Source: Nitrospinaceae bacterium (GTDB lineage: Bacteria > Nitrospinota > Nitrospinia > Nitrospinales > Nitrospinaceae). From it: a stretch of 64,000 nt of DNA. Made by a program: the position numbers and the translations under genes. Location: assembly GCA_965237905.1 (NCBI GenBank), contig OZ250172.1, forward strand, positions 1,728,001 through 1,792,000, read 5' to 3'. Position 1 is the stretch's first letter. The number at the start of each line of letters is the position of its first letter. The notes under the pieces were generated by a model, which was given only the letters and a program-made list of their open reading frames with translations, was not told the DNA's origin and ran no database searches. Of the stretch, positions 1 through 64,000 are shown one piece after another.

Positions 1-7
1 CATTCCA

Positions 8-712
8 ATGGCCGTGATGTTTATTTTGGGCGCCATTCACTATATTGCCGAGATCGTTTCTGAAACCCCCGGTTACCCGCAAAGTGAAATCACCCGGCTT
101 GACATTAGCCTCTGGCTGATTTCCATTCCCTTTTATGTCCTTTTTGCAATCACCTGTCATCGACTGGTACTCCTTAGAGATAGCGGTATCGCGACTTATG
201 GCAATCTCACCTGGAGCAAACGGGAAACCCGGTTCTTCTGGTGGGGTGTGTTCATACCTCTGGCCTATATGCTATTGATCATACTGTTTCCTATCGGTTT
301 TGGACTTTTAATCAGGGTCTTCCCTGATTTTGGAAAATCTCCATCCGATTTGGCCGATTCGTTTTGGTTTAAAATGTTTGGCTATCTATTGTTTCTTCCA
401 TCCACTTATATAATTGCACGGCTCAGCCTGATCTTCCCGGCAACCGCTGTGGACCGGCAAGTCGATATCAAATGGGCCTGGAATCTGTCGCGCAACAATA
501 GCTGGCGGCTGACCGTGGTGGTTGGGATTTTGCCCTGGGTCTTCGCTTTCTTTCAAGGCCTGTTTGCAAGGGACAGCGCAACACTGGTGGAGGACTTAAT
601 TCACCTCATGGTGAGCTTTATCTTTTTGGCCGTGGAGATTGTCGCCCTCTCCTTCTCCTATAAGCATCTGGCGGAACAGGTTGCCCCTCCCGCTTCCGCG
701 GTCTTACCCTGA
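8..712 (+). CDS. Multi-pass membrane protein, hypothetical (5' end may lie outside the window)
   Basis: 234-aa ORF with about 6 hydrophobic segments; starts at the window edge. Confidence 0.6.
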   Translation: MAVMFILGAIHYIAEIVSETPGYPQSEITRLDISLWLISIPFYVLFAITCHRLVLLRDSGIATYGNLTWSKRETRFFWWGVFIPLAYMLLIILFPIGFGLLIRVFPDFGKSPSDLADSFWFKMFGYLLFLPSTYIIARLSLIFPATAVDRQVDIKWAWNLSRNNSWRLTVVVGILPWVFAFFQGLFARDSATLVEDLIHLMVSFIFLAVEIVALSFSYKHLAEQVAPPASAVLP

Positions 713-724
713 AAGGAATATAAA

Positions 725-1465
725 GTGAAGACCCTTGCTTTTCTGCTGATGATCAGCCTGGCCGGGGGAGCTGCGTTTGCGCAGAGCCCTCCGGCACAGG
801 CCTCGGAACAAAAGGTCATTGCGGTCGTTCTAGGAAAAAAGATCACGGTCAAAGACAAGGACCGGCTCAAGGGCCTGATTTTCGGGACACTCCTGGAACA
901 GTTCGCCAAGGAAAACCGGATCGAGCCGACCGATGAGGAAATCGACACATTCATACAAAAGAACGAGGAAATAAAACAGCAACAGAACCTCCAGTTTAAG
1001 AAAAAACGGGAACAGTTGATCGCCGAGTTGAAGGATCCCAACCTGACCCAAAGCCAGCGTAAGGAGAAGCAACAATACCTGGAGACCCTCGATAAAGTTC
1101 TCAAGTCGAACCGCGAGACGAATGAGCTGACGAAAAAACTGACGCAGGAACAGGAGGAACAACTGCGCCCGATGCTACGCCGCATGGCGCGGCAGTTTGT
1201 CCGGCGATGGAAGATCAACAAGGCGCTCTTCGCGAAGTACGGGGGACGCGTGATTTTTCAGCAGGCGGGTGTGGAGCCGCTGGACGCCTATCGGGACTTT
1301 TTGCAGGAACAGGAAAAAAACGGCGCGTTCCGGATTCTCGACCCGAAGTATAAAGCACCCTTCTGGCGATACTTTACAAACGATGCCATGCACAGCTTCT
1401 ATGCCGGTGACGATGGAGCGAAGTTCATAAACACCCCCTGGTGGCTGATGGAACCACAGGAATGA
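725..1465 (+). CDS. Exported helical protein, SurA N-terminal-like
   Basis: Signal peptide ending AAFA-Q; VIAVVLGKKIT and coiled-coil segments; AAGGA RBS upstream. Confidence 0.55.
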   Translation: MKTLAFLLMISLAGGAAFAQSPPAQASEQKVIAVVLGKKITVKDKDRLKGLIFGTLLEQFAKENRIEPTDEEIDTFIQKNEEIKQQQNLQFKKKREQLIAELKDPNLTQSQRKEKQQYLETLDKVLKSNRETNELTKKLTQEQEEQLRPMLRRMARQFVRRWKINKALFAKYGGRVIFQQAGVEPLDAYRDFLQEQEKNGAFRILDPKYKAPFWRYFTNDAMHSFYAGDDGAKFINTPWWLMEPQE

Positions 1466-1787
1466 ACATGAATACCCAACCCACCGAAGACGGTTCGCCG
1501 TTGATGATCCTGCAACATTCTTATTGCAGGACCCTGGTGGCCTGTCTTCCCGCTTCCGGGCATTAACTTGAGAGGGTAGATGATAATGAATAATACAAAT
1601 TGGATTTTGGGGTTTGTGCTCGTGGTAGCTATATTAGCTAAACTCTATTTCTTATTAAGTTATTAATAAGCGGTTTTTATTTTTCATCCACGCACCTCCC
1701 CCCCTCTTTTCCAAAAGGCATAACTCCCTTTGAAATAACTCGTTCCCCGTTTCCATACCTGTTTGACTTCCTACCTTGTGAGAACGT

Positions 1788-1945
1788 CCTCCTCCCCGGA
1801 GGGGGAACTGGCTGACGGTTGACGTCTTACGATGTTCTCCCCGCGCAATTGGAAGTTTCAAAATTTGCTCCGGGCCTTGCCCGGCTCCTCCCCGGAGGGG
1901 GAGCTGGTTGACCGTTACCTGCATTGTCAATCATCATGCACAATT
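1788..1945 (+). repeat. Two tandem copies of a hairpin repeat family
   Basis: CCTCCTCCCCGGAGGGGGAACTGGCTGACGGTTGAC at 1788-1823 and CTCCTCCCCGGAGGGGGAGCTGGTTGACCGTTAC at 1885-1918, each followed about 20 nt later by GCRCAATT; hairpin CCGGGCCTTGCCCGG at 1870-1884 between them. Confidence 0.85.
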
Positions 1946-1960
1946 GAAAATAGGTAAAAG

Positions 1961-3148
1961 ATGAAAATTGCTCACTGGTTCCGACGTAAAGTCAGCGCGG
2001 CGACGCGTGCGCTCACCCTGATGATGCCCCTGCCGCATGGCTTCGGTATGAAAGCGAATTACGAATCGATCGCGCGCGAAGGTTACATGACCAACAGCGT
2101 CGTCTTCGCCTGCATCCGGGAAATCGCCGAGGCCTCAGCCGGCGTGCCCTGGCAGTTGTTTCAAACGCAATCGGATGGCGCACAGAAAGAACTCACCGAC
2201 CATCCCCTGCTGAAACTGATCGACCAACCCAATCCGTTCCAGGGAAGATTCGAGCTGATCGAAAACCTCACCGCTTACCTGTATCTTTCAGGTAACGCGT
2301 ATCTGGAGGCCGTCGGGCCGACGTCCGGTAGTCGCGGTTCCAAACCGCCGACGGAACTGTATGTGTTACGACCCGACCGCATGGCCATTCTGCCCGATCC
2401 CACCCACTTCATCCGCGGCTACGAGTACAAGGTCGCGGGTCAGTCGGTGAAGTTTTCGCGCGACCAGGTCATGCATCTCAAGTTGTTTCATCCGCTGGAC
2501 GACTGGTACGGCCTGTCACCCATACAGGTGGCGGCTTTGCCGGTGGACAAGATCAACGCCAGCGACCGGTGGAACGCCGCCCTCCTCCAGAATTCCGCGG
2601 TGCCCTCCGGTGCGCTGGTGTCCAAGAAGCGCCTCACTGACGAGCAGTATGGCAGGCTCAAATCCGAGATGCGCGAGCAGTACCAGGGCGTCACCAACGC
2701 ACGTTCGCCGCTGTTGCTGGAAGAGGACATCGACTGGAAAGAAATCGGCAAGTCGCCGAAGGAGATGGACTGGATCGAAGGCCTCAAATTCAGCGCCTTG
2801 CAGATCGCACAGATCTACAACCTCCCGCCGGAGTTGATCGGCCTGCAACCCGCCACCTACCAGAATCGCAAGGAAGCGCGAAAAGCTCTCTATACAGAAG
2901 TCGTGCTACCGGCGCTCAGCCGCCTGCGCGATTCCCTCAACACCTGGCTGACGCCGCGCTTCGGTGACGGCCTCCTGCTGAACTTCAACCGCAACGCTAT
3001 CGAAGCCCTGTCCGAAGACCAGAGCGCGTTATGGAAGCGCGTCAACGAGAGCCGGTTCCTCACCCTCAACGAACAACGCCAGATGGTCGGCTACGAAGCC
3101 ATCCCCGGCGGCGACTCCTTCCCGGAGGGGGAACTCGCTGACCGTTGA
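1961..3148 (+). CDS. HK97-family phage portal protein
   Basis: Motifs VFACIREIAE, LSGNAY, HLKLFHPLDDWYGLSPIQ, IAQIYNLPPELIG, LTLNEQRQMVG. Confidence 0.95.
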   Translation: MKIAHWFRRKVSAATRALTLMMPLPHGFGMKANYESIAREGYMTNSVVFACIREIAEASAGVPWQLFQTQSDGAQKELTDHPLLKLIDQPNPFQGRFELIENLTAYLYLSGNAYLEAVGPTSGSRGSKPPTELYVLRPDRMAILPDPTHFIRGYEYKVAGQSVKFSRDQVMHLKLFHPLDDWYGLSPIQVAALPVDKINASDRWNAALLQNSAVPSGALVSKKRLTDEQYGRLKSEMREQYQGVTNARSPLLLEEDIDWKEIGKSPKEMDWIEGLKFSALQIAQIYNLPPELIGLQPATYQNRKEARKALYTEVVLPALSRLRDSLNTWLTPRFGDGLLLNFNRNAIEALSEDQSALWKRVNESRFLTLNEQRQMVGYEAIPGGDSFPEGELADR

Positions 3149-3210
3149 CTCCTGACGACGGTCGTTGGACGCAATTCAAAGTTTTAATTTATCTGCGGCG
3201 ATACGCCGCC
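3115..3210 (+). repeat. Hairpin repeat copy overlapping the portal 3' end
   Basis: CTCCTTCCCGGAGGGGGAACTCGCTGACCGTTGAC, then GACGCAATT, then ATTTATCTGCGGCGATACGCCGCC. Confidence 0.85.
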
Positions 3211-3232
3211 ATTATGCCGATGGAGCATCACG

Positions 3233-3769
3233 ATGAAGGAATACCATTCTTTTGAATTCAAGTTAAACGACGTGTCCGACAACGGTCAGTTCCAGGGCTA
3301 CGCCGCGACCTTCGGCAACGTCGATTTGGGAAACGACGTGGTGGAACCGGGAGCGTTCGAGCAGTCTCTGCGTGACACCGGGGGCGGGAAGATTCCCATC
3401 CTCGACCACCACAACCCGGCCCAGCAGATTGGCTGGAACCTGGAAGCCCGGGAAGATAGCATCGGCCTGTTCGTGCGGGGTCAACTCGACCTCAACGTGC
3501 AGGCCGCCCGGGAACGCCACAGTCTGATGAAGCTGGCCGCCCAAGTCGGCGGACGCAGTGGATTGTCCATCGGATTTCAAACCGTGCGCGACGAACCCGA
3601 CCCGGAGAATTTCAAAATCCGTTGCCTTAAGGAAATCCGCCTGATGGAGTACAGCCTCGTTACCTTCCCGATGAACCCGGAAGCCGGCGTCACCCGAATT
3701 AAGACCGACAACGGATTAACCCTTCAAGAATCATTGCACACCTTACTAACTCACCTGCGCGCCAATTAA
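3233..3769 (+). CDS. HK97-family prohead protease
   Basis: FQGYAATFGNVD...DVVEPGAF, ILDHH, GLSIGF, LMEYSLVTFPMNPEA. Confidence 0.95.
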   Translation: MKEYHSFEFKLNDVSDNGQFQGYAATFGNVDLGNDVVEPGAFEQSLRDTGGGKIPILDHHNPAQQIGWNLEAREDSIGLFVRGQLDLNVQAARERHSLMKLAAQVGGRSGLSIGFQTVRDEPDPENFKIRCLKEIRLMEYSLVTFPMNPEAGVTRIKTDNGLTLQESLHTLLTHLRAN

Positions 3770-3827
3770 TTCCCTCCCTTCATTATCAAGAAGACGGAGC
3801 GCAGGACCCCACACAAGGAGTTTCTGA

Positions 3828-5018
3828 ATGCAGGACCTTAAACAACTCGTCAACGACATCAACCATTCCTTTCTCGAGTTCAAAACGAGAAACGACCAGC
3901 GCCTGTGCGAGCTGGAAAAAGGGCGGCGCGATCCGCTCATCAACCAGCAGGTCGACACCCTCGCCCGCGAAGTGCAGAACCTGGCGGAAATCAAATCCCG
4001 CATGGAGCACATTGAAACGCAACTCAACCGGCCCGTGTTCGAAACCGGCAACCGGTTTGAAAGTTCCTTGCGGCACGAACAGAAGCAGATTATCAACAAG
4101 TACCTGCGCTACGGAGAAAGCGCGTTGACCCCGGACGAAGTCAAGCAACTGTCGGTCGACAGCGATCCCCAGGGCGGTTACTGGGTGACCGGCGAAATGT
4201 CGCAACAGGTCATCACCAAAGTGTTCGAAACCTCGCCGATGCGCACCCTCGCCACGGTAGAAACCATCAGCTCTGACGCGCTGGAAATTCCCGAGGACAT
4301 CGGCGAAGCGGCTGTCGGTTGGACTGCCGAGACTGGTGTGCGCAGTGAGACTGCTTCGCCCACCATCGGTGTCCGGCGCATCCCGGTGCATGAAATCTAC
4401 GCCATGCCCAAAGCCACCCAGCAACTGCTCGACGACGCACGCGTCAATGTTGAGGAATGGCTGAGCGGCAAAATCGCTTCCAAAATGTCCACCACTGAAA
4501 ATACCGCGTTCATCAACGGCGACGGTGTCGATAAACCGCGCGGCGTGCTGACCTACCCGGCAGGCGCGACCAACCCCGGTGAAATCGAGCAGATCAATTC
4601 CGGCAGTGCCGGTGCGCTCACCGCCGACGGTTTGCGCTCGTTGTTCTACGCACTGAAAACGCCGTACATCCGCAACGCACGCTGGATCATGGGACGCTCC
4701 ACCATCGAGACCATCTCCAAGTTGAAAGACGGCGGCGGTGAGTACCTGTGGTCACCGGGCCTCAAGGAAGGCGAACCGCAGATGTTGCTGGGCCATCCCA
4801 TCGACCGCATGGAAGACATGCCGGCGGTTGCCGCCAACGCTCTGCCGGTCGCGTTCGGTGACTGGAAGCAGGCGTACACCATCGTCGACCGCGCCGGGGT
4901 ACGCGTCCTGCGCGATCCCTACAGCTCGAAACCCTTCGTGCTGTTCTATACGACCAAGCGGGTCGGCGGCGACATCACCAACTTTGAAGCGATGGCCATC
5001 CAAAAAGTGTCTGCTTAA
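3828..5018 (+). CDS. HK97-fold major capsid protein, GTA-capsid-like C-terminus
   Basis: N-terminal coiled-coil delta domain; ENTAFINGDGVDKPRG; FGDWKQAYTIVDR...RVLRDPYSSKPFVLFYTTKRVGG; AAGGAG RBS. Confidence 0.95.
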   Translation: MQDLKQLVNDINHSFLEFKTRNDQRLCELEKGRRDPLINQQVDTLAREVQNLAEIKSRMEHIETQLNRPVFETGNRFESSLRHEQKQIINKYLRYGESALTPDEVKQLSVDSDPQGGYWVTGEMSQQVITKVFETSPMRTLATVETISSDALEIPEDIGEAAVGWTAETGVRSETASPTIGVRRIPVHEIYAMPKATQQLLDDARVNVEEWLSGKIASKMSTTENTAFINGDGVDKPRGVLTYPAGATNPGEIEQINSGSAGALTADGLRSLFYALKTPYIRNARWIMGRSTIETISKLKDGGGEYLWSPGLKEGEPQMLLGHPIDRMEDMPAVAANALPVAFGDWKQAYTIVDRAGVRVLRDPYSSKPFVLFYTTKRVGGDITNFEAMAIQKVSA

Positions 5019-5067
5019 CGGCGGAGCATCATTTCCAAAATATTAAGAATAATCAAAGGAGAAACGA

Positions 5068-5454
5068 ATGCGAGACATCAAGAACAATCTGGACGGCGTC
5101 AGTTCCATCGACCCGGCCAGCTATACGGCAACCACCAACGGGTCCGGTGTGGACTTGCGGGATTTCGACGGCGCAATGATGATGTTTCAGGCCGGTACTG
5201 CCGACACCGGGAGCGGTAACGAAACTTACGCCCCAGGGGTGGAAGAGTCGGACGACAACTCAACTTACTCTACTGTCGCCGCGTCCGATCTGGAAGGCGT
5301 GCCGGTCAACATGACGGCGAACTCGGTTCAGCGCGTCGGTTACAAAGGCGCCAAGCGGTACATCCGCGCGGTGCTGACTCTGGGCGGCACAACTCCCTCC
5401 ATCAATGCTTCGGCGCTGGTCATTCGAGGTCTGCCGCACCATGCCCCCCTCTAA
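5068..5454 (+). CDS. Putative head decoration/cement protein
   Basis: 128 aa directly after the capsid gene; beta-rich with GYKGAKRYIRAVLT; AAGGAG RBS. Confidence 0.6.
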   Translation: MRDIKNNLDGVSSIDPASYTATTNGSGVDLRDFDGAMMMFQAGTADTGSGNETYAPGVEESDDNSTYSTVAASDLEGVPVNMTANSVQRVGYKGAKRYIRAVLTLGGTTPSINASALVIRGLPHHAPL

Positions 5455-5545
5455 CGAGGGATGAAACTTGCTCAACGTGATTGCCAGAAAGAATCGTTGA
5501 GCGCAATTTAGCGAATCATGACTTCCCTCAACTGTGAGGGAGGTC

Positions 5546-5806
5546 ATGAAGCTGAGGAAAAATATGAAAGTGAAAATGAATCGCACCTGTTTCGGGTCGC
5601 CCGACGGGATGCAGGTGAATGAATATAAAAAAGGCGAGACCTATGACCTGCCGGACCCACTGGCCGAGGTGTTTGTCCAGCAACGCTGGGCCGTAAAGGT
5701 CGTCAAGACTCCCCGGAGGACGAAAGATGCGGGCGCCGCTCCGGAAAATAAATCCGTGAAAAATAAAATGAAACGCAAAACCAAACGAGGTGGTCATGGC
5801 GCTTAA
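5546..5806 (+). CDS. Small basic phage protein
   Basis: GGAGG RBS; YKKGETYDLPDPLAEVF then a Lys-rich APENK tail, as often seen between capsid and adaptor genes. Confidence 0.6.
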   Translation: MKLRKNMKVKMNRTCFGSPDGMQVNEYKKGETYDLPDPLAEVFVQQRWAVKVVKTPRRTKDAGAAPENKSVKNKMKRKTKRGGHGA

Positions 5807-6473
5807 GCTGAAAACCCCGCCTGCTTCCGAACCGGTGACTTTGGCGGAAACCAAGTCTTACCTTAAAGTTACCGGCACCACAGACGACACGTTGATCAGC
5901 CAGATCATCACCGCCCTCCGCAAAAGTTGTGAAGACTGGACCGGGCGTGTGCTGGTCACACAGACCTGGACCTTGTGGCGCGATGCGTTTCCGCACCGGG
6001 AAAAGGATCGCCTGCCACACGCCGGGTATTTCGAATTGCCGGTGGACTTCGCCGACGAGGCGCAACGTGTGGTTTGCATTCCGCGTCCACCTTTGCAGGC
6101 GGTGACCTTTTTGAAAACGTATAACACCGGCAACCAGGCGACGACCTTCGACGCCGGCAAATATTTTGTGGACGCCGCATCCGAACCGGGGCGGGTTGTT
6201 TTAAATCAGTCCAGCGCGTGGCCGACGGGTCTGCGTCCGGTCAACGCGGTGGAGATTGAATTCATCGCGGGTTATGGCGACGCCTCGGCGGTGCCCGACG
6301 CGCTCAAGCAGGGCATGCTGTTGTGGATCAAACTGCTTTATGCCGATAGAAACTGGTTGTTCGAGTTGGGCGAGTCAACCGCCGGATTGATCGAGTTCAA
6401 TCGCAATGACGTGCCACCACCGGTGGCCTCGTTGTGGTCGCCCTATAAAATCTATTCACTGGACCCGAGGTGA
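5796..6473 (+). CDS. Head-tail connector/adaptor (gp6-like)
   Basis: PPASEPVTLAETKSYLKV, VLVTQTW, VEIEFIAGYG...VPDALKQ. Confidence 0.9.
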   Translation: MALKLKTPPASEPVTLAETKSYLKVTGTTDDTLISQIITALRKSCEDWTGRVLVTQTWTLWRDAFPHREKDRLPHAGYFELPVDFADEAQRVVCIPRPPLQAVTFLKTYNTGNQATTFDAGKYFVDAASEPGRVVLNQSSAWPTGLRPVNAVEIEFIAGYGDASAVPDALKQGMLLWIKLLYADRNWLFELGESTAGLIEFNRNDVPPPVASLWSPYKIYSLDPR

Positions 6474-6850
6474 CCGTGAGCATCGGATTCTTCTTTCCCA
6501 CGCAGTCGGCACCGACGGCACAATGGGTGCCCGGCAAACCGCCTCTGCTTCCGGTGTGGAGCACCACTGATTATCCTGAACAACTGACTGGCGAGACGGC
6601 GGGAGGTGCGTTGTATGTGCAGGACAAGGGACCTCAGCGCGAGCGGTTTGAGTTGAAGTTTGAACGTATCACCCAAAGCGACCGCGACGCGGCCTTGGCG
6701 CTTTTTAACGCTGTCAAGAAATCGTTCAGTCCCTTTGAGTACCAGGATGCCGAAGGCACTCCGCACAATGTTCGCTGGCTGAACGGGTTCGAGTTTCAGG
6801 AAACGGTGCCCGGCCGCTATTCGGGAACCCTCCATTTAAGAAAAGAATAA
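6470..6850 (+). CDS. Putative distal-tail (lambda gpM-like) protein
   Basis: 126 aa; GTGA-coupled to the adaptor gene; FELKF...FNAVK...PFEYQD pattern. Confidence 0.45.
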   Translation: MTVSIGFFFPTQSAPTAQWVPGKPPLLPVWSTTDYPEQLTGETAGGALYVQDKGPQRERFELKFERITQSDRDAALALFNAVKKSFSPFEYQDAEGTPHNVRWLNGFEFQETVPGRYSGTLHLRKE

Positions 6851-6886
6851 CTGCACACTCGTGGCAGCCATTGGGAGATTCATTCG

Positions 6887-7204
6887 ATGATTGATTGGCA
6901 AAACGCAAATTTAAAAGAGTTCACCTTTGACGTGGATGTGGAAGGGATTCAAGAGATCGGATCTTCGCAGGTGTTCCCGGTCAAGGTACACACCCAGGAC
7001 GGCACCCCCGCCTTCACCTGCACCGTTCCAGTGCGTGCAGAGTTTTACCGTCAGTTGAAACAAACCGCCGACTGGGAATCGGCCCTGCTCAAAATTCTGA
7101 AGAGCCGGGTGCGGGAGGAAATCCTGAAACGTAAGAAACACAATCCCGTTCCCATAGAAGATAAACTGCAACTGATCGGTAAACAAATTTCAACCGCGGA
7201 CTGA
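6887..7204 (+). CDS. Hypothetical protein in the phage-like cluster
   Basis: 105-aa ORF with GGGAG RBS; no recognisable motif. Confidence 0.6.
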   Translation: MIDWQNANLKEFTFDVDVEGIQEIGSSQVFPVKVHTQDGTPAFTCTVPVRAEFYRQLKQTADWESALLKILKSRVREEILKRKKHNPVPIEDKLQLIGKQISTAD

Positions 7205-7207
7205 TGC

Positions 7208-10200
7208 ATGCGCACTTTTACCGGCGGGTTCACTGCCACCAAAAATAAAAAAAGTCATCAACCGGTCAACCTCCTGAAAATTGCCTGGCCTGCCATTGGC
7301 GCGTTTCCGGCGAAGACGCTGAATCTTGCCGACCGCGCCGTGACCATTGATGGCGTGGACTGGTTGCCGTTGGTGGAGGACTGGGGCGCGATTGAAGGAA
7401 CAGGTTTGGATGCCCTACTTCAAAACTCGGGAGAGGAGAAGGCAAAGGTGGAGTTGGTGAACGCGCCGGTGGATTTCGGTGAGGGACCGCAACGGTTCTC
7501 GGACCTGTTGTTTGAGTATCCGCCGGAAGCGGCCACGGGCGTTCTGTACCAGTGGTTCGAGGGCGAGGGATTGGTCACTGGCGATCAAACCGAATTGCTG
7601 ACCGCTCGCATCGTTGACCCTGTGGATTATGACGAGCGTATCTGTTCGCTTCATTTGGTAGTGGAGTCAGCGCATCATGGCCGTCGCATGGTGGGCAACA
7701 CGTTGACGCTAACGGATTATCCGGACGCGCCGGAGACTTCCATCGGATTGATCAAGCCGATTGTCATCGGTCAGGTGGAGGATGTACCCGGTGTGCCGGT
7801 GCGGCAGGTGTATAACACGCGGCTGGCGTCCGTGGCTTTGCCCGGTGCGAGTACGTTGGACGTCGCCTCGACTCTCGGGTTTGCCGCCAGCGGATCGGTG
7901 GTGATCAACGATGACACCATCAGCTACTCGGGAGTCACTGCCACTCAGTTTACCGGATGCAGCGGCATCAATGAATTTCATTACGCGGGTGACGAGGTGA
8001 TCGAGAGTGTGTCCGATCACCGTTACCTGTTAAGCGATTCCGACTACCCTATCTTCAGTATCAGCAACGTGAAGGTCGCGGGGGAGTTGTCGGACGGTGC
8101 GGGTTATGCCATCGACCTGGCCCAGGGGGAAGTGGTTTTCAGCGAAAAACCGCGCAAGGTGGTTTCTATCGACACGCGGTTTCTGCAGGCGCAGTTTGAT
8201 GCCACGGCTACCGGCAACACCGCCATCGATCCGCTCAACGCCACCAACCCTCTTTCCCGAACCGCCTTCGCGCAAATTTCCCAGGTCAACCGCAAGTTGA
8301 AACTGCAACAGATCACGAACATGGCCGCTCTGGGTGAAATCAATAAGGTTCTTCTGCGTGTCGAGTATTTTGTGGAGGAGAAACTACCGAACGATCTGAT
8401 CGTTGCGCGGCTGGAGGGTTTGGGCGATGTGGGCACGTTATCGTCTCCCGCCGATGTGGATTTAGCCAGCACCACTGGCGATACGGATATCACCCACAAT
8501 CATCTCGACACATTTGGTTTTCCCGTCAACATCCCCAACCACCTGCACACCGCCACCACCGAGGCGGACCGGGTGGTGATTCAGGGCGCGTCCAGCGGTC
8601 CGGCGGGCAACCTGACGATCACCGATCCAAACGACATTGGTCCTTTTTCTATTGCCGTCACTTTCCCGGCACCGCCCAGTGGAACTTTGAAAGCGGAATA
8701 CAAGGTGACTTGGAGATACAAAACGGTCACTTTTGCGTCCGGCATTCCGACGTTGAAGTTCGGCACGCATGTGATCGGAGTGTTCAACGGTGTTCGGGCA
8801 GATTTCGATTACACACAGAATTTCACGGTTGCGTCAGGTACGGGTGGCGATACCTGGAACATTACGCTGAGCTCCGGCTTTATGAAATTTGATCTGATGT
8901 CGGTCGAGCGTACCATTTATTACGCACCCAACCCCGCGACGTTGTCGAATCCGCTGGACACGGTGAAAGGCGGAGGCGTCACCCAGCACGGATCGATACC
9001 GGTACTGACGGCTACCACCGAAAAGTCCACCAACACGGTGGTGAACCATTTCGATATCAGTTCTCTGGTGAACCGCGACTGGAGCTGGTTCACCAATAAG
9101 GTGGTGGAGATTGAGTACACCGGCAGTTTCGACGGTCGGACGGCATACATCATTCATACCGCGTTTGAAATCGAATACGCACGCCGGCGCTTGGAAGCGA
9201 CCGATGCAGTGACCGCTGATGTGGCCGGTGTCAAAGATGATAGCGTGGGGACGGTTACCGGAACACCGGATGTAGTGATTGAACGGCCCGATCATGTGTT
9301 TCGCTGGTCGATTCTGAATCTGCTGGGCCTAACCGCTGCCATCATTGATGATTCTTCGTTTAACCAAGCGGGAACAGAATTGGGCAATGTCATCACCGGC
9401 GGTTATAAGCTGGCCGGTGTGGTTCAAAGTAAAGTGTTGCTGGAAACGCTGTGGCGGCAATGGATGAAGGAAAGCCGTTCGCATCTGTTCTGGGATCCCG
9501 TCGGTAAAGCCCGGCTGCAGTTTCGTCCCATTAATCGGTCGTTGGTTGCGGTGGGCAACGAAGTGAAAGCACTGACCGAAAGTATGGTGCGCCTCGATCC
9601 AGAGACCGGGGCCGGTCGTATTCAATTTCAACGGACGCCTTCCGACGGGGTGGTCAATCACATTGAGCTGGGGTACCAGCGCGATTGGGTAGCGGACCAC
9701 TACCGGAAAATTCATGTGGAGTCGGACAATGACACGATCGGCCTGTTCGGAAGGCGCGAACGGCCCGACGAATTTTTCTTCGACTGGTGCCGCAATTCCG
9801 TTATGGCGGAAGATCTTGCCCAATTTTATCTGGCGGAATTGAAAGAGCCGCAGACTCTGATTGAGTGCGAGGTTTTTCTCGATCAACTGGAATTGGAGCG
9901 GGGGGACTTCGTCACCGTATCGCATCCGCTGATATCGGGATCGAGCGCACTACATGGCATCGTGTTGCCTGGAAGTCATGTTCCCGGCTCGGGAAAAAAG
10001 CGGCGCATGGACGAATTGGATTTGCTGATTCGTTTGTTCCCCAGCGAACATTTGCGCGATCTGCTGGGTGAGACCGTAGGGATCACGGATGCTTTGAGTT
10101 TCCTCGCGGGCTTCGAGCTGGACATGCCCGAGTCGATAACGATTACCGATGCCGGTTTTATTGATGAGTTGGATGGTTGGGGTTCCCAGGATTGGGGAAC

Positions 10201-10231
10201 CAGCGGGTGGGGAGGCCTGGCGCCGCTGTGA
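7208..10231 (+). CDS. Large tail-tip/baseplate hub protein
   Basis: 1007 aa; YPDAPETSIGLIKPIVIG; C-terminal VVNHIELGY...LELERGDFVTV resembling phage tail hub domains. Confidence 0.7.
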   Translation: MRTFTGGFTATKNKKSHQPVNLLKIAWPAIGAFPAKTLNLADRAVTIDGVDWLPLVEDWGAIEGTGLDALLQNSGEEKAKVELVNAPVDFGEGPQRFSDLLFEYPPEAATGVLYQWFEGEGLVTGDQTELLTARIVDPVDYDERICSLHLVVESAHHGRRMVGNTLTLTDYPDAPETSIGLIKPIVIGQVEDVPGVPVRQVYNTRLASVALPGASTLDVASTLGFAASGSVVINDDTISYSGVTATQFTGCSGINEFHYAGDEVIESVSDHRYLLSDSDYPIFSISNVKVAGELSDGAGYAIDLAQGEVVFSEKPRKVVSIDTRFLQAQFDATATGNTAIDPLNATNPLSRTAFAQISQVNRKLKLQQITNMAALGEINKVLLRVEYFVEEKLPNDLIVARLEGLGDVGTLSSPADVDLASTTGDTDITHNHLDTFGFPVNIPNHLHTATTEADRVVIQGASSGPAGNLTITDPNDIGPFSIAVTFPAPPSGTLKAEYKVTWRYKTVTFASGIPTLKFGTHVIGVFNGVRADFDYTQNFTVASGTGGDTWNITLSSGFMKFDLMSVERTIYYAPNPATLSNPLDTVKGGGVTQHGSIPVLTATTEKSTNTVVNHFDISSLVNRDWSWFTNKVVEIEYTGSFDGRTAYIIHTAFEIEYARRRLEATDAVTADVAGVKDDSVGTVTGTPDVVIERPDHVFRWSILNLLGLTAAIIDDSSFNQAGTELGNVITGGYKLAGVVQSKVLLETLWRQWMKESRSHLFWDPVGKARLQFRPINRSLVAVGNEVKALTESMVRLDPETGAGRIQFQRTPSDGVVNHIELGYQRDWVADHYRKIHVESDNDTIGLFGRRERPDEFFFDWCRNSVMAEDLAQFYLAELKEPQTLIECEVFLDQLELERGDFVTVSHPLISGSSALHGIVLPGSHVPGSGKKRRMDELDLLIRLFPSEHLRDLLGETVGITDALSFLAGFELDMPESITITDAGFIDELDGWGSQDWGTSGWGGLAPL

Positions 10232-10336
10232 TGCCGGATGGAATCCTCCAGGAAGAAAGAATTACGTTAACCCTCTGCGGACCGGAGGGAGAGATCAAAG
10301 AACAGTTCACCTTTATTACACAAAGGAGTCGATCCC

Positions 10337-10690
10337 ATGATTGTCGATTCAGGACTACAACATATCGCCGACCAGATGTCGGACCAGAGTCAAACAACCA
10401 TGAGCCACTTGGCGGTGGGCACGGGAACCAACGCGGAGGCGGCCAGCCAGACAGCTCTACAAACAGAAAGCGCACGGGTGGCGTTGACCTCGAAAACCCT
10501 CAGTGACAAGAAGGTGGTGTACGTGGGTGACTTCCCTGCCGGGGTGGGAACGGGCGCAGTGACCGAAGCCGGTTTGGTCAATGCCGCATCGGCGGGCGTT
10601 CTGCTTTCGCGGATTGTGTTTCCCGTCAAGAACAAAGGCCCGAGTGATACGCTAAAGATCATTATCGAACACACTTACGCCCGAGGTTAA
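10337..10690 (+). CDS. Tail collar/fibre-associated virion protein
   Basis: HLAVGTG...TALQTE...GAVTEAGL...LLSRIVFPVKNK; AAGGAG RBS. Confidence 0.65.
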   Translation: MIVDSGLQHIADQMSDQSQTTMSHLAVGTGTNAEAASQTALQTESARVALTSKTLSDKKVVYVGDFPAGVGTGAVTEAGLVNAASAGVLLSRIVFPVKNKGPSDTLKIIIEHTYARG

Positions 10691-10693
10691 TAC

Positions 10694-11140
10694 ATGCCGA
10701 CTTTCACACCAAGATTAAATCTCACCCAACCCGATACCGGGAACAAGACTTGGAAAACCGACATCGAAAACTGGGCCAACCAGTTGGACAAAATGGCTGC
10801 TCAGTATTTGACGTTTCACCTCGGCGGCGCGGCGATCGATGAGGAAGTAATTTTCGACGGTCACTTTTTCGATGAGGACGTCACTATCATCGAAGTCACT
10901 CTATACGCGCGCGAAGCACCGAGCGGTGCGGCCTTTACCATCGACTTTACCAAGGGTGGGATCGAACAGACGAAAACCGCGACTCTTGCAGACAGTTCGA
11001 ACAAGGGTAACACGGCGATCACAGGGTTGAGTTATACCACACTGGAGGAATTTGGCATCAAGGTGAAGAGCGTGGGCAGTGCCGACCCCGGTTCCGAAAT
11101 TACGATTCTCGTTCACTACCATATCAAGGCCTTGCCTTAA
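10694..11140 (+). CDS. Virion structural protein, beta-rich
   Basis: N-terminus TPRLNLTQP typical of tail-fibre attachment domains. Confidence 0.55.
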   Translation: MPTFTPRLNLTQPDTGNKTWKTDIENWANQLDKMAAQYLTFHLGGAAIDEEVIFDGHFFDEDVTIIEVTLYAREAPSGAAFTIDFTKGGIEQTKTATLADSSNKGNTAITGLSYTTLEEFGIKVKSVGSADPGSEITILVHYHIKALP

Positions 11141-11149
11141 GGAGACATT

Positions 11150-12328
11150 ATGCTCAGCCGCAAACTGGTTTTTATTTTTATTCTGCTGTTGGCTATAGCC
11201 AACCCCGCATCGGCGATCAAGTACAAGGGCGACTTGGAAGCCAACGAATCGTTGACTTTGCCGGAGCAAAGCGCGAAACCCGCCAATCCTTCATCGGGCA
11301 AACATAAGCTGTACTTCAAAGATGACGGAGCCCCGTACTCTCTCGATCCATCCGGCAATGAAAATCCCATCAACAGGGCCGGGATTAAAAACTACCTCAT
11401 CAACGGCGGTTTCCGGTTATGGCAGAGAGGGACCAGTTTCACCACAATGGATTCTTATGGGGCCGATCGGTGGAAACACGGGTCTCCCGGTACCGCCACC
11501 GTCAGCCGTCAGGAGTTTACGCTGGGTCAAACCGATGTCCCTGGGGAACCGGAATTTTACTGGAGGAACGATACGACGGTTGCTGGTGTGGGGACAGCTA
11601 CATTGTTCAGGCAACGGATCGAGGATGTCCGAACCTTGGCCGGGCAAACCGTAACGCTTTCTTTTTGGGCGAAGGCCGATGCCAGCAAAATATTCCAGGT
11701 TGTCATACAGCAAGTATTCGGTACCGGTGGATCCCCCAGCGCAGATATTATCGCTTTAAACCAATCGCAACCCATAGAAACGGCGTGGACTCGATATACC
11801 TATACCGTCACGATCCCATCCATCAGCGGTAAGACGTTGGGCACGAACGACGACGATTATCTGGAAATTCTAATCCAAGAGACGTCAGGCTTCTCAACTT
11901 TTACACTCGACGTAGCACAAATCCAACTCGAAAAGGGAGCGGTTGCCATAGCGTTCGGGTATCGCCCTATAGGTTTAGAATTGAGATTAGCTCAAAGGTA
12001 TTACTGTAAGACTTATGCGCAAGGGACCGATCCCGGAACAGCAACACCATCGGGTATAGTCACCGCCGGATTCAATGGAGTGAGCTTATCCCCTCGTCAG
12101 ATACGCACAAATTGGGTTTTCCCGGTTACCATGAGGGCTGCTCCTTCAATTACCTTTTACGACCAGTTTGGAACTTCCAGTTCCTGGGAGGACGGTAATG
12201 GCGGCGGGGCAACCGTAGTGGTTCTTGCCAACACGTCGTCAGACAATTCGGTAAATATTGCCGTAGACACGGCGTCGCTCGCCGATGCAAGAATTTTGGG
12301 TCACATCGTGGCGGATGCGGAACTTTGA
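11150..12328 (+). CDS. Tail fibre/receptor-binding-like protein with an apparent signal peptide
   Basis: KNYLINGGFRLWQRG...ADRW, VTLSFWAKA, QLEKG...ELRLAQRYY, FPVTMRAAP; hydrophobic N-terminus; AAGGAG RBS. Confidence 0.75.
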   Translation: MLSRKLVFIFILLLAIANPASAIKYKGDLEANESLTLPEQSAKPANPSSGKHKLYFKDDGAPYSLDPSGNENPINRAGIKNYLINGGFRLWQRGTSFTTMDSYGADRWKHGSPGTATVSRQEFTLGQTDVPGEPEFYWRNDTTVAGVGTATLFRQRIEDVRTLAGQTVTLSFWAKADASKIFQVVIQQVFGTGGSPSADIIALNQSQPIETAWTRYTYTVTIPSISGKTLGTNDDDYLEILIQETSGFSTFTLDVAQIQLEKGAVAIAFGYRPIGLELRLAQRYYCKTYAQGTDPGTATPSGIVTAGFNGVSLSPRQIRTNWVFPVTMRAAPSITFYDQFGTSSSWEDGNGGGATVVVLANTSSDNSVNIAVDTASLADARILGHIVADAEL

Positions 12329-12343
12329 GGAAAAAATCATCAA

Positions 12344-12607
12344 ATGCTTATCTTTCACACGTATTTTTATTCTATAGGTGTTTGCTGTATGGGCGACGTA
12401 TCCAATCACTTCTGCGAAGTGGACTCGCAGCAGAATAATCCGTGTTTTATGAACAATAAGCGCGGGATAAATGTGCCTGGCGATATGTCCAACAGCGACC
12501 GACGAGTGCTTAACGAGTGGGTCGACGAAAGCAACGCTATCTCTCCCCAGATCCTGCTCTGGTATTATTTTGGTTGGATGCCTTTAATGATGTCTTGGAT
12601 GGTTTGA
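12344..12607 (+). pseudogene. Degenerate small tail-fibre-associated gene
   Basis: INVPGDMSNSDRRVLNEWVDESNAISP resembles the IP-x-D-x-x-N-x-D...W...GN motif of small post-fibre proteins; flanking sequence looks eroded. Confidence 0.35.
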
Positions 12608-12971
12608 TTGAGGGTCTTAATATCGATCGGTTTGGTGATAAAGGCATCCATTCCGACAACGAGACAATCAGTTTTTTTAGCCTCCTCGTCGTGGGCCGTC
12701 ATGCAATAATGGGGGTGTAGACAGGCGTTGCAATCGATAAGGCCTTCTCTTTGGCCCTTATTTTCCGGGCGGCTTCGATCCCGCTGATACCTGGCATCTC
12801 TAAGTCCATGAGAATGACATCAAAGGAGCCCTCCAGAAAATAGTCCACAGCCTCCTTACCATTTTCAGCAGTGGTGATCTCATGACCTCTTTTTTCTAAC
12901 AGCCGGGTGGCTAGATCCAGATTGGCCGGGTTGTCATCCGCCAGGAGAATTTTGTATGTGATAGTGGACAT
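12565..12971 (-). pseudogene. Single-domain response regulator with a 1-nt frameshift
   Basis: ILLADD...DVILMDLEMP...PIIA-stop; the shifted frame continues MTAHDEEAKKTDCLVVGMDAFITKPID... to TAA at 12565-12567. Confidence 0.8.
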
Positions 12972-13864
12972 TATAAATCTTTCCAGGCGCCAATAATTTT
13001 ACCAACGATTGGTTGCGGGTTTTCGTTCAAATCGATGATCTGTATTTCTGCATTAGGATTGATCGGCCGCAGGATGAGCAGATGGGTTTTCTTTTCAAGA
13101 AACTTGGCGGTTAGGCCTCCCTCATGATATATGGCAAACATCTTATTTTTGACAATTATTTTATCATCCCGGTCGATAACGACAATATCTCCAGGGTGGA
13201 GCATGGGTTCCATGGAATGGCCGTCGACCCGGCTGGCCACCAGATTGGTGCGCTTGCCGGCGGCGCGGATATGAAGCAGGACATAGTCTTCAATATTCTC
13301 CTGCGGGATGATCGGTTGTCCAGCGGCGATGGCTGATTCGGTAAGTGGCACCGAGACGAAATCCTCTCCAGAAATTTGGGGAATTTTTTGGGCGCTGGTG
13401 GTCTGGAAAATTTTGAGCTGGGGGCTTTGAAACAGCAGGGATCCATCATCGGTGAGAGCGGACGGATGGACCTCCAGAATTTCACTGAATCTCTGAATTA
13501 AGTCGCTTGAAAACAGGCATTTACCCTGCTCATACAGCTCAAGCACTTTGGGAGATATCGATAATTTTGACCCCAATTCATTTTGTGACCAGCCTCTTGA
13601 GATTCGGAAACCCTTAATTCTTTTGGCAATTATCTGATTTAAGTGGGAAGAGGGTTCGATTCCTGATATCAACCATTGGAGATCTATATGAAAGTATTTA
13701 GCGATTTTGGAGAGTGATTCTGGATCAGGTAAACTCTTACGTTGAATACATTTTTTTATGTTTTCATAATTCAAGCCCACGCTTTGGCAAAAGTCCGCCA
13801 GGGACTGCCCTTCCTGCAGAACGAGTATTCTATTTAAAACCTCACCAGTTTTTATATTAGGCAT
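12971..13864 (-). CDS. CI/LexA-like repressor: two XRE HTH domains plus S24 peptidase
   Basis: HTH1 (SLADFCQSVG...IDLQWLISG), HTH2 (RISRGWSQNELG...YEQG), AIAAG cleavage site, DGHSMEP serine, TAKFL lysine. Confidence 0.9.
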   Translation of the reverse strand: MPNIKTGEVLNRILVLQEGQSLADFCQSVGLNYENIKKCIQRKSLPDPESLSKIAKYFHIDLQWLISGIEPSSHLNQIIAKRIKGFRISRGWSQNELGSKLSISPKVLELYEQGKCLFSSDLIQRFSEILEVHPSALTDDGSLLFQSPQLKIFQTTSAQKIPQISGEDFVSVPLTESAIAAGQPIIPQENIEDYVLLHIRAAGKRTNLVASRVDGHSMEPMLHPGDIVVIDRDDKIIVKNKMFAIYHEGGLTAKFLEKKTHLLILRPINPNAEIQIIDLNENPQPIVGKIIGAWKDL

Positions 13865-13876
13865 ACAAAATATATA

Positions 13877-13931
13877 TTGACATTAAGGGACATTTGTCCC
13901 ATACTATAACACAGATAGGGACAATTGTCCT
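13877..13931 (+). promoter_or_regulatory. Sigma70-type promoter with two palindromic operators
   Basis: TTGACA 13877-13882, 17 bp, CATACT 13900-13905; GGGACATTTGTCCC 13887-13900 and GGGACAATTGTCCT 13918-13931. Confidence 0.75.
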
Positions 13932-14160
13932 AATATTTTTAACTATTTGTATAATAAGGATAAAATTGTTAAAAATTTTAAATTGAATGTTTGAATGGGT
14001 GATAGATGTTGCAAGCATCGCACAAAAAATTCCGCAATCAAATATATTTATAGTCATTAGGATGCAAATACTTCTAATTAGGGAAGGAATGAGTCGCTTT
14101 TGCCAAAATTGAAAGTGCGGCAAGTTTGTGTGTTGGATCGTTTTGATAATGGGGAGTCTG

Positions 14161-14586
14161 ATGAAGAAATTGAAACTTGTTAAGACCAGTGGAAAGAAAG
14201 CTACCCAACGGTTATTTCGATGCCCGGTGGTGGTCCTGACCTTGGCCAACGGTGAGGTTGTAAAAAGAGGTTGTGGCCGGGCTGGGATGTCGGAATTTGA
14301 CGCCTGTCTGAGATGTTTGTATTGCGGAAATTACCTGTATAAGAAGGCTCCCAGTTTGGAATCCATGTGGTTTCATTTTCGCTGGGCCAGGGAATTCTGG
14401 AGGATTCACAACAACCATGGCCGTGATTTTGTGAATGGGATTCCGGTGATGGGGAAAGCGGAAACGTTGCCCTCCTCCTGTCTTCCGGATTTAGCTGAGT
14501 CCAAGCCTCCCTGGTGGTTCCCATATTTTTTAAAATACAGCGATCAGGAATTCCGGGAATATATGTTTAATTTGAAAACGGGTTGA
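14161..14586 (+). CDS. Cys-rich hypothetical protein (possible Zn ribbon), divergent from the repressor
   Basis: GGGGAG RBS before ATG 14161; RCP...GCG...CLRCLYCG. Confidence 0.65.
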   Translation: MKKLKLVKTSGKKATQRLFRCPVVVLTLANGEVVKRGCGRAGMSEFDACLRCLYCGNYLYKKAPSLESMWFHFRWAREFWRIHNNHGRDFVNGIPVMGKAETLPSSCLPDLAESKPPWWFPYFLKYSDQEFREYMFNLKTG

Positions 14587-14594
14587 GATACACC

Positions 14595-15176
14595 ATGGCT
14601 TCAATAGATAACCAAAGACCGATCTGCGCCGTACATTCCGTATCCTCCAAAGTCTGCACTGGGGAGGTGATGGAGGTGGTTCTGCATTCGGGGAATTCCA
14701 CTGAACAGGACGCTTTTCCCCATAGCTTGAATTTATGCCAGTATCATTATCAATTGGAATTAATGGTTTGGGGGATCAAAAAGTTTTTTCAGGTCTATAA
14801 CTTATTATTAAACACAAGTGATTGCGAGGATACGGCCAAAAGCCGTTGGCAGGAGGCGTTGGAGCCTTTCCCAGATGATTCGCGTCTTTACTTCAGTTTG
14901 CCTGACGAGCTGGAATTCTGGCTAAATCGCTTAGCGGGGGATCTTTCCGACGACGGTTGTCATCCCCGGTCAGAATTTGAGTATCTGAAAGAAGTGCCTA
15001 TCAACTTGGGCGAGATCTGTTTGACCGACAAACAGTTAATGGCCGTGTGCATGGTATTTTATGGAGGCGTGAAAAAAAAGCGAGCCGCCCAGGCGATGAA
15101 TATTACCAGCCAGGCCCTGTCCGACCACGTCAAGGCCGCTCTCAAAAAAATCGGGGATAACCTGGCCAGTATTTAA
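14595..15176 (+). CDS. Putative transcription activator with a C-terminal sigma70 region-4/LuxR-like HTH
   Basis: LTDKQLMAVCMVFYGGVKKKRAAQAMNITSQALSDHVKAALKKI; N-terminal Cys/His cluster. Confidence 0.65.
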   Translation: MASIDNQRPICAVHSVSSKVCTGEVMEVVLHSGNSTEQDAFPHSLNLCQYHYQLELMVWGIKKFFQVYNLLLNTSDCEDTAKSRWQEALEPFPDDSRLYFSLPDELEFWLNRLAGDLSDDGCHPRSEFEYLKEVPINLGEICLTDKQLMAVCMVFYGGVKKKRAAQAMNITSQALSDHVKAALKKIGDNLASI

Positions 15177-15186
15177 CGATTCATTG

Positions 15187-16845
15187 CTATCCGGGAAAGG
15201 CCCAAGGGGGAGGATAATTAGGATGCACAAAATTTTTGATGTTGCGTTTCTTTTGGTTTTCCAGAATCCGCTGCCATAGTGGGTGATCGGGTGCGCTTTC
15301 CTGTGTGCGGATGAACAGCTTGGAGATGGGGTCCTGATAGATTTTTACCCATCCCGGCATCGTTTCCATAAAGGTATCAGGTGCCTCGTATTTTTTGGTC
15401 AGTACTAAAATGGTAGGGAAATCCCTGAGCAACGCCAGTCCTTCCGGTTTGCCGTATGCAAAGGCCAGGTTCATTTCTATAATGTTTTCCGGGTAAACCG
15501 TTCGAAACCGACCGTCGATGGATACCCGGGAATTGGGTGACTTCCAGATCATATATTCCCCCCAATTGAAGGGCACCACCAGATTCCCCTCCAGACCGTT
15601 GGCTTCCATGAATTGCGCGGCATAGGTCGGATATACCAGGTGGTCCACCCGAATTTTGAAATCGTCCGCCGCATATTTGTGTAGTTGGATCCCTATCATG
15701 AAAGCCACAAACACTCCCAAAACTCCCTGAACGGTCCAATGAAAATGATGGGACAAACGATCGTAATAAGATTTGATGTCCCATTGCAACCAGCGCCCAT
15801 AGTGCAATAAAAGATAGGGTGCCAGAAGAATTACAGTGAGTATTGTGTGACGCTGATGCTGGAATCCATAAATAATTGCCAGCGCAATGATCAGAATTTC
15901 CCAAACGCGTTTTTTGCTCGGTAATAAAAAGGTTCCGAGAAACAGTAGAACCAGAACTTTATATTGCCAGTGAGAGAAATCGGTTAAGCTCACCGGTCCC
16001 CATTCGCTAATGGATCGCGGCATCCCGAGGGAATGGATAAAGAAGAGCCATAGGTTATAACCGTAAGGATTGATCAATACCGCCAAGCCGGACAGCAGAA
16101 AATACTTCAACAGTAGGCGGCCCCGGCTCTCTCCCGTTTTGTAATATCGGATGACCTCCACCGCAGTGATCACGCCGAAAATACCCAACCCGGCCACCAC
16201 TCCGCCGTGACTGTTAACCCACAACAGCATAATGAGAGGAGCCCACTTTATGATCCGATGATTGCCGTCAAAAAACTTCTGCAGAACGTAGACCAGCAGG
16301 GTCAGGAATAAAAAGGTGGCCAGATGCGGGCGGGCCATGAATCCCGGAGCCATCACTGGAATAATGAGTGCACATAGAATCAAATACACGGTGATATTGC
16401 CGGCTCGCGCAAAGTAAATCGAAGAGAGCAGATGAACTATCAAGATTCCCAGGAAGGCTTTGAAAAAAAGCAGGCCGGTCGAGTCAAGGGTGTGGTAAAT
16501 CAGATAAAACGAAACTTCCATGAGCCATTCATGGTTGATCCAGGTATGCCCCTCAGCGGTATAGGAAAAGGGGTCGGTGTCGTGCACCCCGCCTTGCTCC
16601 CAGATGTCTTGCCCAAAGCGGATATGACCCCATAAATCCGGATCTGCCGTGACATAGGAAAATTGAGTGAAGGCGAATGCGTACACCAGGATGCGGATCA
16701 CGATATAGAAACCATCCCTGGTCACACGTTTGGAAAGGGTGTTTGAATCATCAAGAGTCACTCTAACTAATTTATGGGACGAACCGTCAGGGAACAAGGA
16801 AAAAGTGATTTCGCCTGTCCAATAATGAGAGTTGAGGGTTTTCAT
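15187..16845 (-). CDS. Polytopic membrane protein, GT-C glycosyltransferase-like (true start probably further downstream)
   Basis: DPDLWGHIRFG, DPFSYTA, WINHEWL, LWVNSHGG, INPYG, VSIDGR; many TM helices. Confidence 0.7.
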   Translation of the reverse strand: MKTLNSHYWTGEITFSLFPDGSSHKLVRVTLDDSNTLSKRVTRDGFYIVIRILVYAFAFTQFSYVTADPDLWGHIRFGQDIWEQGGVHDTDPFSYTAEGHTWINHEWLMEVSFYLIYHTLDSTGLLFFKAFLGILIVHLLSSIYFARAGNITVYLILCALIIPVMAPGFMARPHLATFLFLTLLVYVLQKFFDGNHRIIKWAPLIMLLWVNSHGGVVAGLGIFGVITAVEVIRYYKTGESRGRLLLKYFLLSGLAVLINPYGYNLWLFFIHSLGMPRSISEWGPVSLTDFSHWQYKVLVLLFLGTFLLPSKKRVWEILIIALAIIYGFQHQRHTILTVILLAPYLLLHYGRWLQWDIKSYYDRLSHHFHWTVQGVLGVFVAFMIGIQLHKYAADDFKIRVDHLVYPTYAAQFMEANGLEGNLVVPFNWGEYMIWKSPNSRVSIDGRFRTVYPENIIEMNLAFAYGKPEGLALLRDFPTILVLTKKYEAPDTFMETMPGWVKIYQDPISKLFIRTQESAPDHPLWQRILENQKKRNIKNFVHPNYPPPWAFPG

Positions 16846-16905
16846 TTATAAAGTGGAATGCGATAATAACCCTCTTTTTAAAAATCCCGCTTTCAAGGAA
16901 TCTTT

Positions 16906-17697
16906 GTGAAAATTATCGTCTGCGTGAAACAGGTCATCGATACCGGCGCGGTTCTGACTCTTAAGGATGGCCAAGTGGATACGGAGGGTTTGCCCCGGGT
17001 ACTCAATCCTTATGATGAGTTTGCGGTTGAGGAAGCAGTACGCATTCGAGAGCAAGCTCCCGAGGAAACTACGGTGACCCTGATTACCCTGGGTCCAGAC
17101 CAATTCAAGGATACGCTCCGCAAGGGCTTGGCTATGGGCGCGGATACGGCGGTCCATCTGCTGGATGCCGCTTTTGAGGGCTTGGATTGTCTGGGCGTTG
17201 CCACCGCTTTATCCAAGGCGATTTGTACGCTCGAGTATGATTTAATTTTATGCGGTCGGCAGGCGGTGGACGATGATATGGCCCAGGTCGGACCCGCGAT
17301 CGCGGTGTTGCTGGGTATTCCTTTTGTCACGGTGGTGACAGATTTGAAAATTTCAGATGATCGGCAAAAGGCCAAAGTGACCCGCCAGATTGAAGGGGGT
17401 TCCGAGATCATTGAAGCGCCGCTACCCCTGCTGATCACTTGTCAAAAAGGATTGAACGAGCCCAGGCTTCCCTCCCTTAAAGGAATTATGGCCGCCAAGA
17501 AAAAGGAGGTTACCCTTCTCGATGCCGCGGCGATTGGCTTCGACGCGAATGGTATGGGTGCCGCCGCCAACCGGGTCCGGGAAACCGCCTTGGAGCTGCC
17601 TCCGACCCGTAAAAAAGGCATCATTCTGGAAGGCACTCCGGAAGAAACCTGCTCCCAATTGGTTCAAGCACTACGCGATGAAGCCAAGGTGATTTAG
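16906..17697 (+). CDS. etfB: Electron transfer flavoprotein beta subunit
   Basis: IIVCVKQVID, LNPYDEFAVEEA, LAMGAD, CGRQAVDDD, NEPRLPSLKGIMAAKKK. Confidence 0.95.
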   Translation: MKIIVCVKQVIDTGAVLTLKDGQVDTEGLPRVLNPYDEFAVEEAVRIREQAPEETTVTLITLGPDQFKDTLRKGLAMGADTAVHLLDAAFEGLDCLGVATALSKAICTLEYDLILCGRQAVDDDMAQVGPAIAVLLGIPFVTVVTDLKISDDRQKAKVTRQIEGGSEIIEAPLPLLITCQKGLNEPRLPSLKGIMAAKKKEVTLLDAAAIGFDANGMGAAANRVRETALELPPTRKKGIILEGTPEETCSQLVQALRDEAKVI

Positions 17698-17725
17698 TTG
17701 GAAGGTCAGGAAATTTAAAAACGGC

Positions 17726-17760
17726 AAAAAAAATCCCTCCCTCCGGGCATGGAGGGAGGG
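17726..17760 (-). terminator. Rho-independent terminator
   Basis: CCCTCCCTCC-GGGCAT-GGAGGGAGGG stem with an A8 tract (U-tract on the minus strand), between convergent genes. Confidence 0.75.
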
Positions 17761-17799
17761 GGCAGTCACATTTACAGGCAGAGCTGCGGGGGAAAATGG

Positions 17800-18216
17800 T
17801 TACCAGTACAAGCAACTGTTGTCACACTCTTCAGCTGAAGCGGAAAGCTCAACCTCGGTTGCTTGACTTTGGTTTGAGAGTTTGGATTCTACATATTCCT
17901 GGTAATCCTCGGGAATCTCGATATGTCCTATGGCCGTTCCGCCTACAGGTCCCCACATACCGGTATCCAATTCAAACCAGTAGATTCCATCGGCAATATC
18001 CCGATCGATATGGTCTTCCAAGGCTAACTGCTCAAAAAATCCCAGTTTGTAGCCGTTGATGAAAACATCATCATATTGAGCTTCTTCTGTGGCCACTGCG
18101 GGAAGAGCGGTCATCAGGAGCAATCCCATTACCAAGGCCAAAGACCCTATGGTTTTGGACACGCTCTTTAACTTATTCTGGTTTTGGCTTTTTTTCATCA
18201 ATATTCTCTTACTCAT
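17800..18216 (-). CDS. Exported acidic hypothetical protein
   Basis: Basic N-region, hydrophobic signal ending AVA; VFING...GIYW...TGMWGPVGG. Confidence 0.65.
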   Translation of the reverse strand: MSKRILMKKSQNQNKLKSVSKTIGSLALVMGLLLMTALPAVATEEAQYDDVFINGYKLGFFEQLALEDHIDRDIADGIYWFELDTGMWGPVGGTAIGHIEIPEDYQEYVESKLSNQSQATEVELSASAEECDNSCLYW

Positions 18217-18594
18217 GATTTCCCCCTGCCGATTTTGCTTTTAATATGAGGCAATATACCCCATTTGTATCGTTAACAGAGGCATTGCAGGTTATATGCC
18301 GTATTTGCAACAATTTAGAGAGAAAATATTAACTCTCTGAAATCAAAGGCTTTAAAAATTAAAATATACCCCATCGGGTGTAGTATTTGCTTTTTAAATG
18401 TACAGATAATGTGTTTTAGTGACAAAATTCAGCCTCTAGCTGTACCAAAATTGTGAATTTCTCACAATATATTGATTTATAAGAGGGCAATTGTTTATAC
18501 AATTGAGGACACCGGAGTGCCTTGCAGGGTGCTCTTGTCAAAAATGGAAAATAAAACTAAACTGTTGATATTCCCCTTGCTTGAGGAGATTCAA

Positions 18595-19662
18595 TTGACT
18601 CAAAAAATTCAATCAGTTCTGGTGATAGGATTGGGAAAGGTTGGGAAACTGGTCGCAACCTTGCTGTTTGAGAACGGGTATCGGACTACCGGACTGGACT
18701 CCAGTTCTCATCAGGGGTACCCCTTCAAAATCATCAAGGGGCGTGTCCAAAGTAAGAGTGTTCTAAAAAAAGCCATTAAAGATCACGATGCTGTGGTCAC
18801 CTGTCTACCCTACGATCTCAATCTGGAGGTGGCCCGGGAAACCCATAGCGCCGGTAAACATTATTTTGATTTGACCGAAGACGTTCCCACCACCGAAGCC
18901 ATCAAAAAATTATCCAAAACCGCTAAAGGGGTTATGGCTCCCCAGTGCGGTCTGGCGCCAGGTTTCATTTGTATTGTGGGTGCAGACCTTGCCGGGAAAT
19001 TTCGCAACCTGCGGAGCATTGAACTGCGAGTGGGCGCATTACCCCAACATCCCCGTGGACTCCTGGGCTACGCCTTCAACTGGTCGCCGGAGGGAGTGGT
19101 CAATGAATATTTAAACGATTGCGAAGTCATCAAAGAAGGCATGCGGGCCAAGGTGACTTCTATGGAAGGTTTGGAAACTATCGTCATCGATGGGGTTCCT
19201 CTGGAAGCCTTTGCCACTTCCGGCGGGCTGGGAACCATGTGCGAAACCTATGAAGGCAAAGTGGAGCATCTCAATTATAAGACCATCCGCTATCCCGGCC
19301 ATTGCCAATTGATGAAATTCTTTTTCAACGAATTGTTCATGCGCAAGGACCGTCAGAAGGCAGGTGAAATTCTTGTGAACGCCAAACCTCCGGTGAGTGA
19401 TGACGTGGTTTTTGTGCACGCCGCGGTGGAGGGTCAGCAGGACGGAAAATTTATGAGAGAGGAATTTGTGCGCAGTTATTATCCGCTCGACATTGGTGGA
19501 CGTGACTGGCGAGCCATCGCCTGGACGACCGCAGGATCCGTTTGTGCAGTGGTGGACCTGGTGTCGCGCGGTGTTCTTCCACAGAAAGGATTCATCAAGC
19601 AGGAAGATATCCCGCTCGACCAGTTTTTTAAAACACCCACAGGCCAATATTTTCTTTCCTAA
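18595..19662 (+). CDS. Saccharopine dehydrogenase / lysine 6-dehydrogenase family protein
   Basis: GLGKVG Rossmann motif, HYFDLTED, CGLAPG, YKTIRYPGH; TTG start after GAGGAG. Confidence 0.85.
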   Translation: MTQKIQSVLVIGLGKVGKLVATLLFENGYRTTGLDSSSHQGYPFKIIKGRVQSKSVLKKAIKDHDAVVTCLPYDLNLEVARETHSAGKHYFDLTEDVPTTEAIKKLSKTAKGVMAPQCGLAPGFICIVGADLAGKFRNLRSIELRVGALPQHPRGLLGYAFNWSPEGVVNEYLNDCEVIKEGMRAKVTSMEGLETIVIDGVPLEAFATSGGLGTMCETYEGKVEHLNYKTIRYPGHCQLMKFFFNELFMRKDRQKAGEILVNAKPPVSDDVVFVHAAVEGQQDGKFMREEFVRSYYPLDIGGRDWRAIAWTTAGSVCAVVDLVSRGVLPQKGFIKQEDIPLDQFFKTPTGQYFLS

Positions 19663-19957
19663 ACTAAGGAACCGTCCCACGATTGATCGTAAGCATCCCC
19701 CGTATCTTCAATTTATATTTTCTTTCCTGCATGGCATTTCTGCGGCTGCCTAAGTTCAGCCATTCGATTTTTACACACCGATTAAAATCCAAAATCCGAA
19801 ATAGATTCTTATAACTCATTGATAAAATAGAGATTAAAAAATAATGGTATTCCTATAAAATTTAGCTATATATTGCTTTATACTAATTTTCAAAGTAACA
19901 GGACATTTAACAAGGCCTAACAAGGCCGTTGAAATATTTAAAATAAGGTGGTGGCGC

Positions 19958-21397
19958 GTGTTTAAATGGGGTTTGTTTAAAAAAGATTTGGCTGATCCGG
20001 ATATTCCGGATGATATAAAAAAGCAGATGAAGTCCATTTATTCGAAATTTTCCGGCTCCGATCCAGTGGTTCTGGTCATGGATCAATTAGGTCAGGTGAT
20101 TCGGGAGCAGAAAAAAAAGATAGATGAAAATATACAAAAAGTCGAAGCATTGGAAAAGAGACTAAAGCAGGCTTATCGCGAAAAAAACTTTCAGGCTGAT
20201 CTTTTGACCAGTATGTGCGATGAAATTCAGGCGCCTATTCATACTATGAATCAGCTTGGAGATTGGTTGAACCAAACCCATCTGGACCCTAATCAAAAAG
20301 CGGGTTTCGATTTTTACCGCATCACTGGGAGAAAGCTGAACGATCTGTTTAAAAATATTATTGATGTCGCCAAACTGCGGGAAGGCATTTTTCAGCTGGA
20401 CCCCATTCCATTTCAGTTGAATGAGGTGGTGCGCGAAATCATGCTAACCCTGAATCTCACTGCCCAGGAAAAGGGAATTTCCTTACACATAAATATTGAT
20501 CCCGATATTCCCCAATATATTGTTGGAGATATGAAGCGCTTGGAACAGGTTCTGATCAGTTTGATCAATAATGCCATCAAGTTTACTTATCAAGGCGAGG
20601 TCCGGGTGTCGATTCAAAAAGGTCGCGATGACGGCGCGGAATGTGTCATTAACTTTTTAGTTATGGATAGCGGGATGGGCATTCCCGAAACTCAGTTGGA
20701 TACTATTTTTGAGCGTCTGGCTCAGGGCGACCCGGATGTCGAACGAAACTTCGGTGGCACCGGCCTGGGTCTTTATATCTGCAAAAGTTTTGTGGAGCAA
20801 ATGGGTGGAGCTATTTGGGCCGAAAACCGCAAAGAAGGAGGCGCTACGTTTGGGTTTGGGATCCTGTTTGAAAAAGGATCATTGGAGGAAATTGAAGAAG
20901 AGCTTCTGCTTCTCCCTCAAAAAAGAGAAATCGATGACTTCGACCTTGATAGGGGTTTTCCAGGGGATGAGGTTCCCGGAGAAGCAGTTGCGGCTGACAA
21001 TAACGATAAAAATTTAAAAATTCTTGTCGTGGATGATTGTCAAGATACCTGCCGGTTAATTGAAAGTTATTTAGCAAAGGGTTCCTATGTAGTTGATATT
21101 GTGAATAATGGAAGGGATGCCCTTGAGAGGCATGCAACCGGAGAATATGATTTAATTCTGATGGATATTCAATTGCCGGGTTTGGATGGTGTCAGCGCGA
21201 CCATAGAAATCCGCAGTAAAGAAGTCCAGAGTGCCCGCAAAACCCCCATATTTGCTTTGGTTGGAACTTCCAGTCAGACCAATGGATATTATCTTGCCGC
21301 TGATTTCGATCTATCCCTGATGAAACCTATTTCCAAGGACACACTTTTGGAAGCCATTAGCACGCTTAAAATCCCCGACAAAAAAATCGTTAATTAG
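19958..21397 (+). CDS. Hybrid histidine kinase-receiver protein with a degenerate H-box
   Basis: NNAIKFT, DSGMGI, GGTGLGL; receiver VVDD...LMDIQLP; H-box reads SMCDEIQAP. Confidence 0.85.
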   Translation: MFKWGLFKKDLADPDIPDDIKKQMKSIYSKFSGSDPVVLVMDQLGQVIREQKKKIDENIQKVEALEKRLKQAYREKNFQADLLTSMCDEIQAPIHTMNQLGDWLNQTHLDPNQKAGFDFYRITGRKLNDLFKNIIDVAKLREGIFQLDPIPFQLNEVVREIMLTLNLTAQEKGISLHINIDPDIPQYIVGDMKRLEQVLISLINNAIKFTYQGEVRVSIQKGRDDGAECVINFLVMDSGMGIPETQLDTIFERLAQGDPDVERNFGGTGLGLYICKSFVEQMGGAIWAENRKEGGATFGFGILFEKGSLEEIEEELLLLPQKREIDDFDLDRGFPGDEVPGEAVAADNNDKNLKILVVDDCQDTCRLIESYLAKGSYVVDIVNNGRDALERHATGEYDLILMDIQLPGLDGVSATIEIRSKEVQSARKTPIFALVGTSSQTNGYYLAADFDLSLMKPISKDTLLEAISTLKIPDKKIVN

Positions 21398-21534
21398 AAA
21401 AAAATATTTTTTCCCGCTTGTTCATCAAGGCATAATCTGGTACTTTTTAGTTCCGAAAAATTCCATTTTAAAACTAATTACTAATTTATGAGCTTGGGGA
21501 TTACCTGGCTCTTATTGCTTTGAGAGGAACTAAT

Positions 21535-21963
21535 ATGCCTGCAAGAACATCGGAAGCTCGTTGGGAAGGAAATTTAAAAGAGGGAAAAGGAACCATGAAA
21601 TTGGGAAGCGGAGCCTACGAAGGCGCCTATTCGTTTCCTTCCCGTTTTGAAGATGGATCTGGAACCAATCCGGAAGAATTGATCGCCGCCGCCCACGCCG
21701 GTTGCTATTCCATGGCGTTCTCTGCCGGCTTGGGAAAGGCTGGGTTCAATCCTACCAGCGTCGATACCAAAGCGACGGTGACCCTGGAAGCTGTAGAAGG
21801 CGGTTTTGGAATCACCAAAATTGATTTGGTATGTGAGGCGGTTATCCCGGGTATTGATGAAGCACAGTTCCAGGAACATGCCGAGGGCGCTAAAAATGGA
21901 TGCCCCGTATCCAAAGCCCTGGCTGGACCTACAATCAGTTTAAAGGCCACCCTGAAAAAATAA
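21535..21963 (+). CDS. osmC: OsmC family peroxiredoxin
   Basis: GTNPEELIAAAHAGCYSM and CPVSKAL. Confidence 0.92.
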   Translation: MPARTSEARWEGNLKEGKGTMKLGSGAYEGAYSFPSRFEDGSGTNPEELIAAAHAGCYSMAFSAGLGKAGFNPTSVDTKATVTLEAVEGGFGITKIDLVCEAVIPGIDEAQFQEHAEGAKNGCPVSKALAGPTISLKATLKK

Positions 21964-21977
21964 TTGAATACCTTCAA

Positions 21978-22017
21978 TCACACGAGCCTGACATGAAGGC
22001 AGGCTCGTGTGACTTTC
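21978..22017 (+). terminator. Stem-loop, probable terminator after osmC
   Basis: TCACACGAGCCTG / CAGGCTCGTGTGA 13-bp stem followed by CTTT. Confidence 0.6.
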
Positions 22018-22078
22018 TCAAAACCATGATAAGGCCACCATTTTAAAATAAGCCTAAATAGGCTAATGGTGTTTTGCG

Positions 22079-23074
22079 ATGTCAGGTCCTAAAGATATTT
22101 GGGTGGTCATAGAGCATTCGGATGGGACGGTGAAGCCGGTCAGTCTGGAAGCGATTCACGCGGTCCGCCAGCTATCTTCCAAATCGGGCGGTCAGGTCAA
22201 GGCAGTATATTTAGGGTCGCAGAGTGGGGATGGAATCAAGGCGGTTGCCCGTGCGGGAGTGAACCAGGTTCTATTGATCGTTGATCCGGAGCTGGAGGCT
22301 TATACCAGTTCCCGCTATTTGGCGGCTCTGGTTGGCTGCATGGGCGACTCTCCGCCATCCGCAATCCTGTTACCAGCAACGAACCATGGCAAAGAACTGG
22401 CCCCTGCCCTGGCTTCAAGTTTGGGTTCCGGACTGGCCACGGATTGTATCGGCCTGGATTATAGTGAATCCTCTGGAATTACGGTGAAGAGGCCCGTATA
22501 CGCTGGTAAAGCCTCATCCTCTCTGGAGTTTTCCGGACCTGAGCCGGTAATCATAACCCTCCGACCCAATGCATTCCGGTCTGACCCGCCCGCAGATGCC
22601 AAAGAAGCTCCTATTATTGAACACTCCCCCGAGTGGACCGAACACTCCCGTCTCCTGCACCTGAAGGAAATTATCAAAGGAAGCGGGACATTAGATATCA
22701 CCGAGGCCAGAATTGTGGTCTCCGGCGGATTGGGAATGCAGGGCCCTGAGAATTTCCACCTATTAGAGGAGCTGGCAAATGTGCTTGGAGCGGCGGTTGG
22801 CGCCAGTCGGCCGGTGGTGGACAATGGCTGGCGGGATTATTCCAACCAGGTGGGCCAAACCGGCCGAACCGTAGGTCCTGATTTGTATATTGCCTGTGGA
22901 ATTTCTGGTGCCGTACAGCATTTGGCCGGAATGTCCTCTTCCAAATGTATTGTGGCGATCAATAAGGATCCGAATGCGCCAATTTTTGAGGTGGCCGATT
23001 ACGGAATTGTTGGCGATGCCCTTCAGATTCTTCCCATTTTGACCCGGGAATTTAAAAATGTAGTTCAAGCATAG
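22079..23074 (+). CDS. etfA: Electron transfer flavoprotein alpha subunit
   Basis: AVGASRPVVD, QVGQTG, LYIACGISGAVQHLAGM, AINKDPNAPIF. Confidence 0.95.
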   Translation: MSGPKDIWVVIEHSDGTVKPVSLEAIHAVRQLSSKSGGQVKAVYLGSQSGDGIKAVARAGVNQVLLIVDPELEAYTSSRYLAALVGCMGDSPPSAILLPATNHGKELAPALASSLGSGLATDCIGLDYSESSGITVKRPVYAGKASSSLEFSGPEPVIITLRPNAFRSDPPADAKEAPIIEHSPEWTEHSRLLHLKEIIKGSGTLDITEARIVVSGGLGMQGPENFHLLEELANVLGAAVGASRPVVDNGWRDYSNQVGQTGRTVGPDLYIACGISGAVQHLAGMSSSKCIVAINKDPNAPIFEVADYGIVGDALQILPILTREFKNVVQA

Positions 23075-23115
23075 ATTTTCTTCCCTTTTGCCCTCGTATT
23101 ATTTATATTCTCCAC

Positions 23116-23781
23116 ATGAGTTCTCTTTCCAAACAGCAGATCCTAACGGTTCTAAGCAATGCAAAGTTGGAATTAGGGGATATTCAATTTTCTGATGAGA
23201 TGATCAGTCGTTTTCAGGAATTCTGCGCACTTCTTCAGAAGTGGAATGACAAGATCAACCTGACCAGCGAGAAAGACGCACTCTCGATTCTTGAAAAGCA
23301 CATTTTTGATTCCCTGCAATACCTTCGCTGGCTGGATTCATCTCATAAAACCCTCGACATCGGCAGTGGCGCCGGGTTTCCCGGTATTCCTATCAAGATT
23401 ATTTACCCCGATTTGGATTTAACTCTGATGGAGAGCCAGAGGAAGCGGTGCAATTTTTTGCGCGAGGTCATTCGCTCCTTAAAGTTGGATAGAATTGATG
23501 TGGTGGAAGGGCGCGCCGAGAGTTTTTCTGGTCACGATACCTTTTTGGAAAGATTTGATCGGATTCTTTTTCGAGGATTCAGCTCTTTGGGCACCTGTCT
23601 AACCATCGGCCTGCCTTTTTTGAAAATAAACGGGAAGATAGTACTAAAAAAGAGTCCGGAAGAGATGCCGGACTCAACCTCTGAAACCGTCCAAAATGCC
23701 CGGATTATCGCGTCAAAAGAAGTTGAAGGATTTGAGGGGCAGGGTTCTCTAATGATGATTATTGAGAAGTGTTCCACGTGA
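23116..23781 (+). CDS. rsmG: 16S rRNA m7G527 methyltransferase
   Basis: WNDKINLT, HIFDSL, LDIGSGAGFPGIP; lies upstream of parAB. Confidence 0.95.
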   Translation: MSSLSKQQILTVLSNAKLELGDIQFSDEMISRFQEFCALLQKWNDKINLTSEKDALSILEKHIFDSLQYLRWLDSSHKTLDIGSGAGFPGIPIKIIYPDLDLTLMESQRKRCNFLREVIRSLKLDRIDVVEGRAESFSGHDTFLERFDRILFRGFSSLGTCLTIGLPFLKINGKIVLKKSPEEMPDSTSETVQNARIIASKEVEGFEGQGSLMMIIEKCST

Positions 23782-23785
23782 AACA
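23770..23785. promoter_or_regulatory. parS centromere site 1 (overlaps the rsmG stop codon)
   Basis: TGTTCCACGTGAAACA, 15/16 match to the TGTTTCACGTGAAACA consensus. Confidence 0.9.
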
Positions 23786-23862
23786 TTTTCAATGTAACTC
23801 AGTGAGTCAATTCATTCAGTTTTCATGAAGAGTAATATTAAATTTTTCAATGGGTTATAATC

Positions 23863-23878
23863 CGTTCCACGTGGAACC
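23863..23878. promoter_or_regulatory. parS centromere site 2
   Basis: CGTTCCACGTGGAACC; the inner 14 bp form a perfect palindrome. Confidence 0.8.
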
Positions 23879-23958
23879 CTGAAATCTCTAGGAAATTGAT
23901 TGTTAAGGTGGAAATCTTGTGTTAATTTTGGCTGGCGTGCAACTTGTAAAGGAATCTC

Positions 23959-24768
23959 ATGCCTAAGATCATCTGTGTTGCCAATCAGAAGGGAGGGGTC
24001 GGGAAGACCACTACGGCCATCAACCTTTCGTCCTGCATCGCCCTCACCGGAAAGAAAGTCCTTTTAATTGATTTTGACCCGCAGAGCAACGCCACCACAG
24101 GTTTGGGGCTCTATTTAAATGACTCCCAAATGGGAATTTATAATCTTATCGTCGGCGATGCTGATATTGATCAGGTCACTTATCCGACAGCCATTGATAC
24201 TCTGTATATCATCCCATCCACGGTAGATCTGGCGGGTGCAGAAATCGAACTGGTCAACCAGGAGCACAGGGAGTCAATGCTCAAAACCGCTTTGAGCCCA
24301 CTTGATTCCAAGTATGAATTTGTAGTCATTGATTGCCCCCCTTCCCTTGGCCTGTTGACATTAAACGCATTGACGGTCTGCAATTCGGTTTTGATTCCTA
24401 CGCAATGTGAATATTATTCCATGCAGGGTTTGGGTCGCTTTATACAAACCATAAAAATGCTTAAAAGCGCCCTCAATCCCGAACTAAAAATTGAGGGCAT
24501 TCTCTTGACTATGTATGATGGAAGAACTTCTCTGGCTCACCAGGTTCGGGAGCAAATCCGGAAATATTTCAAGGAATCCCTTCTGGGTACCGTCATCCCC
24601 AGGAACATTCGCTTGAGTGAAGCCCCCAGCCACGGAAAGCCCATTGTGCTGTATGACAACCATTCGAAAGGGGCCGATTCCTATATCGAGTTAGCCCGGG
24701 AAATTATTGCGCGTAATAGAAAAACCGCAGAAACATCAACCTTGGAAACCAGTGAGACGACCCCGTGA
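23959..24768 (+). CDS. parA: Chromosome partitioning ATPase ParA/Soj
   Basis: NQKGGVGKTTT, DFDPQSNAT, IDCPPSLG, IPRNIRLSEAPSHG. Confidence 0.97.
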   Translation: MPKIICVANQKGGVGKTTTAINLSSCIALTGKKVLLIDFDPQSNATTGLGLYLNDSQMGIYNLIVGDADIDQVTYPTAIDTLYIIPSTVDLAGAEIELVNQEHRESMLKTALSPLDSKYEFVVIDCPPSLGLLTLNALTVCNSVLIPTQCEYYSMQGLGRFIQTIKMLKSALNPELKIEGILLTMYDGRTSLAHQVREQIRKYFKESLLGTVIPRNIRLSEAPSHGKPIVLYDNHSKGADSYIELAREIIARNRKTAETSTLETSETTP

Positions 24769-25625
24769 ATAGACAAGCTCTAGGCAAAGGTATCAAGGCC
24801 CTCATCCCAAATTTTGAAACGAAAGAATCCGCAGGCGCCACCACGGCAGGTATGGTGGAGTTATTGATCGATGAAATATCTCCCGGTGAAACCCAGCCCA
24901 GAAAAGACTTTAATGATGAAAAACTGAAAGAGCTGGAAAACTCGATCCGGGAGAATGGAGTGATCCAGCCCATCGTTGTTCAGAAGCGGGGCGCAGGTTA
25001 TGAAATTATATGTGGCGAGCGACGCTGGCGCGCCAGCAGGAAAGCCGGTCTTAAAAAAATTCCCGCCGTTATTCGCGAGGCCAGCAGTACTCAATCCCTG
25101 CAAATGGCCCTGATCGAAAACATCCACCGCCAGGACCTGAATCCGATCGAAGAAGCTGAGGCCTATAAACGATTGTCACATGAGTTTGGACTGACGCAAG
25201 AAGTCATTGCCAAGCAGGTCGGAAAAAATCGGGCGACAGTAGCCAATTATCTCCGTCTCCTCAAGCTATCCAAGGGGTTTCAGGATGACCTGATCACCGG
25301 ACGATTGACCATGGGTCACGCCCGCGCCATGCTGGCACTGGAAACCGAGAAGGAGATGGAAGAAGTGCGTCGGGAAGTCCTCAGGCAAAACATGAATGTC
25401 CGGCAGATCGAGTCCTATATTCGGACCAAAAAGAATCCCGCGGGAGCGAGGCCTAAAAAAAAATTAGTCCATAAGGACATATTTATAAAGGATCTGGAAA
25501 AGGAATTTCAGCGCCACCTGGGTACCAAAGTGGAGATCACCCCAGGCAAAAAAGGCGGCAAAGTTGTTGTTTCTTATTATTCTATTGATGACTTGAACCG
25601 AATTCGTGATATGATAGTATCCTAA
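24765..25625 (+). CDS. parB: Chromosome partitioning protein ParB
   Basis: ALGKGIKAL, QPRKDF, GERRWRAS, ENIHRQDLNPIEEA. Confidence 0.97.
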   Translation: MNRQALGKGIKALIPNFETKESAGATTAGMVELLIDEISPGETQPRKDFNDEKLKELENSIRENGVIQPIVVQKRGAGYEIICGERRWRASRKAGLKKIPAVIREASSTQSLQMALIENIHRQDLNPIEEAEAYKRLSHEFGLTQEVIAKQVGKNRATVANYLRLLKLSKGFQDDLITGRLTMGHARAMLALETEKEMEEVRREVLRQNMNVRQIESYIRTKKNPAGARPKKKLVHKDIFIKDLEKEFQRHLGTKVEITPGKKGGKVVVSYYSIDDLNRIRDMIVS

Positions 25626-25688
25626 TTTCTGAGAGTCCCATGCCTTGTTTTTTTCCAACCCATAAAACTCCTTCCAAGGGGAGAAGAC

Positions 25689-26096
25689 ATGACCGCAAAA
25701 AATAACGTTGAGAACATTAAAGACATTAAGGCCTATTTAGGTGAAGACACTGTTTTTAGTGGGACGCTGAGTTTCAACGGCGTTGTCCGTATCGATGGCA
25801 AGATGGATGGTGAGGTCAATACCGATGACACTTTAATTGTCGGAGAAAACGGAGTTCTGGAAGCGGACATCAATGCAGGAACGGTTATCTGCCGGGGAAA
25901 AATCAAAGGAACGATCAAAGCATCCAACCGAATCGAGATTCACAACAACAGCGAAGTTGTGGGCAACATTTCAGCCCCCGCCCTTCTGGTTGAAAACGGC
26001 GCGATCTTTGACGGCAGTTGTGACATGACCGGGACCGAAGGCAAGATCATCAAGCTGGTCCAAAACGAAGAAGCGGAATCGGCCACCTCAGTTTAA
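25689..26096 (+). CDS. Bactofilin (polymer-forming cytoskeletal protein)
   Basis: Beta-helix repeats YLGEDTVFSGTLSF...RIDG...LIVGENG...ENGAIFDGSC. Confidence 0.92.
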   Translation: MTAKNNVENIKDIKAYLGEDTVFSGTLSFNGVVRIDGKMDGEVNTDDTLIVGENGVLEADINAGTVICRGKIKGTIKASNRIEIHNNSEVVGNISAPALLVENGAIFDGSCDMTGTEGKIIKLVQNEEAESATSV

Positions 26097-26122
26097 AGTC
26101 ATCCAGCAGAATCAGACAGTAG

Positions 26123-26160
26123 AAAAAACCGGCGATAGGGTTCCATCGGCCGGTTTTTTT
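26123..26160 (+). terminator. Rho-independent terminator
   Basis: AAAAAACCGGC...GCCGGTTTTTTT. Confidence 0.75.
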
Positions 26161-26250
26161 ATTCCTTCCCCACAGCACGCTACCCCATAAAAACCTTTTA
26201 ATCCAAATAGTTATTGAGATTTGCCTGGACCACCTTTACAATACGTATGT

Positions 26251-26958
26251 ATGTCACATGAAGGGAAGGGTCGCTTGTATGTGGTGAGTACTCCCATTGG
26301 AAATCTGGGGGACATCACTTACCGCTCTGTGGAAATGTTGCGTCAGGTTTCGCTGATCGCGGCGGAGGATACCCGTCGCACCAGTATTCTCCTGAACCGT
26401 TACGAGATTGCTACGCCTCTTTCCAGTTACAACAGTTACAACAAGACCCGCAAGGGTCCCGGAGTTATAAAAAAAATATGCCAGGGGGAGGACATCGCTT
26501 TGGTTTCCGATGCCGGTACGCCGGGTGTATCCGATCCTCTGTACCATCTGGTGCAGTTGGCGTTGGAACAGGAAGTGGAAGTGATTTCCATTCCCGGACC
26601 CTCGGCGGTTCTGTCGGCGTTAACGGTATCGGGATTGCCGATGGACCGTTTTCGGTTTGAAGGATTTTTACCCCGCAAAAAGAGACGCAAAAGAATTATA
26701 GAAGAGTTGGCGGAACATTCCGAAACAGTGGTGCTGTTCGAATCTCCGCAACGTATTGACAAAACTCTGAACGAGTTGAGGGAAGTGTTTGGAAACCGTA
26801 ATGCCGCTATTACCCGGGAATTGACCAAGATGCATGAAGAGGTGTTGCGGGGAGGACTAGACGATTTGTGCAAGGCCAGCGAGGGCCGTAAATGGAAGGG
26901 TGAAATAACATTAGTCCTTTCGGGCAAATCCTATAAAAACAAAAGCAAGGAGAATTAA
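26251..26958 (+). CDS. rsmI: 16S rRNA C1402 2'-O-methyltransferase
   Basis: LYVVSTPIGNLGDIT, AAEDTR, LVSDAGTPGVSDP, RELTKMHEE. Confidence 0.95.
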   Translation: MSHEGKGRLYVVSTPIGNLGDITYRSVEMLRQVSLIAAEDTRRTSILLNRYEIATPLSSYNSYNKTRKGPGVIKKICQGEDIALVSDAGTPGVSDPLYHLVQLALEQEVEVISIPGPSAVLSALTVSGLPMDRFRFEGFLPRKKRRKRIIEELAEHSETVVLFESPQRIDKTLNELREVFGNRNAAITRELTKMHEEVLRGGLDDLCKASEGRKWKGEITLVLSGKSYKNKSKEN

Positions 26959-28271
26959 TGTCGATTATTTCAGTTGTAGGTCCCAAAGGTGGCATCGGTA
27001 AAACCACTTTATCGATCAATGCCACCGCCGCGCTGACCCGGGCTCTAGCCTCCGGCAAATACAACAACCGGATTTGTCTCGTCGATTTGGACCTTCGTTT
27101 GCCTACCATCACCAGCCTTCTGGACAGCCATCCGTCCAAAACGTTTTACGATCTGTTCGAATGTCTGGGCAAAAAAACCTATCAGACCGACTTTTTGAAA
27201 ATTGTCCATCAGCTGGTCACCAGTTTCCAGGCCTATATCGATGGCAATATTCCGGCCCGCAACGAAAAGTTGATCGAGGTGTTTCACCATTACCATGTCA
27301 TGAACACCGATTTGTTCCTCGCCTCGGAATTCAAATTTGGGAATGCGATTCACGAATTGCTGATGAAGCGTCGCGAGATCAAGAACATTTCCCAAATCAA
27401 AAAATTACAACCCATCCTCAAGAAAATCGATCTCGATGAATTCAAGCGCATCCTGGATGCAATGAATCAGGCCTCCCGACCCGTGATGGAGGAATATATC
27501 AGTTACATTGAAGAGTATGGTTTCTCCATTTTAGGCGGGGAGGTCCCCATCCTGGGCAAACGGGCACACCGCAAACGGATCAACGAACCGGAATTCCTCC
27601 TGCGCTTTCTCGAATTTTTGGATACCGTGTTCCAAAAGTTTGAGCATGTGATTGTGGATACCCCGGCAGGCGGGGTTAACCACATGTCCTCCCTGATGAA
27701 TATGATCGACCAGGTTCTGTTCATATTCGACCTGAGCAACAACATCGCGATCAACGGAAGTATCGATGCCGTCCACACCTTTATCGATTATTACGAAGAG
27801 TTTCAGGCGGACTATGCCAAAGGCCAGTTGGTGGGGCTCGACCGCGCCCATGTCAAACGCCTCATCGCGCAAAAGGGGAAGGGCGACCTGTATCAATCCA
27901 TTAAAAACAAAAAACTGGGCCTCGTGTTCAACCGTTGCCAGAGCAATCACGAAATCGAGAAAGCTCTGAAAATGCTACGGGAATATCTGGATACCCTGGA
28001 CAAATATCATCAATACAAAACCCGGATCCAGATCGTGGGCATGGTTCCCAATAATAAAGTCATTAATATCACCAACAACAAAAAGACCCTTTTTTATAAT
28101 ATGGATATCGGCCTGAGTGAACGCATGGACCAGATAGCGAAAGCCGTTTTGTCGGAGAACACCACTTGCCCCACACTGGCGGATGACGACAAAACCATCA
28201 TCAGCTATTTGAATAAAATAAAGAAACCCCAGCTGTTCGATAAACTGACGAGAATAGCCAGCACCAACTGA
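26958..28271 (+). CDS. ParA/MinD-family ATPase with a large helical insertion
   Basis: Deviant Walker A GPKGGIGKTT, VDLD, IVDTPAG; 437 aa; TAATG-coupled to rsmI. Confidence 0.85.
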   Translation: MSIISVVGPKGGIGKTTLSINATAALTRALASGKYNNRICLVDLDLRLPTITSLLDSHPSKTFYDLFECLGKKTYQTDFLKIVHQLVTSFQAYIDGNIPARNEKLIEVFHHYHVMNTDLFLASEFKFGNAIHELLMKRREIKNISQIKKLQPILKKIDLDEFKRILDAMNQASRPVMEEYISYIEEYGFSILGGEVPILGKRAHRKRINEPEFLLRFLEFLDTVFQKFEHVIVDTPAGGVNHMSSLMNMIDQVLFIFDLSNNIAINGSIDAVHTFIDYYEEFQADYAKGQLVGLDRAHVKRLIAQKGKGDLYQSIKNKKLGLVFNRCQSNHEIEKALKMLREYLDTLDKYHQYKTRIQIVGMVPNNKVINITNNKKTLFYNMDIGLSERMDQIAKAVLSENTTCPTLADDDKTIISYLNKIKKPQLFDKLTRIASTN

Positions 28272-28278
28272 TCGCATT

Positions 28279-28857
28279 ATGGAAAACATCAAGCTCGGCG
28301 TACTCACTCAAGCCCAATACCAGTTTTTGGTATCCAAAGAACCTCAGGGATACTACGATAACCGGACCCGGGAGCAGTTGTACAGTTTGATCGATAAACT
28401 GGCGGGCCACAAAAAACATTGCACCAAAGAAGAAACGCGGTTGCACAAACGATTTCAGAACGCCGAATTTGGTATTCTGTTGCCGGGCAACCGCAAAACC
28501 AACGGACCTCTTAAGTTCAAGGTTTCCGTTTGTCTTGACGGAGAGCATGAAGGGGATATCACCACCGGTGGAACGCTGATCATCAACGAAAAGGGGTGTG
28601 TGCAGGGAAACATTTCGGCGAAAGAAATCGTTTGCAAAGGCAAAATGGCAGGGAATGTTTCAGCGGGTCAAAAGTTAACCCTCTATTCAACCGGAACATT
28701 GATGGGCGATGTGGTTGCACCCGCAGTTCAAATTGCTCCCGGAGCGATGTTTCAAGGAAAATGCAAATTGGGGAACCCCGGACTCAAAGCCGCACAGAAA
28801 AAAGAAGAGCGTGTCCCCATCAAAAACCGGATCATCCAATTGTTTCGAGCGGGTTAA
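28279..28857 (+). CDS. Bactofilin with an N-terminal extension domain
   Basis: C-terminal LDGEHEGDI...LIINEKG...IAPGAMFQGKC bactofilin repeats. Confidence 0.85.
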   Translation: MENIKLGVLTQAQYQFLVSKEPQGYYDNRTREQLYSLIDKLAGHKKHCTKEETRLHKRFQNAEFGILLPGNRKTNGPLKFKVSVCLDGEHEGDITTGGTLIINEKGCVQGNISAKEIVCKGKMAGNVSAGQKLTLYSTGTLMGDVVAPAVQIAPGAMFQGKCKLGNPGLKAAQKKEERVPIKNRIIQLFRAG

Positions 28858-28953
28858 AAAGGTGACATTTCTCCTTAATTGCTCATTCGAAAACTGCAAA
28901 TTGCTCCCAACGTGATCGGCAAGAAAAAACCGTTGGGCACAAGTTACGTTTTA

Positions 28954-29089
28954 AAATTTGCTCCGGGCCATGCCCGGCCCCTCTGGGGAAGAGGCGGCGC
29001 ATCGCCGCAGATAAATTTAGGATATTCAAATGCGCTCCAGGATTATAGTCAGCTGTTAGCTGTCAGCCAGTTCCCACTCTGGGGAAGAG
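28954..29089 (-). repeat. Hairpin repeat family copy (minus strand) plus accessory hairpins
   Basis: Core GTTAGCTGTCAGCCAGTTCCCACTCTGGGGAAGAG at 29055-29089; 28993-29017 is nearly the reverse complement of 3186-3210; AAATTTGCTCCGGGCCATGCCCGG at 28954 matches 1861. Confidence 0.8.
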
Positions 29090-29091
29090 TT

Positions 29092-30216
29092 ATGACGGAT
29101 CAGAAACTCAATGTACTCACCATCACAGAATACAATTTAATTGCGACCAAGGATCCCGTCGGCAGTTACGACCGCCGCACCCGCGAGAATCTGTACGCAA
29201 TCATCCTCAAACTAAGCGATTTCAGGGCCAATCTCTCTCCTCTGGAGTTCACCGTTTTCCAGAAATTCCAGGGCGCCCAGTTTGCACCCCTCGGAGAAAA
29301 AGACAAGAAAGTAAAATTTGAAGTTCTCCGTTACCTGCTGTCGGCCCGGGTCCGGCGGACGGCGAGAATCGCAGGCATCACCCTGGCCATACTAGCGGTA
29401 TCCACCCTGACGGTTTATCACTTCTTCCTCAGCGCAGAAACCCAGAAACAAGTGGACCTGGCCTATTATGCCGGTTTGAGCAAACTGGGTCTGGCATCCC
29501 AGGAAGAAATGGCCATGGTGGAAAATAGTCTGCACCAGACGGAAGCCACACTGGTAAAAACTCAAAAGAAAAAAGAAGAGCTGGAGAAAATGGTGGCCCG
29601 CTTGATTGCGAACAACAAGGTCGCCGAAAATTTCAAGCATATCGTCAAGCACATTTATAACGACCCCCGAACCATCTACACCAAAACCACCAACACCATA
29701 GACCTGGAATTTGCAAATAAACGGATCGCCCGCTACGAAACCGATCCTGAAATGTGGTACCTCCTGGGTATTCTGGATACCGGTAGGCTGAAAGTGTTTT
29801 ACGATAACGAAGAGATCATGGAAATCGAAGCCATTTTCGGCCGCAAGGGAGAAGAAACCCCGCTGGGCGAATACGAGATCAAAAACCGGCTCTACCAACC
29901 CACCTGGTACAAAAAGGAAATCATCAACGGTAAACCGATCGTCCGCCCCATCCCCTTCGGCGATGCAGATCATGAGATCGGCCACTGGTGGCTGGGGCTC
30001 AAAAAGCTGGGTCCCGAGGTCCATGGCAGTTACGGGATTCACGGGGTCAATCTCAGCAAGTCCAATGAGTTTTTCAAAAAGAACTTCGACTGGCGTAGCG
30101 GCAGTGCCGGATGCCCCAATATCCAGGAATGGTATCTGGATTTCCTGGCCAATATCCTCCCCCTCGGCACCCACGTCAACATCGTCCAGAAAGACAAGTG
30201 GGTCAAATCCACTTGA
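29092..30216 (+). CDS. Membrane-anchored L,D-transpeptidase (YkuD family)
   Basis: TM helix, coiled coil, TPLGEYEI, PTW, YGIHG...SAGCPNI...LPLGTHVNI; start 29092 supported by homology to the bactofilin N-terminus. Confidence 0.85.
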   Translation: MTDQKLNVLTITEYNLIATKDPVGSYDRRTRENLYAIILKLSDFRANLSPLEFTVFQKFQGAQFAPLGEKDKKVKFEVLRYLLSARVRRTARIAGITLAILAVSTLTVYHFFLSAETQKQVDLAYYAGLSKLGLASQEEMAMVENSLHQTEATLVKTQKKKEELEKMVARLIANNKVAENFKHIVKHIYNDPRTIYTKTTNTIDLEFANKRIARYETDPEMWYLLGILDTGRLKVFYDNEEIMEIEAIFGRKGEETPLGEYEIKNRLYQPTWYKKEIINGKPIVRPIPFGDADHEIGHWWLGLKKLGPEVHGSYGIHGVNLSKSNEFFKKNFDWRSGSAGCPNIQEWYLDFLANILPLGTHVNIVQKDKWVKST

Positions 30217-30424
30217 CTCCTCCCCGGAGGGGGAAATTGTTGACCGTTATCGGCATCCGATAGATTTCCTGCACAATTAAAAGATTTTAAAAATACCAGC
30301 GGAGGTACTCCGCCGGCGATTCGCCGCTGATAATATTAAACTCCCAATTGTGCCGGGGAATTAATGACAGCTGTTAACGGTCAACAATTTCCCCCTCCGG
30401 GGAGGAGGCGGCGATTCGCCGCTG
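30217..30424. repeat. Inverted pair of hairpin repeat copies (REPIN-like doublet)
   Basis: CTCCTCCCCGGAGGGGGAAATTGTTGACCGTTA at 30217 and its exact reverse complement ending at 30407; internal hairpins GCGGAGGTACTCCGC and CGGCGATTCGCCG. Confidence 0.9.
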
Positions 30425-30482
30425 GGTTTCGGGCCGTTTATCCGCTATAATTTCAAGTCTTTACTTTTTTTCGGAAACGATC

Positions 30483-31856
30483 ATGAAACAACCCTGGGGC
30501 GGCAGATTCAAGGAATCCACGGACGCGTTGATGCTGAGGTTTTCATCCTCCATCTTCTTCGACAAACGGCTGTATGCTTACGACATCGAAGGCAGTATCG
30601 CGCATTGCCGGACCCTGCAGAAATGCAAAATCCTGAAACCTGCCGAAGCTAAAAAAATCATCACCGGCCTGGGCAAAATCCTCAAAGAGTTCGATCAGGG
30701 AAAATTCAAGGTTAAGGAAAACCTGGAAGATATTCACATGAATATCGAAAAGCGGCTGATCGACTTGGTTGGCCCGGTTGGCGGCAAACTCCACACCGGG
30801 CGGAGCCGGAACGACCAGGTGGCGCTCGATATCCGGCTGTACCTGCGCGATGAAATTGATGTCATTCAGAAGAGTCTGCACCAGTTGGCCAAAACCGTAC
30901 TCGGTCAGGCCAGGAAGCACGTCAACACCCTCATCCCCGGTTATACCCATTTGCAGAGAGCGCAACCGGTATCACTGGCGCATCACTTACTCGCTTATCT
31001 GGAAATGTTCGGGCGGGACCGGGACCGGCTGGCCGACGCCCTCACACGGGTGAACGTCATGCCGCTGGGATCGGCCGCGCTGGCGGGGACTAATTTTCCA
31101 ATCGATCGCCACCACACCGCCAAGTTACTCGGCTTTCCGGCAGTGACGCACAACAGTATGGACGCAGTCAGCGATCGGGATTTCATCGTCGAGTTCTGCT
31201 CCGCCGCGTCGATTCTGATGATGCACCTCAGCCGGTTCTGTGAAGAAATTGTGATCTGGTCGACCAGCGAGTTCGCGTTCATGGAACTATCCGATGCGTT
31301 CACCACGGGCAGCAGTATCATGCCGCAGAAGAAAAACCCCGACGCCGCCGAACTCATCCGGGGCAAGACGGGAAGAATTTACGGTCACCTCATGGGACTC
31401 CTCACCCTGATGAAAGGCCAGCCGCTGGCCTACAACAAGGATTTGCAGGAGGACAAGGAACCGCTGTTCGACACGGTGGATACCGTGCGAACGTCGCTGG
31501 AAGTGTTCGCAGGTATGTTGAAGACAGCCACGTTCGCAAAGACGAAACCGGAATCTTTGGCCGCCAGCGGTTTTCTCACCGCCACCGATCTGGCTGATTA
31601 TCTCGTATTGCAGAACGTGCCGTTTAGGGACGCGCACGAGATCACCGGTAAAACCGTCGCCCACTGCATCCTAACCGGTAAGATCCTTGAGCAGTTGACG
31701 CTTGCGGAGCTACAGAAAATTTCGAAGAAGATTAAGAAAGATGTGTTCGGTTATCTGTCCGTGGAGCAGTCCGTGAAACGGAAGAATGTGTATGGCGGCA
31801 CCGCACCCAACCGGGTGCAGGAACAGATCACGCGCCTGAGCAAAATCTGGAAATGA
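30483..31856 (+). CDS. argH: Argininosuccinate lyase
   Basis: WGGRF, LHTGRSRNDQ, GYTHLQRAQP, TGSSIMPQKKNPD. Confidence 0.98.
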   Translation: MKQPWGGRFKESTDALMLRFSSSIFFDKRLYAYDIEGSIAHCRTLQKCKILKPAEAKKIITGLGKILKEFDQGKFKVKENLEDIHMNIEKRLIDLVGPVGGKLHTGRSRNDQVALDIRLYLRDEIDVIQKSLHQLAKTVLGQARKHVNTLIPGYTHLQRAQPVSLAHHLLAYLEMFGRDRDRLADALTRVNVMPLGSAALAGTNFPIDRHHTAKLLGFPAVTHNSMDAVSDRDFIVEFCSAASILMMHLSRFCEEIVIWSTSEFAFMELSDAFTTGSSIMPQKKNPDAAELIRGKTGRIYGHLMGLLTLMKGQPLAYNKDLQEDKEPLFDTVDTVRTSLEVFAGMLKTATFAKTKPESLAASGFLTATDLADYLVLQNVPFRDAHEITGKTVAHCILTGKILEQLTLAELQKISKKIKKDVFGYLSVEQSVKRKNVYGGTAPNRVQEQITRLSKIWK

Positions 31857-31864
31857 GGACTATT

Positions 31865-32032
31865 ATGAAATCCCCCTGGCTTCCTCTCATTATAATTACG
31901 CTGTTGTCCCTCGGCCTCGCCGATTGCGGTAAGAAGGGCCCGCCTGTGCCCCCGGATGATGAACCGAAACAGGAATCCCCCTCCCCCGCCGGGCAAGGCC
32001 CGGAGCAAATTGGCACAGGCGTTATAGCTTAA
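31865..32032 (+). CDS. Small lipoprotein, LptM/YifL-like (not in the ORF track)
   Basis: 55 aa MKSPWLPLIIITLLSLGLAD-CGKKGPPVPP...; GAGGA RBS; directly after argH. Confidence 0.75.
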   Translation: MKSPWLPLIIITLLSLGLADCGKKGPPVPPDDEPKQESPSPAGQGPEQIGTGVIA

Positions 32033-32125
32033 TTGCCCCTATATCTTCGCATTCTAAATTTATTGTGCCAGCGGAGGTACTCCGCCCAGCGTGACGCTGG
32101 ACCCAATTGGCTGAAACGTTGATGG
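31989..32125 (+). repeat. Divergent hairpin repeat units
   Basis: CCGGGCAAGGCCCGGAGCAAATT (reverse complement of 1862-1884); CCAGCGGAGGTACTCCGCC 32068-32086 (identical to 30296-30314); CCAGCGTGACGCTGGACCCAATTGGCTGAA 32086-32115. Confidence 0.75.
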
Positions 32126-32264
32126 CCAGACTGATCAAAGAATCATTGAATTTGTGATATTAACCGTATATTCGGGTGCTTTCTTGTGAAATTTGACGCA
32201 AGTACCGGAAAATATGAGGTACTCTGATTGCTCCAGCAGATTTTAGTCATTCGGGTCCGGTGCT

Positions 32265-32810
32265 ATGAAAAACCTCATACTTTTATCGGTGATGTTCCTT
32301 TTGATCTTGTCTCCCCAACACCAAAGTTCGGCACGTAGCAGTATTCCCACCACCGGAAAACTGGCCGCAGATGTGGACGGCGACGGGCAACTGGATTACC
32401 TTACATTCCGGTTAGAGGGCGTAAGAGGCGGTTATAATGGTTCCTTGGCCATCACTTCTTCAAAAGGCAGGAAACTTTGGGAAGATGTCTGGTATTTGTA
32501 TCAGAAAGACTTGGAGGAGGTATTGGTTCATGAGGGGAATATTCGCAGAAAAGCGCTAATACTGGGTTTTTTCAAGGGTCAATTAAAATACGGCGGAAAT
32601 CTTAAATTTATAAAACTGCGCTACGAGGATTTGCAGGATGACTGGATTAATGATTCTGCCAGTGACAATAATATCGAACCTGAAGAACTTAAAAATCATA
32701 TTTTGTCCCAGGATAAAAATACCACTTTGACTTATAGTGCCCAATGGCCTGAAGAACAGGTGCAAATCGTCTATGTGTCCGCACTGAAAAAGTTTGTGAG
32801 GTATGCTTAG
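32265..32810 (+). CDS. Exported hypothetical protein, AT-rich
   Basis: Signal peptide; ADVDGDGQLD Ca-binding-like motif. Confidence 0.65.
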   Translation: MKNLILLSVMFLLILSPQHQSSARSSIPTTGKLAADVDGDGQLDYLTFRLEGVRGGYNGSLAITSSKGRKLWEDVWYLYQKDLEEVLVHEGNIRRKALILGFFKGQLKYGGNLKFIKLRYEDLQDDWINDSASDNNIEPEELKNHILSQDKNTTLTYSAQWPEEQVQIVYVSALKKFVRYA

Positions 32811-32846
32811 TTCAAGAAATATCCATCCTATTTCCTTCCATCTGTC

Positions 32847-32904
32847 CCAGCGGCACCCGCCGCTGACCAGCGTGACGCTGGACCCAACTGGCTGAAGCTT
32901 TGAC
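32847..32904 (+). repeat. Divergent hairpin repeat unit
   Basis: CCAGCGTGACGCTGGACCCAACTGGCTGAA at 32867-32896, 29/30 identical to 32086-32115. Confidence 0.8.
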
Positions 32905-33151
32905 GGGCAACGATAATCTTTGAACGCATTGGCATAGTTATACCAGCCTTACTCCTTTAATATCAATAATATATCCACATTTTTTGTGGCGTCTTTGGCC
33001 CGGCGTATGTTATAAATCTAAAGGCCCATGTAACTTATTGATTTTACATGTATTACATGGCAAAAAAGGATTTCCGGGATTCTCCCCGGCACCTGCTTCT
33101 TTTCTGATATCAATATAAACCTTAATTAACAATAGGTTAAGGACTCTCGCC

Positions 33152-34360
33152 ATGAACAATGACCAAATTGCCCTCTATCTGAACGATCATCCTGAATTTT
33201 TCAACCAGTACCCGGAACTGCTGGACCGGATTCAATCCATCGCCCCGGAGGACATGCCTCTCAAGCCGGTCAAAACCCTGAACATCGCCGACCGCATTTT
33301 GAAGCGGGCGCAGGCTGATAAGGAGCACATGAAAAACCAGCTGGTCAGCTTCATGGAAATCAGCCAGGCTAACGACAAAATTCAGGAGAACCTGTTCGCG
33401 ATCGACCGCATCATCATGTACAGCCTCAACTTTTCCCAGATGATCGGCCAACTGCGTGAGGAAATCATCACGCGCTTCAAAATTCCGGGAGTCCAGATTA
33501 TTTTGATGGATGGCGACGAGCACTTGATGGAGCGGTGTTTGAAGGAACGTTTGGACAAAAATGCGATCGATGGTTTGCAATTTGTCGACACGAATACCGT
33601 CACCGGCTGGTTTGGTGCCGATCTCAAGCCTGTTCTCCGGGCGGAGATAACGGAGGGCTCGGAAATTTGTGGCGCCACTCCAGAATTGAACATTCAATCG
33701 GAAGCGTTGATCCCGATCATACTGCACGGCAATTTGATCGGAGCCATGGCGTTAGGAAGCGAAAATCCGAACCATTTCCACAAAGGATTGCGTACTGATC
33801 TTCTGGAACGCACCGCCGACAAACTGGGCATTGCCATCGAAAACGTGCTGCTACTCGATCTCATGAAAAACCAGCCGGTGCTGGATTCCAAGACGGGGCT
33901 TTACAATGAGGTTTATCTCGATCCCGTTCTGCGCCGCGAATTCGGCTGGGCTCAATGCTACGGTAAAAGCCTGTCTCTCATTAAAATGCACATTGACTCT
34001 TTTGAGGAACTCGTGAATACTTATGGGAAATCACGCATCAAGAAGGTCTTGCAGGAGGCCGGCAAAGTGCTTGCGGAGAACAGCCGTGGGGGCGATATTA
34101 TGATCAGCGCCGGTGAGGGGGATTTCCTGATTTTACTGCCGGATACGTCGGAACAGGGTGCCGGGCAAATCGCTCAGCGAATCCGAAAAATGTTGATAAC
34201 CCACATGTTTCCGGAACTGGAAAACGATTGCGTGAGGATTATTTTTGGAGTGACTGCCACCTCCGGCAAGGGCATCGAGTCTCCGGCCGATCTATTGGCG
34301 GCGGCTTCGGACGCCTTGGAAAAGGCTAAAGGGCAGAAGGACAGCGCACTGACCGTATGA
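33152..34360 (+). CDS. DUF484/GAF domain fused to a degenerate GGDEF domain
   Basis: IALYLNDHPEFF, SEALIP...ALGSENPNHF, DSKTGLYN; active-site motif reads AGEGDF. Confidence 0.8.
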   Translation: MNNDQIALYLNDHPEFFNQYPELLDRIQSIAPEDMPLKPVKTLNIADRILKRAQADKEHMKNQLVSFMEISQANDKIQENLFAIDRIIMYSLNFSQMIGQLREEIITRFKIPGVQIILMDGDEHLMERCLKERLDKNAIDGLQFVDTNTVTGWFGADLKPVLRAEITEGSEICGATPELNIQSEALIPIILHGNLIGAMALGSENPNHFHKGLRTDLLERTADKLGIAIENVLLLDLMKNQPVLDSKTGLYNEVYLDPVLRREFGWAQCYGKSLSLIKMHIDSFEELVNTYGKSRIKKVLQEAGKVLAENSRGGDIMISAGEGDFLILLPDTSEQGAGQIAQRIRKMLITHMFPELENDCVRIIFGVTATSGKGIESPADLLAAASDALEKAKGQKDSALTV

Positions 34361-34884
34361 AGATTCGAAAAGCTACATTAAAAGATGCCGATGCCATTGT
34401 GCATTTGATCAATGTCCACGCGGAAATAGGCCAAATGCTGTTCCGGAGCCGGGAGGATGTGTGTGCCCATATCCGGGATTTCCTGATTGCGGAAAAGGAC
34501 GGACACATTGCCGGTGCCTGCGGACTCAGTTTTGGTCCGGGGCCACTGGTCGAGGTCCGGTCGTTGGCCGTGCTTCCCGACTACTATCGGCAGGGTATCG
34601 GCACCGCCCTGGTCAACGCGTGCATTGTGCAGGCCACGCTGGCGGAGTGCGAACGCATCTTTGTTTTAACCTACGCTATACCTCTATTTGATAAACTCGG
34701 ATTTCGCGTCATCAGCATGGATCAACTGCCCGATAAAATCTGGAAAGATTGCCAGGGATGCCGAAAGCAGGATCACTGCGACGAAACGGCGATGATCCGC
34801 AACCTGGTCCAAGTCGCTTCATCCTCCGATGCAAAAACCCCGGTTGAAGAAGCAAACGGTCCTTTTCTTCCAGTTTCTTCTTAA
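34357..34884 (+). CDS. GNAT acetyltransferase, short N-acetylglutamate synthase-like
   Basis: IRKATLKD, EVRSLAV, QGIGTALV, LPDKIWKDC..C...CDETAM. Confidence 0.8.
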   Translation: MKIRKATLKDADAIVHLINVHAEIGQMLFRSREDVCAHIRDFLIAEKDGHIAGACGLSFGPGPLVEVRSLAVLPDYYRQGIGTALVNACIVQATLAECERIFVLTYAIPLFDKLGFRVISMDQLPDKIWKDCQGCRKQDHCDETAMIRNLVQVASSSDAKTPVEEANGPFLPVSS

Positions 34885-34994
34885 ACTGCAAAAATCAGCC
34901 GCTTTTCAAGCACTCCGTTTTAAAGGTTGAAAAGCCGCCCGGCAAAAAGTAAGATCGTCCCACTCACCCACCCGTTGTTTCAGAAAACATTCCG

Positions 34995-35267
34995 ATGAGC
35001 CTGATTGAAAAAAAGAATTTGAATTACCTGACGACTGTGGAACAGTTTTTCCTGTCGCTCAAGGATTCGGGCCTCCACCTTTCCGCCAACGATACCCATT
35101 TGATCGGCCAATGGGAGGAACGCGGAATACCGGTCGAGCGACTGTGCCGCGCCATTGAATCGGGTTACGAGAAGGCGAGCAAGCAGGAACGATCGCCCAA
35201 CCCGAAATGTTCGCTGACCCGGCTCCAGGATTTCATCGAACAGGAGTTGCAGGGGGCCCCACGATGA
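34995..35267 (+). CDS. Small protein, possibly DnaD-like, coupled to the ATPase
   Basis: LSANDTHLIGQWEERGIPVERLCRAI; ATGA overlap with the next gene. Confidence 0.55.
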   Translation: MSLIEKKNLNYLTTVEQFFLSLKDSGLHLSANDTHLIGQWEERGIPVERLCRAIESGYEKASKQERSPNPKCSLTRLQDFIEQELQGAPR

Positions 35268-36214
35268 CGACTACCAAAGGCAAAACCTCGTCTGACCCGA
35301 AAGAGATCTCCATTGAAGCCAGGAATAAAACGGGTACTGAAATCTGTACCCAGTGCCGCGGTTCCCATTACCTCCTGACTAATCATGAAGGCTACGTTCA
35401 GGGTGAGTTGTGCGCCTGTTTTAATTGCCCCGAATGCGAAGGCCGCGGCCACATCTATATAGAGGACGAAACCGGTATCTCATCCCTGCGCGAATGCGCC
35501 TGTGCAGGGTTGGTGCATCGATTGAAGAAAGTGGGAGAGGCCGGCATCCCTGGGAAATTCGCATCGACAAAACTGGGAACCTACCACCCGATACACGATT
35601 CCCAAAAATTCGCATTACGACAGGCACAGGATTTTGTGAAAGACTTCGGAACCTCACAGCAGGGCCTGTTGTTTATGGGACGGCCGGGGCTGGGCAAAAC
35701 GCATCTGGCGGTATCCGTTATCAAGATGCTGATTCTGGACAAAAGAGCGGATTGCAAATTTGTAGATTTCTTTCAACTGTTGTCGGACATTCGTTTCGGT
35801 TATTCCCAGGACCTTTCCGAACAGGCCATCATCAATCCCTATGTCGCCGCGCCGATTCTGTTGATCGACGAGTTGGCCAAAGGCCGCAATACCGAATGGG
35901 AATTGACCATGCTCGATCAGATCATTTCCAGCCGTTACAACGCCGCCGACAAGATCACTTTGTTTACGACCAACTACTCGGACCAGTCACCCAATCCAAA
36001 AAAGGGTGAGAAAAACGATACGCATAAAGAATTCCGTTCGGGTAACGGCCGAGAGGCTTTGGTATCGGAAGAGACTTTGCAGGACAAAGTGGGAGAGCGG
36101 ATTTACTCACGGCTGGCGGAAATGTGCCGATTTATCAAGCTGGAAGGCATCGACTACCGGCAGGAGATGCAGGGCAAGGAGACCGCCCCCGCCCGATCAC
36201 GCAAAAAGAAATAG
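35264..36214 (+). CDS. DnaC/IstB-like AAA+ ATPase with N-terminal Zn-binding motifs
   Basis: CTQCRG, CPECEG, CAC; GRPGLGKTHL; LLIDEL; TTN; RIYSRLAEMC. Confidence 0.85.
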   Translation: MTTTKGKTSSDPKEISIEARNKTGTEICTQCRGSHYLLTNHEGYVQGELCACFNCPECEGRGHIYIEDETGISSLRECACAGLVHRLKKVGEAGIPGKFASTKLGTYHPIHDSQKFALRQAQDFVKDFGTSQQGLLFMGRPGLGKTHLAVSVIKMLILDKRADCKFVDFFQLLSDIRFGYSQDLSEQAIINPYVAAPILLIDELAKGRNTEWELTMLDQIISSRYNAADKITLFTTNYSDQSPNPKKGEKNDTHKEFRSGNGREALVSEETLQDKVGERIYSRLAEMCRFIKLEGIDYRQEMQGKETAPARSRKKK

Positions 36215-36324
36215 AACAGAGCAAATTTGGCACCGCAGAGGGTCGGGCAGGAGGAAAAGAAAAAGGCGAGGGTTATAAAAACCTTCGCCTTACTTATTTG
36301 AAATCAGGGTCTGTCACCTGAGAT

Positions 36325-36546
36325 TTAATCCAGAGAATACTCGTCTTTGTCCGCAGATCCGCCCAACCCGTCATTGTTCAGATTCGGCTCACCTTTAGCC
36401 TTCTGGCCTTTGTTTTTCAGGTTCAGGGGAACCTTTTTCTTGAGTCCGCCAAAGTAGTTGTCCCAGTAATCCTTGCTCAGTTTTTTGCTGGGCAGTACTT
36501 TTTTGATCTTCCCCTTTTTGTCTGTGATTTTTACCGGATAAAACAT
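36325..36546 (-). CDS. Small basic hypothetical protein
   Basis: 73 aa with a GAGGAGG RBS. Confidence 0.6.
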   Translation of the reverse strand: MFYPVKITDKKGKIKKVLPSKKLSKDYWDNYFGGLKKKVPLNLKNKGQKAKGEPNLNNDGLGGSADKDEYSLD

Positions 36547-36720
36547 GTTTTGCCTCCTCGCTTTCCTACCCTACCGGAAAAACAAGCCAGGAAACGGCCC
36601 CCAGGGCCGTTACAATCTACTTGTCCTTAATAGGTATATAATGATACGTTTCCCTTACAAATGAGATGCAGGATAACATATAAGGATTCATAAATACTCT
36701 ATATTTTAGCTATTTGGAGG

Positions 36721-37548
36721 ATGATTTTGAACCATTGGGCACGTTTTTCAATGATTTTTGGGCTTTTTTTCCTTATCGGCGGATGCGACAGTGAACTCAA
36801 GGAGCATAAGGGCCACCCGGCTGTGGTCAAGAAGCTGGAAATGCAGAACGACCCGGCTCTGCTGGCCAAGGCCGTGACCGGGAGCGTCACTTTGGACCCC
36901 AAAATAAAGGCCGGTATTCCCGAGGGGTCGGTGCTGTTTATCTATGCGCGAGCTCAGGGAGTCAATTCCGGCCCGCCGGTGGCGGTGAGGAAAATGACCT
37001 TCTTCCAACTGCCGCAGGAATTCTCCATCAGCCCTGCCGACGCGGTGATGACGCAGGACGGGTTCGACGGACCGCTGACCCTGACCGCCCGGCTGGACCG
37101 CGACGGCAATGCCCGTGCCGGTGCGGGAGATATTACCGGATCGCTGGACGTGACGACCGGACAAAAGGGCGTGACTCTGGTGCTGAGTCAGGTGATCGAG
37201 GAGACCGGCAAAAAAGTCACCGGCACCATTTCATTGGACCCCAAGCTCAAGGCTCGACTGCCCGCCAATAAAATTCTGTTCCTGTTCGCCCGTCCCAAGG
37301 GAGTCAAACGCGGCCCGCCCCTGGCGGTGAAACGCATCTTCGCCACCCAATTGCCGCATTCCTTTACTATCGGCCAGTCCGACACCATGATACCCGGTGC
37401 GGAATTTGACGGTCCGATTACGCTGACCGTGCGGCTCGACCAGGACGGCAACGCCAGCCCCGCACCAGGCGATATCGAAGGCACACTCGAAACTCACGCC
37501 GACGCCAAAAATGTGAGACTCGTTTTGAATCATGTGATTGGTGGGTGA
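36721..37548 (+). CDS. Lipoprotein with two tandem CcmH/CycH C-terminal-like domains
   Basis: Lipobox LIGG-C; duplicated V.G...LDPK...LF..AR....GPP.AV...RLD.DGNA....GD. Confidence 0.7.
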   Translation: MILNHWARFSMIFGLFFLIGGCDSELKEHKGHPAVVKKLEMQNDPALLAKAVTGSVTLDPKIKAGIPEGSVLFIYARAQGVNSGPPVAVRKMTFFQLPQEFSISPADAVMTQDGFDGPLTLTARLDRDGNARAGAGDITGSLDVTTGQKGVTLVLSQVIEETGKKVTGTISLDPKLKARLPANKILFLFARPKGVKRGPPLAVKRIFATQLPHSFTIGQSDTMIPGAEFDGPITLTVRLDQDGNASPAPGDIEGTLETHADAKNVRLVLNHVIGG

Positions 37549-37584
37549 GCAACGTTTTCCCGCTTCATCATGGCTCCTGACTCT

Positions 37585-37690
37585 TTTATAACTACCCAAA
37601 ATTCACTTTATAACTACCTTACATAGGGGTTTATCCATTTATAACCACCTGTATATGGATTATAACTAGCTAAAAAAAGTATTATAACTA
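37585..37690 (+). repeat. Five phased direct repeats WTTATAACYA
   Basis: Starts at 37585, 37607, 37638, 37659 and 37681. Confidence 0.85.
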
Positions 37691-37698
37691 TTTAGGGG

Positions 37699-37760
37699 AA
37701 TTGTGCTCAGGGATCAACGTTTGCAGTTAACGGTCAACAAGTTCCCCCTCCGGGGAGGAG
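37699..37760 (-). repeat. Hairpin repeat copy overlapping the 3' end of the FGE-family gene
   Basis: AATTGTGC...GTTAACGGTCAACAAGTTCCCCCTCCGGGGAGGAG. Confidence 0.85.
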
Positions 37761-38425
37761 GCGCAACGGAAGCCGACGTAGTGGTAGCGGTAGATAGGAT
37801 TGCTCAGGATGCGGTGGCTGGAGCGCTGGCTGATGGCGTTATTGCGCCACGACCCGCCGCGCTGGACTTTGCCACCGTGTTCGTGATCACTCGCCGTCCA
37901 TTCCCACACATTGCCTGACATATCGTACAGTCCGAAGGCATTCAGTTTTTTTTCACCGACGGGATGCGTTTGCTTATTGGAGTTCACTTTGTACCAGGCG
38001 TAGGCGTTGTCCATTGTATCTCCCCAATAGTAGGCGGAGGTCGATCCGGCGCGCGCGGCGTGTTCCCATTCCCATTCCGTAGGCAGGCGTTTGCCGACTT
38101 TGCGGCAGTAAGTGTCGGCCTGTTCCCAAGTCACTTTTTCAACAGGACGGTTGCTTCCTTTGAAGAAGGATGGATTCTCTCCTATTACCTTTTCATATTG
38201 TTCCTGGGTGACTTCGTACCGACCGATTAAAAAGGCATCGATTGGAATTTTCCTTTTATCTTTATCAAGCCCCAATATTCCCGCGGGTATCCGCACCATC
38301 CCGGGTTCCTGCAGGGGAGCAGAAATCGCGACGGCAATGTTCCATAGATAAAAGAAAAACAGGAGCGCGATGGATAGCAATATAAAGGAAAAGACGGGAG
38401 GTGGTTTCAAGGGTCTCTCCAACAA
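37727..38425 (-). CDS. FGE-sulfatase (SUMF1/EgtB/PvdO) domain protein
   Basis: YEVTQEQY, RLPTEWEWEHAARAG, NAFGLYDMSGNVWEW, RGGSW, GFRCA. Confidence 0.92.
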   Translation of the reverse strand: MLERPLKPPPVFSFILLSIALLFFFYLWNIAVAISAPLQEPGMVRIPAGILGLDKDKRKIPIDAFLIGRYEVTQEQYEKVIGENPSFFKGSNRPVEKVTWEQADTYCRKVGKRLPTEWEWEHAARAGSTSAYYWGDTMDNAYAWYKVNSNKQTHPVGEKKLNAFGLYDMSGNVWEWTASDHEHGGKVQRGGSWRNNAISQRSSHRILSNPIYRYHYVGFRCASSPEGELVDR

Positions 38426-38457
38426 AGTATTGGAGGGTTTAAAGCAGGAGAAAACTA

Positions 38458-38643
38458 TTATTCATTCCCCAGGTCGTGGACATCATCATGGTAAATTTCG
38501 TCGAGGGCGGAATGTTCTTCGGAGGGTACTTTGGTCTTATCAAGATCGGGTAGATCGAGCTTGGCCCATTCTTCCTTCATCTGTTTTTTACTTTTGAAAG
38601 CTACCGGACGCTTTTGCGGCGGTGGGGTGCCTTTTTCGTTCAT
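38458..38643 (-). CDS. Small hypothetical protein
   Basis: 61-aa charged ORF with AGGA RBS, co-directional with its neighbours. Confidence 0.5.
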   Translation of the reverse strand: MNEKGTPPPQKRPVAFKSKKQMKEEWAKLDLPDLDKTKVPSEEHSALDEIYHDDVHDLGNE

Positions 38644-38747
38644 TCCTATGACTCCTATAATGCATGTCCCATTATTTTGACCAGAATGTTCCTTAATGGC
38701 AATGAAATATTTAGGGCCTCAGGCGCATCCAGCGGATCTGGCTGTCA

Positions 38748-40319
38748 TCACACCCAGCCGAAGGTATCGGGAGGCCGCGACCGGCTTCCCACAAACGCGA
38801 AAATGGGTACCAGCACCAGGCATATCTGACTGAAGATATCGCCGTAAGTGGAGTAAAATCCGGGCTCTGAGGTTTGTGGATGAATTTTGGCGATGATCCA
38901 GTCCTCCTCAAAAATTTCAGTGGCATCGACAATCCGGCCATAAGCGTCTACGGTTCCCGAAATTCCGGTATTGGCGGCGCGTACAATGGGGACACGATTT
39001 TCGACAGCCCTCATGGCAACCATGCTCATGTGTTGATACGAAGCGGCGCTTTTACCGAACCAGGCGTCGTTGGTGATGTTGACCAGATAGCCGGCGCCTT
39101 GTTTTACGGGCTGGCGCACCAAGTCCGGAAATATGATTTCGAAGCAGATGGACACGGCAAATCCGTGATCTCCCAGTTGAAATACTTTTGCTTCCTCGCC
39201 CCGCTCGAAATCCCCGATGTTTGCCACCATTTTGTCGATAAAGAACAGAATGGAACGGAATGGAACAAACTCACCGAATGGCACCAGGTGAATTTTATTG
39301 TAACGCCCCAACTGTGCTCCATGACCGGAAAGAAAATATGCGCTGTTATACAGTTGGAGGGGTTGACTTTTGCCCAGGGCAAGTTCCTCTGCGGGTTCTT
39401 TAACGGCGGGGCTTCCCAGGACTATAGGAGTCTGCGCCTGGCGCACGGTATCGACGACATATTGAGTTCCTGCAAAGTCGCGGCCGAAGAAAAAAGGTGT
39501 GACCGCCTCCGGCCATACCATCAGATCCGGTTTGAACACCGCCGCTTTAAGAGTCAGGTTCCGGTAACGGCGGAGGACTTCAGTGCGGTAGGCCGGGTCC
39601 CATTTCATCTTCTGCGGAATATTGCCCTGAATGAGACCCACCCGCACCGGCGGGGTGCTGTAGACGGGTTCCCGCTGTAAGGTCCACCCCCCGTATCCCA
39701 CGCAGAGCAATAAAAGAAGTAAGGTGGAAACGCCGATCCGCTTTCTGTAACTCTTCCAGGCGGGATACTTTCCAAAAGCGGGATGGATGAGGACGAATAA
39801 TCCAGCGTTCACCAAAACGATCAACGCGGTGATTCCATAGACTCCGGTGATCGACGCCATTTGAATGACCGGAAGTGATTGAAACTGGGAATAGCCCAGG
39901 CCCTGCCAGGAAAATCCGTATATGGAATGCGTGGATCGAAGATACTCCAAGGCTGTCCAGGTAACCGGCGCCAGCAGAAAAATATTAACGGGATGGCTCT
40001 TGCTGAAGCGGTTGACCAGATAAGCGAACAGGCCCATGTACAAACTCAAATAAGCCACCAGCAGGCTCAGGATCAGCCAGCTCACCACCATGGGGATGTT
40101 TCCGTAATTGACGAGAGTGTTGATCACCCAGCTCAAGGTGATGAAGTAAAAAACCAGTCCGGCTACGAAACCGAGCTTCAGCGCCCGCCGCGCATTTCCG
40201 CTATAAGTAGCGAAAAGTAAAGGTACAAGGGCGAACCAGGCGAGAAATTCCAGATTAAATCTGGGAAAGGCGAAGGCCAAAAGGAGGCCGCTGATGATCG
40301 CTTTCAGGTAATCCTTCAT
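38748..40319 (-). CDS. lnt: Apolipoprotein N-acyltransferase
   Basis: QGNI, WPEA, KIHLVPFGEFVP, ICFE, NDAWFG, RAANTGIS. Confidence 0.96.
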   Translation of the reverse strand: MKDYLKAIISGLLLAFAFPRFNLEFLAWFALVPLLFATYSGNARRALKLGFVAGLVFYFITLSWVINTLVNYGNIPMVVSWLILSLLVAYLSLYMGLFAYLVNRFSKSHPVNIFLLAPVTWTALEYLRSTHSIYGFSWQGLGYSQFQSLPVIQMASITGVYGITALIVLVNAGLFVLIHPAFGKYPAWKSYRKRIGVSTLLLLLLCVGYGGWTLQREPVYSTPPVRVGLIQGNIPQKMKWDPAYRTEVLRRYRNLTLKAAVFKPDLMVWPEAVTPFFFGRDFAGTQYVVDTVRQAQTPIVLGSPAVKEPAEELALGKSQPLQLYNSAYFLSGHGAQLGRYNKIHLVPFGEFVPFRSILFFIDKMVANIGDFERGEEAKVFQLGDHGFAVSICFEIIFPDLVRQPVKQGAGYLVNITNDAWFGKSAASYQHMSMVAMRAVENRVPIVRAANTGISGTVDAYGRIVDATEIFEEDWIIAKIHPQTSEPGFYSTYGDIFSQICLVLVPIFAFVGSRSRPPDTFGWV

Positions 40320-40411
40320 AGGGGAGGGGGATTAGTGTTAGGTAATGTTCTCGATATCAGATATAGTATTAGGGTTGCGATCCTTACCCTATATTAATAA
40401 GGAAAGCTGGG

Positions 40412-40666
40412 TTGAGTACTCAAAAACAAGTCATCAACAACTTCAAAAAGGTATGTATTTGCCGGAGCGTGACCGGAGGCACCATCATGAAAGCCATTCG
40501 GGAAGGCAGTCTATCCTTTGAAGCCCTGCGACGGGCCATCCGCGTAGGTACCGGTAATTGCAAAGCCAAGCGATGCCGACCCAAAATTGAAGCTACACTG
40601 CAAGCCTACAAGGAATCCCTGGACACTGCCGGCAAGGAAGCGTCCCCATCCAAGGCCAAGGCCTAA
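40412..40666 (+). CDS. BFD-like [2Fe-2S]-binding protein
   Basis: VCICRSV...GTGNCKAKRCRPKI. Confidence 0.75.
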   Translation: MSTQKQVINNFKKVCICRSVTGGTIMKAIREGSLSFEALRRAIRVGTGNCKAKRCRPKIEATLQAYKESLDTAGKEASPSKAKA

Positions 40667-40764
40667 CTCCTGGTTGGCGATACCGTTACCACCCTCCCTA
40701 CTTTTAAGATTATCCCTTAAACAACAAATGGAAGCAACCGCCTTGCGAGGCCGGGTGGGTTCGA

Positions 40765-41967
40765 TTAGGCGTGCAGTGTACGCAATGCGGATTCAATCCG
40801 GTTCAATCCCTCATTGATATTTTCCATAGAGGTGGCGAAGGATAAGCGCAGGTTGTTGTCGGCACCGAAGGCGATGCCAGGTACCAGTGCGACTTGGGCT
40901 TCTTCGATTAAAAACTCTGCGACGTCGAGAGATCCTTTGATTGTTTTACCATTCCATTGCTTACCGAACACTCCGGAAAAATCCGGGAACGTGTAAAAAG
41001 AACCGACCGGTTTAGGGCAGGAGATACCTTCTATTTTTGCGTAGCGGTCCATGAGAGTGTCGCGCCGTTTTTTAAACTCCGTCACCATCCTTTTTATTTC
41101 GCCGGGAGTTTTCTCGCCGATCAACGCTTCCACACAAGCGGCTTGGGAAATAGATGTGGGATTGGAAGTGGATTGTCCCTGCAGTTTGGATACGGCAGAC
41201 GCGATGTCCGCTTCCGCCGCCAGGTAGCCGATACGCCAACCCGTCATCGCAAAACATTTGGAAGCGCCATTGATAACGACGGTGCTTTGTTTTAACTCTT
41301 CGCTCAAAGACGCGATACTGAAATGCTCGAACCCGTCGAATATGATTTTTTCATAGATCTCATCAGAGATCACCATCAGCTTATTTTTTAAAACCACTTC
41401 CGCAAGCGCTTCCAATTCTTTTTTAGTGTAAGCCGATCCGGTGGGATTGGAAGGACTGTTCAAAACCAGCGCGCGCGTTTTTTTTGTGACGGCTTGTTGC
41501 AGTTGTTCCGCGGTGATTTTAAATCCCGACGATTCATCAGTGTTCAGGATCACGGGTGTGGCGTTGGCCAGAATGACCATGTCCGGATACGACACCCAAT
41601 ACGGAGCGGGAATAATGATTTCGTCACCTGCATCCCAAAGCACTTGCGCTAGATTGTAAAAGGAATGTTTCGCTCCACAGGAAACCACAATCTGTTTACG
41701 GTCGTAAGCCAATCCATTATCGCGATCAAACTTTTCGATGATGGCATCCTTGAGTGCATGGGTGCCGCTGACGATGGTGTAATGTGTATCATTATTTTGG
41801 ATCGCATTGATCGCCGCCTGTTTAATATTTTCCGGAGTGGCAAAGTCGGGTTCACCTGCGCCAAATCCGATCACATCAATCCCCTGCTCTCTTAGAGCTT
41901 GGGCCTTGGCGGAAATGGCCATCGTCATAGACGGCTGGATATTTTGAATGCGTTGCGCAAACTTCAT
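40765..41967 (-). CDS. aspC: Aspartate aminotransferase, PLP class I
   Basis: GAGEPDF, NSPSNPTG, SDEIYE, SKCFAMTGWRIGY. Confidence 0.9.
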   Translation of the reverse strand: MKFAQRIQNIQPSMTMAISAKAQALREQGIDVIGFGAGEPDFATPENIKQAAINAIQNNDTHYTIVSGTHALKDAIIEKFDRDNGLAYDRKQIVVSCGAKHSFYNLAQVLWDAGDEIIIPAPYWVSYPDMVILANATPVILNTDESSGFKITAEQLQQAVTKKTRALVLNSPSNPTGSAYTKKELEALAEVVLKNKLMVISDEIYEKIIFDGFEHFSIASLSEELKQSTVVINGASKCFAMTGWRIGYLAAEADIASAVSKLQGQSTSNPTSISQAACVEALIGEKTPGEIKRMVTEFKKRRDTLMDRYAKIEGISCPKPVGSFYTFPDFSGVFGKQWNGKTIKGSLDVAEFLIEEAQVALVPGIAFGADNNLRLSFATSMENINEGLNRIESALRTLHA

Positions 41968-42449
41968 GAGGAGATTTTAGAGATACCTTCCTGGACACAC
42001 TTGGGAACCATTTTGCTGACGTCGCCTCCGTGCTTGGCGATCTCTTTTACAAAACTGGAACTGAGAAACGAATACTCCTGACTGGGAATCATAAAAACAG
42101 TTTCCAGATTGGCATTCAGATTGCGGTTCATCAGTCCCATTTGCAGTTCATATTCAAAATCGGAAACAGCCCGCAATCCTTTAATAATAATGTTGGCCTT
42201 ATGCAACTCGGCGAAACCGGTCAGGAGCGTATCAAAAGGTAACACTTCAATTCCTTTAAGGTCTTGGACGGATTGCGTGATAAACCTCACCCTGTCATCG
42301 CTGTCAAACAGAGGGTTTTTTTTGGGATTCAACGCGACGGCCACGATCAGCCGGTCGCACAAGCTCAGGGCACGCCGCATGATGTCCAGGTGGCCGAAGG
42401 TAATGGGATCAAAAGTTCCCGGATAAATGGCTGTTCTTTTAGTATTCAT
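41964..42449 (-). CDS. coaD: Phosphopantetheine adenylyltransferase
   Basis: YPGTFDPITFGHLD, GLRAVSDFEYE, SSSFVKEIA. Confidence 0.97.
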   Translation of the reverse strand: MNTKRTAIYPGTFDPITFGHLDIMRRALSLCDRLIVAVALNPKKNPLFDSDDRVRFITQSVQDLKGIEVLPFDTLLTGFAELHKANIIIKGLRAVSDFEYELQMGLMNRNLNANLETVFMIPSQEYSFLSSSFVKEIAKHGGDVSKMVPKCVQEGISKISS

Positions 42450-43003
42450 GGCTTTTTTAAAGAGGGGGATTATAACTTCAAATGGAGAGCCGCGAAAGGC
42501 CCAAAAAGCAGAATTTTAAGGTTTTTTGAGTCTTTTTCAAAAAAGCTACCTTATAAGGTGGAAATTACTCTCATCTACGGGGACTAATTTTGGGTGAATT
42601 TGAGGAATATTTCTTAAAAAGTGCCATTACCTCGAGAGGTTATCACCCTTTTTAGGGTGATTTTGATTTTGTTTTTAGAAATTCCACATACTGTCGGTCC
42701 CCAAACCTGCGAAAATCGCCACTTTTGAGAAGAGACATACCTCAGTTATTAAAGCCTAAATCATTTATCTATAAGGGCTTTCAAATATCTTTGAAATATC
42801 AACAAATACCCTGATTTGCCATTTCTCAAATAAAACAAAAAAAATGGGAATATTCCCAAAAATTGTTGAAAATTCAAGACTTATGGTGTACATTTACATC
42901 CACTTAATTGGGTGTAAAGCAATTTTTAAAGAGGATAAATTTGAGTCTTTTCTGAGGTCAAAAATACCCCCAAAAAAATTGATTTTCCCCGTCGAAAAAG
43001 GGT

Positions 43004-43032
43004 TTGACAAGATTTTCTGATTGAAGTATAAG
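43004..43032 (+). promoter_or_regulatory. Candidate sigma70 promoter for nxrABC
   Basis: TTGACA 43004-43009, 17 bp, TATAAG 43027-43032. Confidence 0.55.
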
Positions 43033-43423
43033 AGGGGCAACTAGAATACCCAGAAGCCAAATTGACCAAAAAATGGATTCCAAAATCTGTGTTTTTTTAA
43101 AGTGCTCGAGAAATTTTGGAAGAAGTTTTTGTTCTGTCGTATTCCTGTTTTGAGGTTTTAAACAAGCTTGAAACGGGTGATTGGTTTTTTGGTTTCGGAC
43201 TAAAATTAAAATTTTTTTGAGTTGTTTGTTTATCCAAGGTGAACCCTTGGACATGGTTTAATTTCAGGTAAATATTATTAATCGCTCGAATTTTAAAAAT
43301 TCAAAAAAAATTGAAAGGAGAAACTTTGAAGGATCCCGGCTTTTAGAGGGATCAATTAGACAATTTTTCAAGAGTAGATGTTTCGGTTTAAAACCCACTT
43401 TAACCTAAGGGAGGTTTTACTTT

Positions 43424-46400
43424 ATGCGTTTAAATCGAAGAAAATTCTTGCAGGTCAGTGCTGGTGTAGCTTCGGCTATGGCACTTTCAAGTAAGAGAGT
43501 CGGTGCTCAGTTAAAGCCCGTAGTTAAGGTAGGCAATCCTCTGGATTCCTATCCTGATCGTCGTTGGGAAGAAGTTTACCGCGATCAATATAAGTACGAG
43601 CGTTCCTTTACGTATTGTTGCTCCCCGAATGACACCCATCAGTGTCGTGTTCGGGGATTTGTACGTAATGGCATCCTAATGCGTATCGAGCAGAACTATG
43701 ACCATCATAAGGTCAAAGATCTGTACGGTAACCAGGCGGACGCCGCATGGAACCCCCGTATGTGTTTGCGCGGCATGACTTATCCGCGACGTGCATACGG
43801 TCCTTACCGGAACAAATATCCGATGATCCGCGTTGGCTGGAAACAGTGGGCGGATGACGGGTTCCCGTATCTGGATAAGGAAAATCGTGAAAAGTATAAG
43901 TTTACCAGCCGTGGCACGGACGAATTTGTTCGTTTGTCATGGGATCAGACCTTCACCTATTTGGCGAAGGGTCATGTTGCCGTAGCGAAAGCTTACAGCG
44001 GCGCCCGCGGTGCTCAGCGCTTGAAGAATGAAGGCTACCAGCCTGAAATGATCGAAGCGATGGGCGGATCCGGCCCCCGTACTTTTAAGTATCGCGGTGG
44101 TATGGGTCTGTTGGGCGTTATCGGTAAGTATGGTATTTACCGCCTCGCCAACATGGTTGGTTTGCTAGACGCGATCATTCGTGGTCGTGGCCCCGGTCAG
44201 GTATTGGGTGGACGCGCATGGTCCAACTACACCTGGCATGGTGACCAGGCTCCGGGACATTCCTGGACGCATGGTATGCAGACTTCTGATATCGACTTTG
44301 CTGACCATCGTTATGCAAAGTTGACCATTCAGTGGGGTAAAAACCTCATTGAAAACAAAATGCCGGAAGCTCATTGGTACACGGAAATCATGGAACGCGG
44401 TGGCACACTCGTTACCGTATGTCCTGAGTACAACCCGCCTTCAACGAAAGCGGACTACTGGATTCCCTGTCGTGCCGGTTTGTCGGACATTTCTGTATTC
44501 CTCGGCGCAGCTAAGATCATCATGGACGAAGGTCTGGTTGATGTGCCTTACGTTAAGGAATACACCGATATGCCGCTTCTGGTAAGAACCGACAATCTGA
44601 CCCGTCTGCATCCGGATGATTACATTCCGGGATACAAGGTTCAGGCGCTTCCGAAAGATGGCTTCACCACCAAGTGGATGAAGAACTTCAATCGCAGCAA
44701 AATGCCTGACTATGCAGTATGGGATATGAATACCAACAAGCCGGTAGCTATTACGCGTGAAGACATCGGCGCCAAGATGCTGAAGAAGAAGATTGATCCA
44801 GCACTTGATGGTGTATTTGACATCAAGTTGGTTAACGGCAAAACCATCACGGTCATGCCTTTGTACGAAATGTACAAAGTTCATTTGAAAGATTATGACC
44901 TGGATACCGTTAACCAGATCAGTCACGCTCCGAAAGACTTGATCGTTCGTGTCGCTCGCGACATGGGTACCATCAAACCGGTTGAGATTCACTACGGTGA
45001 AGGTATCAACCATTACTTCCATGCAACCATGCACAACCGTGCATCGTATGTTCCCCTCATGCTGACGGGTAATGTTGGACCGAAAGGTTCCGGCTCCCAC
45101 ACTTGGGCGGGTAACTACAAAGCTGGTAACTACCAAGGATCGCATTGGTCCGGACCTGGTTTCGCGGCGATGGTTGCGGAAGATCCCTTCAACCCGATTC
45201 TGGATCCAGCCAAGAACGTTGACTGGAAAAACGTTAAGGGTTACCTGAAGGGTGAGGAAGTCAGCTACTGGGCGCATCGTGATAAAGCCTTGATCGTTAA
45301 TACCCCACGGTATGGACGTAAGGTGTTCACGGGTCGTACTCATATGCCGACTCCGACCAAGCTGTGTTGGTACGTTAATGTTAACGTTATCAATAATGCG
45401 AAGTGGTTCTACGAGCTGGTGTTCAACACCAACAACAACGTAGACATGATCGTCGCTCAGGATATCGAGTTCACGGGTTCCTGTGAGTATTCCGATATCG
45501 TTCTTGCCCCGAACTCTTGGGCGGAATTCGAGAGTTACGAGATCACTTCCGCATGTTCCAACCCGTTCCACCAGATTTGGGGTGGCACCGGTATTAAACC
45601 CATCTTTGACACGATCGACGATAACCTGATCCATCGGGAATTCGCCAAGAGAATGTCTCAGGTGACCGGCGACAAACGGTTTGCGGACTTCTTCAAAGTG
45701 TACGAAGGTGCAGCTCCCAACCGAACGAAGGCGATGATTCGCCGGCTGTTCACGACGTCGACCACTGGTATGGGTTACAACATCGACGACATCATCAACG
45801 GCAAGTATGGTGAGCCGGGATGTTGTTTGATGCTGTTCAGAACATACCCGCGGTCTCCGTTCTGGGAAATGTTCACTGAGTCCAAGCCTTACTACACTCC
45901 GAACGGTCGTATCCAGTTCTATAATGACGAGCCGGAAGCGATCGAATACGGTGAAAACTTCATCGTTCACAGAGAAGGCCCAGAAGCAACGCCTTACCTG
46001 CCGAACGTTATCGTATCCACCAACCCCTACATCCGACCTGACGATTACGGTATTCCGGAAGAAGAGCAAGATCCGGATCTCCGTCACGTTCGAAACATCA
46101 AGAAACCTTGGTCTTCTGTACGTACGACCAAGAACTTCTTGTGGGAGAAGGGGTATCGGTTCTACTGTGTAACGCCTAAATCCAGACATACCGCGCATTC
46201 GTCCTGGGCGACGACTGACTGGAACATGATCTGGAACAACAACTTCGGCGATCCTTACCGCATGGATAAGCGATCTCCGGGCGTTGGTGAATGGCAAGTA
46301 CACATGAACCCGTTCCTGTGTAAAGACCTTGGTATCAACGATGGCGACTACATTTATTGTGACGCCAACCCGGCCGACAGGCCTTATATGGGTTGGAAGC

Positions 46401-46885
46401 CGTCTGATCCTCGATACAAGGTTGGCCGCCTCATGTTGCGCGCGAAGTACAACCCTGCGTATCCGTATCACACCACGATGATGAAACATGCAACGTGGAT
46501 TGGTACTGAGCGTACGGTTAAAGCGCACGAAGAACGGCCGGACGGACGCGCGATGTCCATGACGACTCCATACCAATCAAACTTCCGGTATGGTGGTCAG
46601 CAGTCCATCACGCGATCTTGGTTGATGCCGATGCATCAGACGGACAGTCTGTTCCATAAAGCAAAAACCAAGATGAAGTTCAAGCATGGGTACGAAGCAG
46701 ACAACCATGCCGTTAACGCGACTCCAAAAGAAACCTTGGTTAAGTTCTCCAAGGCGGAGGATGGTGGTCTGCATGGTAAGGGACTTTGGGAACCTGTTCG
46801 AACGGGTTACACTCCTGAGTCTCCGTTGAAAGATCGCTTTGCTGAGATGTATCTCGCGGGGCAATACACTCGCGTTAAGATCTAA
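43424..46885 (+). CDS. nxrA: Nitrite oxidoreductase alpha subunit, periplasmic type (Mo-bis-PGD)
   Basis: Tat signal NRRKFL; CCSPNDTHQC...RMC Fe-S motif; WHGDQ; GGGAGG RBS. Confidence 0.97.
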   Translation: MRLNRRKFLQVSAGVASAMALSSKRVGAQLKPVVKVGNPLDSYPDRRWEEVYRDQYKYERSFTYCCSPNDTHQCRVRGFVRNGILMRIEQNYDHHKVKDLYGNQADAAWNPRMCLRGMTYPRRAYGPYRNKYPMIRVGWKQWADDGFPYLDKENREKYKFTSRGTDEFVRLSWDQTFTYLAKGHVAVAKAYSGARGAQRLKNEGYQPEMIEAMGGSGPRTFKYRGGMGLLGVIGKYGIYRLANMVGLLDAIIRGRGPGQVLGGRAWSNYTWHGDQAPGHSWTHGMQTSDIDFADHRYAKLTIQWGKNLIENKMPEAHWYTEIMERGGTLVTVCPEYNPPSTKADYWIPCRAGLSDISVFLGAAKIIMDEGLVDVPYVKEYTDMPLLVRTDNLTRLHPDDYIPGYKVQALPKDGFTTKWMKNFNRSKMPDYAVWDMNTNKPVAITREDIGAKMLKKKIDPALDGVFDIKLVNGKTITVMPLYEMYKVHLKDYDLDTVNQISHAPKDLIVRVARDMGTIKPVEIHYGEGINHYFHATMHNRASYVPLMLTGNVGPKGSGSHTWAGNYKAGNYQGSHWSGPGFAAMVAEDPFNPILDPAKNVDWKNVKGYLKGEEVSYWAHRDKALIVNTPRYGRKVFTGRTHMPTPTKLCWYVNVNVINNAKWFYELVFNTNNNVDMIVAQDIEFTGSCEYSDIVLAPNSWAEFESYEITSACSNPFHQIWGGTGIKPIFDTIDDNLIHREFAKRMSQVTGDKRFADFFKVYEGAAPNRTKAMIRRLFTTSTTGMGYNIDDIINGKYGEPGCCLMLFRTYPRSPFWEMFTESKPYYTPNGRIQFYNDEPEAIEYGENFIVHREGPEATPYLPNVIVSTNPYIRPDDYGIPEEEQDPDLRHVRNIKKPWSSVRTTKNFLWEKGYRFYCVTPKSRHTAHSSWATTDWNMIWNNNFGDPYRMDKRSPGVGEWQVHMNPFLCKDLGINDGDYIYCDANPADRPYMGWKPSDPRYKVGRLMLRAKYNPAYPYHTTMMKHATWIGTERTVKAHEERPDGRAMSMTTPYQSNFRYGGQQSITRSWLMPMHQTDSLFHKAKTKMKFKHGYEADNHAVNATPKETLVKFSKAEDGGLHGKGLWEPVRTGYTPESPLKDRFAEMYLAGQYTRVKI

Positions 46886-46897
46886 GCGTTTGGGAAC

Positions 46898-46917
46898 GCG
46901 GGCCCTTCGGGGTCCGC
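46898..46917 (+). other. cUUCGg tetraloop hairpin in the nxrA-nxrB spacer
   Basis: GCGGGCCC-TTCG-GGGTCCGC. Confidence 0.6.
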
Positions 46918-46999
46918 ATACCTATTGCGGTTTTTCTTGACACATATTAGCAACCAGAATCGGTGCCTTTGAGGTTCCGGTTTTTACGGAGGTTAAAAA

Positions 47000-48277
47000 A
47001 TGCCTGAAGTATATAACTGGCAGTTGGGTCGTATGGCGACCTATGTGTACGAGGAGAAACACCCGAAGGAGCAGTTTACCTTCGTTTTCAATACGAATCG
47101 TTGTATTGCGTGTCAAACGTGTACGATGGCTCATAAATCCACCTGGACGTTCTCCAAAGGTCAGGAGTACATGTGGTGGAACAATGTTGAAACGAAACCT
47201 TACGGTGGATATCCTCAGTTCTGGGACTGGAAAATTCTGAAAATGCTGGAACAATCCAATCCCGGGCAAAACGTATGGAACGTTCGTAAGACGTCGAACA
47301 AAGCGATTCACGGTGTTTATGAAGGTGTCACCATCTTCGAAGCGCCTGCCAAGATTGGTTTGAACCAACAGGCAATCGGCTATGTTCCGACCGACGAAGA
47401 GTGGCGCTTCCCGAACTTTGGTGAAGATACTGCTCATGGTCGTGAGTTTACTCAGTCTCGCGAAGGTACGTTCGGTGGCGACAACGGCTGTAAGTCTGTG
47501 TTGCCTGAGCATAAAATCTGGTTTTTCTATCTGCAACGGATTTGTAACCATTGTACATATCCTGGCTGTTTGGCAGCATGTCCTCGTAAGGCGATTTATA
47601 AGCGCCAAGAGGATGGTATCGTGCTGATCGATCAGTCTCGGTGCCGTGGTTATAAAAAATGCGTTGAGCAGTGTCCTTACAAAAAGCCGATGTTCCGTGG
47701 TACGACTCGGATTTCCGAGAAATGTATCGCATGTTACCCGCGGATCGAGGGACTGGATCCCTTGACTGAAGGTGACCAGATGGAAACCCGCTGTATGGCG
47801 GCCTGCGTAGGTAAGATTCGTCTGCAGGGTCTGGTAAAAGTCGGTTCCAACGGCCAATGGGCACACGATCCGGATAACCCCCAGTACTATCTGATTCGGG
47901 ACCGGAAAGTAGCTCTGCCGCTGTATCCGCAGTTTGGTACGGAGCCGAACGGTTACTATGTACCGTCACGGCACGTTCCTCGTGCGTACTCGCAACAGAT
48001 GTTTGGCCCTGGCGTGGATCATTCGATCGACCAGTACATGGTTCCCGATCGAGATCTGCTGGGTATCCTGCAGTTGTTCCGAACCACGCAGAGGATCATC
48101 TTCAAATGGAAACGTGAGCCCGGTCCGAAAATTTTCGAGACCAACATTCACGGTAAGAAGTTTGAGATGTACAATGACACGATCATCGGGTTTAACCGGA
48201 AGGGTAAAGAAATCATCCGTGTTACGGTTGAGGAACCCTTCTACGTCAGACCTGAAGAACATCCAGGCGCAATTTAA
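47000..48277 (+). CDS. nxrB: Nitrite oxidoreductase beta subunit
   Basis: MPEVYNWQLGR; CIACQTC, CNHCTYPGCLAACP, CRGYKKCVEQCP, CIAC...CMAAC. Confidence 0.97.
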   Translation: MPEVYNWQLGRMATYVYEEKHPKEQFTFVFNTNRCIACQTCTMAHKSTWTFSKGQEYMWWNNVETKPYGGYPQFWDWKILKMLEQSNPGQNVWNVRKTSNKAIHGVYEGVTIFEAPAKIGLNQQAIGYVPTDEEWRFPNFGEDTAHGREFTQSREGTFGGDNGCKSVLPEHKIWFFYLQRICNHCTYPGCLAACPRKAIYKRQEDGIVLIDQSRCRGYKKCVEQCPYKKPMFRGTTRISEKCIACYPRIEGLDPLTEGDQMETRCMAACVGKIRLQGLVKVGSNGQWAHDPDNPQYYLIRDRKVALPLYPQFGTEPNGYYVPSRHVPRAYSQQMFGPGVDHSIDQYMVPDRDLLGILQLFRTTQRIIFKWKREPGPKIFETNIHGKKFEMYNDTIIGFNRKGKEIIRVTVEEPFYVRPEEHPGAI

Positions 48278-48296
48278 GCTTGAGCGATATTCTCTG

Positions 48297-48325
48297 CTTC
48301 CGGAGCGGGTTTCCCGCTCCGGAGG
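48297..48325 (+). other. Strong hairpin in the nxrB-nxrC spacer
   Basis: CTTCCGGAGCGGG-TTT-CCCGCTCCGGAGG, no U-tract. Confidence 0.6.
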
Positions 48326-48395
48326 TCAGTTCGCTTGGCTGAATGTACTTGGGTTAGATCTGACAACCCGATAACTGCTAAACAGGAGGAAAACT

Positions 48396-49409
48396 GTGAA
48401 AACCAAAAAAAGCATCATTTTCGCCATGGTGGCCGCTTTCGTTCTCGGTGTGACGATGACAGCTGGCGCGGCTACCATTAAGGCGGTTAAGGTCAAGGGG
48501 AACATTCCTACCGATCCTTCAAGCCTGTTCTGGTCCGAGCGTTATGGCCCAACGGCTCTGAAGCACGTTATTATCGATATGGATCCCCAAATGATTACCA
48601 ATCCGATGTGGCCCAATCCGCAAACGAAATATGTGTTTGTGAAAGCCGCAACGAATGGTAAGGAAATTGCTGTTCATTTGGAGTGGAATGACGCCACGCG
48701 TAATGACATTATGGTTACGTCCCAGCAATATAAGGACCAAGTGGCCATTATGTTTCCTGTAAAACAATCCGGCGAAGAGCCTCCCTTTACCATGGGTGGT
48801 GCCGGAGAGCGCGTCAATATCTGGCAGTGGAAAGCGACCTGGGATAAAGAGGGTGCTGGAGATGCCGGTAATGAAGCGATGCAGGATCTGGAAGATCAGT
48901 ACGATTTCATGGCCCTGGGTTCCGGTGGATACTACATGTATGAGCCGGGTGGCAAATTGCAGATGAAATCTGAATTGGGTTCCGGAAGAACTGGTAGTAA
49001 AGACAGCCGCAGTAAAGGTGGGTCTGGTTCTCAAGGTGCCGGCAACATCAGCAAGCGTGGCAGTATGGTAGACTTCGGTATGGGTAAAAACGAAGGTGTT
49101 TACAACCCCGGTATTGCTACCCATAACATCCTGTCCGACAATACCATGAGACGTTCTCCAGTTGAGGACCTGAATGCTGAGGGTTTTAGCACCCTGACCA
49201 CTCAGGCTCATCAGGACGTTGATGGTAAAGGGAACTGGAACAACAATCGCTGGACCGTAGTTTTCAAACGTGCTTTGAAAACCAAAGACTCCAACGACAC
49301 CCAGTTCACCGGAAGTAAAGCTTCGATGGCTATTGCTATCTGGAATGGTCAGAACAAAGAGAGAAATGGTCAAAAAGCTGTAACGCAGTGGCAAACTCTG
49401 CAATACTAA
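48396..49409 (+). CDS. nxrC: Nitrite oxidoreductase gamma subunit candidate (EbdC-like heme b protein)
   Basis: Sec signal; KDQVAIMFP, FTMG, VNIWQWKA, AEGFSTLT, AIWNG...ERNGQK; third gene of the operon. Confidence 0.85.
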   Translation: MKTKKSIIFAMVAAFVLGVTMTAGAATIKAVKVKGNIPTDPSSLFWSERYGPTALKHVIIDMDPQMITNPMWPNPQTKYVFVKAATNGKEIAVHLEWNDATRNDIMVTSQQYKDQVAIMFPVKQSGEEPPFTMGGAGERVNIWQWKATWDKEGAGDAGNEAMQDLEDQYDFMALGSGGYYMYEPGGKLQMKSELGSGRTGSKDSRSKGGSGSQGAGNISKRGSMVDFGMGKNEGVYNPGIATHNILSDNTMRRSPVEDLNAEGFSTLTTQAHQDVDGKGNWNNNRWTVVFKRALKTKDSNDTQFTGSKASMAIAIWNGQNKERNGQKAVTQWQTLQY

Positions 49410-49433
49410 GCTTTTAAACCTTTCTTAAAAGTT

Positions 49434-49470
49434 AAACCCGGAAGATGGTTTCCCATCTTCCGGGTTTTTT
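49434..49470. terminator. Rho-independent terminator of nxrABC, possibly bidirectional
   Basis: AAACCCGGAAGATGG-TTTC-CCATCTTCCGGGTTT followed by TTT. Confidence 0.85.
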
Positions 49471-49495
49471 CTTTGCGTAAGGGTCTAATAAAACT

Positions 49496-49810
49496 CTATT
49501 CCGTTTCCCAGCCCATTTCCATCCAACGGTGCATTCCGCCCTGACTGACACAAACTATGTTGGTCAACCCAGCCATTTCCAAGTCTGCAGCCGCCTTTTG
49601 AGCTCTTCCTCCCATTTTGCAATGAACGTACACCGTTTTATAATTTTTTAACTCATCTGCAATAGAACCGACAGTTTCGTGATCCTGATTTCTGGCTCCC
49701 GGTATATGTCCCTCAGAAAATTCCGCCGGGGTTCGTACGTCCAGAATCAAAACTCCCTCTCCCATATCAGGAATCGAATCGTGCAATTTATCTATACTGA
49801 TCTTCTCCAT
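49496..49810 (-). CDS. Rhodanese-like domain protein
   Basis: ILDVRTPAEFSEGHIPGA, VHCKMGGRA. Confidence 0.9.
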   Translation of the reverse strand: MEKISIDKLHDSIPDMGEGVLILDVRTPAEFSEGHIPGARNQDHETVGSIADELKNYKTVYVHCKMGGRAQKAAADLEMAGLTNIVCVSQGGMHRWMEMGWETE

Positions 49811-50049
49811 GGCACTCCTCTCTTAGGCAGTAAAAATATTTCGAATTATATCATGGTTGTCATAAATCCCAGAACATAAGGAATTGGATAGGAAAAATCC
49901 TCTCTCTTTTCTAAATCCCAGGAAAATTCTGCCGGGGGAAATGAGCTCCTACTCTGGATTCAAAAATTAATGAAAAATAGGGGAACTCTAAATGTTTATT
50001 TTAAAAGGGTTAGGGAGAAATAAATATAATAAAAACAATCAATTAGATT

Positions 50050-50065
50050 TGGTATGGAATATGCA
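50050..50065 (+). promoter_or_regulatory. Sigma54 promoter for flgF
   Basis: TGGTATGGAATATGCA with GG-N10-GC spacing. Confidence 0.65.
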
Positions 50066-50098
50066 AAACTTGATAAAAACCCTAATTGTAAGGTCACA

Positions 50099-50890
50099 AT
50101 GATTGAAGGATTATATATCGCGGCTTCCGGGGGAACCAAGCAACTGAAGAAGTTGGATATTTTAAGTAACAATATCGCCAACATCAGTACCCAGGGATTT
50201 AAAAGGGATATGTTGGTTTATGCGGAGAAGAAACCTCCATTCCAGCAGGGTCCTTTGAGTGGGTCCGATGCGATAAACCTTAATCCGTTTCACGGGTCTG
50301 ATCCGGCGGTCTCCTATGTGCAGGTGACGCAATCTCTTACAGACTTTACGCAAGGTTCTTTAATCAAAACCGACAATCCCTTGAATGTGGCCATTGAGGG
50401 CGAAGGATTTTTTGCTATCAATACTCCCACAGGAATCCGATATACCCGGAATGGTAACTTTCACTTGGATGGATTGGGGCAACTGGTGGACCAGAAGGGC
50501 AACGCAATAATGACCCGGAGTGAAGAACCTATTCTGATCCCATTTGGTACCAAGCAAATCACTATAGATCAGGATGGATCAATATTTGGTGGCACTGAGG
50601 TTGACCAGGAGGTATTGGGCCAGTTAAAAATAGTAAATTTCAATAATCTTCAGTCCCTGACAAAAGAAGGGGAAGGGCTTTATAAAATTTCGGATTCTTC
50701 AGTTAAAGAGATTCTGGTAAATGACGCTAAGGTACTCCAGGGATTTACAGAAAGTAGCAATGCCAATGTCATCCATGAGATGACTCAAATGATTGAAACG
50801 GTAAGACAGCTTGAGGCGTATCAGAAAATCATCCAGTCGATTGATGAAGCAGACGATCAATCGGTCAATAGTCTGGGACGGGTCGCTTAA
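50099..50890 (+). CDS. flgF: Flagellar basal-body rod protein FlgF
   Basis: GLYIAASG...SNNIANIST.GFKR, YTRNGNF, QGFTESSN; precedes flgG. Confidence 0.9.
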   Translation: MIEGLYIAASGGTKQLKKLDILSNNIANISTQGFKRDMLVYAEKKPPFQQGPLSGSDAINLNPFHGSDPAVSYVQVTQSLTDFTQGSLIKTDNPLNVAIEGEGFFAINTPTGIRYTRNGNFHLDGLGQLVDQKGNAIMTRSEEPILIPFGTKQITIDQDGSIFGGTEVDQEVLGQLKIVNFNNLQSLTKEGEGLYKISDSSVKEILVNDAKVLQGFTESSNANVIHEMTQMIETVRQLEAYQKIIQSIDEADDQSVNSLGRVA

Positions 50891-50925
50891 CTGGATCAAT
50901 AAGAGCCACTACTAAAGGATAAAAA

Positions 50926-51714
50926 ATGCTTCGTTCATTGTATATCGCATCCACGGGAATGCGCGCTCAAGATCTGAATGTCAGTGTTATCGCCAACAAT
51001 CTGGCAAACGTAAATACAGCGGGATTCAAAAGAAGCCGTGCGGATTTCGAAGATTTGCTGTACCAAAATCTGCGTTTAATGGGAACGTTGTCCAACTCAG
51101 GAAATCGAATTCCAACGGGAATTCAAGTGGGCTTGGGAGTCAAGCCCGCGGCCATTCAAAAAATATTTCTCCAGGGGGATTTTGCTCAAACTCAGAACCC
51201 ACTGGATATAGCAATTGAAGGCAAGGGATTTTTTCAAATTCAGCAACCCAATGGAAACTTTGCCTATACCCGGGCAGGAACATTTAAATTGGATAATTTG
51301 GGTCGCATTGTCACTTCCGAGGGTCAATTATTACAACCGTCAGTAACCATCCCGATTAACGCTATAAACATATCCATCGAACCCTCGGGAGCGGTTTCTG
51401 TTACCCAACCGGGATCAACGCAACCGGCTATTGTGGGTAATCTACAGTTGGTTACTTTTCAAAACCAGGCGGGTCTGCAAGCGATTGGCAATAACCTGTT
51501 CGAGCAAACCGGGTCTTCCGGGCCCCCCATTATCGGACTCCCAAGCCTGCAAGACCGGGGAACACTGAGGCAGGGATTTTTAGAATTGTCCAACGTCAGT
51601 GTGGTTGAAGAGTTGGTCAATTTGATTACCGCGCAACGGGCATACGAAATCAATTCCCGTACGGTTCAGACAGCAGATGAAATGCTGCAAATAACCAGTA
51701 ACCTGAAGCGATAA
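50926..51714 (+). CDS. flgG: Flagellar distal rod protein FlgG
   Basis: [45 protein letters not shown]. Confidence 0.96.
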
Positions 51715-51717
51715 TTT

Positions 51718-52461
51718 ATGAAAACTAATAAAACATTTAAGCCTGGCTATTTGATCATATCCATCATAATGGCTGTTTTTTTGAATTTAGGTTCAATGGG
51801 GAATCCGATATGGGCCGCGAGTCAAATCTTGAAGGTGGCGACCATCGAAAAATTCGGTATGGATTTTATGCTTGATACTCTCCAATGGGACAAAGATCGA
51901 TTGGAGATAAAGGTCATCTATGATGGGAAACAGATCCTGCTGCCACAGGGGGATGTAACGTTTGACTGTAAATTACCCGGTGGAAAAAGGCAGGTGGGTC
52001 GGGTTCATTTTTTGTGCCTGATAAAATTACCGGGAAGCACCAAAAAAAGGTTGCGCCTCTATGCCGATGTCAAAGTCGCCTATGACGTTTACCGTCCCAT
52101 TCGATCATTGAAAATGGGCCATGTAATTCAACCGGGAGATGTTGAACTCACTCGATTGAAATCGGACCATATTCTGAGAAACATAATTTCCGATGAAGCG
52201 GATATTATGGGTCACCGATTAATAAGAAATCTTGAGGAAGGCGAAACAATCCTGGCGCACATGATTCAAAAGGTGCCTTTGGTTAAAAATGGTGACCGCA
52301 TTCTCATCATTGCCCACAAAGGTTCTTTACGCGTAACGGCGCCGGGGGTGGTCCGGCAAAACGGATTCAAGAACGATACGGTAAGGGTTGAAAATATGCA
52401 AAGTAGGAAAATCATTTTAGGCACGGTTTTAGATTCCCGGACCGTGCAGATTAACTTCTAA
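51718..52461 (+). CDS. flgA: Flagellar P-ring chaperone FlgA
   Basis: SAF-like region, LVKNGDRI, VRVENMQSRKII; gene position. Confidence 0.88.
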   Translation: MKTNKTFKPGYLIISIIMAVFLNLGSMGNPIWAASQILKVATIEKFGMDFMLDTLQWDKDRLEIKVIYDGKQILLPQGDVTFDCKLPGGKRQVGRVHFLCLIKLPGSTKKRLRLYADVKVAYDVYRPIRSLKMGHVIQPGDVELTRLKSDHILRNIISDEADIMGHRLIRNLEEGETILAHMIQKVPLVKNGDRILIIAHKGSLRVTAPGVVRQNGFKNDTVRVENMQSRKIILGTVLDSRTVQINF

Positions 52462-52497
52462 TCGGTATAAATCATTCATGAAATTTTTTTTCCAGTT

Positions 52498-53190
52498 TTG
52501 GGCTATGCATTCCTCGCTGTTTCACTTGTGTCATGCATGGGTTGCGCGAATTTAGGAAACCCATCTGAGGAAGTACTGACTCAACCTATATTTGAAGATA
52601 CGGAGAAATATGTCCCTTTGGATGGATCTTTGTGGCCGGGCGAGACTTCGGAGAATCTTTTGTTTGCCGATACCAAGGCTAAACAGATAGGAGATATCGT
52701 GACGGTCCAACTGGAAGAAAATTTTGAATCGACCCATTCCGCCACTACAGGAGTTAGCAAAGACTCCGAAATTGATTTGGGGGTTAGTACCGTTCTGGGG
52801 CTACCTAACGATTATGGAATGACCAATTTCCTGGGACTCAACAATTCCTTTGATCCCAACGTGCAAGCTCAAAGCTCAAGATCGACCAATGGCGCGGGAA
52901 CGACGACCCGTGGAGGGAGTATGACCGGTACCTTGGCGGCGGTGATCAAGGAGGAGTTGCCCAATGGAGTTTTTCGCATAGAAGGTCGGCGCACAGTAAC
53001 CGTGAATAATGAAGATCAAATGATGGTCTTGACCGGTTTAATTCGACGGGTGGACATTGGATTCGCCAATATTATTTCCTCCCAGCAAATTGCCGACGCA
53101 AATATAGTTTATACCGGCAAGGGAGTGATCTCTGACGAGCAGAATGTGGGTTGGCTAATGCGGTTTTTTGCCTGGGTATGGCCATTTTAA
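52498..53190 (+). CDS. flgH: Flagellar L-ring protein FlgH (natural ATG probably 52478, out of frame by a T8 tract)
   Basis: GSLW, LFADTKAKQIGDIVTV, LTGLIRRVDI, IADANIVYTG. Confidence 0.92.
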   Translation: MGYAFLAVSLVSCMGCANLGNPSEEVLTQPIFEDTEKYVPLDGSLWPGETSENLLFADTKAKQIGDIVTVQLEENFESTHSATTGVSKDSEIDLGVSTVLGLPNDYGMTNFLGLNNSFDPNVQAQSSRSTNGAGTTTRGGSMTGTLAAVIKEELPNGVFRIEGRRTVTVNNEDQMMVLTGLIRRVDIGFANIISSQQIADANIVYTGKGVISDEQNVGWLMRFFAWVWPF

Positions 53191-53226
53191 ATATTTTGTT
53201 CTATTTGGTATTTTGGAGATAACGGA

Positions 53227-54345
53227 ATGCGCAAAGGTTTTTTTATCCTATTGATCACTATTTTTATATTCGCTACGATTTGGACGGCATCGTCCGAAGC
53301 GGCGCGAATTAAAGACTTGGTCAATGTTAATGGAGTACGGGCCAACAAACTGATCGGATTTGGTTTGGTCATTGGTTTAGCCAACACGGGTGACCAGGCC
53401 ACTAATGTCTTTTTCTCTATTCAAACCATGGTCAACATGCTCCAGAAATTGGGAGTCACCATTCCTCAGGACCGGATAAATCAGCTGCAATTCAGAAACG
53501 CGGCGACCGTAATGGTGACGACGGAATTGCCAGCGTTTGCGCGCCAGGGGGACCGAATTGATGTTGTGGTCTCTTCATTAGGCGATTCCCGTAGTCTTCA
53601 GGGGGGCACCTTGTTAATGACCCCGGTGAAAGGCGCGGATTCCATTACCTATGCGGTAGCGCAAGGGCCGGTTTCCATTGGAGGATTTTCGGTTCAAGGC
53701 TTGTCGCAGGGTGTACAGAAAAATCATCCCACTGTGGGCAGGATTACCGGCGGAGGCATCGTTGAAAAAGAGCTCTCTGACTTTTTCAACAGCAAGAAGG
53801 AAATCTCTCTTTCCTTAAAAAATACCGATTTTACCACTGGGTCAAGAATTGCCAAGGCCATCAATTTTAAAATGAAAGATGTTTTTGCCGAACCGATCGA
53901 CGGCAGGACCATCCGCGTCAAGGTTCCTAAATTTTATATTAACAACGTCTCCGGGTTTGTCACCAAAATCGAGACTCTGGAAGTGGAACCGGATACCGTT
54001 GCCAAGGTCATCATCGATGAAAGAACTGGAACGGTGGTGATGGGTGAGAAGGTTCGCATTTCAACTGTGGCGGTGGCGCATGGCAATCTGTTTGTACAGA
54101 TAACGGAATCGCCGGAAGTATCGCAACCCGCACCTTTATCAACCGGACAAACGGTGGTTGTTCCACGAACCGAAATAACTGTCGAGGAAGAGGAAGAGCA
54201 TCTTTTAATTGTTCCCAAAGGCGTTGGTATCGGTGAAGTGGTGAATGCCTTGAATGCCATCGGTGTGACGCCCAGGGATTTAATTGCCATTCTACAGGCC
54301 ATCAAAGCGTCCGGTTCCCTGCACGCGGAGCTGGAGATTATATAG
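53227..54345 (+). CDS. flgI: Flagellar P-ring protein FlgI
   Basis: ARIKDL, GFGLVIGL, SLQGGTLL, ERTGTVV, AILQAIKASG. Confidence 0.97.
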   Translation: MRKGFFILLITIFIFATIWTASSEAARIKDLVNVNGVRANKLIGFGLVIGLANTGDQATNVFFSIQTMVNMLQKLGVTIPQDRINQLQFRNAATVMVTTELPAFARQGDRIDVVVSSLGDSRSLQGGTLLMTPVKGADSITYAVAQGPVSIGGFSVQGLSQGVQKNHPTVGRITGGGIVEKELSDFFNSKKEISLSLKNTDFTTGSRIAKAINFKMKDVFAEPIDGRTIRVKVPKFYINNVSGFVTKIETLEVEPDTVAKVIIDERTGTVVMGEKVRISTVAVAHGNLFVQITESPEVSQPAPLSTGQTVVVPRTEITVEEEEEHLLIVPKGVGIGEVVNALNAIGVTPRDLIAILQAIKASGSLHAELEII

Positions 54346-54515
54346 CCCAGGCATTCCCCCCCCTCATCAAATTGCCGGGAGGAAAGTACCTACCCTCTGC
54401 TAGGCAAAAATTTCCTTTTTCCCCTCCCAGAACTCCCATGATGGTTTTCTCGTAGTGAAGACCCCCTAAAGTTCAATAAAACAAAGGGTTTCAGGCCTTG
54501 CATTCCTTCTCTATT

Positions 54516-54531
54516 TGGCACCACCCTTGCA
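54516..54531 (+). promoter_or_regulatory. Sigma54 promoter for flgJNKL
   Basis: TGGCACCACCCTTGCA, near-consensus -24/-12 box. Confidence 0.85.
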
Positions 54532-54585
54532 AAACTAAATATAATTCGCATGGATAGTTTCATAACTCAGGAGTGAATCAATTCA

Positions 54586-55056
54586 ATGGAACCGATTTCC
54601 ACATTTAATTCTGGCGCTTCTCTGGCCCTACAAAGCAAGTCTTTCCAGGTGAAGGAACTGGCCGACAAAGCCAGGCAATTGGTAGGGGCACAGCATCGTC
54701 TTGAGGGCCATAAATCGAATGAGACACATTCATTAAATAGGGGGCAGGAGGCTTCAACCACTCCCAGTAATGAAAATAAAGAGTTGATGGAAGTGGCTAA
54801 GAAATTTGAAGCCATACTGGTTCATCAAATGCTGAAAGCCATGCGGAAAACCGTCAATAAATCGGATTTATTGAATAGTTTCTCCCTGGAACAATATGAA
54901 TCCATGATGGATGAAGAAATTGCCAATGAAATGGTAAAACATAAAGGGATCGGTCTTGCAGATAGTTTGTTTTACCAATTGAGCCGGTTGGAGGAGGCCT
55001 CCAACCAGAAAGCCACAATTTCCAATAAACTCCTGGGGGTCGACCAACATGAGTGA
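54586..55056 (+). CDS. flgJ: FlgJ, rod-binding domain only
   Basis: VAKKFEAILVHQMLKAMRKT...GIGLADSLFYQL; no muramidase domain. Confidence 0.8.
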   Translation: MEPISTFNSGASLALQSKSFQVKELADKARQLVGAQHRLEGHKSNETHSLNRGQEASTTPSNENKELMEVAKKFEAILVHQMLKAMRKTVNKSDLLNSFSLEQYESMMDEEIANEMVKHKGIGLADSLFYQLSRLEEASNQKATISNKLLGVDQHE

Positions 55057-55549
55057 TCTATACCATACATTGGACAAAGTCTTGGTTCAAAAAATTGGAA
55101 TATACAATGAACTGATAGGAGTGATGAAAGAAGAATGGACCAGCATTTCCGAATACTCCCGGGAAAAGCTGGAGAATGCTCTGGAACGAAAATCATCACT
55201 GCTGGCTAAAGTCCACGAGGTGAACCATAAGAGAGAAGAGATTGTTCAAGCCTTTGCCCAAAAGCTGGGGCGCGTGCAATCGGAAGTGACCCTCAAAACT
55301 ATTATCGGATTGAAAGACAACCCATGGGGGAATCGTATGGCCGCGTGTCGGAAAAAAATCCGTGAGCAAATTAATACAATCAATGAAATGAACTCGGAAA
55401 ATAAACAATTGATCAATCGGTCATCTCTGACGATGAAAAAGTCCATGTCATGGTTATACGAGGTGGATATGGCATACACGCCCTATTATTCCAACGGGCA
55501 GTTAAGTGAACCGACTATGGAAAGCCGAGTAGTGAATACGGATGTTTAG
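55049..55549 (+). CDS. flgN: Flagellar export chaperone FlgN
   Basis: Helical 166 aa with NSENKQLI and a C-terminal YY..G motif; upstream of flgK. Confidence 0.8.
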   Translation: MSDLYHTLDKVLVQKIGIYNELIGVMKEEWTSISEYSREKLENALERKSSLLAKVHEVNHKREEIVQAFAQKLGRVQSEVTLKTIIGLKDNPWGNRMAACRKKIREQINTINEMNSENKQLINRSSLTMKKSMSWLYEVDMAYTPYYSNGQLSEPTMESRVVNTDV

Positions 55550-55581
55550 AATTAAAAGCCTTTAATTGGATGGTGTGAGTT

Positions 55582-57258
55582 ATGACAGCAAATATTTTCA
55601 GTGCATTGAATACGGCAAAGTTAGGGCTGCAGACCAACCAGACGGCGATTGAAGTTACGGGTCACAACATCGCGAATGTACAGACCGAGGGTTTTTCCCG
55701 ACAGGAAGTGACGTTGGAAGTCAACCGGCCGCGTCGGGTTGGCTTAGCCTTCTTAGGTACGGGGGTTAGAGCGACCAATGTAACCCGCGATTTTGACCAG
55801 TTTTTATTCAATCAGATTTTAGGCGAAAGCAGTACACTGGGAAACTTTGATATCCGCAACACATTTTTCCAAAGGCTGGAAACGATTATGAACGAAAGTT
55901 CAGGGACAAGCCTGAACAACGCGATGAGTGAATTTTTCACCGCTTTTGATGATCTTGCATCCAATCCGACCAATCTGGCCGCACGCACTGCAGTACTTTC
56001 TGCGGCGGGAACACTGGCGACGGTGTTCAACCAGTTGGGCTCATCACTACTCCAACAGCGCATCAACCTGGATAATGCGGTTACCGCAGAGGTGACTGAA
56101 ATCAATGGCATGCTCGATGAGATTGCCGAGTTTAACCGGTCCATTATAAAACTTGAGAATGGCAATACGCCCGCTAATGATTTGCGGGACCAACGTGACC
56201 TTTTGATCAAGCAGTTATCTGAAAAAATGGATGTCCAGCTCATCGATACCAATGACAATAACACCACCTTGACGCTTTCCGGCGGTACTCCTCTGGTGGT
56301 GGGAACCACGGTATTCAAGCTCAGCGCCACAGCCAATCTGGATAACCGAGGTTTCAAGGATATCTTTGTGGACGATGGTATGGGTGGAACAACCAATGTG
56401 ACCGCAGAGATCCAAGGCGGTGAAATGCGTGGTTTGCTGGATATGAGAGACGTCGAAACACTGGGCCTTATTGATCAGTTGGATCGCCTTGCGGCGGGAT
56501 TGATGGAACAAGTCAACGGCGTTCATTTGCAGGGTTTGGGCCTTGACGGCAGTTCGGGGAATCTATTCTTTGAAACATTAACTCCCACGGTTAACATCGG
56601 AAGTCAAAATTTGGGTACTGCAGTGGTCACAGCCACCAATGCCAGTCCATCGACTGTCACTGTAGACAAGTTTCAGATTCAGTTTACGGGTGCAGGCACT
56701 TTTGATCTATTTAATTTGACTACGAACCAGGTGACGGGTTCTTTTGGATTTGTTGCAGGCATACCCTTGAACATCGCCAATGGTTTGGCAGTAACGATCA
56801 CAGGTGCTCCCGTTGCTGGAGATACTGCTGATATTTCAATTTCAGAAGATGCGGCGCTGAATATGGCTCTTTCCAGCACAGTTTTGAATAATACTGATAA
56901 AATTGCCGCCGGATTGTCCGGCACCGGAGACGGTCAGAACGCACTTAATATTTCGAATCTTCAGAACAGTCTGGTATTCAGCTCGGGGGCCTTTACCCCC
57001 GGAGCGGGAACCTCGACCTTTGATGATTTTTATAATTCCATAGTCAGCGGTTTGGGAGCCGGGTCCCGATCGTCGCAAACGATCCTGAGACAGCAGGAAG
57101 GGGTTATGCTCCAATTGAATACCCAACGCGAGAGTATTTCAGGCGTTTCTTTGGATGAGGAAATGGTTAATCTCATTAAATTTCAGCAGGCATATGCGGC
57201 TTCGGCCCGAATGATAACCGTTATTGAGGAAATGTTTGACGTCTTACAAAGAATTTAA
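55582..57258 (+). CDS. flgK: Hook-associated protein FlgK
   Basis: GHNIANVQTEGFSRQ, NDLRDQRD, SGVSLDEEMVNLIKFQQAYAASA. Confidence 0.96.
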   Translation: MTANIFSALNTAKLGLQTNQTAIEVTGHNIANVQTEGFSRQEVTLEVNRPRRVGLAFLGTGVRATNVTRDFDQFLFNQILGESSTLGNFDIRNTFFQRLETIMNESSGTSLNNAMSEFFTAFDDLASNPTNLAARTAVLSAAGTLATVFNQLGSSLLQQRINLDNAVTAEVTEINGMLDEIAEFNRSIIKLENGNTPANDLRDQRDLLIKQLSEKMDVQLIDTNDNNTTLTLSGGTPLVVGTTVFKLSATANLDNRGFKDIFVDDGMGGTTNVTAEIQGGEMRGLLDMRDVETLGLIDQLDRLAAGLMEQVNGVHLQGLGLDGSSGNLFFETLTPTVNIGSQNLGTAVVTATNASPSTVTVDKFQIQFTGAGTFDLFNLTTNQVTGSFGFVAGIPLNIANGLAVTITGAPVAGDTADISISEDAALNMALSSTVLNNTDKIAAGLSGTGDGQNALNISNLQNSLVFSSGAFTPGAGTSTFDDFYNSIVSGLGAGSRSSQTILRQQEGVMLQLNTQRESISGVSLDEEMVNLIKFQQAYAASARMITVIEEMFDVLQRI

Positions 57259-57290
57259 GTTCATTTTGAAGTTTAAATAAAGAGCAGGAG

Positions 57291-58814
57291 ATGGTTATGG
57301 TAATGCGAATCACCAATCAGATTCAACAGAGCAACTCGCTCCAGAATATATTCCGGATTACAGAGGATTTATTTGCGGCCAACCAGCGTATAGCTACGGG
57401 AAAAAGAATCAACAAACCCTCCGATGATCCTTTAGGAATACAGGACACGCTGACACTCCGTAGTTCGATCGCGCAGATTCAGCAATTCAGCAGGAACATA
57501 GACAATAACCGACTGTTCCTGAATACCGCCGATACGGCGCTGGATTCGGTAGGTCTGGGGATTACCCGCGCCCTCGAGTTGGCTCAGGGAAGCCTGGGGG
57601 CCACCAGCGATGCGCAAACGCGCTCCCTGGTTGCATTGGAAATACAATCCATCCTCGACCAAGCGATCCAGGAGGCGAACACGCAGGTGAAAGGGCATTT
57701 TATTTTTGGCGGAACGGATTTGTTGAATGCCCCCTACCAAGCCAACGGAATTGGGCTGGGAGCTACTTATTCTGGAAACTCCGATACTCTGGAAGTAGAG
57801 GTTGGGTCAACCCTGACCATCCCAATTACCCGCCCAGGTTCTGAAGTCTTCGGGACCGATATGAATCCGGCGGTAAACGGCAACACTCTGCTATCGGATT
57901 TGAATGGCGGTGCCGGGGTGGCTCTGGGAAGCTTCGATGTTACTAATCGCGGTGGTATTACTACGCCTATCACTGTGGTTGCGGGAATGACGGTCAACGC
58001 TCTCATTGCGGCCATCAATGTTGCGCCTAATGTCACGGCATCCTTGAATGCGAGTCAAACGGGTCTACAGCTCACAGATAGCAGTGGAACCATTTTGCAA
58101 TCTCTCACCGTTACCGAAGCCGGCAGTACCACGGCGGCAGATCTGGGTATTCTGAAGGTCAACGATGGAGATATCGTCGGTTCGGATTTGAATCCCATTC
58201 TAACGACCGCTACTTTAATTACCGATTTAAACGGGGGTAGTGGATTGACGCTGGGGCAAATTGATATTGTCAACGGTGCACTTTCAGACACGGTTGATTT
58301 GAGCGGCGCGACAACTGTAGGCGATGTTTTGGCGGCGATCACTGGTTCCCTCGCGAATGTCACAGCCAATATCAATAGTCAGGGCAATGCCCTGCAAGTC
58401 GTTTCCAATGATCTGACGACCACCGCCGTCATTAACGAAGTAGCGGGAGGCGATACAGCTTTCCTCCTGGGAATAGGCGGCGGCAATGTATTTACCGCTC
58501 TGGATGCATTGAGGGAGGCTTTAGAGAGGAATGATACCAACGGGATTTCGGCTTCCTTCGCAAACCTGAACGAGGCGCTGGACACGGTATTGCAAGCTCG
58601 GGCGGAATATGGCGCCCTGGTCCGGACCATGGACACTCTGGAAATCGGACACAGTGCGGATGAAGTGAGCGAAACCGCCCAATTATCAGAAGTGGAGGAC
58701 TCGGATTTTGTCAAGGACGCGTCCGATGTTGCGGCCTTGCAGTTGGCTCTGGAGGCTACCCTGAACACCACCGCGCGGGTTCTTCAGCCAAGCTTATTGG
58801 ATTTCCTGCGATAA
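57291..58814 (+). CDS. flgL: Hook-associated protein FlgL
   Basis: MRIT, TGKRINKPSDDP, FIFGG, QPSLLDFLR. Confidence 0.93.
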   Translation: MVMVMRITNQIQQSNSLQNIFRITEDLFAANQRIATGKRINKPSDDPLGIQDTLTLRSSIAQIQQFSRNIDNNRLFLNTADTALDSVGLGITRALELAQGSLGATSDAQTRSLVALEIQSILDQAIQEANTQVKGHFIFGGTDLLNAPYQANGIGLGATYSGNSDTLEVEVGSTLTIPITRPGSEVFGTDMNPAVNGNTLLSDLNGGAGVALGSFDVTNRGGITTPITVVAGMTVNALIAAINVAPNVTASLNASQTGLQLTDSSGTILQSLTVTEAGSTTAADLGILKVNDGDIVGSDLNPILTTATLITDLNGGSGLTLGQIDIVNGALSDTVDLSGATTVGDVLAAITGSLANVTANINSQGNALQVVSNDLTTTAVINEVAGGDTAFLLGIGGGNVFTALDALREALERNDTNGISASFANLNEALDTVLQARAEYGALVRTMDTLEIGHSADEVSETAQLSEVEDSDFVKDASDVAALQLALEATLNTTARVLQPSLLDFLR

Positions 58815-58821
58815 CTTGTGC

Positions 58822-60132
58822 TTATCCAGAACTGTGTTGAGCTCTATTCATCATGGATTTTTGATCGCCTTCGCGCCGGGTGGCACAGGGAAGATCAATG
58901 ATGAAAGCAGCTCCTTCTCCATGTTTGCTTTCCACTTCAATGGTACCGGAATGTTTTTCAACGATGGTGTAGCACACGGAAAGCCCCAATCCCGTTCCCT
59001 GATCCTCCGGCTTGGTGGTAAAAAAGGGATCGAATAGTTTTACCATATCCTCTTCCTTGATACCGGTTCCGGTATCGGCGAATTTAATTCGAATAAAATT
59101 TTCCTGAATAACAGGTATCGCATCCGGGGGCGTATTGAGGTCCGTTTTCCGCCGATTTTGCTTTTGTTTCTTGACATAGGTTTCTGTGGTCACTGTCAAG
59201 TTGCCGCCTCTTTCCATCGCGTGGCGTGCATTGTTCGTGAGGTTCAAAAATACTTGACGCATGCGGTTGGCATCAATTTTGATCGTCGGCAGATTGGAAC
59301 TGAAATTACGCACCACTCGAACATTGTCGATCTCCATATTCTTTTCCATAATAGAAAGAACAGACTCCAACTCTTCATTGATGTCAACATAAGTCAACTC
59401 CATATCCTCTTTCCGGGAGAACTTCAGAAGGCCGCCGACAATTTTTTCGATTCTTCCGATTTCCTCCATGATCGATTCCAAATCACTGTTCAGGCCTTCA
59501 TCTTGTTCTCGCTCCAACAGCAAAGCCTGAACATGGCCTGAAATGATATTTAGAGGGTTGAGAAGCTCATGGCACACCCCTGCCGCCAAACGGCCAATAC
59601 TGGCCAGCTTTTCAGATCTCAAAATCTGGTCCTGAGCGGTTTGAAGTTTCTTCATAGAAACTTGCAAGTCACTATTGGCCCGGGTCAATTCCTCGTTGTA
59701 TTTTTTCAGTTGTTCTTCCGCCTGTTGGCGGCGCTCTTCTTCTTTTCTCAGCTGAATAGCGAATCGAATGGATTGGAAGAGGGATTCGGATGTCAGGCTT
59801 CCTTTGGTGCGGTAGTCTGTAGCGCCGCTTTTCATGGCTTCCACGGCAATTTCCTGATCTCCCTGACTGGTCAGGAAAATAATAGGAGTCGTGATATCTT
59901 TTTGACGGACCATTCGAAGCAGGTCGATACCATCCATTTCGCCTAAACGGAAGTCAAAAAGGCAAACATCAAAATAAGTGTGATTAAGAAAATCCAGAGC
60001 GGATTGGGGATTAAGCGCGTGCTTAATGATCGGACGGGGATCGAGCTCTCTTTCGGAAATCAAATCTTTGATAAAGAAAGCATCATCCTCATCATCTTCA
60101 ACTAGAAGAATTTTAATGCCCTCTTTATTCAT
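58822..60132 (-). CDS. Receiver-histidine kinase hybrid
   Basis: ILLVEDD...LFDFRL; LAAGVCHELLNPL; DPFFTTK; GTGLGL. Confidence 0.92.
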   Translation of the reverse strand: MNKEGIKILLVEDDEDDAFFIKDLISERELDPRPIIKHALNPQSALDFLNHTYFDVCLFDFRLGEMDGIDLLRMVRQKDITTPIIFLTSQGDQEIAVEAMKSGATDYRTKGSLTSESLFQSIRFAIQLRKEEERRQQAEEQLKKYNEELTRANSDLQVSMKKLQTAQDQILRSEKLASIGRLAAGVCHELLNPLNIISGHVQALLLEREQDEGLNSDLESIMEEIGRIEKIVGGLLKFSRKEDMELTYVDINEELESVLSIMEKNMEIDNVRVVRNFSSNLPTIKIDANRMRQVFLNLTNNARHAMERGGNLTVTTETYVKKQKQNRRKTDLNTPPDAIPVIQENFIRIKFADTGTGIKEEDMVKLFDPFFTTKPEDQGTGLGLSVCYTIVEKHSGTIEVESKHGEGAAFIIDLPCATRREGDQKSMMNRAQHSSG

Positions 60133-60149
60133 AGACGTGGGACAAAAAT

Positions 60150-60611
60150 TTAATCTGGCAGTTTAACGATTTGGAACCAATAGTGAGATAATACTTTTAT
60201 GACTTCTACAAACTCATTAAACCGAACCGGCTTTTGAATAGAGGAATTAACTCCCAGATCATAAGCATGGTTGATGTCCGTTTCTGCCTTGGATGTGGTC
60301 AGAACAACAACGGGTATTTTGCGAAGCGTAATATTTTTTTTGATTTCATCCAACACTTCGCGCCCATCTTTCCGGGGCATATTCAAGTCCAGTAGAATCA
60401 AACTGGGAAAATCGGGAGAGGAGTTCTTTATCGTGGTTCCGACGGGCTCAAGATAATTCATGAGCTCTTCACCATCCTTCACCCACTTGATTTGCGTGTC
60501 GACTCCGGCTTCTTTTAACGCCTCCATAGTCAACAGATAATCGTCCTCGTCATCCTCAGCAATCAAAATAGGGTGCAATCCATTTAGTGTAGTCGTCATA
60601 CGCGCATCCAA
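60150..60611 (-). CDS. Single-domain response regulator (Rcp1-like)
   Basis: ILIAEDDEDD, LLDLNMPRKDGREVL, VVLTTS, QKP. Confidence 0.92.
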   Translation of the reverse strand: MDARMTTTLNGLHPILIAEDDEDDYLLTMEALKEAGVDTQIKWVKDGEELMNYLEPVGTTIKNSSPDFPSLILLDLNMPRKDGREVLDEIKKNITLRKIPVVVLTTSKAETDINHAYDLGVNSSIQKPVRFNEFVEVIKVLSHYWFQIVKLPD

Positions 60612-61002
60612 AAAAAAAGAAGTCTTGGAACAACTGGATCTATTAAAGGGGTGTCTATTACATTCTAATGCTCATTTTTAAAATGAAAACCCTTATTTTC
60701 CAAAAATTTACGTTTATACCGGAGGCGTAGTCACTCTCAAACGGGGTGTTAGACAGATTTTAGGACAACTCAATATTTTGCTTCAAAAGAATTGAATTAG
60801 CGCCATTTACAGAGGATAAAAATGAGAGGCTACTCATTACCTAAAACAAGGGTAAAGCACTTAAAAAATAGTGATTTAAAGATAGTTTAGGGCCTTATCG
60901 ACGAGTGAATACGATGAATTCCTTCGAAACGATGTCTCAGGCTGCCCCAGAGAACCCCTGCAGTCCATATTATCCTTTTAAATCGATAGTTTAAGTTTCC
61001 TG

Positions 61003-61452
61003 CTAATCAACGGAACGGACCTTTTTCTTGAGAACTTTGTCCCTGGCAAAATCAACCGAGCAGACATGGCGGGAATAGCCGAATTCTTGAATCATGGCAT
61101 TGAACTGGCCGTAATCCCAGGTTTTAGGGTCCTTCAATTTTTTCAACTTTTCAGTTTTCTTTTCAAGGTCACGGGGTCGGATGATGCCGATGATCTCACC
61201 CTTGGGAGGTGCGTTGTTCAATTTTTCCAACCAGTACTTGTCGAAATCCACCTTCCCTGCGCGGGCGACAACCTTCATAATCGATTCCCCAACTTTAACC
61301 TGGGCGCAGAATTTTTTGACTTGAAGCTCTGCATCGGAATTCCCACAGGAAGAGATCAATGATGCGCACAATACAACTATACTAATTGTTAGGGTTTTTC
61401 TTATGTTGAATTGAAAACGGCTGAGCGATTTGAAAATAGTGTTTGGATTCAT
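61003..61452 (-). CDS. Hypothetical lipoprotein
   Basis: Hydrophobic stretch ending LISS-C; start codon uncertain. Confidence 0.55.
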   Translation of the reverse strand: MNPNTIFKSLSRFQFNIRKTLTISIVVLCASLISSCGNSDAELQVKKFCAQVKVGESIMKVVARAGKVDFDKYWLEKLNNAPPKGEIIGIIRPRDLEKKTEKLKKLKDPKTWDYGQFNAMIQEFGYSRHVCSVDFARDKVLKKKVRSVD

Positions 61453-61597
61453 GGGTTTGCGTATTTGTAAAAACGGGCCGCGAAGCGGGCGGGTGATTGA
61501 TAACCCTAGTAAGGGCAAAATTTTCAGCACTATAATACAACAAGAGAAACCCGGTTGTGAAGAGGTAGAGTTAAAAAATTTACTATGGGCAGATGAC

Positions 61598-62161
61598 CTA
61601 TTTTATTGTGTATCGGAAACAATCGACTGTGTGATCGTTCACCATTCCCGTGGCCTGCATGAAGGCGTAGCAGATAGTACTGCCGACGAATTTGAATCCC
61701 CGTTTTTTCATGTCCTTGCTCATGGCGTCGCTTTCGGGCGTGTTGGCGGGGATCTCAGAAAGTTTTTTCCATTTATTCCGAATGGTCTTACCGCCGACAA
61801 AGGACCAACAATATTTACTGAAGGTGCCGAACTCTTTGCAGACTTTCAGGTAAGCGCGGGAGTTAATCCGGACGGAATAGACCTTGAGCCGGTTGCGGAT
61901 AATTCCCGGATCTTTCAAAATCTTTTCCAGTTGCTTATCGGTCAGGCGGGACAGTTTCTCAGGATCGAACTGCTTAAATATTTTGCGGTAGTTTTCGCGG
62001 CGGTTGAGGATGGTTTCCCACGAGAGTCCCGCCTGCGCTCCTTCGAGGATAAGGAATTCGAACAATTTGCGGTCTTTTTTTACGGGCTTGCCCCACTCCT
62101 TGTCGTGATAAGCAACCATCAAGGGATTTTTAGAGCCGACCCATTCGCATCGTTTTTTCAT
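61598..62161 (-). CDS. tag: DNA-3-methyladenine glycosylase I
   Basis: RCEW, YHDKEWG, LEGAQAGLSW, IIRNRLK, GMVNDHTVDC. Confidence 0.96.
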   Translation of the reverse strand: MKKRCEWVGSKNPLMVAYHDKEWGKPVKKDRKLFEFLILEGAQAGLSWETILNRRENYRKIFKQFDPEKLSRLTDKQLEKILKDPGIIRNRLKVYSVRINSRAYLKVCKEFGTFSKYCWSFVGGKTIRNKWKKLSEIPANTPESDAMSKDMKKRGFKFVGSTICYAFMQATGMVNDHTVDCFRYTIK

Positions 62162-62238
62162 AATCCGTTGCTCTGTATAATGAGAAGCCATATTTTATAC
62201 AGAAATCAGATAAATGTCACGATGGGTTTTCCTGTAAG

Positions 62239-62679
62239 ATGAATGCAGTACTGGAGACCAAACAACCGGAATATGAAACAGGGAGTTCTATGAAATCTTT
62301 CATTGAGTTTAATAAAAAGATTTTGGGGATGAAATTCCCCTGGAACCTGTGGTTAGGGTTGCTGGGTCTGGTTAACGTCGGGGGTGGCCTGTTTTACATC
62401 CGCACGATGGAAGGCCAGTTGGCTTTGGTCTGCATGATGGCGGCCTTTTTGATTATGTGGGGTATTTATGTCAAAAAGGGATTCGTCCGCTTGTTAGGGC
62501 TGGGGCATCTGATTGCCTGGATGCCGCAGGTCGTCTGGTACGTCCAGGTGGTCGGAGACACGGCGGGGTGGTTCCAATACTGGCTGATCTCTGTCCTGGC
62601 CGTTAATGGGTTGTCCCTGGTGATCGACTTTGTGGACGTGGTCCGTTATTCCCTCGGCAATAAGCAACCGATCGGCTAA
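62239..62679 (+). CDS. Membrane protein, hypothetical
   Basis: About 4 TM segments; GFVRLLGLGH. Confidence 0.65.
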   Translation: MNAVLETKQPEYETGSSMKSFIEFNKKILGMKFPWNLWLGLLGLVNVGGGLFYIRTMEGQLALVCMMAAFLIMWGIYVKKGFVRLLGLGHLIAWMPQVVWYVQVVGDTAGWFQYWLISVLAVNGLSLVIDFVDVVRYSLGNKQPIG

Positions 62680-62682
62680 CGA

Positions 62683-63042
62683 TTACTCCGCGTCGCGGTT
62701 GACCGTATCCGGTGTGAACGCGGGAAGGCATACCGCGATGTATTCCGCTCCGCCCGGTGTGCTGTAGCGCACCCATTCCCCTTTATGCACGGTGATCGCC
62801 TGCCCCGCATTAACTTCAAAAACTTTTGCCTGCGTTTCCACGAATAGAGTTCCCTTGAGCACTACCGTGTATTCATCAAACTCCGGCGTTTGCCCCGGCT
62901 CCTTCCAACCCGCCGGACTCTCCATCTTGGCAATGCTGATCCCTTTCGTACCGCTGTTCACGCAGCCGATGAACTCCTTGATGATTTTCGGTATATTCCC
63001 CGGCGCTTCAATAATTTTAGGCGAATCAATAAATTCGGGCAT
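62683..63042 (-). CDS. Cupin domain protein
   Basis: EPGQTPEFDEYTVVLKG, GEWVRYSTP, YIAVCLPAF. Confidence 0.85.
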   Translation of the reverse strand: MPEFIDSPKIIEAPGNIPKIIKEFIGCVNSGTKGISIAKMESPAGWKEPGQTPEFDEYTVVLKGTLFVETQAKVFEVNAGQAITVHKGEWVRYSTPGGAEYIAVCLPAFTPDTVNRDAE

Positions 63043-63191
63043 AGCGTTTCCTTGAATAATTGTAAGGATCATTAGGGTTTGACTTGAAATCTACGCAATT
63101 ATTGGGATTATAGTACCAGACTTGAATGAGGCGGGGAATCAGTAATTGTCCAACTTATGCCGGGTTGGCTGGAGAGTTGAATGGAAATTAT

Positions 63192-63392
63192 CTATCGCAT
63201 TTTGAAAAGTTTGAAAAATCCAAAGGCCGCGCACAGGCCGCCGAGGACCAGCATCACCATGGCTTTATCGGGCGGGGCGCCGTTCAGCGCCTGATTGAGT
63301 TTGGAGGAAACCGATTGGGTAATATTGTAGCCCCAGAACAGCAGAACCCCTCCTGCCGCCAGCATGACGATTCCCTGTACTTTATTTTTCAT
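63192..63392 (-). CDS. Small membrane protein, DUF3185-like
   Basis: Two TM helices around S.SS......G.PPDKA. Confidence 0.65.
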   Translation of the reverse strand: MKNKVQGIVMLAAGGVLLFWGYNITQSVSSKLNQALNGAPPDKAMVMLVLGGLCAAFGFFKLFKMR

Positions 63393-63516
63393 GCTCTCTC
63401 CTTTTCAAATATTGACAAATCAATACTCCATCAGGTTAAAGGATTTAGTGGAAAAATAACACAAATTTTGAAGCCAGAATCCGGAAAGATGGCGGGAGTA
63501 AGGGTATAATCATTTT

Positions 63517-63948
63517 ATGTCCAGCCATTTCTTCCAGAAAGACGATACGACCTCTCCTCCGGTGATGTTGTTTGATGGGGTGTGCAAACTCTGCAACGGG
63601 AGTATGAATTTCATTTTACGAGTCGATCGGAAAGGGCAGCTGAAATTGGCGTCCTTGCAGTCGGATTATGGCCGCCAGGTTTTAGCATCGCATGAAATAA
63701 AATCCGATCCGATGGATTCCATGATTTTGCTGGAGGGCACGCGGTTGACCACGAAATCCACCGCCATGATCCGGATTTCCAAATATCTGGGTGGGGCGTG
63801 GCCACTGTGCATGATCGCGCTCGTCGTCCCCCGCTTTATTCGCGATTTCATTTATGATATTGTCGCCAAAAACCGCTACCGCTGGTTTGGAAAATACGAC
63901 ACTTGCCGCTTGCCCGATCCTGAATTTGAGGATCGGTTTTACACGTAA
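63517..63948 (+). CDS. DCC-family thiol-disulfide oxidoreductase
   Basis: FDGVCKLC, ASLQS, RDFIYDIVAKNRYRWFG. Confidence 0.9.
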   Translation: MSSHFFQKDDTTSPPVMLFDGVCKLCNGSMNFILRVDRKGQLKLASLQSDYGRQVLASHEIKSDPMDSMILLEGTRLTTKSTAMIRISKYLGGAWPLCMIALVVPRFIRDFIYDIVAKNRYRWFGKYDTCRLPDPEFEDRFYT

Positions 63949-64000
63949 AATTAATGATGGGGACCGCTTAAAAGATTTCTCTGGAGAATGTCTGGCAGGG

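Follow-up and report, generated by a model that had tools for sequence, protein, structure and literature searches.

The RcGTA gene set includes head closure, terminator, tube, tape measure and a separate hub, and to our knowledge just a few independent origins of gene transfer agents (GTAs) are recognised. According to the accessible text of the respective papers, the small terminase (TerS) of RcGTA has no DNA-binding domain at its N-terminus (PMC6854486), the Caulobacter GTA (CcGTA) is a single 14-kb late cluster controlled by activation plus antitermination (PMC11150451), and cf-PICIs release tail-less heads, which join foreign tails (10.1101/2025.02.11.637232). The criteria for GTA viriforms used below were taken from the accessible text of PMC9953437. 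In the literature searched, with subscription texts and bioRxiv supplements outside its scope, no GTA described for Nitrospinota was found, and searches on Nitrospina and Nitrospinota prophages, GTAs and tailless particles returned no description of the element reported here. Term searches of the accessible text of PMC10839748 and PMC13768755 found no mention of phage or capsid, and 'phage-related genes' and 'phage remnants' were the sole phage mentions in the accessible part of a Nitrospinae cell-sorting paper.

Location and extent of the element

The window is the whole 64,000-nucleotide stretch analysed (G000:C1:1728001-1792000). The element is ~18 kb long and begins ~3.1 kb upstream of window position 1, its 5' start standing back-to-back with host dnaA. 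The features preceding the portal gene are:

1723044-1724474 (genome), - strand: host dnaA, adjoining the element start
1724912-1725100 (genome), + strand: 62-aa protein, holin-like by position only, no family match
1725090-1725434 (genome), + strand: 114-aa protein, no family match
1725431-1725937 (genome), + strand: membrane-anchored coiled-coil protein, no family match
1725930-1726418 (genome), + strand: TerS homologue without the N-terminal ~65-70-aa HTH region (homology, position)
G000:C1:1726241-1727851, + strand: intact large terminase (TerL), 536 aa (phrog_38, E 1.5e-111)
8..1465 (8-712 and 725-1465), + strand: two non-phage genes inserted between TerL and portal (open reading frames)
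1789..1916, no strand: two copies of a dispersed genomic repeat, outside the element proper (repeat search)

The preliminary description had reported a co-directional run of mostly open ORFs (portal, protease, capsid, decoration-like and adaptor genes, then distal-tail, hub and fibre genes) lying ~11 kb from parS, and both observations were confirmed, the ORFs proving intact and a parS-like site being present at window position 23770, ~11.4 kb beyond the fibre gene. Element genes or remnants adjoined dnaA in 20 of the 22 stretches from relatives that hold dnaA, and the GC-skew minimum fell inside the cluster. Integration and replication genes were not found in the element, nor was an integrase found near it, the five integrase-family matches in the genome all being >700 kb away; a transposase search with PF09299 and a search with PF05838 gave no match even in controls and carry no weight.

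Insert content at the TerL-portal point differed among genomes of the same genus, and the two genes inserted within the operon here count against the GTA-like reading preferred below. The repeat doublet (2 x 32 nt, 91% identical), which the preliminary description placed where a terminase would usually stand, consists of an ordinary repeat dispersed genome-wide (148 lines of blastn output at E<=1, counting self). It marks no lost terminase and was rejected as a scar, att or pac site.

A leader hairpin starts at genome position 1724839 (z <= -2 in 12/18). Small upstream genes had been presumed, from Mu-like gene order, to be 'DUF2730' and 'holin', identities to which family searches gave no support. 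The earlier statement that no lysis gene is present stood as far as endolysin is concerned, none being found in this genome, and needed qualifying for the small membrane-type genes without family that head the element upstream. An M15 endolysin was present in some relatives. The failure to find a head-closure gene or an endolysin in this genome also counts against a GTA-like role.

Packaging and head genes

The preliminary description saw no terminase, which was incorrect, as an intact TerL, ending ~150 bases upstream of the window start, and a TerS homologue stand directly before the window. Its suggestion that packaging genes lie elsewhere is true in no more than a trivial way, as they belong to the same element and are found 2-4 kb upstream. 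When the genome was searched with the Pfam terminase families PF03354 and PF03237, TerL was missed; it was recovered only via relatives. Its Walker A motif was intact in 37/37 copies and its last nuclease motif was kept in 35/37, the other two being alignment gaps. In the TerL tree, the 17 element TerLs tested clustered together, separate from the 18 viral ones (support 99), the nearest relatives being the TerLs of Casadabanvirus and other Mu-like phages (41-54% identity). Conservation of the ATPase and nuclease motifs of the terminase speaks against a DNA-free particle, proposed earlier as one possibility; such a shell would suit the lack of any closure gene found, but TerL is present and constraint on the portal matches that on rpoB-class genes, and we give this reading almost no credence.

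The short gene overlapping the start of TerL is a candidate TerS on the basis of homology, position and weak family matches. Eight longer relatives align with it only from their residue ~70 onward, and in the element copies the open frame extends a median of 4 codons upstream of the core. A profile of the TerS relatives matched 26 of 4743 viral-locus ORFs, 20 of which directly precede TerL; one viral gene preceding TerL scored above the DUF1804 cut-off and had weak matches to HTH and small-terminase families. An Atlas search with the candidate gave only scores below 0.9, and a PDB sequence search with its profile returned nothing meaningful. The missing HTH region points, indirectly, to sequence-blind packaging, and together with the intact TerL it would fit the packaging of mostly random host DNA, a further GTA criterion. 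Packaging might instead start from a site within the element or close to it and run processively, mobilising the origin region in a manner resembling lateral transduction and not random DNA. The fixed position at the origin, the GC-skew minimum inside the cluster and a terminase closest to transposable phages, which package from the chromosome, would all fit, but the TerS lacks the very HTH region needed for reading a site of this kind, and we regard this alternative as very unlikely.

The head genes are:

1961..3148, + strand: HK97 portal
3233..3769, + strand: prohead protease (catalytic motifs conserved)
3828..5018, + strand: HK97 major capsid protein
5068..5454, + strand: decoration-like protein (phrog_5707; weak Bbp16 match under cut-off)
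5534..5806, + strand: small conserved protein (phrog_2616)
5790..6473, + strand: head-tail adaptor (TIGR02215, phrog_442)

The best solved relative of the capsid was the RcGTA capsid (E 6e-71), and the resemblance of its C-terminus to alphaproteobacterial GTA capsids, pointed out earlier, was upheld by a match to that of RcGTA. The best cultured-phage match was Azospirillum Cd (45%). The adaptor's only solved match was the RcGTA adaptor (E 0.01).

A tail tip without a tube

Downstream of the adaptor, whose ORF overlaps the distal-tail gene by 4 bases, the following genes were found:

6470..6850, + strand: distal tail protein (Dit), tube-initiator fold (structure comparison)
6887..7204, + strand: 105-aa protein between Dit and hub (conserved, no family)
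7208..10231, + strand: baseplate hub, T5 tail-tip type (structure comparison)
10337..11140, + strand: pair of small fibre/collar genes (117 aa, 148 aa)
11150..12328, + strand: tail fibre / receptor-binding protein (phrog_4492; weak CBM_4_9 match under cut-off)

In structure comparisons, Dit matched a lambda tail-tip chain (Z 9.4, rmsd 3.2, 104 aligned) and T5 pb9 (Z 8.9, rmsd 2.1, 94 aligned), and the hub, which carries an inserted carbohydrate-binding-like domain at about residues 320-660, matched 7zhj_b (Z 20.5, rmsd 3.5, 488 aligned). Profiles of Dit and hub retrieved no meaningful match in PDB sequence searches, and all Atlas scores for the 105-aa protein were below 0.9. The tail fibre (11150..12328) changes fast in sequence between genomes.

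The reported lack of head-closure, terminator, tube and tape-measure genes was borne out over the whole single-contig genome, where neck/head-closure, terminator, tube, chaperone and tape-measure genes had no match anywhere; the idea that the missing tail genes lie at other loci is not supported. As the Pfam searches had missed a real TerL, the tube-module absences were re-checked with profiles built from relatives (positive control E 1e-50). At the gene level, a tube-less state is supported for the host family (Nitrospinaceae). The adaptor-Dit gap was about -3 to 20 bp in 7/8 members of this family and 1.6-5.9 kb in 19/19 measured loci outside it, and tube loss maps as one change on the tree, within the host family: the tube module was lost once. 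The relatives form a tail-reduction series, from a shortened tape measure (the protein at that position has just 170-390 aa in tube-bearing element copies), through chaperones and neck missing in place, to the missing tube. A 158-aa gene of relatives had been named 'terminator' by position only, and a family search gave it no match.

Tip-gene dN/dS in three tube-less pairs was 0.12-0.22, with upper bounds <=0.27, indicating purifying selection, and 0.09-0.14 in tube-bearing pairs, which evolve somewhat more slowly. The faster evolution without a tube and the loss of fibre genes in G032 both count against a GTA-like role and fit slow relaxation after tube loss. Diagnostic sites of the tube-less family numbered 2/201 in the adaptor and none in Dit or hub, versus 3/1399 in rpoB, and this lack of a standout signature counts against the same role.

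The tube-less element might borrow a tube, terminator and tape measure from a co-infecting phage, somewhat like cf-PICIs, whose tail acquisition offers a parallel. A separate lambda-like prophage in G022 does have a homologous tail, with terminator, tube, chaperones, a 572-aa tape measure, Dit (41%) and hub (33%). However, no such prophage was found in G000, G020, G025 or G026, the element is not mobile, and we know of no precedent for an element that retains its tip and takes just the middle from elsewhere; tail borrowing appears improbable.

Regulatory switch

Next to the fibre genes lie:

12549..12971 (low coordinate approximate), - strand: single-domain receiver (REC) gene, coupled with that of the repressor
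12971..13864, - strand: CI-like repressor, two HTH and an S24 self-cleaving domain
13877..13930, + strand: sigma70-type promoter with operator pair (sequence pattern)
14128..14586, + strand: 152-aa cysteine-rich protein, candidate regulator (no family)
14583..15176, + strand: 197-aa protein, C-terminal sigma-region-4-like HTH (weak matches only)

The repressor/activator switch noted earlier alongside the cluster was recovered as the S24 repressor (12971-13864, - strand) and two divergent genes. The repressor's Ala-Gly site, Ser and Lys were kept in 24/24. A palindromic operator sits between the -35 and -10 boxes, with a second copy 31 bp downstream; its 13-mer has just two exact occurrences genome-wide, an operator-like match (<=2 mismatches) was found in 22/22 loci, and operator and promoter are kept across three families. 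The gene for the 152-aa protein had a dN/dS of 0.13, and the 197-aa protein may be a late activator or an antiterminator. In this genome a frameshift near codon 90 interrupts the REC gene, which counts against the GTA-like reading; 18 related loci have it at full length (131-174 aa).

Distribution, descent and selection

Capsid orthologues (58-100% identity) were present, one copy each, in 40 of the 120 genomes of the phylum, all from three families of one order (Nitrospinales), and capsid identity drops with host kinship distance. Named relatives among the capsid matches were Nitrospinota, cultured carriers included; labels on these matches include Nitrospina watsonii, Ca. Nitronauta litoralis and Ca. 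Nitrohelix vancouverensis. Any capsid match was found in just 26 of 57 near-complete genomes, and deletion remnants occupied the site in seven (G023, G024, G030, G041, G042, G073, G090), a frequent loss that counts against a GTA-like role. Terminase-only remnants with intact TerL persist in two of these relatives (G030, G042).

As the preliminary description had proposed, congruence and synteny were checked: the element follows the host tree and its site is fixed beside dnaA. The element tree had 17/19 splits in common with that of rpoB+rpoC (patristic r 0.97, 22 genomes), and 0/999 permutations reached as high an r. Median within-genus dN/dS was 0.062 for TerL, 0.052 for the portal and 0.059 for the capsid (0.05-0.06 for the large head genes), 0.088 for the hub and 0.086 for the repressor, compared with 0.083 for dnaA, 0.064 for gyrB and 0.047 for rpoB. 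Fixed site, vertical descent and purifying selection support the earlier view of a domesticated system. Among the GTA criteria, inheritance is vertical with the host, and on genomic evidence the element is kept by selection and has no integrase or replication module; what would mark a temperate prophage, namely replication genes, an integrase or a transposase, sites that vary and a mosaic descent, was not found.

A grounded prophage in slow neutral decay, without host function, would explain the frequent deletions and insertions, the reading frames broken by frameshifts or stops in G065, G071, G073 and G089, the broken REC gene of this genome and the stepwise loss of tail genes. It is, however, largely refuted by dN/dS near housekeeping values at dS near 1, and it sits poorly with host-tree congruence and with an operator and promoter retained in all three families; a deleted prophage, as envisaged earlier, in neutral decay is very improbable.

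Particles could also be kept for a role other than delivery, for instance to kill the producer under stress by cutting up its own chromosome, to act as decoys, or to kill competitors as stub-tailed particles. The selection and switch data fit this equally well, the terminase-only remnants favour it, and with no tube, tape measure or closure gene in the host family, ordinary DNA injection is hard to picture. Yet head, portal, Dit and hub are jointly under purifying selection, and tailocin-type killers usually keep the tube and drop the head, the reverse of the pattern here. We consider such a role unlikely.

A candidate gene transfer agent

The element has been inherited beside dnaA since the families of these marine nitrite oxidisers split. 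A GTA-like role is probable, and we would place at somewhat better than even the full account of an ancient phage-derived element that became fixed next to dnaA in the shared ancestor of three families of Nitrospinales and serves today as a GTA-like particle system. The best reading of the sequences is an independently evolved, SOS-switchable GTA-like element, tube-less in the host family, which makes it a strong candidate for a new, unusually short gene transfer agent.

DNA damage would lead to cleavage of the S24 repressor, freeing the promoter that serves the genes of the 152- and 197-aa proteins, whose products may switch on or antiterminate the late operon starting beside dnaA. The TerS without HTH and the Mu-like TerL would then fill HK97 heads with pieces of host chromosome, using no packaging site. 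In the host family, the tail would consist of a Dit ring, itself of tube fold, with hub and fibres, joined at or near the adaptor, and the outcome would be a stub-tailed particle carrying DNA to kin. Given a GTA-like role, the chances that the tip docks directly on the head are about even. More doubtful is the complete scenario of an independent Nitrospinales GTA that put together a Mu-like motor with an HK97 head and a T5-type tip, lost pac recognition as RcGTA did and, in the host family, shed its tube, so that a single Dit ring, hub and fibres dock on the head as a siphophage-derived, tube-less DNA-delivery particle.

Nitrospinota are the main marine nitrite oxidisers, and the element provides a case that spans an order and includes cultured carriers. 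Loss of the DNA-reading region of TerS in a different terminase family would confirm a proposed GTA signature by convergence, and the tail-reduction series makes the minimal tail for DNA delivery testable.

Comparison with known systems

Like cf-PICI satellites, the element has its own head and packaging genes and an incomplete tail. According to the accessible text on cf-PICIs, however, these are mobile, package their own DNA and miss the whole tail (10.1101/2025.02.11.637232), whereas the element is fixed, has no integrase and retains the tail tip; integrase, replication genes, mobility and absence of tail genes, which define cf-PICIs, are not its features. With lambda-like prophages of the same order (G022:C12; IMG/VR L145, L147) it has in common the tail order and homologous Dit, 105-aa and hub genes. 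Unlike the element, the G022 prophage has a phrog_15 terminase and a lambda-type portal, and the tape-measure-position proteins of all three are long (572-1047 aa).

Mu-like phages (Casadabanvirus JBD30 and DMS3; IMG/VR contigs L153-L192) resemble the element in TerL, at the identities given above, and in the gene preceding it, homologous to the TerS candidate. They differ in keeping the TerS HTH region and in using non-HK97 portals (3/3 tested); the head of the element is of HK97 type, and a transposase was not seen among its genes. The conserved leader hairpin and the sigma-4-like gene suggest CcGTA-like control, which, unlike that of CcGTA, appears to run via the adjacent S24 repressor.

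Compared with RcGTA (Rhodogtaviriformidae), the element differs in a TerL nearest Casadabanvirus and other Mu-like phages, a fused, T5-type hub, its own CI-type switch inside, a site fixed at dnaA and, in the host family, the lack of tube, terminator, closure and tape measure. Its host phylum is Nitrospinota, and it has neither the RcGTA gene set nor an alphaproteobacterial host, both of which characterise Rhodogtaviriformidae. It resembles RcGTA in its HK97 capsid, adaptor match, absence of replication genes, vertical descent and, going by the accessible text on RcGTA (PMC6854486), a small terminase without the N-terminal DNA-binding domain.

Content and borders of the element

The co-directional phage-like ORFs of the preliminary description were present as stated, and AlphaFold models supported two of its assignments. 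The 126-aa gene product was predicted to adopt a distal-tail (Dit)/tube-initiator fold (pLDDT 82; Z 9.4 with a lambda tail-tip chain and 8.9 with T5 pb9), while the 1007-aa protein is the suspected baseplate hub: its model aligns best with the tail tip of T5 over 488 residues (Z 20.5, rmsd 3.5) and carries an inserted domain predicted to resemble a carbohydrate-binding module. The claim that a terminase was missing proved wrong: the window edge cuts the element, whose full extent is ~18.3 kb, and an intact large terminase (TerL) lies just upstream. From the window start leftward, the order is TerL, a small-terminase (TerS) homologue, three small genes and dnaA on the opposite strand. The assembly is a single contig of 3.09 Mb, with its GC-skew minimum located within the element. 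The repeat doublet was not special either, being one among many copies of a dispersed repeat.

Features in and around the window
Genome 1720214-1724474: dnaA with gyrB and gyrA immediately behind it; no long ORF intervenes in the stretches examined
G000:C1:1726241-1727851 (source genome): intact TerL, 536 aa
Window 1789-1916 and 3107-3210: dispersed intergenic repeat (~100-130 bp, many copies genome-wide, REP/MITE-like), partly tandem, e.g. at genome 1848661-1849070
Window 15187-16845 (-): 552-aa membrane protein, conserved in several genomes at the element's right border; no match in Pfam, PHROG and NCBIfam searches
Window 23770: parS-like site

Distribution, descent and selection

Synteny, tree congruence and dN/dS across relatives all favoured the domesticated system proposed in the preliminary description. 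Capsid searches of 120 Nitrospinota genomes gave 42 matches, namely 40 orthologues (58-100%), a broken remnant (G023) and a weak, unrelated match (G042). They fell in families f1 (8/20, plus the source genome), f2 (4/5) and f4 (29/70), with none among 24 genomes across six other families; TerL matched in 45 of the 120. Twenty-nine stretches were examined, 22 of which held dnaA, and element genes or remnants directly adjoined it in 20; the other two were an empty site (G074) and a stretch stopping at dnaA. Among 91 hub matches, the named relatives were Nitrospinota bar one partial protein labelled Desulfuromonadales, and the best cultured-phage matches reached 45% for the capsid, 42% for TerL and only a 7% fragment for the hub.

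Three loci (L075, G030; L078, G042; L077, G041) had lost the capsid and kept intact small and large terminases beside dnaA, L077 additionally retaining the portal and a protease-tail fusion. One genome (G047, 92% complete) possessed an intact capsid orthologue alone (L050, G047:C1:14875-16062, 58%), away from dnaA and surrounded by unrelated genes of the host, which may be a separate co-option of the shell; in this genome TerL had no match and the tube none that was listed.

Across the 22 genomes possessing all five genes, the TerL-portal-capsid and rpoB-rpoC trees were largely congruent (17/19 splits common, patristic r 0.97), the two conflicting splits having support of 0.7 or less. Within-genus median dN/dS (Nei-Gojobori; non-independent pairs restricted to dS 0.1-2.0) lay well below the neutral ~1, at 0.05-0.06 for head genes (TerL 0.062, 56 pairs; portal 0.052, 68; capsid 0.059, 71), 0.060 for the tube (44), 0.086 for the repressor (25) and 0.088 for the hub (31), with host references of 0.083 (dnaA), 0.064 (gyrB), 0.047 (rpoB) and 0.028 (rpoC). 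Eight non-overlapping pairs gave 0.03-0.11 for head and motor genes, 0.09-0.22 for tip genes and 0.02-0.08 for host genes. Terminase, protease and repressor all had conserved catalytic motifs.

Terminase and packaging

Element TerLs grouped apart from 18 viral TerLs, with terminases of Mu-like phages as nearest relatives (Casadabanvirus, which we take to be Mu-like), and the gene preceding TerL was homologous to its counterpart in those viruses. The TerS homologue lacked the first ~65-70 residues of the viral versions, where HTH profiles match. This truncation is not a start-codon artefact, since the open frame upstream of the TerS core was short (median 4 codons over 49 locus matches, some genomes doubly counted; at least 66 codons in 6) and, across the element loci, the best match to a profile of the missing N-terminal part reached only E 0.08. 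An equivalent truncation has been reported by Sherlock and colleagues for the small terminase of RcGTA, a Rhodogtaviriformidae-type gene transfer agent (GTA), and they propose that this loss makes packaging random (PMC6854486).

Full-length TerS relatives (P0232, P0234) and 63-68% capsid relatives (P0182, P0179) were found on equally long contigs, which may represent ancestor-like phages or early copies.

Tail reduction

In f4, the adaptor-to-Dit interval held neck, terminator-position and tube (PF18906) genes and two chaperone-position genes; most copies also encoded a 170-390-aa protein, both ends of which matched 572-609-aa tape measures of separate prophages. In G007, the in-place tail middle was reduced to terminator and tube. 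Seven of eight f1 loci had an adaptor-Dit gap of ~-3 to 20 bp and the eighth (G022) one estimated at 236 bp, versus 1.6-5.9 kb in all 19 measured outside f1; Dit was missing from one more locus. Among the 21 f1 genomes, tube and terminator searches matched only two, and each match belonged to a separate lambda-like prophage.

The missing tube and tape measure of the preliminary description held genome-wide in the source genome, where profiles built from relatives' neck, terminator, tube, chaperone, mini tape-measure and endolysin proteins gave no match (best E 0.3; control 1e-50), nor did four Pfam families. A head-closure gene was recognised in no element copy. As the tube-less genomes form a single group (support 100/99), one loss event is enough. 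Their tip genes were still constrained (dN/dS 0.12-0.22; slightly lower in f4, 0.09-0.14), and this tube-less lineage is retained under selection.

Several f4 genomes carried the mini tape-measure gene or the chaperone pair relocated inside the element with open frames, e.g. between TerL and portal or ahead of the adaptor (L042, L051, L058, L062, L045, L046). Tail modules related to that of the element occurred in separate lambda-like prophages or viral contigs (L087, G022:C12; L088, G019:C2; L089, G046:C19; L145; L147), from which its tail is likely to have come. In genera g18 and g22, the TerL-portal interval contained a phrog_12296 gene of 88-98 aa along with genes for LamG or NHL-repeat proteins (L043, L052, L048), possibly head fibres.

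Control region

An operator-like palindrome was present upstream of the repressor in 22/22 loci and by eye lay between the -35 and -10 boxes of a predicted rightward promoter; in most cases it recurred 31 bp further along. In 18 loci, the repressor was coupled to a receiver-domain gene. This gene is frameshifted in the source genome, and contigs from public sequencing runs, which may be the source data, carry identical letters. Ahead of the first late gene stood a strong hairpin with lineage-specific stems (z <= -2 in 12/18). Repressor cleavage would lead to expression of the 152- and 197-aa genes, and these to that of the late operon. Activation plus antitermination has a precedent in the Caulobacter agent CcGTA (PMC11150451).

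In some genomes, an SMC-like ATPase gene, probably a leftover early gene, followed the repressor promoter (L042:17974-19884, L049, L051, L077, L078); it was not found in the source genome.

Comparison with gene transfer agents

Frequent losses of the element stand against a GTA reading, as do head sealing and particle release, both unaccounted for. Judged from its genes, the element would work most like a GTA and lies outside the RcGTA family; in the strict sense of the term (PMC9953437, section 3; PMC9662315) it is a candidate GTA.

Follow-up and report, generated by a model that had tools for sequence, protein, structure and literature searches.

Neighbouring genes in Hyphomonas neptunium and Rhodospirillum rubrum encode the bactofilin BacA and the bitopic cell-wall enzyme LmdC, an M23 enzyme with a cytoplasmic N-terminus, a transmembrane helix and a periplasmic coiled coil; the short cytoplasmic tail of LmdC binds bactofilin (PMC10945521). 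In Bacillus subtilis, the FlhG dimer binds GpsB and GpsB recruits PBP1 (PMC12327844), so that a MinD-type ATPase is connected, from the cytoplasmic side, with a bitopic peptidoglycan enzyme, in association with flagellated cells (PMC12327844, PMC12826062). Among known nitrite oxidisers of the marine water column, Nitrospinota are the most abundant (PMC10839748), and their described shapes are helical, curved and long straight (PMC8026999). In the freely accessible literature that was searched there was no work on Nitrospinota morphogenesis and no description of the cassette reported here.

The cassette lies within a 64,000-nucleotide stretch of Nitrospinaceae DNA (the window, to which positions refer unless stated). 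It consists of three genes of the order Nitrospinales, all on the + strand, in the order ATPase, bactofilin, YkuD enzyme:

23959..26958, + strand: conserved upstream context with parA, parB, a canonical bactofilin (25689-26096) and rsmI
26958..28271, + strand: 437-aa MinD/FlhG-type ATPase carrying two insertions of helical structure, at about 70-185 and 280-318; its C-terminal helix is basic and amphipathic
28279..28857, + strand: 192-aa bactofilin in which the first beta-helix rung follows the shared domain directly; the C-terminal tail is basic
28279..28479, + strand: shared domain, bactofilin copy (residues 1-67)
29092..30216, + strand: bitopic YkuD-family peptidoglycan enzyme, 374 aa (PF03734)
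29092..29292, + strand: shared domain, enzyme copy, with three helices (11-19, 28-43 and 50-59) in the AlphaFold2 model
29101..29172, + strand: PF24243-like segment (enzyme residues 4-27)

The end of rsmI overlapped the ATPase start by one base. The enzyme frame was opened at TTG 28879 by the ORF finder, and homologues aligned from ATG 29092. Promoter and terminator scans of the cassette gave matches at chance level only.

The cassette resembled BacA-LmdC in that a bactofilin gene lies next to the gene of a bitopic wall enzyme, and in the layout of that enzyme. It differed in having a YkuD instead of an M23 enzyme, in carrying a domain of about 67 residues on each of the two proteins where LmdC has a short tail (PMC10945521), and in its obligate MinD-type ATPase, the bactofilin and not the ATPase being the dispensable part. 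It shared with FlhG-GpsB-PBP1 the pairing of a MinD-type ATPase with a bitopic peptidoglycan enzyme and the association with flagellated cells, but had no GpsB-like adaptor and no FlhF-activating helix; its ATPase carried two large helical insertions and coexisted with a separate canonical FlhG. The cassette can be read as a variant of bactofilin/wall-enzyme modules, with a mechanism that we infer below.

The first-pass annotation had named a ParA/MinD-type ATPase; the MinD side of that assignment held, as MinD/FlhG-type, and the ParA side did not. The nearest solved sequences were FleN and MinD, and the nearest folds to the ATPase model were FlhG (4rz2) and FleN (5j1j). AAA_31, CbiA and ParA scored over the Pfam cut-off, all NCBIfam models scored below theirs (MinD 41 vs 212.9 bits), and in the ESM Atlas the ATPase fell in its own cluster, followed by generic MinD/ParA clusters. 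The deviant Walker A with its signature lysine (KGGxGKT/S), the switch-I Asp and the DTPAG Walker B, as in MinD, FlhG and FleN, were invariant or nearly so in 50 sequences (invariant G8, K10-G12, G14-T17, D43, D234-G238 and N325-R326). The protein was longer than these relatives (437 vs about 260-295 aa), and its global profile alignment with FlhG could not be relied on past residue 70. It began at its first strand, and the N-terminal DQAxxLR helix of FlhG was absent; a separate canonical FlhG was encoded in the same genome (C1:491770-492654) within a flhA-flhF-flhG-fliA cluster. The last helix, a probable counterpart of the C-terminal amphipathic helix of MinD, FlhG and FleN, was amphipathic and basic in most relatives (median hydrophobic moment 0.63 over 53 relatives; low pLDDT) and is a probable membrane-targeting sequence. 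MinC was found in 0/120 Nitrospinota genomes (positive control detected in 6/14).

The enzyme matched YkuD at residues 229-364 (E 6e-13; 50.1 bits vs cut-off 23.4), and no other YkuD match occurred in its genome. A PDB search with its profile returned nothing at E<=0.01; no close solved relative was found. A cytoplasmic domain, a juxtamembrane helix (residues 72-84 conserved), a transmembrane helix (about 93-113), a predicted periplasmic coiled coil and the catalytic domain followed one another. The earlier placement of the N-terminal domain in the cytoplasm was supported as a prediction, since the single hydrophobic stretch (peak at residues 95-113) had five K/R before it and one after. The catalytic pattern, with H317 and C341, was present in 53/53 full-length relatives. 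As to the 3-3 crosslinking previously proposed, the YkuD domain and the His and Cys were in place, and crosslinking is only a possible activity: YkuD domains include L,D-carboxypeptidases (PMC4599014), and the His-Cys spacing is atypical here. Csd6/Pgp2-type L,D-carboxypeptidases and ErfK/YkuD L,D-transpeptidases have the same fold and invariant His, Gly and Cys; the cassette enzyme had H-G-X22-C vs their H(S/G/D)X14-19C (PMC4599014), and differed also in its membrane anchor and predicted cytoplasmic domain.

The bactofilin matched PF04519 at residues 71-163 (E 2e-24; 85.9 bits vs cut-off 27.9). Bactofilins are described with an N-terminal MFSK-type membrane-targeting peptide (PMC12448750); in the cassette bactofilin this peptide was absent and the N-terminus was the shared domain. 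The C-terminal tail had a median net charge of +3 and was clearly amphipathic in only 16/45; it may substitute for the MFSK-type peptide. The domain, abutting the first rung, might hinder head-to-head contacts of bactofilin filaments.

The gapless alignment of the two N-termini reported at first was confirmed (27/67 identical; 0/100,000 shuffles reached 27, maximum 14; BLASTP E 2e-14), with DNA identity of only 98/201. No third copy was found in the genome at E<0.08. A search of 1.84 billion proteins recognised the domain solely in front of this bactofilin and this YkuD enzyme; P0128 was dismissed as a low-complexity repeat match. Residues 1-67 of either protein matched no Pfam family over cut-off, no NCBIfam family was found for the domain, its profile reached a best E of 0.17 against PDB sequences, and the ESM Atlas gave no usable match. 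The domain was thus unrecognised as a whole, as first described, except that its first 25 or so residues scored just under the PF24243 cut-off. Mean identity was 43% among bactofilin copies vs 64% among enzyme copies. Recent duplication or gene conversion was ruled out, 53 enzyme and 45 bactofilin copies splitting cleanly (support 0.993). The AlphaFold2 model of the enzyme copy had a pLDDT of about 80 over residues 11-60, and its best fold matches (Z 5.0 among 48,161 chains; Foldseek E 0.78) do not mark its fold as either new or known. Its invariant surface comprised N15, L16, K20, G24, Y26, D27, T30, R31, L51, E52 and K58.

Of 120 Nitrospinota genomes, 74 had the domain, 71 the ATPase and 71 the YkuD enzyme; none of the three was present in any of the 18 outside the order Nitrospinales. 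The three-gene neighbourhood was co-conserved across the order, though with an optional bactofilin. The 64 unique rsmI-argH intervals, picked partly for unusual states so that counts are not frequencies, held all three genes (41), ATPase and enzyme (12), bactofilin only (4) or none (7), and in no case the ATPase alone or an intact enzyme alone. On two occasions, in separate lineages, the non-adjacent ATPase and enzyme genes both disappeared while the bactofilin between them stayed, and five losses removed only the bactofilin. The strict core is the ATPase-enzyme pair, and the bactofilin is optional.

The enzyme's copy of the domain is partly relaxed without bactofilin: on 67 codons, dN/dS was 0.19-0.40 in two long bactofilin-less clades (6 pairs) and 0.04-0.17 in three-gene loci (11 estimable of 12 pairs). 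Y35 was retained in 37/41 three-gene loci, the 4 exceptions having diverged bactofilin domains, and in 0/4 and 1/7 members of the two long bactofilin-less clades. Bactofilin-domain dN/dS was 0.10 and 0.18 in two lineage pairs without ATPase and enzyme. Purifying selection thus acted on the domain in either protein when the other was missing, which indicates a role beyond bactofilin-enzyme contact.

The domain had been proposed as a docking module coupling a polymer to the enzyme. Its cytoplasmic topology fits docking; such coupling cannot be the core function, because 12/64 intact intervals held ATPase and enzyme only. The explanation preferred here, held with about even confidence, is a lineage-specific Nitrospinales system that places peptidoglycan editing. 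By analogy with MinD/FlhG biology, the ATPase would dimerise on ATP and use its C-terminal helix to attach to the inner membrane, and the enzyme's cytoplasmic domain would serve as a handle for gathering the enzyme at a site. The invariant surface (N15 to K58) would mediate self-assembly, ATPase binding or both, and a second patch around Y35 would contact the bactofilin, which bears an old duplicate of the handle and would enter the assembly as an optional scaffold. Stem-peptide crosslinking or trimming would thereby change locally and tune the shape, or a pole, of motile cells, and the system would become dispensable once motility appendages are lost. In favour of this explanation are the strict co-inheritance of ATPase and enzyme, the relaxation and Y35 loss in the two long bactofilin-less clades, the intact ATPase motifs and the fold nearest to FlhG, FleN and MinD; LmdC tail binding and FlhG-GpsB-PBP1 are precedents.

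Some observations stand against this explanation. Partner docking alone leaves unexplained the constraint on the bactofilin domain where ATPase and enzyme are absent. Domain pairs from the same genome did not resemble each other significantly more than mismatched ones did (p 0.09). Two loci whose bactofilin domains have diverged (L045, L110) retained Y35, as did five other bactofilin-less loci (L056, L068, L071, L087, L089). The last helix of the ATPase was missing in one clade of four genomes, and another clade had a different tail.

Constraint on the domain in each protein when the other is absent would also follow if it were a self-oligomerisation module (foldon-like, possibly a trimer) acting independently in each, with no bactofilin-enzyme contact through it and the ATPase acting on another surface such as the conserved juxtamembrane helix. 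The likeness to PF24243 points the same way: residues 4-27 share with it a strand-helix-KDP-loop-Tyr pattern over about 24 residues, 8/98 members matched at E<=0.05, the profile-profile probability was 95% (partly circular), and phrog_1560 (positions 37-59) matched the same segment in 5/98 members. All seven phage matches examined sat at the extreme C-terminal end of a tail-region protein, and the motif terminates both the collar fibre gp4 of Bxb1 and the collagen-like FibU of 80alpha. The best match, however, stayed under the cut-off (23.4 vs 23.7 bits) and spans a third of the domain, a partial likeness that may reflect homology or convergence; and the cassette copy is N-terminal, predicted cytoplasmic and followed by two further helices. 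Among the matches listed by fold searches of the domain model there was none to the phage tail tip. The oligomeric state of the motif is conjectural, because FibU's C-terminal portion was unresolved in the structure and only 12 copies were seen (PMC7048315). Partial relaxation and Y35 loss upon bactofilin loss are left unexplained, and this alternative is judged unlikely. It is a long shot, too, that a phage fibre-tip oligomerisation motif became the cytoplasmic handle and was duplicated once before the Nitrospinales radiation, with the MinD-type ATPase taking direct hold, through the membrane, of the periplasmic wall enzyme and the bactofilin joining mixed oligomers via the same handle, anchoring the enzyme to filament ends, so that the wall is edited where motile cells need it; if true, a MinD ATPase would have a peptidoglycan enzyme as cargo with no separate adaptor.

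In the 51 genomes at least 90% complete, flagellin was present in 40/40 ATPase-bearing genomes, while 7 of 11 ATPase-less genomes had no FliG and an eighth no flagellin; 5/5 lineages without both FliG and a strong flagellin match had an empty rsmI-argH interval, two of the five being known from genomes under 90% complete. With FlhG and FleN as the nearest structures, these associations could reflect a flagellum-dedicated circuit, in which wall editing where flagella are assembled is guided by a second FlhG-like ATPase and the bactofilin acts like B. subtilis BacE/BacF, described as needed for hook and filament assembly (PMC4627819). PilM gave a nearly identical table (40/40; 6/11), however, which makes streamlining a confounder, and Fisher tests count kin as independent and are overstated. 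Three lineages had flagellar genes without ATPase and enzyme; a foreign flagellum was ruled out there after examination, one having vertically inherited FliG. The canonical flhA-flhF-flhG-fliA cluster elsewhere, the missing DQAxxLR helix and the lack of a sigma28-like site upstream of 53 ATPases, 45 bactofilins and 53 enzymes also make such a circuit rather improbable. Myxococcus BacNOP-PadC offers a parallel for a bactofilin system linked to ParABS machinery, and the cassette immediately follows parA-parB-bactofilin-rsmI at a distance of about 31 kb from dnaA, in a phylum with no MinC found. The ATPase might accordingly replace the missing Min system or tie the ori-proximal ParABS machinery to the wall, but its tail is probably of the membrane type, and the parA-parB-bactofilin-rsmI stretch persisted where the cassette was lost. 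Nine independent losses of ATPase and enzyme with parAB kept, single-contig genomes included, are unlike a core division system, and a division-site or chromosome-linked role is very improbable.

The cultured helical strain Ca. Nitrohelix vancouverensis, which carries a domain-bearing bactofilin in the public record (P0123), makes localisation testable in culture. Interest in the cassette is raised by the phylum without MinC and by an enzyme that is the sole YkuD match of its genome. With its natural deletion states, the cassette allows one to test directly if a wall enzyme can be positioned through a fused handle by an ATPase of the MinD type, and how bactofilins gain clients by domain duplication.

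Three genes lie on the forward strand of the window, at the place given in the first-pass annotation:

26958-28271, forward strand: MinD/FlhG-like ATPase (437 aa)
28279-28857, forward strand: bactofilin with the shared N-terminal domain (192 aa)
29092-30216, forward strand: YkuD enzyme with the shared N-terminal domain (374 aa)

The locus has the order etfA-rsmG-parA-parB-bactofilin-rsmI-[ATPase-bactofilin-enzyme]-argH, with the cassette about 31 kb from dnaA. Sixty-six of the extracted stretches L031-L118 spanned rsmI to argH, and removal of 2 duplicates left 64 intervals: 41 with all three genes, 12 with ATPase and enzyme, 4 with the bactofilin only and 7 with none (many loci were picked for unusual states, so that these counts are not frequencies). 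Enzyme remnants occurred in 3 of the 7 intervals with none of the genes; 14 further stretches were likewise empty (10) or stopped at a contig edge (4). Trees of the flanking genes show five losses of the bactofilin by itself and nine of ATPase plus enzyme, two of the latter leaving the bactofilin between them in place. Neither ATPase nor enzyme occurred without the other in any intact interval, and the pair is therefore the functional core of the cassette. The proposed co-conservation of the three genes was thus strict for this pair and applied to the trio in 41 of the 64 intervals, the bactofilin being the dispensable member.

Short repeated palindromic elements lie between the enzyme gene and argH (window 30217-30410), and the spacers before the enzyme and between enzyme and argH vary greatly in length among relatives. 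To the eye, a 402-aa gene behind argH (window 33152-34360) resembles a protein with GAF and degenerate GGDEF domains; several relatives have a shorter frame there, of only about 245-290 aa. In one clade without the cassette, genes in the interval look by eye like a toxin-antitoxin pair, a set of restriction-modification genes or a fragment of a transposase:

L092:8700-9850, cassette-less interval with such genes
L094:5060-9430, cassette-less interval with such genes
L095:1530-9260, cassette-less interval with such genes

The two N-termini were alike, as first reported (27/67 identical, gap-free; 0 of 100,000 shuffles reached 27, maximum 14), with 98/201 identity between the coding segments. 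A single transmembrane stretch at about 93-113 of the enzyme has 5 K/R before and 1 after, so that the domain is predicted to be cytoplasmic, in agreement with the earlier proposal. The model has putative helices at 11-19, 28-43 and 50-59 (pLDDT about 80), and fold searches with it gave no significant match. The domain had been called unrecognised: no Pfam family passed its cut-off over residues 1-67 of bactofilin or enzyme, although residues 4-27 fell just under that of PF24243, a phage tail-tip motif of 26 residues (Pfam). PF24243 was matched by 8/98 domain members at E<=0.05, and four other families by 1/98 each; its best score, 23.4 bits (E 4e-5), is below the curated threshold of 23.7. 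Searching phage genomes with the segment (tblastn) gave weak matches (E 0.2-7), and in all 7 inspected the match lies right at the C-terminal end of a tail-region protein. Profile comparison of domain and phage rows gave a probability of 95% over 25 columns (reversed 0.1%); as similarity had been used to gather the phage rows, this value is partly circular. Bxb1 collar fibre gp4 and 80alpha FibU both terminate in the motif. According to PMC7048315, FibU is predicted to be collagen-like, with its C-terminal part unresolved and 12 copies seen, and a trimerising role for the motif thus stays conjectural.

A profile of 35 domain sequences, run against 1.84 billion representative proteins, matched 44, with Pfam bactofilin in 21 and YkuD in 1. 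Another 21, without Pfam match, were pieces of 60-216 aa, some aligning onward into enzyme or bactofilin, and one was a repeat artefact. The suggested search for further fusions thus returned none among the 44 besides bactofilin and enzyme. Nitrospinota accounted for 41 of 43 named loci (the others 1 Nitrospirae and 1 Opitutia, on a 2-kb contig) and for all five of the most divergent domain clusters with a name (10 looked up). Domain, ATPase and catalytic domain were matched in 74, 71 and 71 of 120 Nitrospinota genomes, respectively, and in none of the 18 among them that lie outside Nitrospinales. Enzyme (53) and bactofilin (45) copies separate cleanly in the domain tree (support 0.993), which indicates from sequence that one duplication preceded the radiation of the order; the enzyme copy is better conserved (64% vs 43% identity within type). 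In genome G063 a domain-bearing bactofilin (L116:5607-6155) lies outside the usual locus, flanked on both sides by genes resembling cyclic-nucleotide-binding proteins. A third bactofilin was also seen:

G000:C1:315401-317644, reverse strand: 748 aa, bactofilin domain N-terminal, long remainder

Enzyme-domain dN/dS ranged from 0.19 to 0.40 across 6 pairs drawn from two long clades that lack the bactofilin, and from 0.08 to 0.14 across 3 mixed pairs; for three-gene pairs, 11 of which could be estimated out of 12, it was 0.04-0.17 (67 codons, few clades). N15, L16, K20, G24, Y26, D27, T30, R31, L51, E52 and K58 were invariant with or without bactofilin. Y35 was kept in 37/41 three-gene loci and lost in 4/4 and 6/7 members of the two long bactofilin-less clades; it was also lost in four loci with a diverged bactofilin domain, and retained in two such loci and in five other bactofilin-less ones. 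The bactofilin copy remained constrained where ATPase and enzyme are gone (dN/dS 0.10, 0.18), and same-genome domain pairs did not co-vary significantly (p 0.09). These data can be read as part of the domain serving the bactofilin and most of it serving something else, itself or the ATPase. Independent self-oligomerisation through the domain would fit the constraint persisting in either partner's absence; it is unlikely, and leaves unexplained the partial relaxation and the Y35 loss that go with loss of the bactofilin.

Pfam assigned the ATPase to the ParA/MinD-type P-loop proteins. Across 50 sequences there was little or no variation in Walker A (signature K10), switch I, DTPAG and N325-R326. 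FleN and MinD were the closest solved sequences, FlhG and FleN the closest folds (model pLDDT 75), and the unusual length noted earlier is explained by two helical insertions. In most of 53 relatives the final helix is both basic and amphipathic (median moment 0.63); two clades lack it or have it altered. Identity with FlhG was rejected because the DQAxxLR helix (described in PMC12826062) is absent and the genome has a canonical flhA-flhF-flhG-fliA cluster at another site; membership of MinCDE was rejected because MinC was found in 0/120 Nitrospinota genomes. A linkage to division or the chromosome, for which the nearby parA-parB and dnaA and the missing MinC would speak, is very unlikely, ATPase and enzyme having been lost nine times while parAB stayed.

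Pfam bactofilin and YkuD domains span 71-163 of the bactofilin and 229-364 of the enzyme, the only YkuD match in this genome. His317, Gly318 and Cys341 were conserved in 53/53 full-length relatives. The H-G-X22-C spacing is longer than the H(S/G/D)X14-19C common to transpeptidases and carboxypeptidase Csd6 (PMC4599014). A search for a close solved structure found none, and the enzyme may crosslink or trim.

In the set of 51 genomes with a completeness of 90% or more, all 40 that have the ATPase also had flagellin; of the 11 without the ATPase, 7 lacked FliG and an eighth lacked flagellin (rsmI was also not found in one of the 11, so its locus may be unassembled). The interval was empty in all five lineages without FliG and without a strong flagellin match, and in a sixth both flagellar genes and cassette are being lost. 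A circuit dedicated to the flagellum would account for this, and is decidedly unlikely: three lineages kept flagellar genes with ATPase and enzyme gone, and PilM followed nearly the same pattern (the corresponding counts being 40/40 and 6/11), although it was missing in three cassette-bearing genomes of 85-89% completeness. The cassette belongs with a motile, appendage-bearing lifestyle, any specificity for the flagellum being conjectural. In G044 (L041:2480-6541), opposite-strand flagellin genes follow the ATPase, and the enzyme is found on a separate contig, preceded by a short stretch resembling the ATPase; this is either a rearrangement or a misassembly. A second flagellar system is suggested for several genomes of genera g18 and g22, whose two or three fliG copies fall into distinct clades (L133-L172). 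Many genomes have, at a distance of 10-12 kb from fliG, a second PilM-like gene (frames about 590-610 aa), reminiscent of the PilM/N/O homologues in the Helicobacter flagellar motor cage; among others:

G023:C1:1267479-1268534, PilM-like gene near fliG
G020:C1:2617857-2618909, PilM-like gene near fliG
G012:C49:286233-287294, PilM-like gene near fliG

The favoured reading, given an even chance, is that the ATPase would cycle on the membrane and collect the enzyme by its cytoplasmic handle, the bactofilin would join as an optional scaffold, both through putative contacts, and the gathered enzyme would edit the wall locally. Myxococcus BacNOP-PadC is one comparison system. The cassette would work like BacA-LmdC (PMC10945521) and FlhG-GpsB-PBP1 (PMC12327844), yet belongs to neither. 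No description of it was found in the literature searched, which covered sources other than subscription journals and supplements. The cassette is a real, ancient and order-specific system, undescribed within that literature and akin to known bactofilin/wall-enzyme modules.
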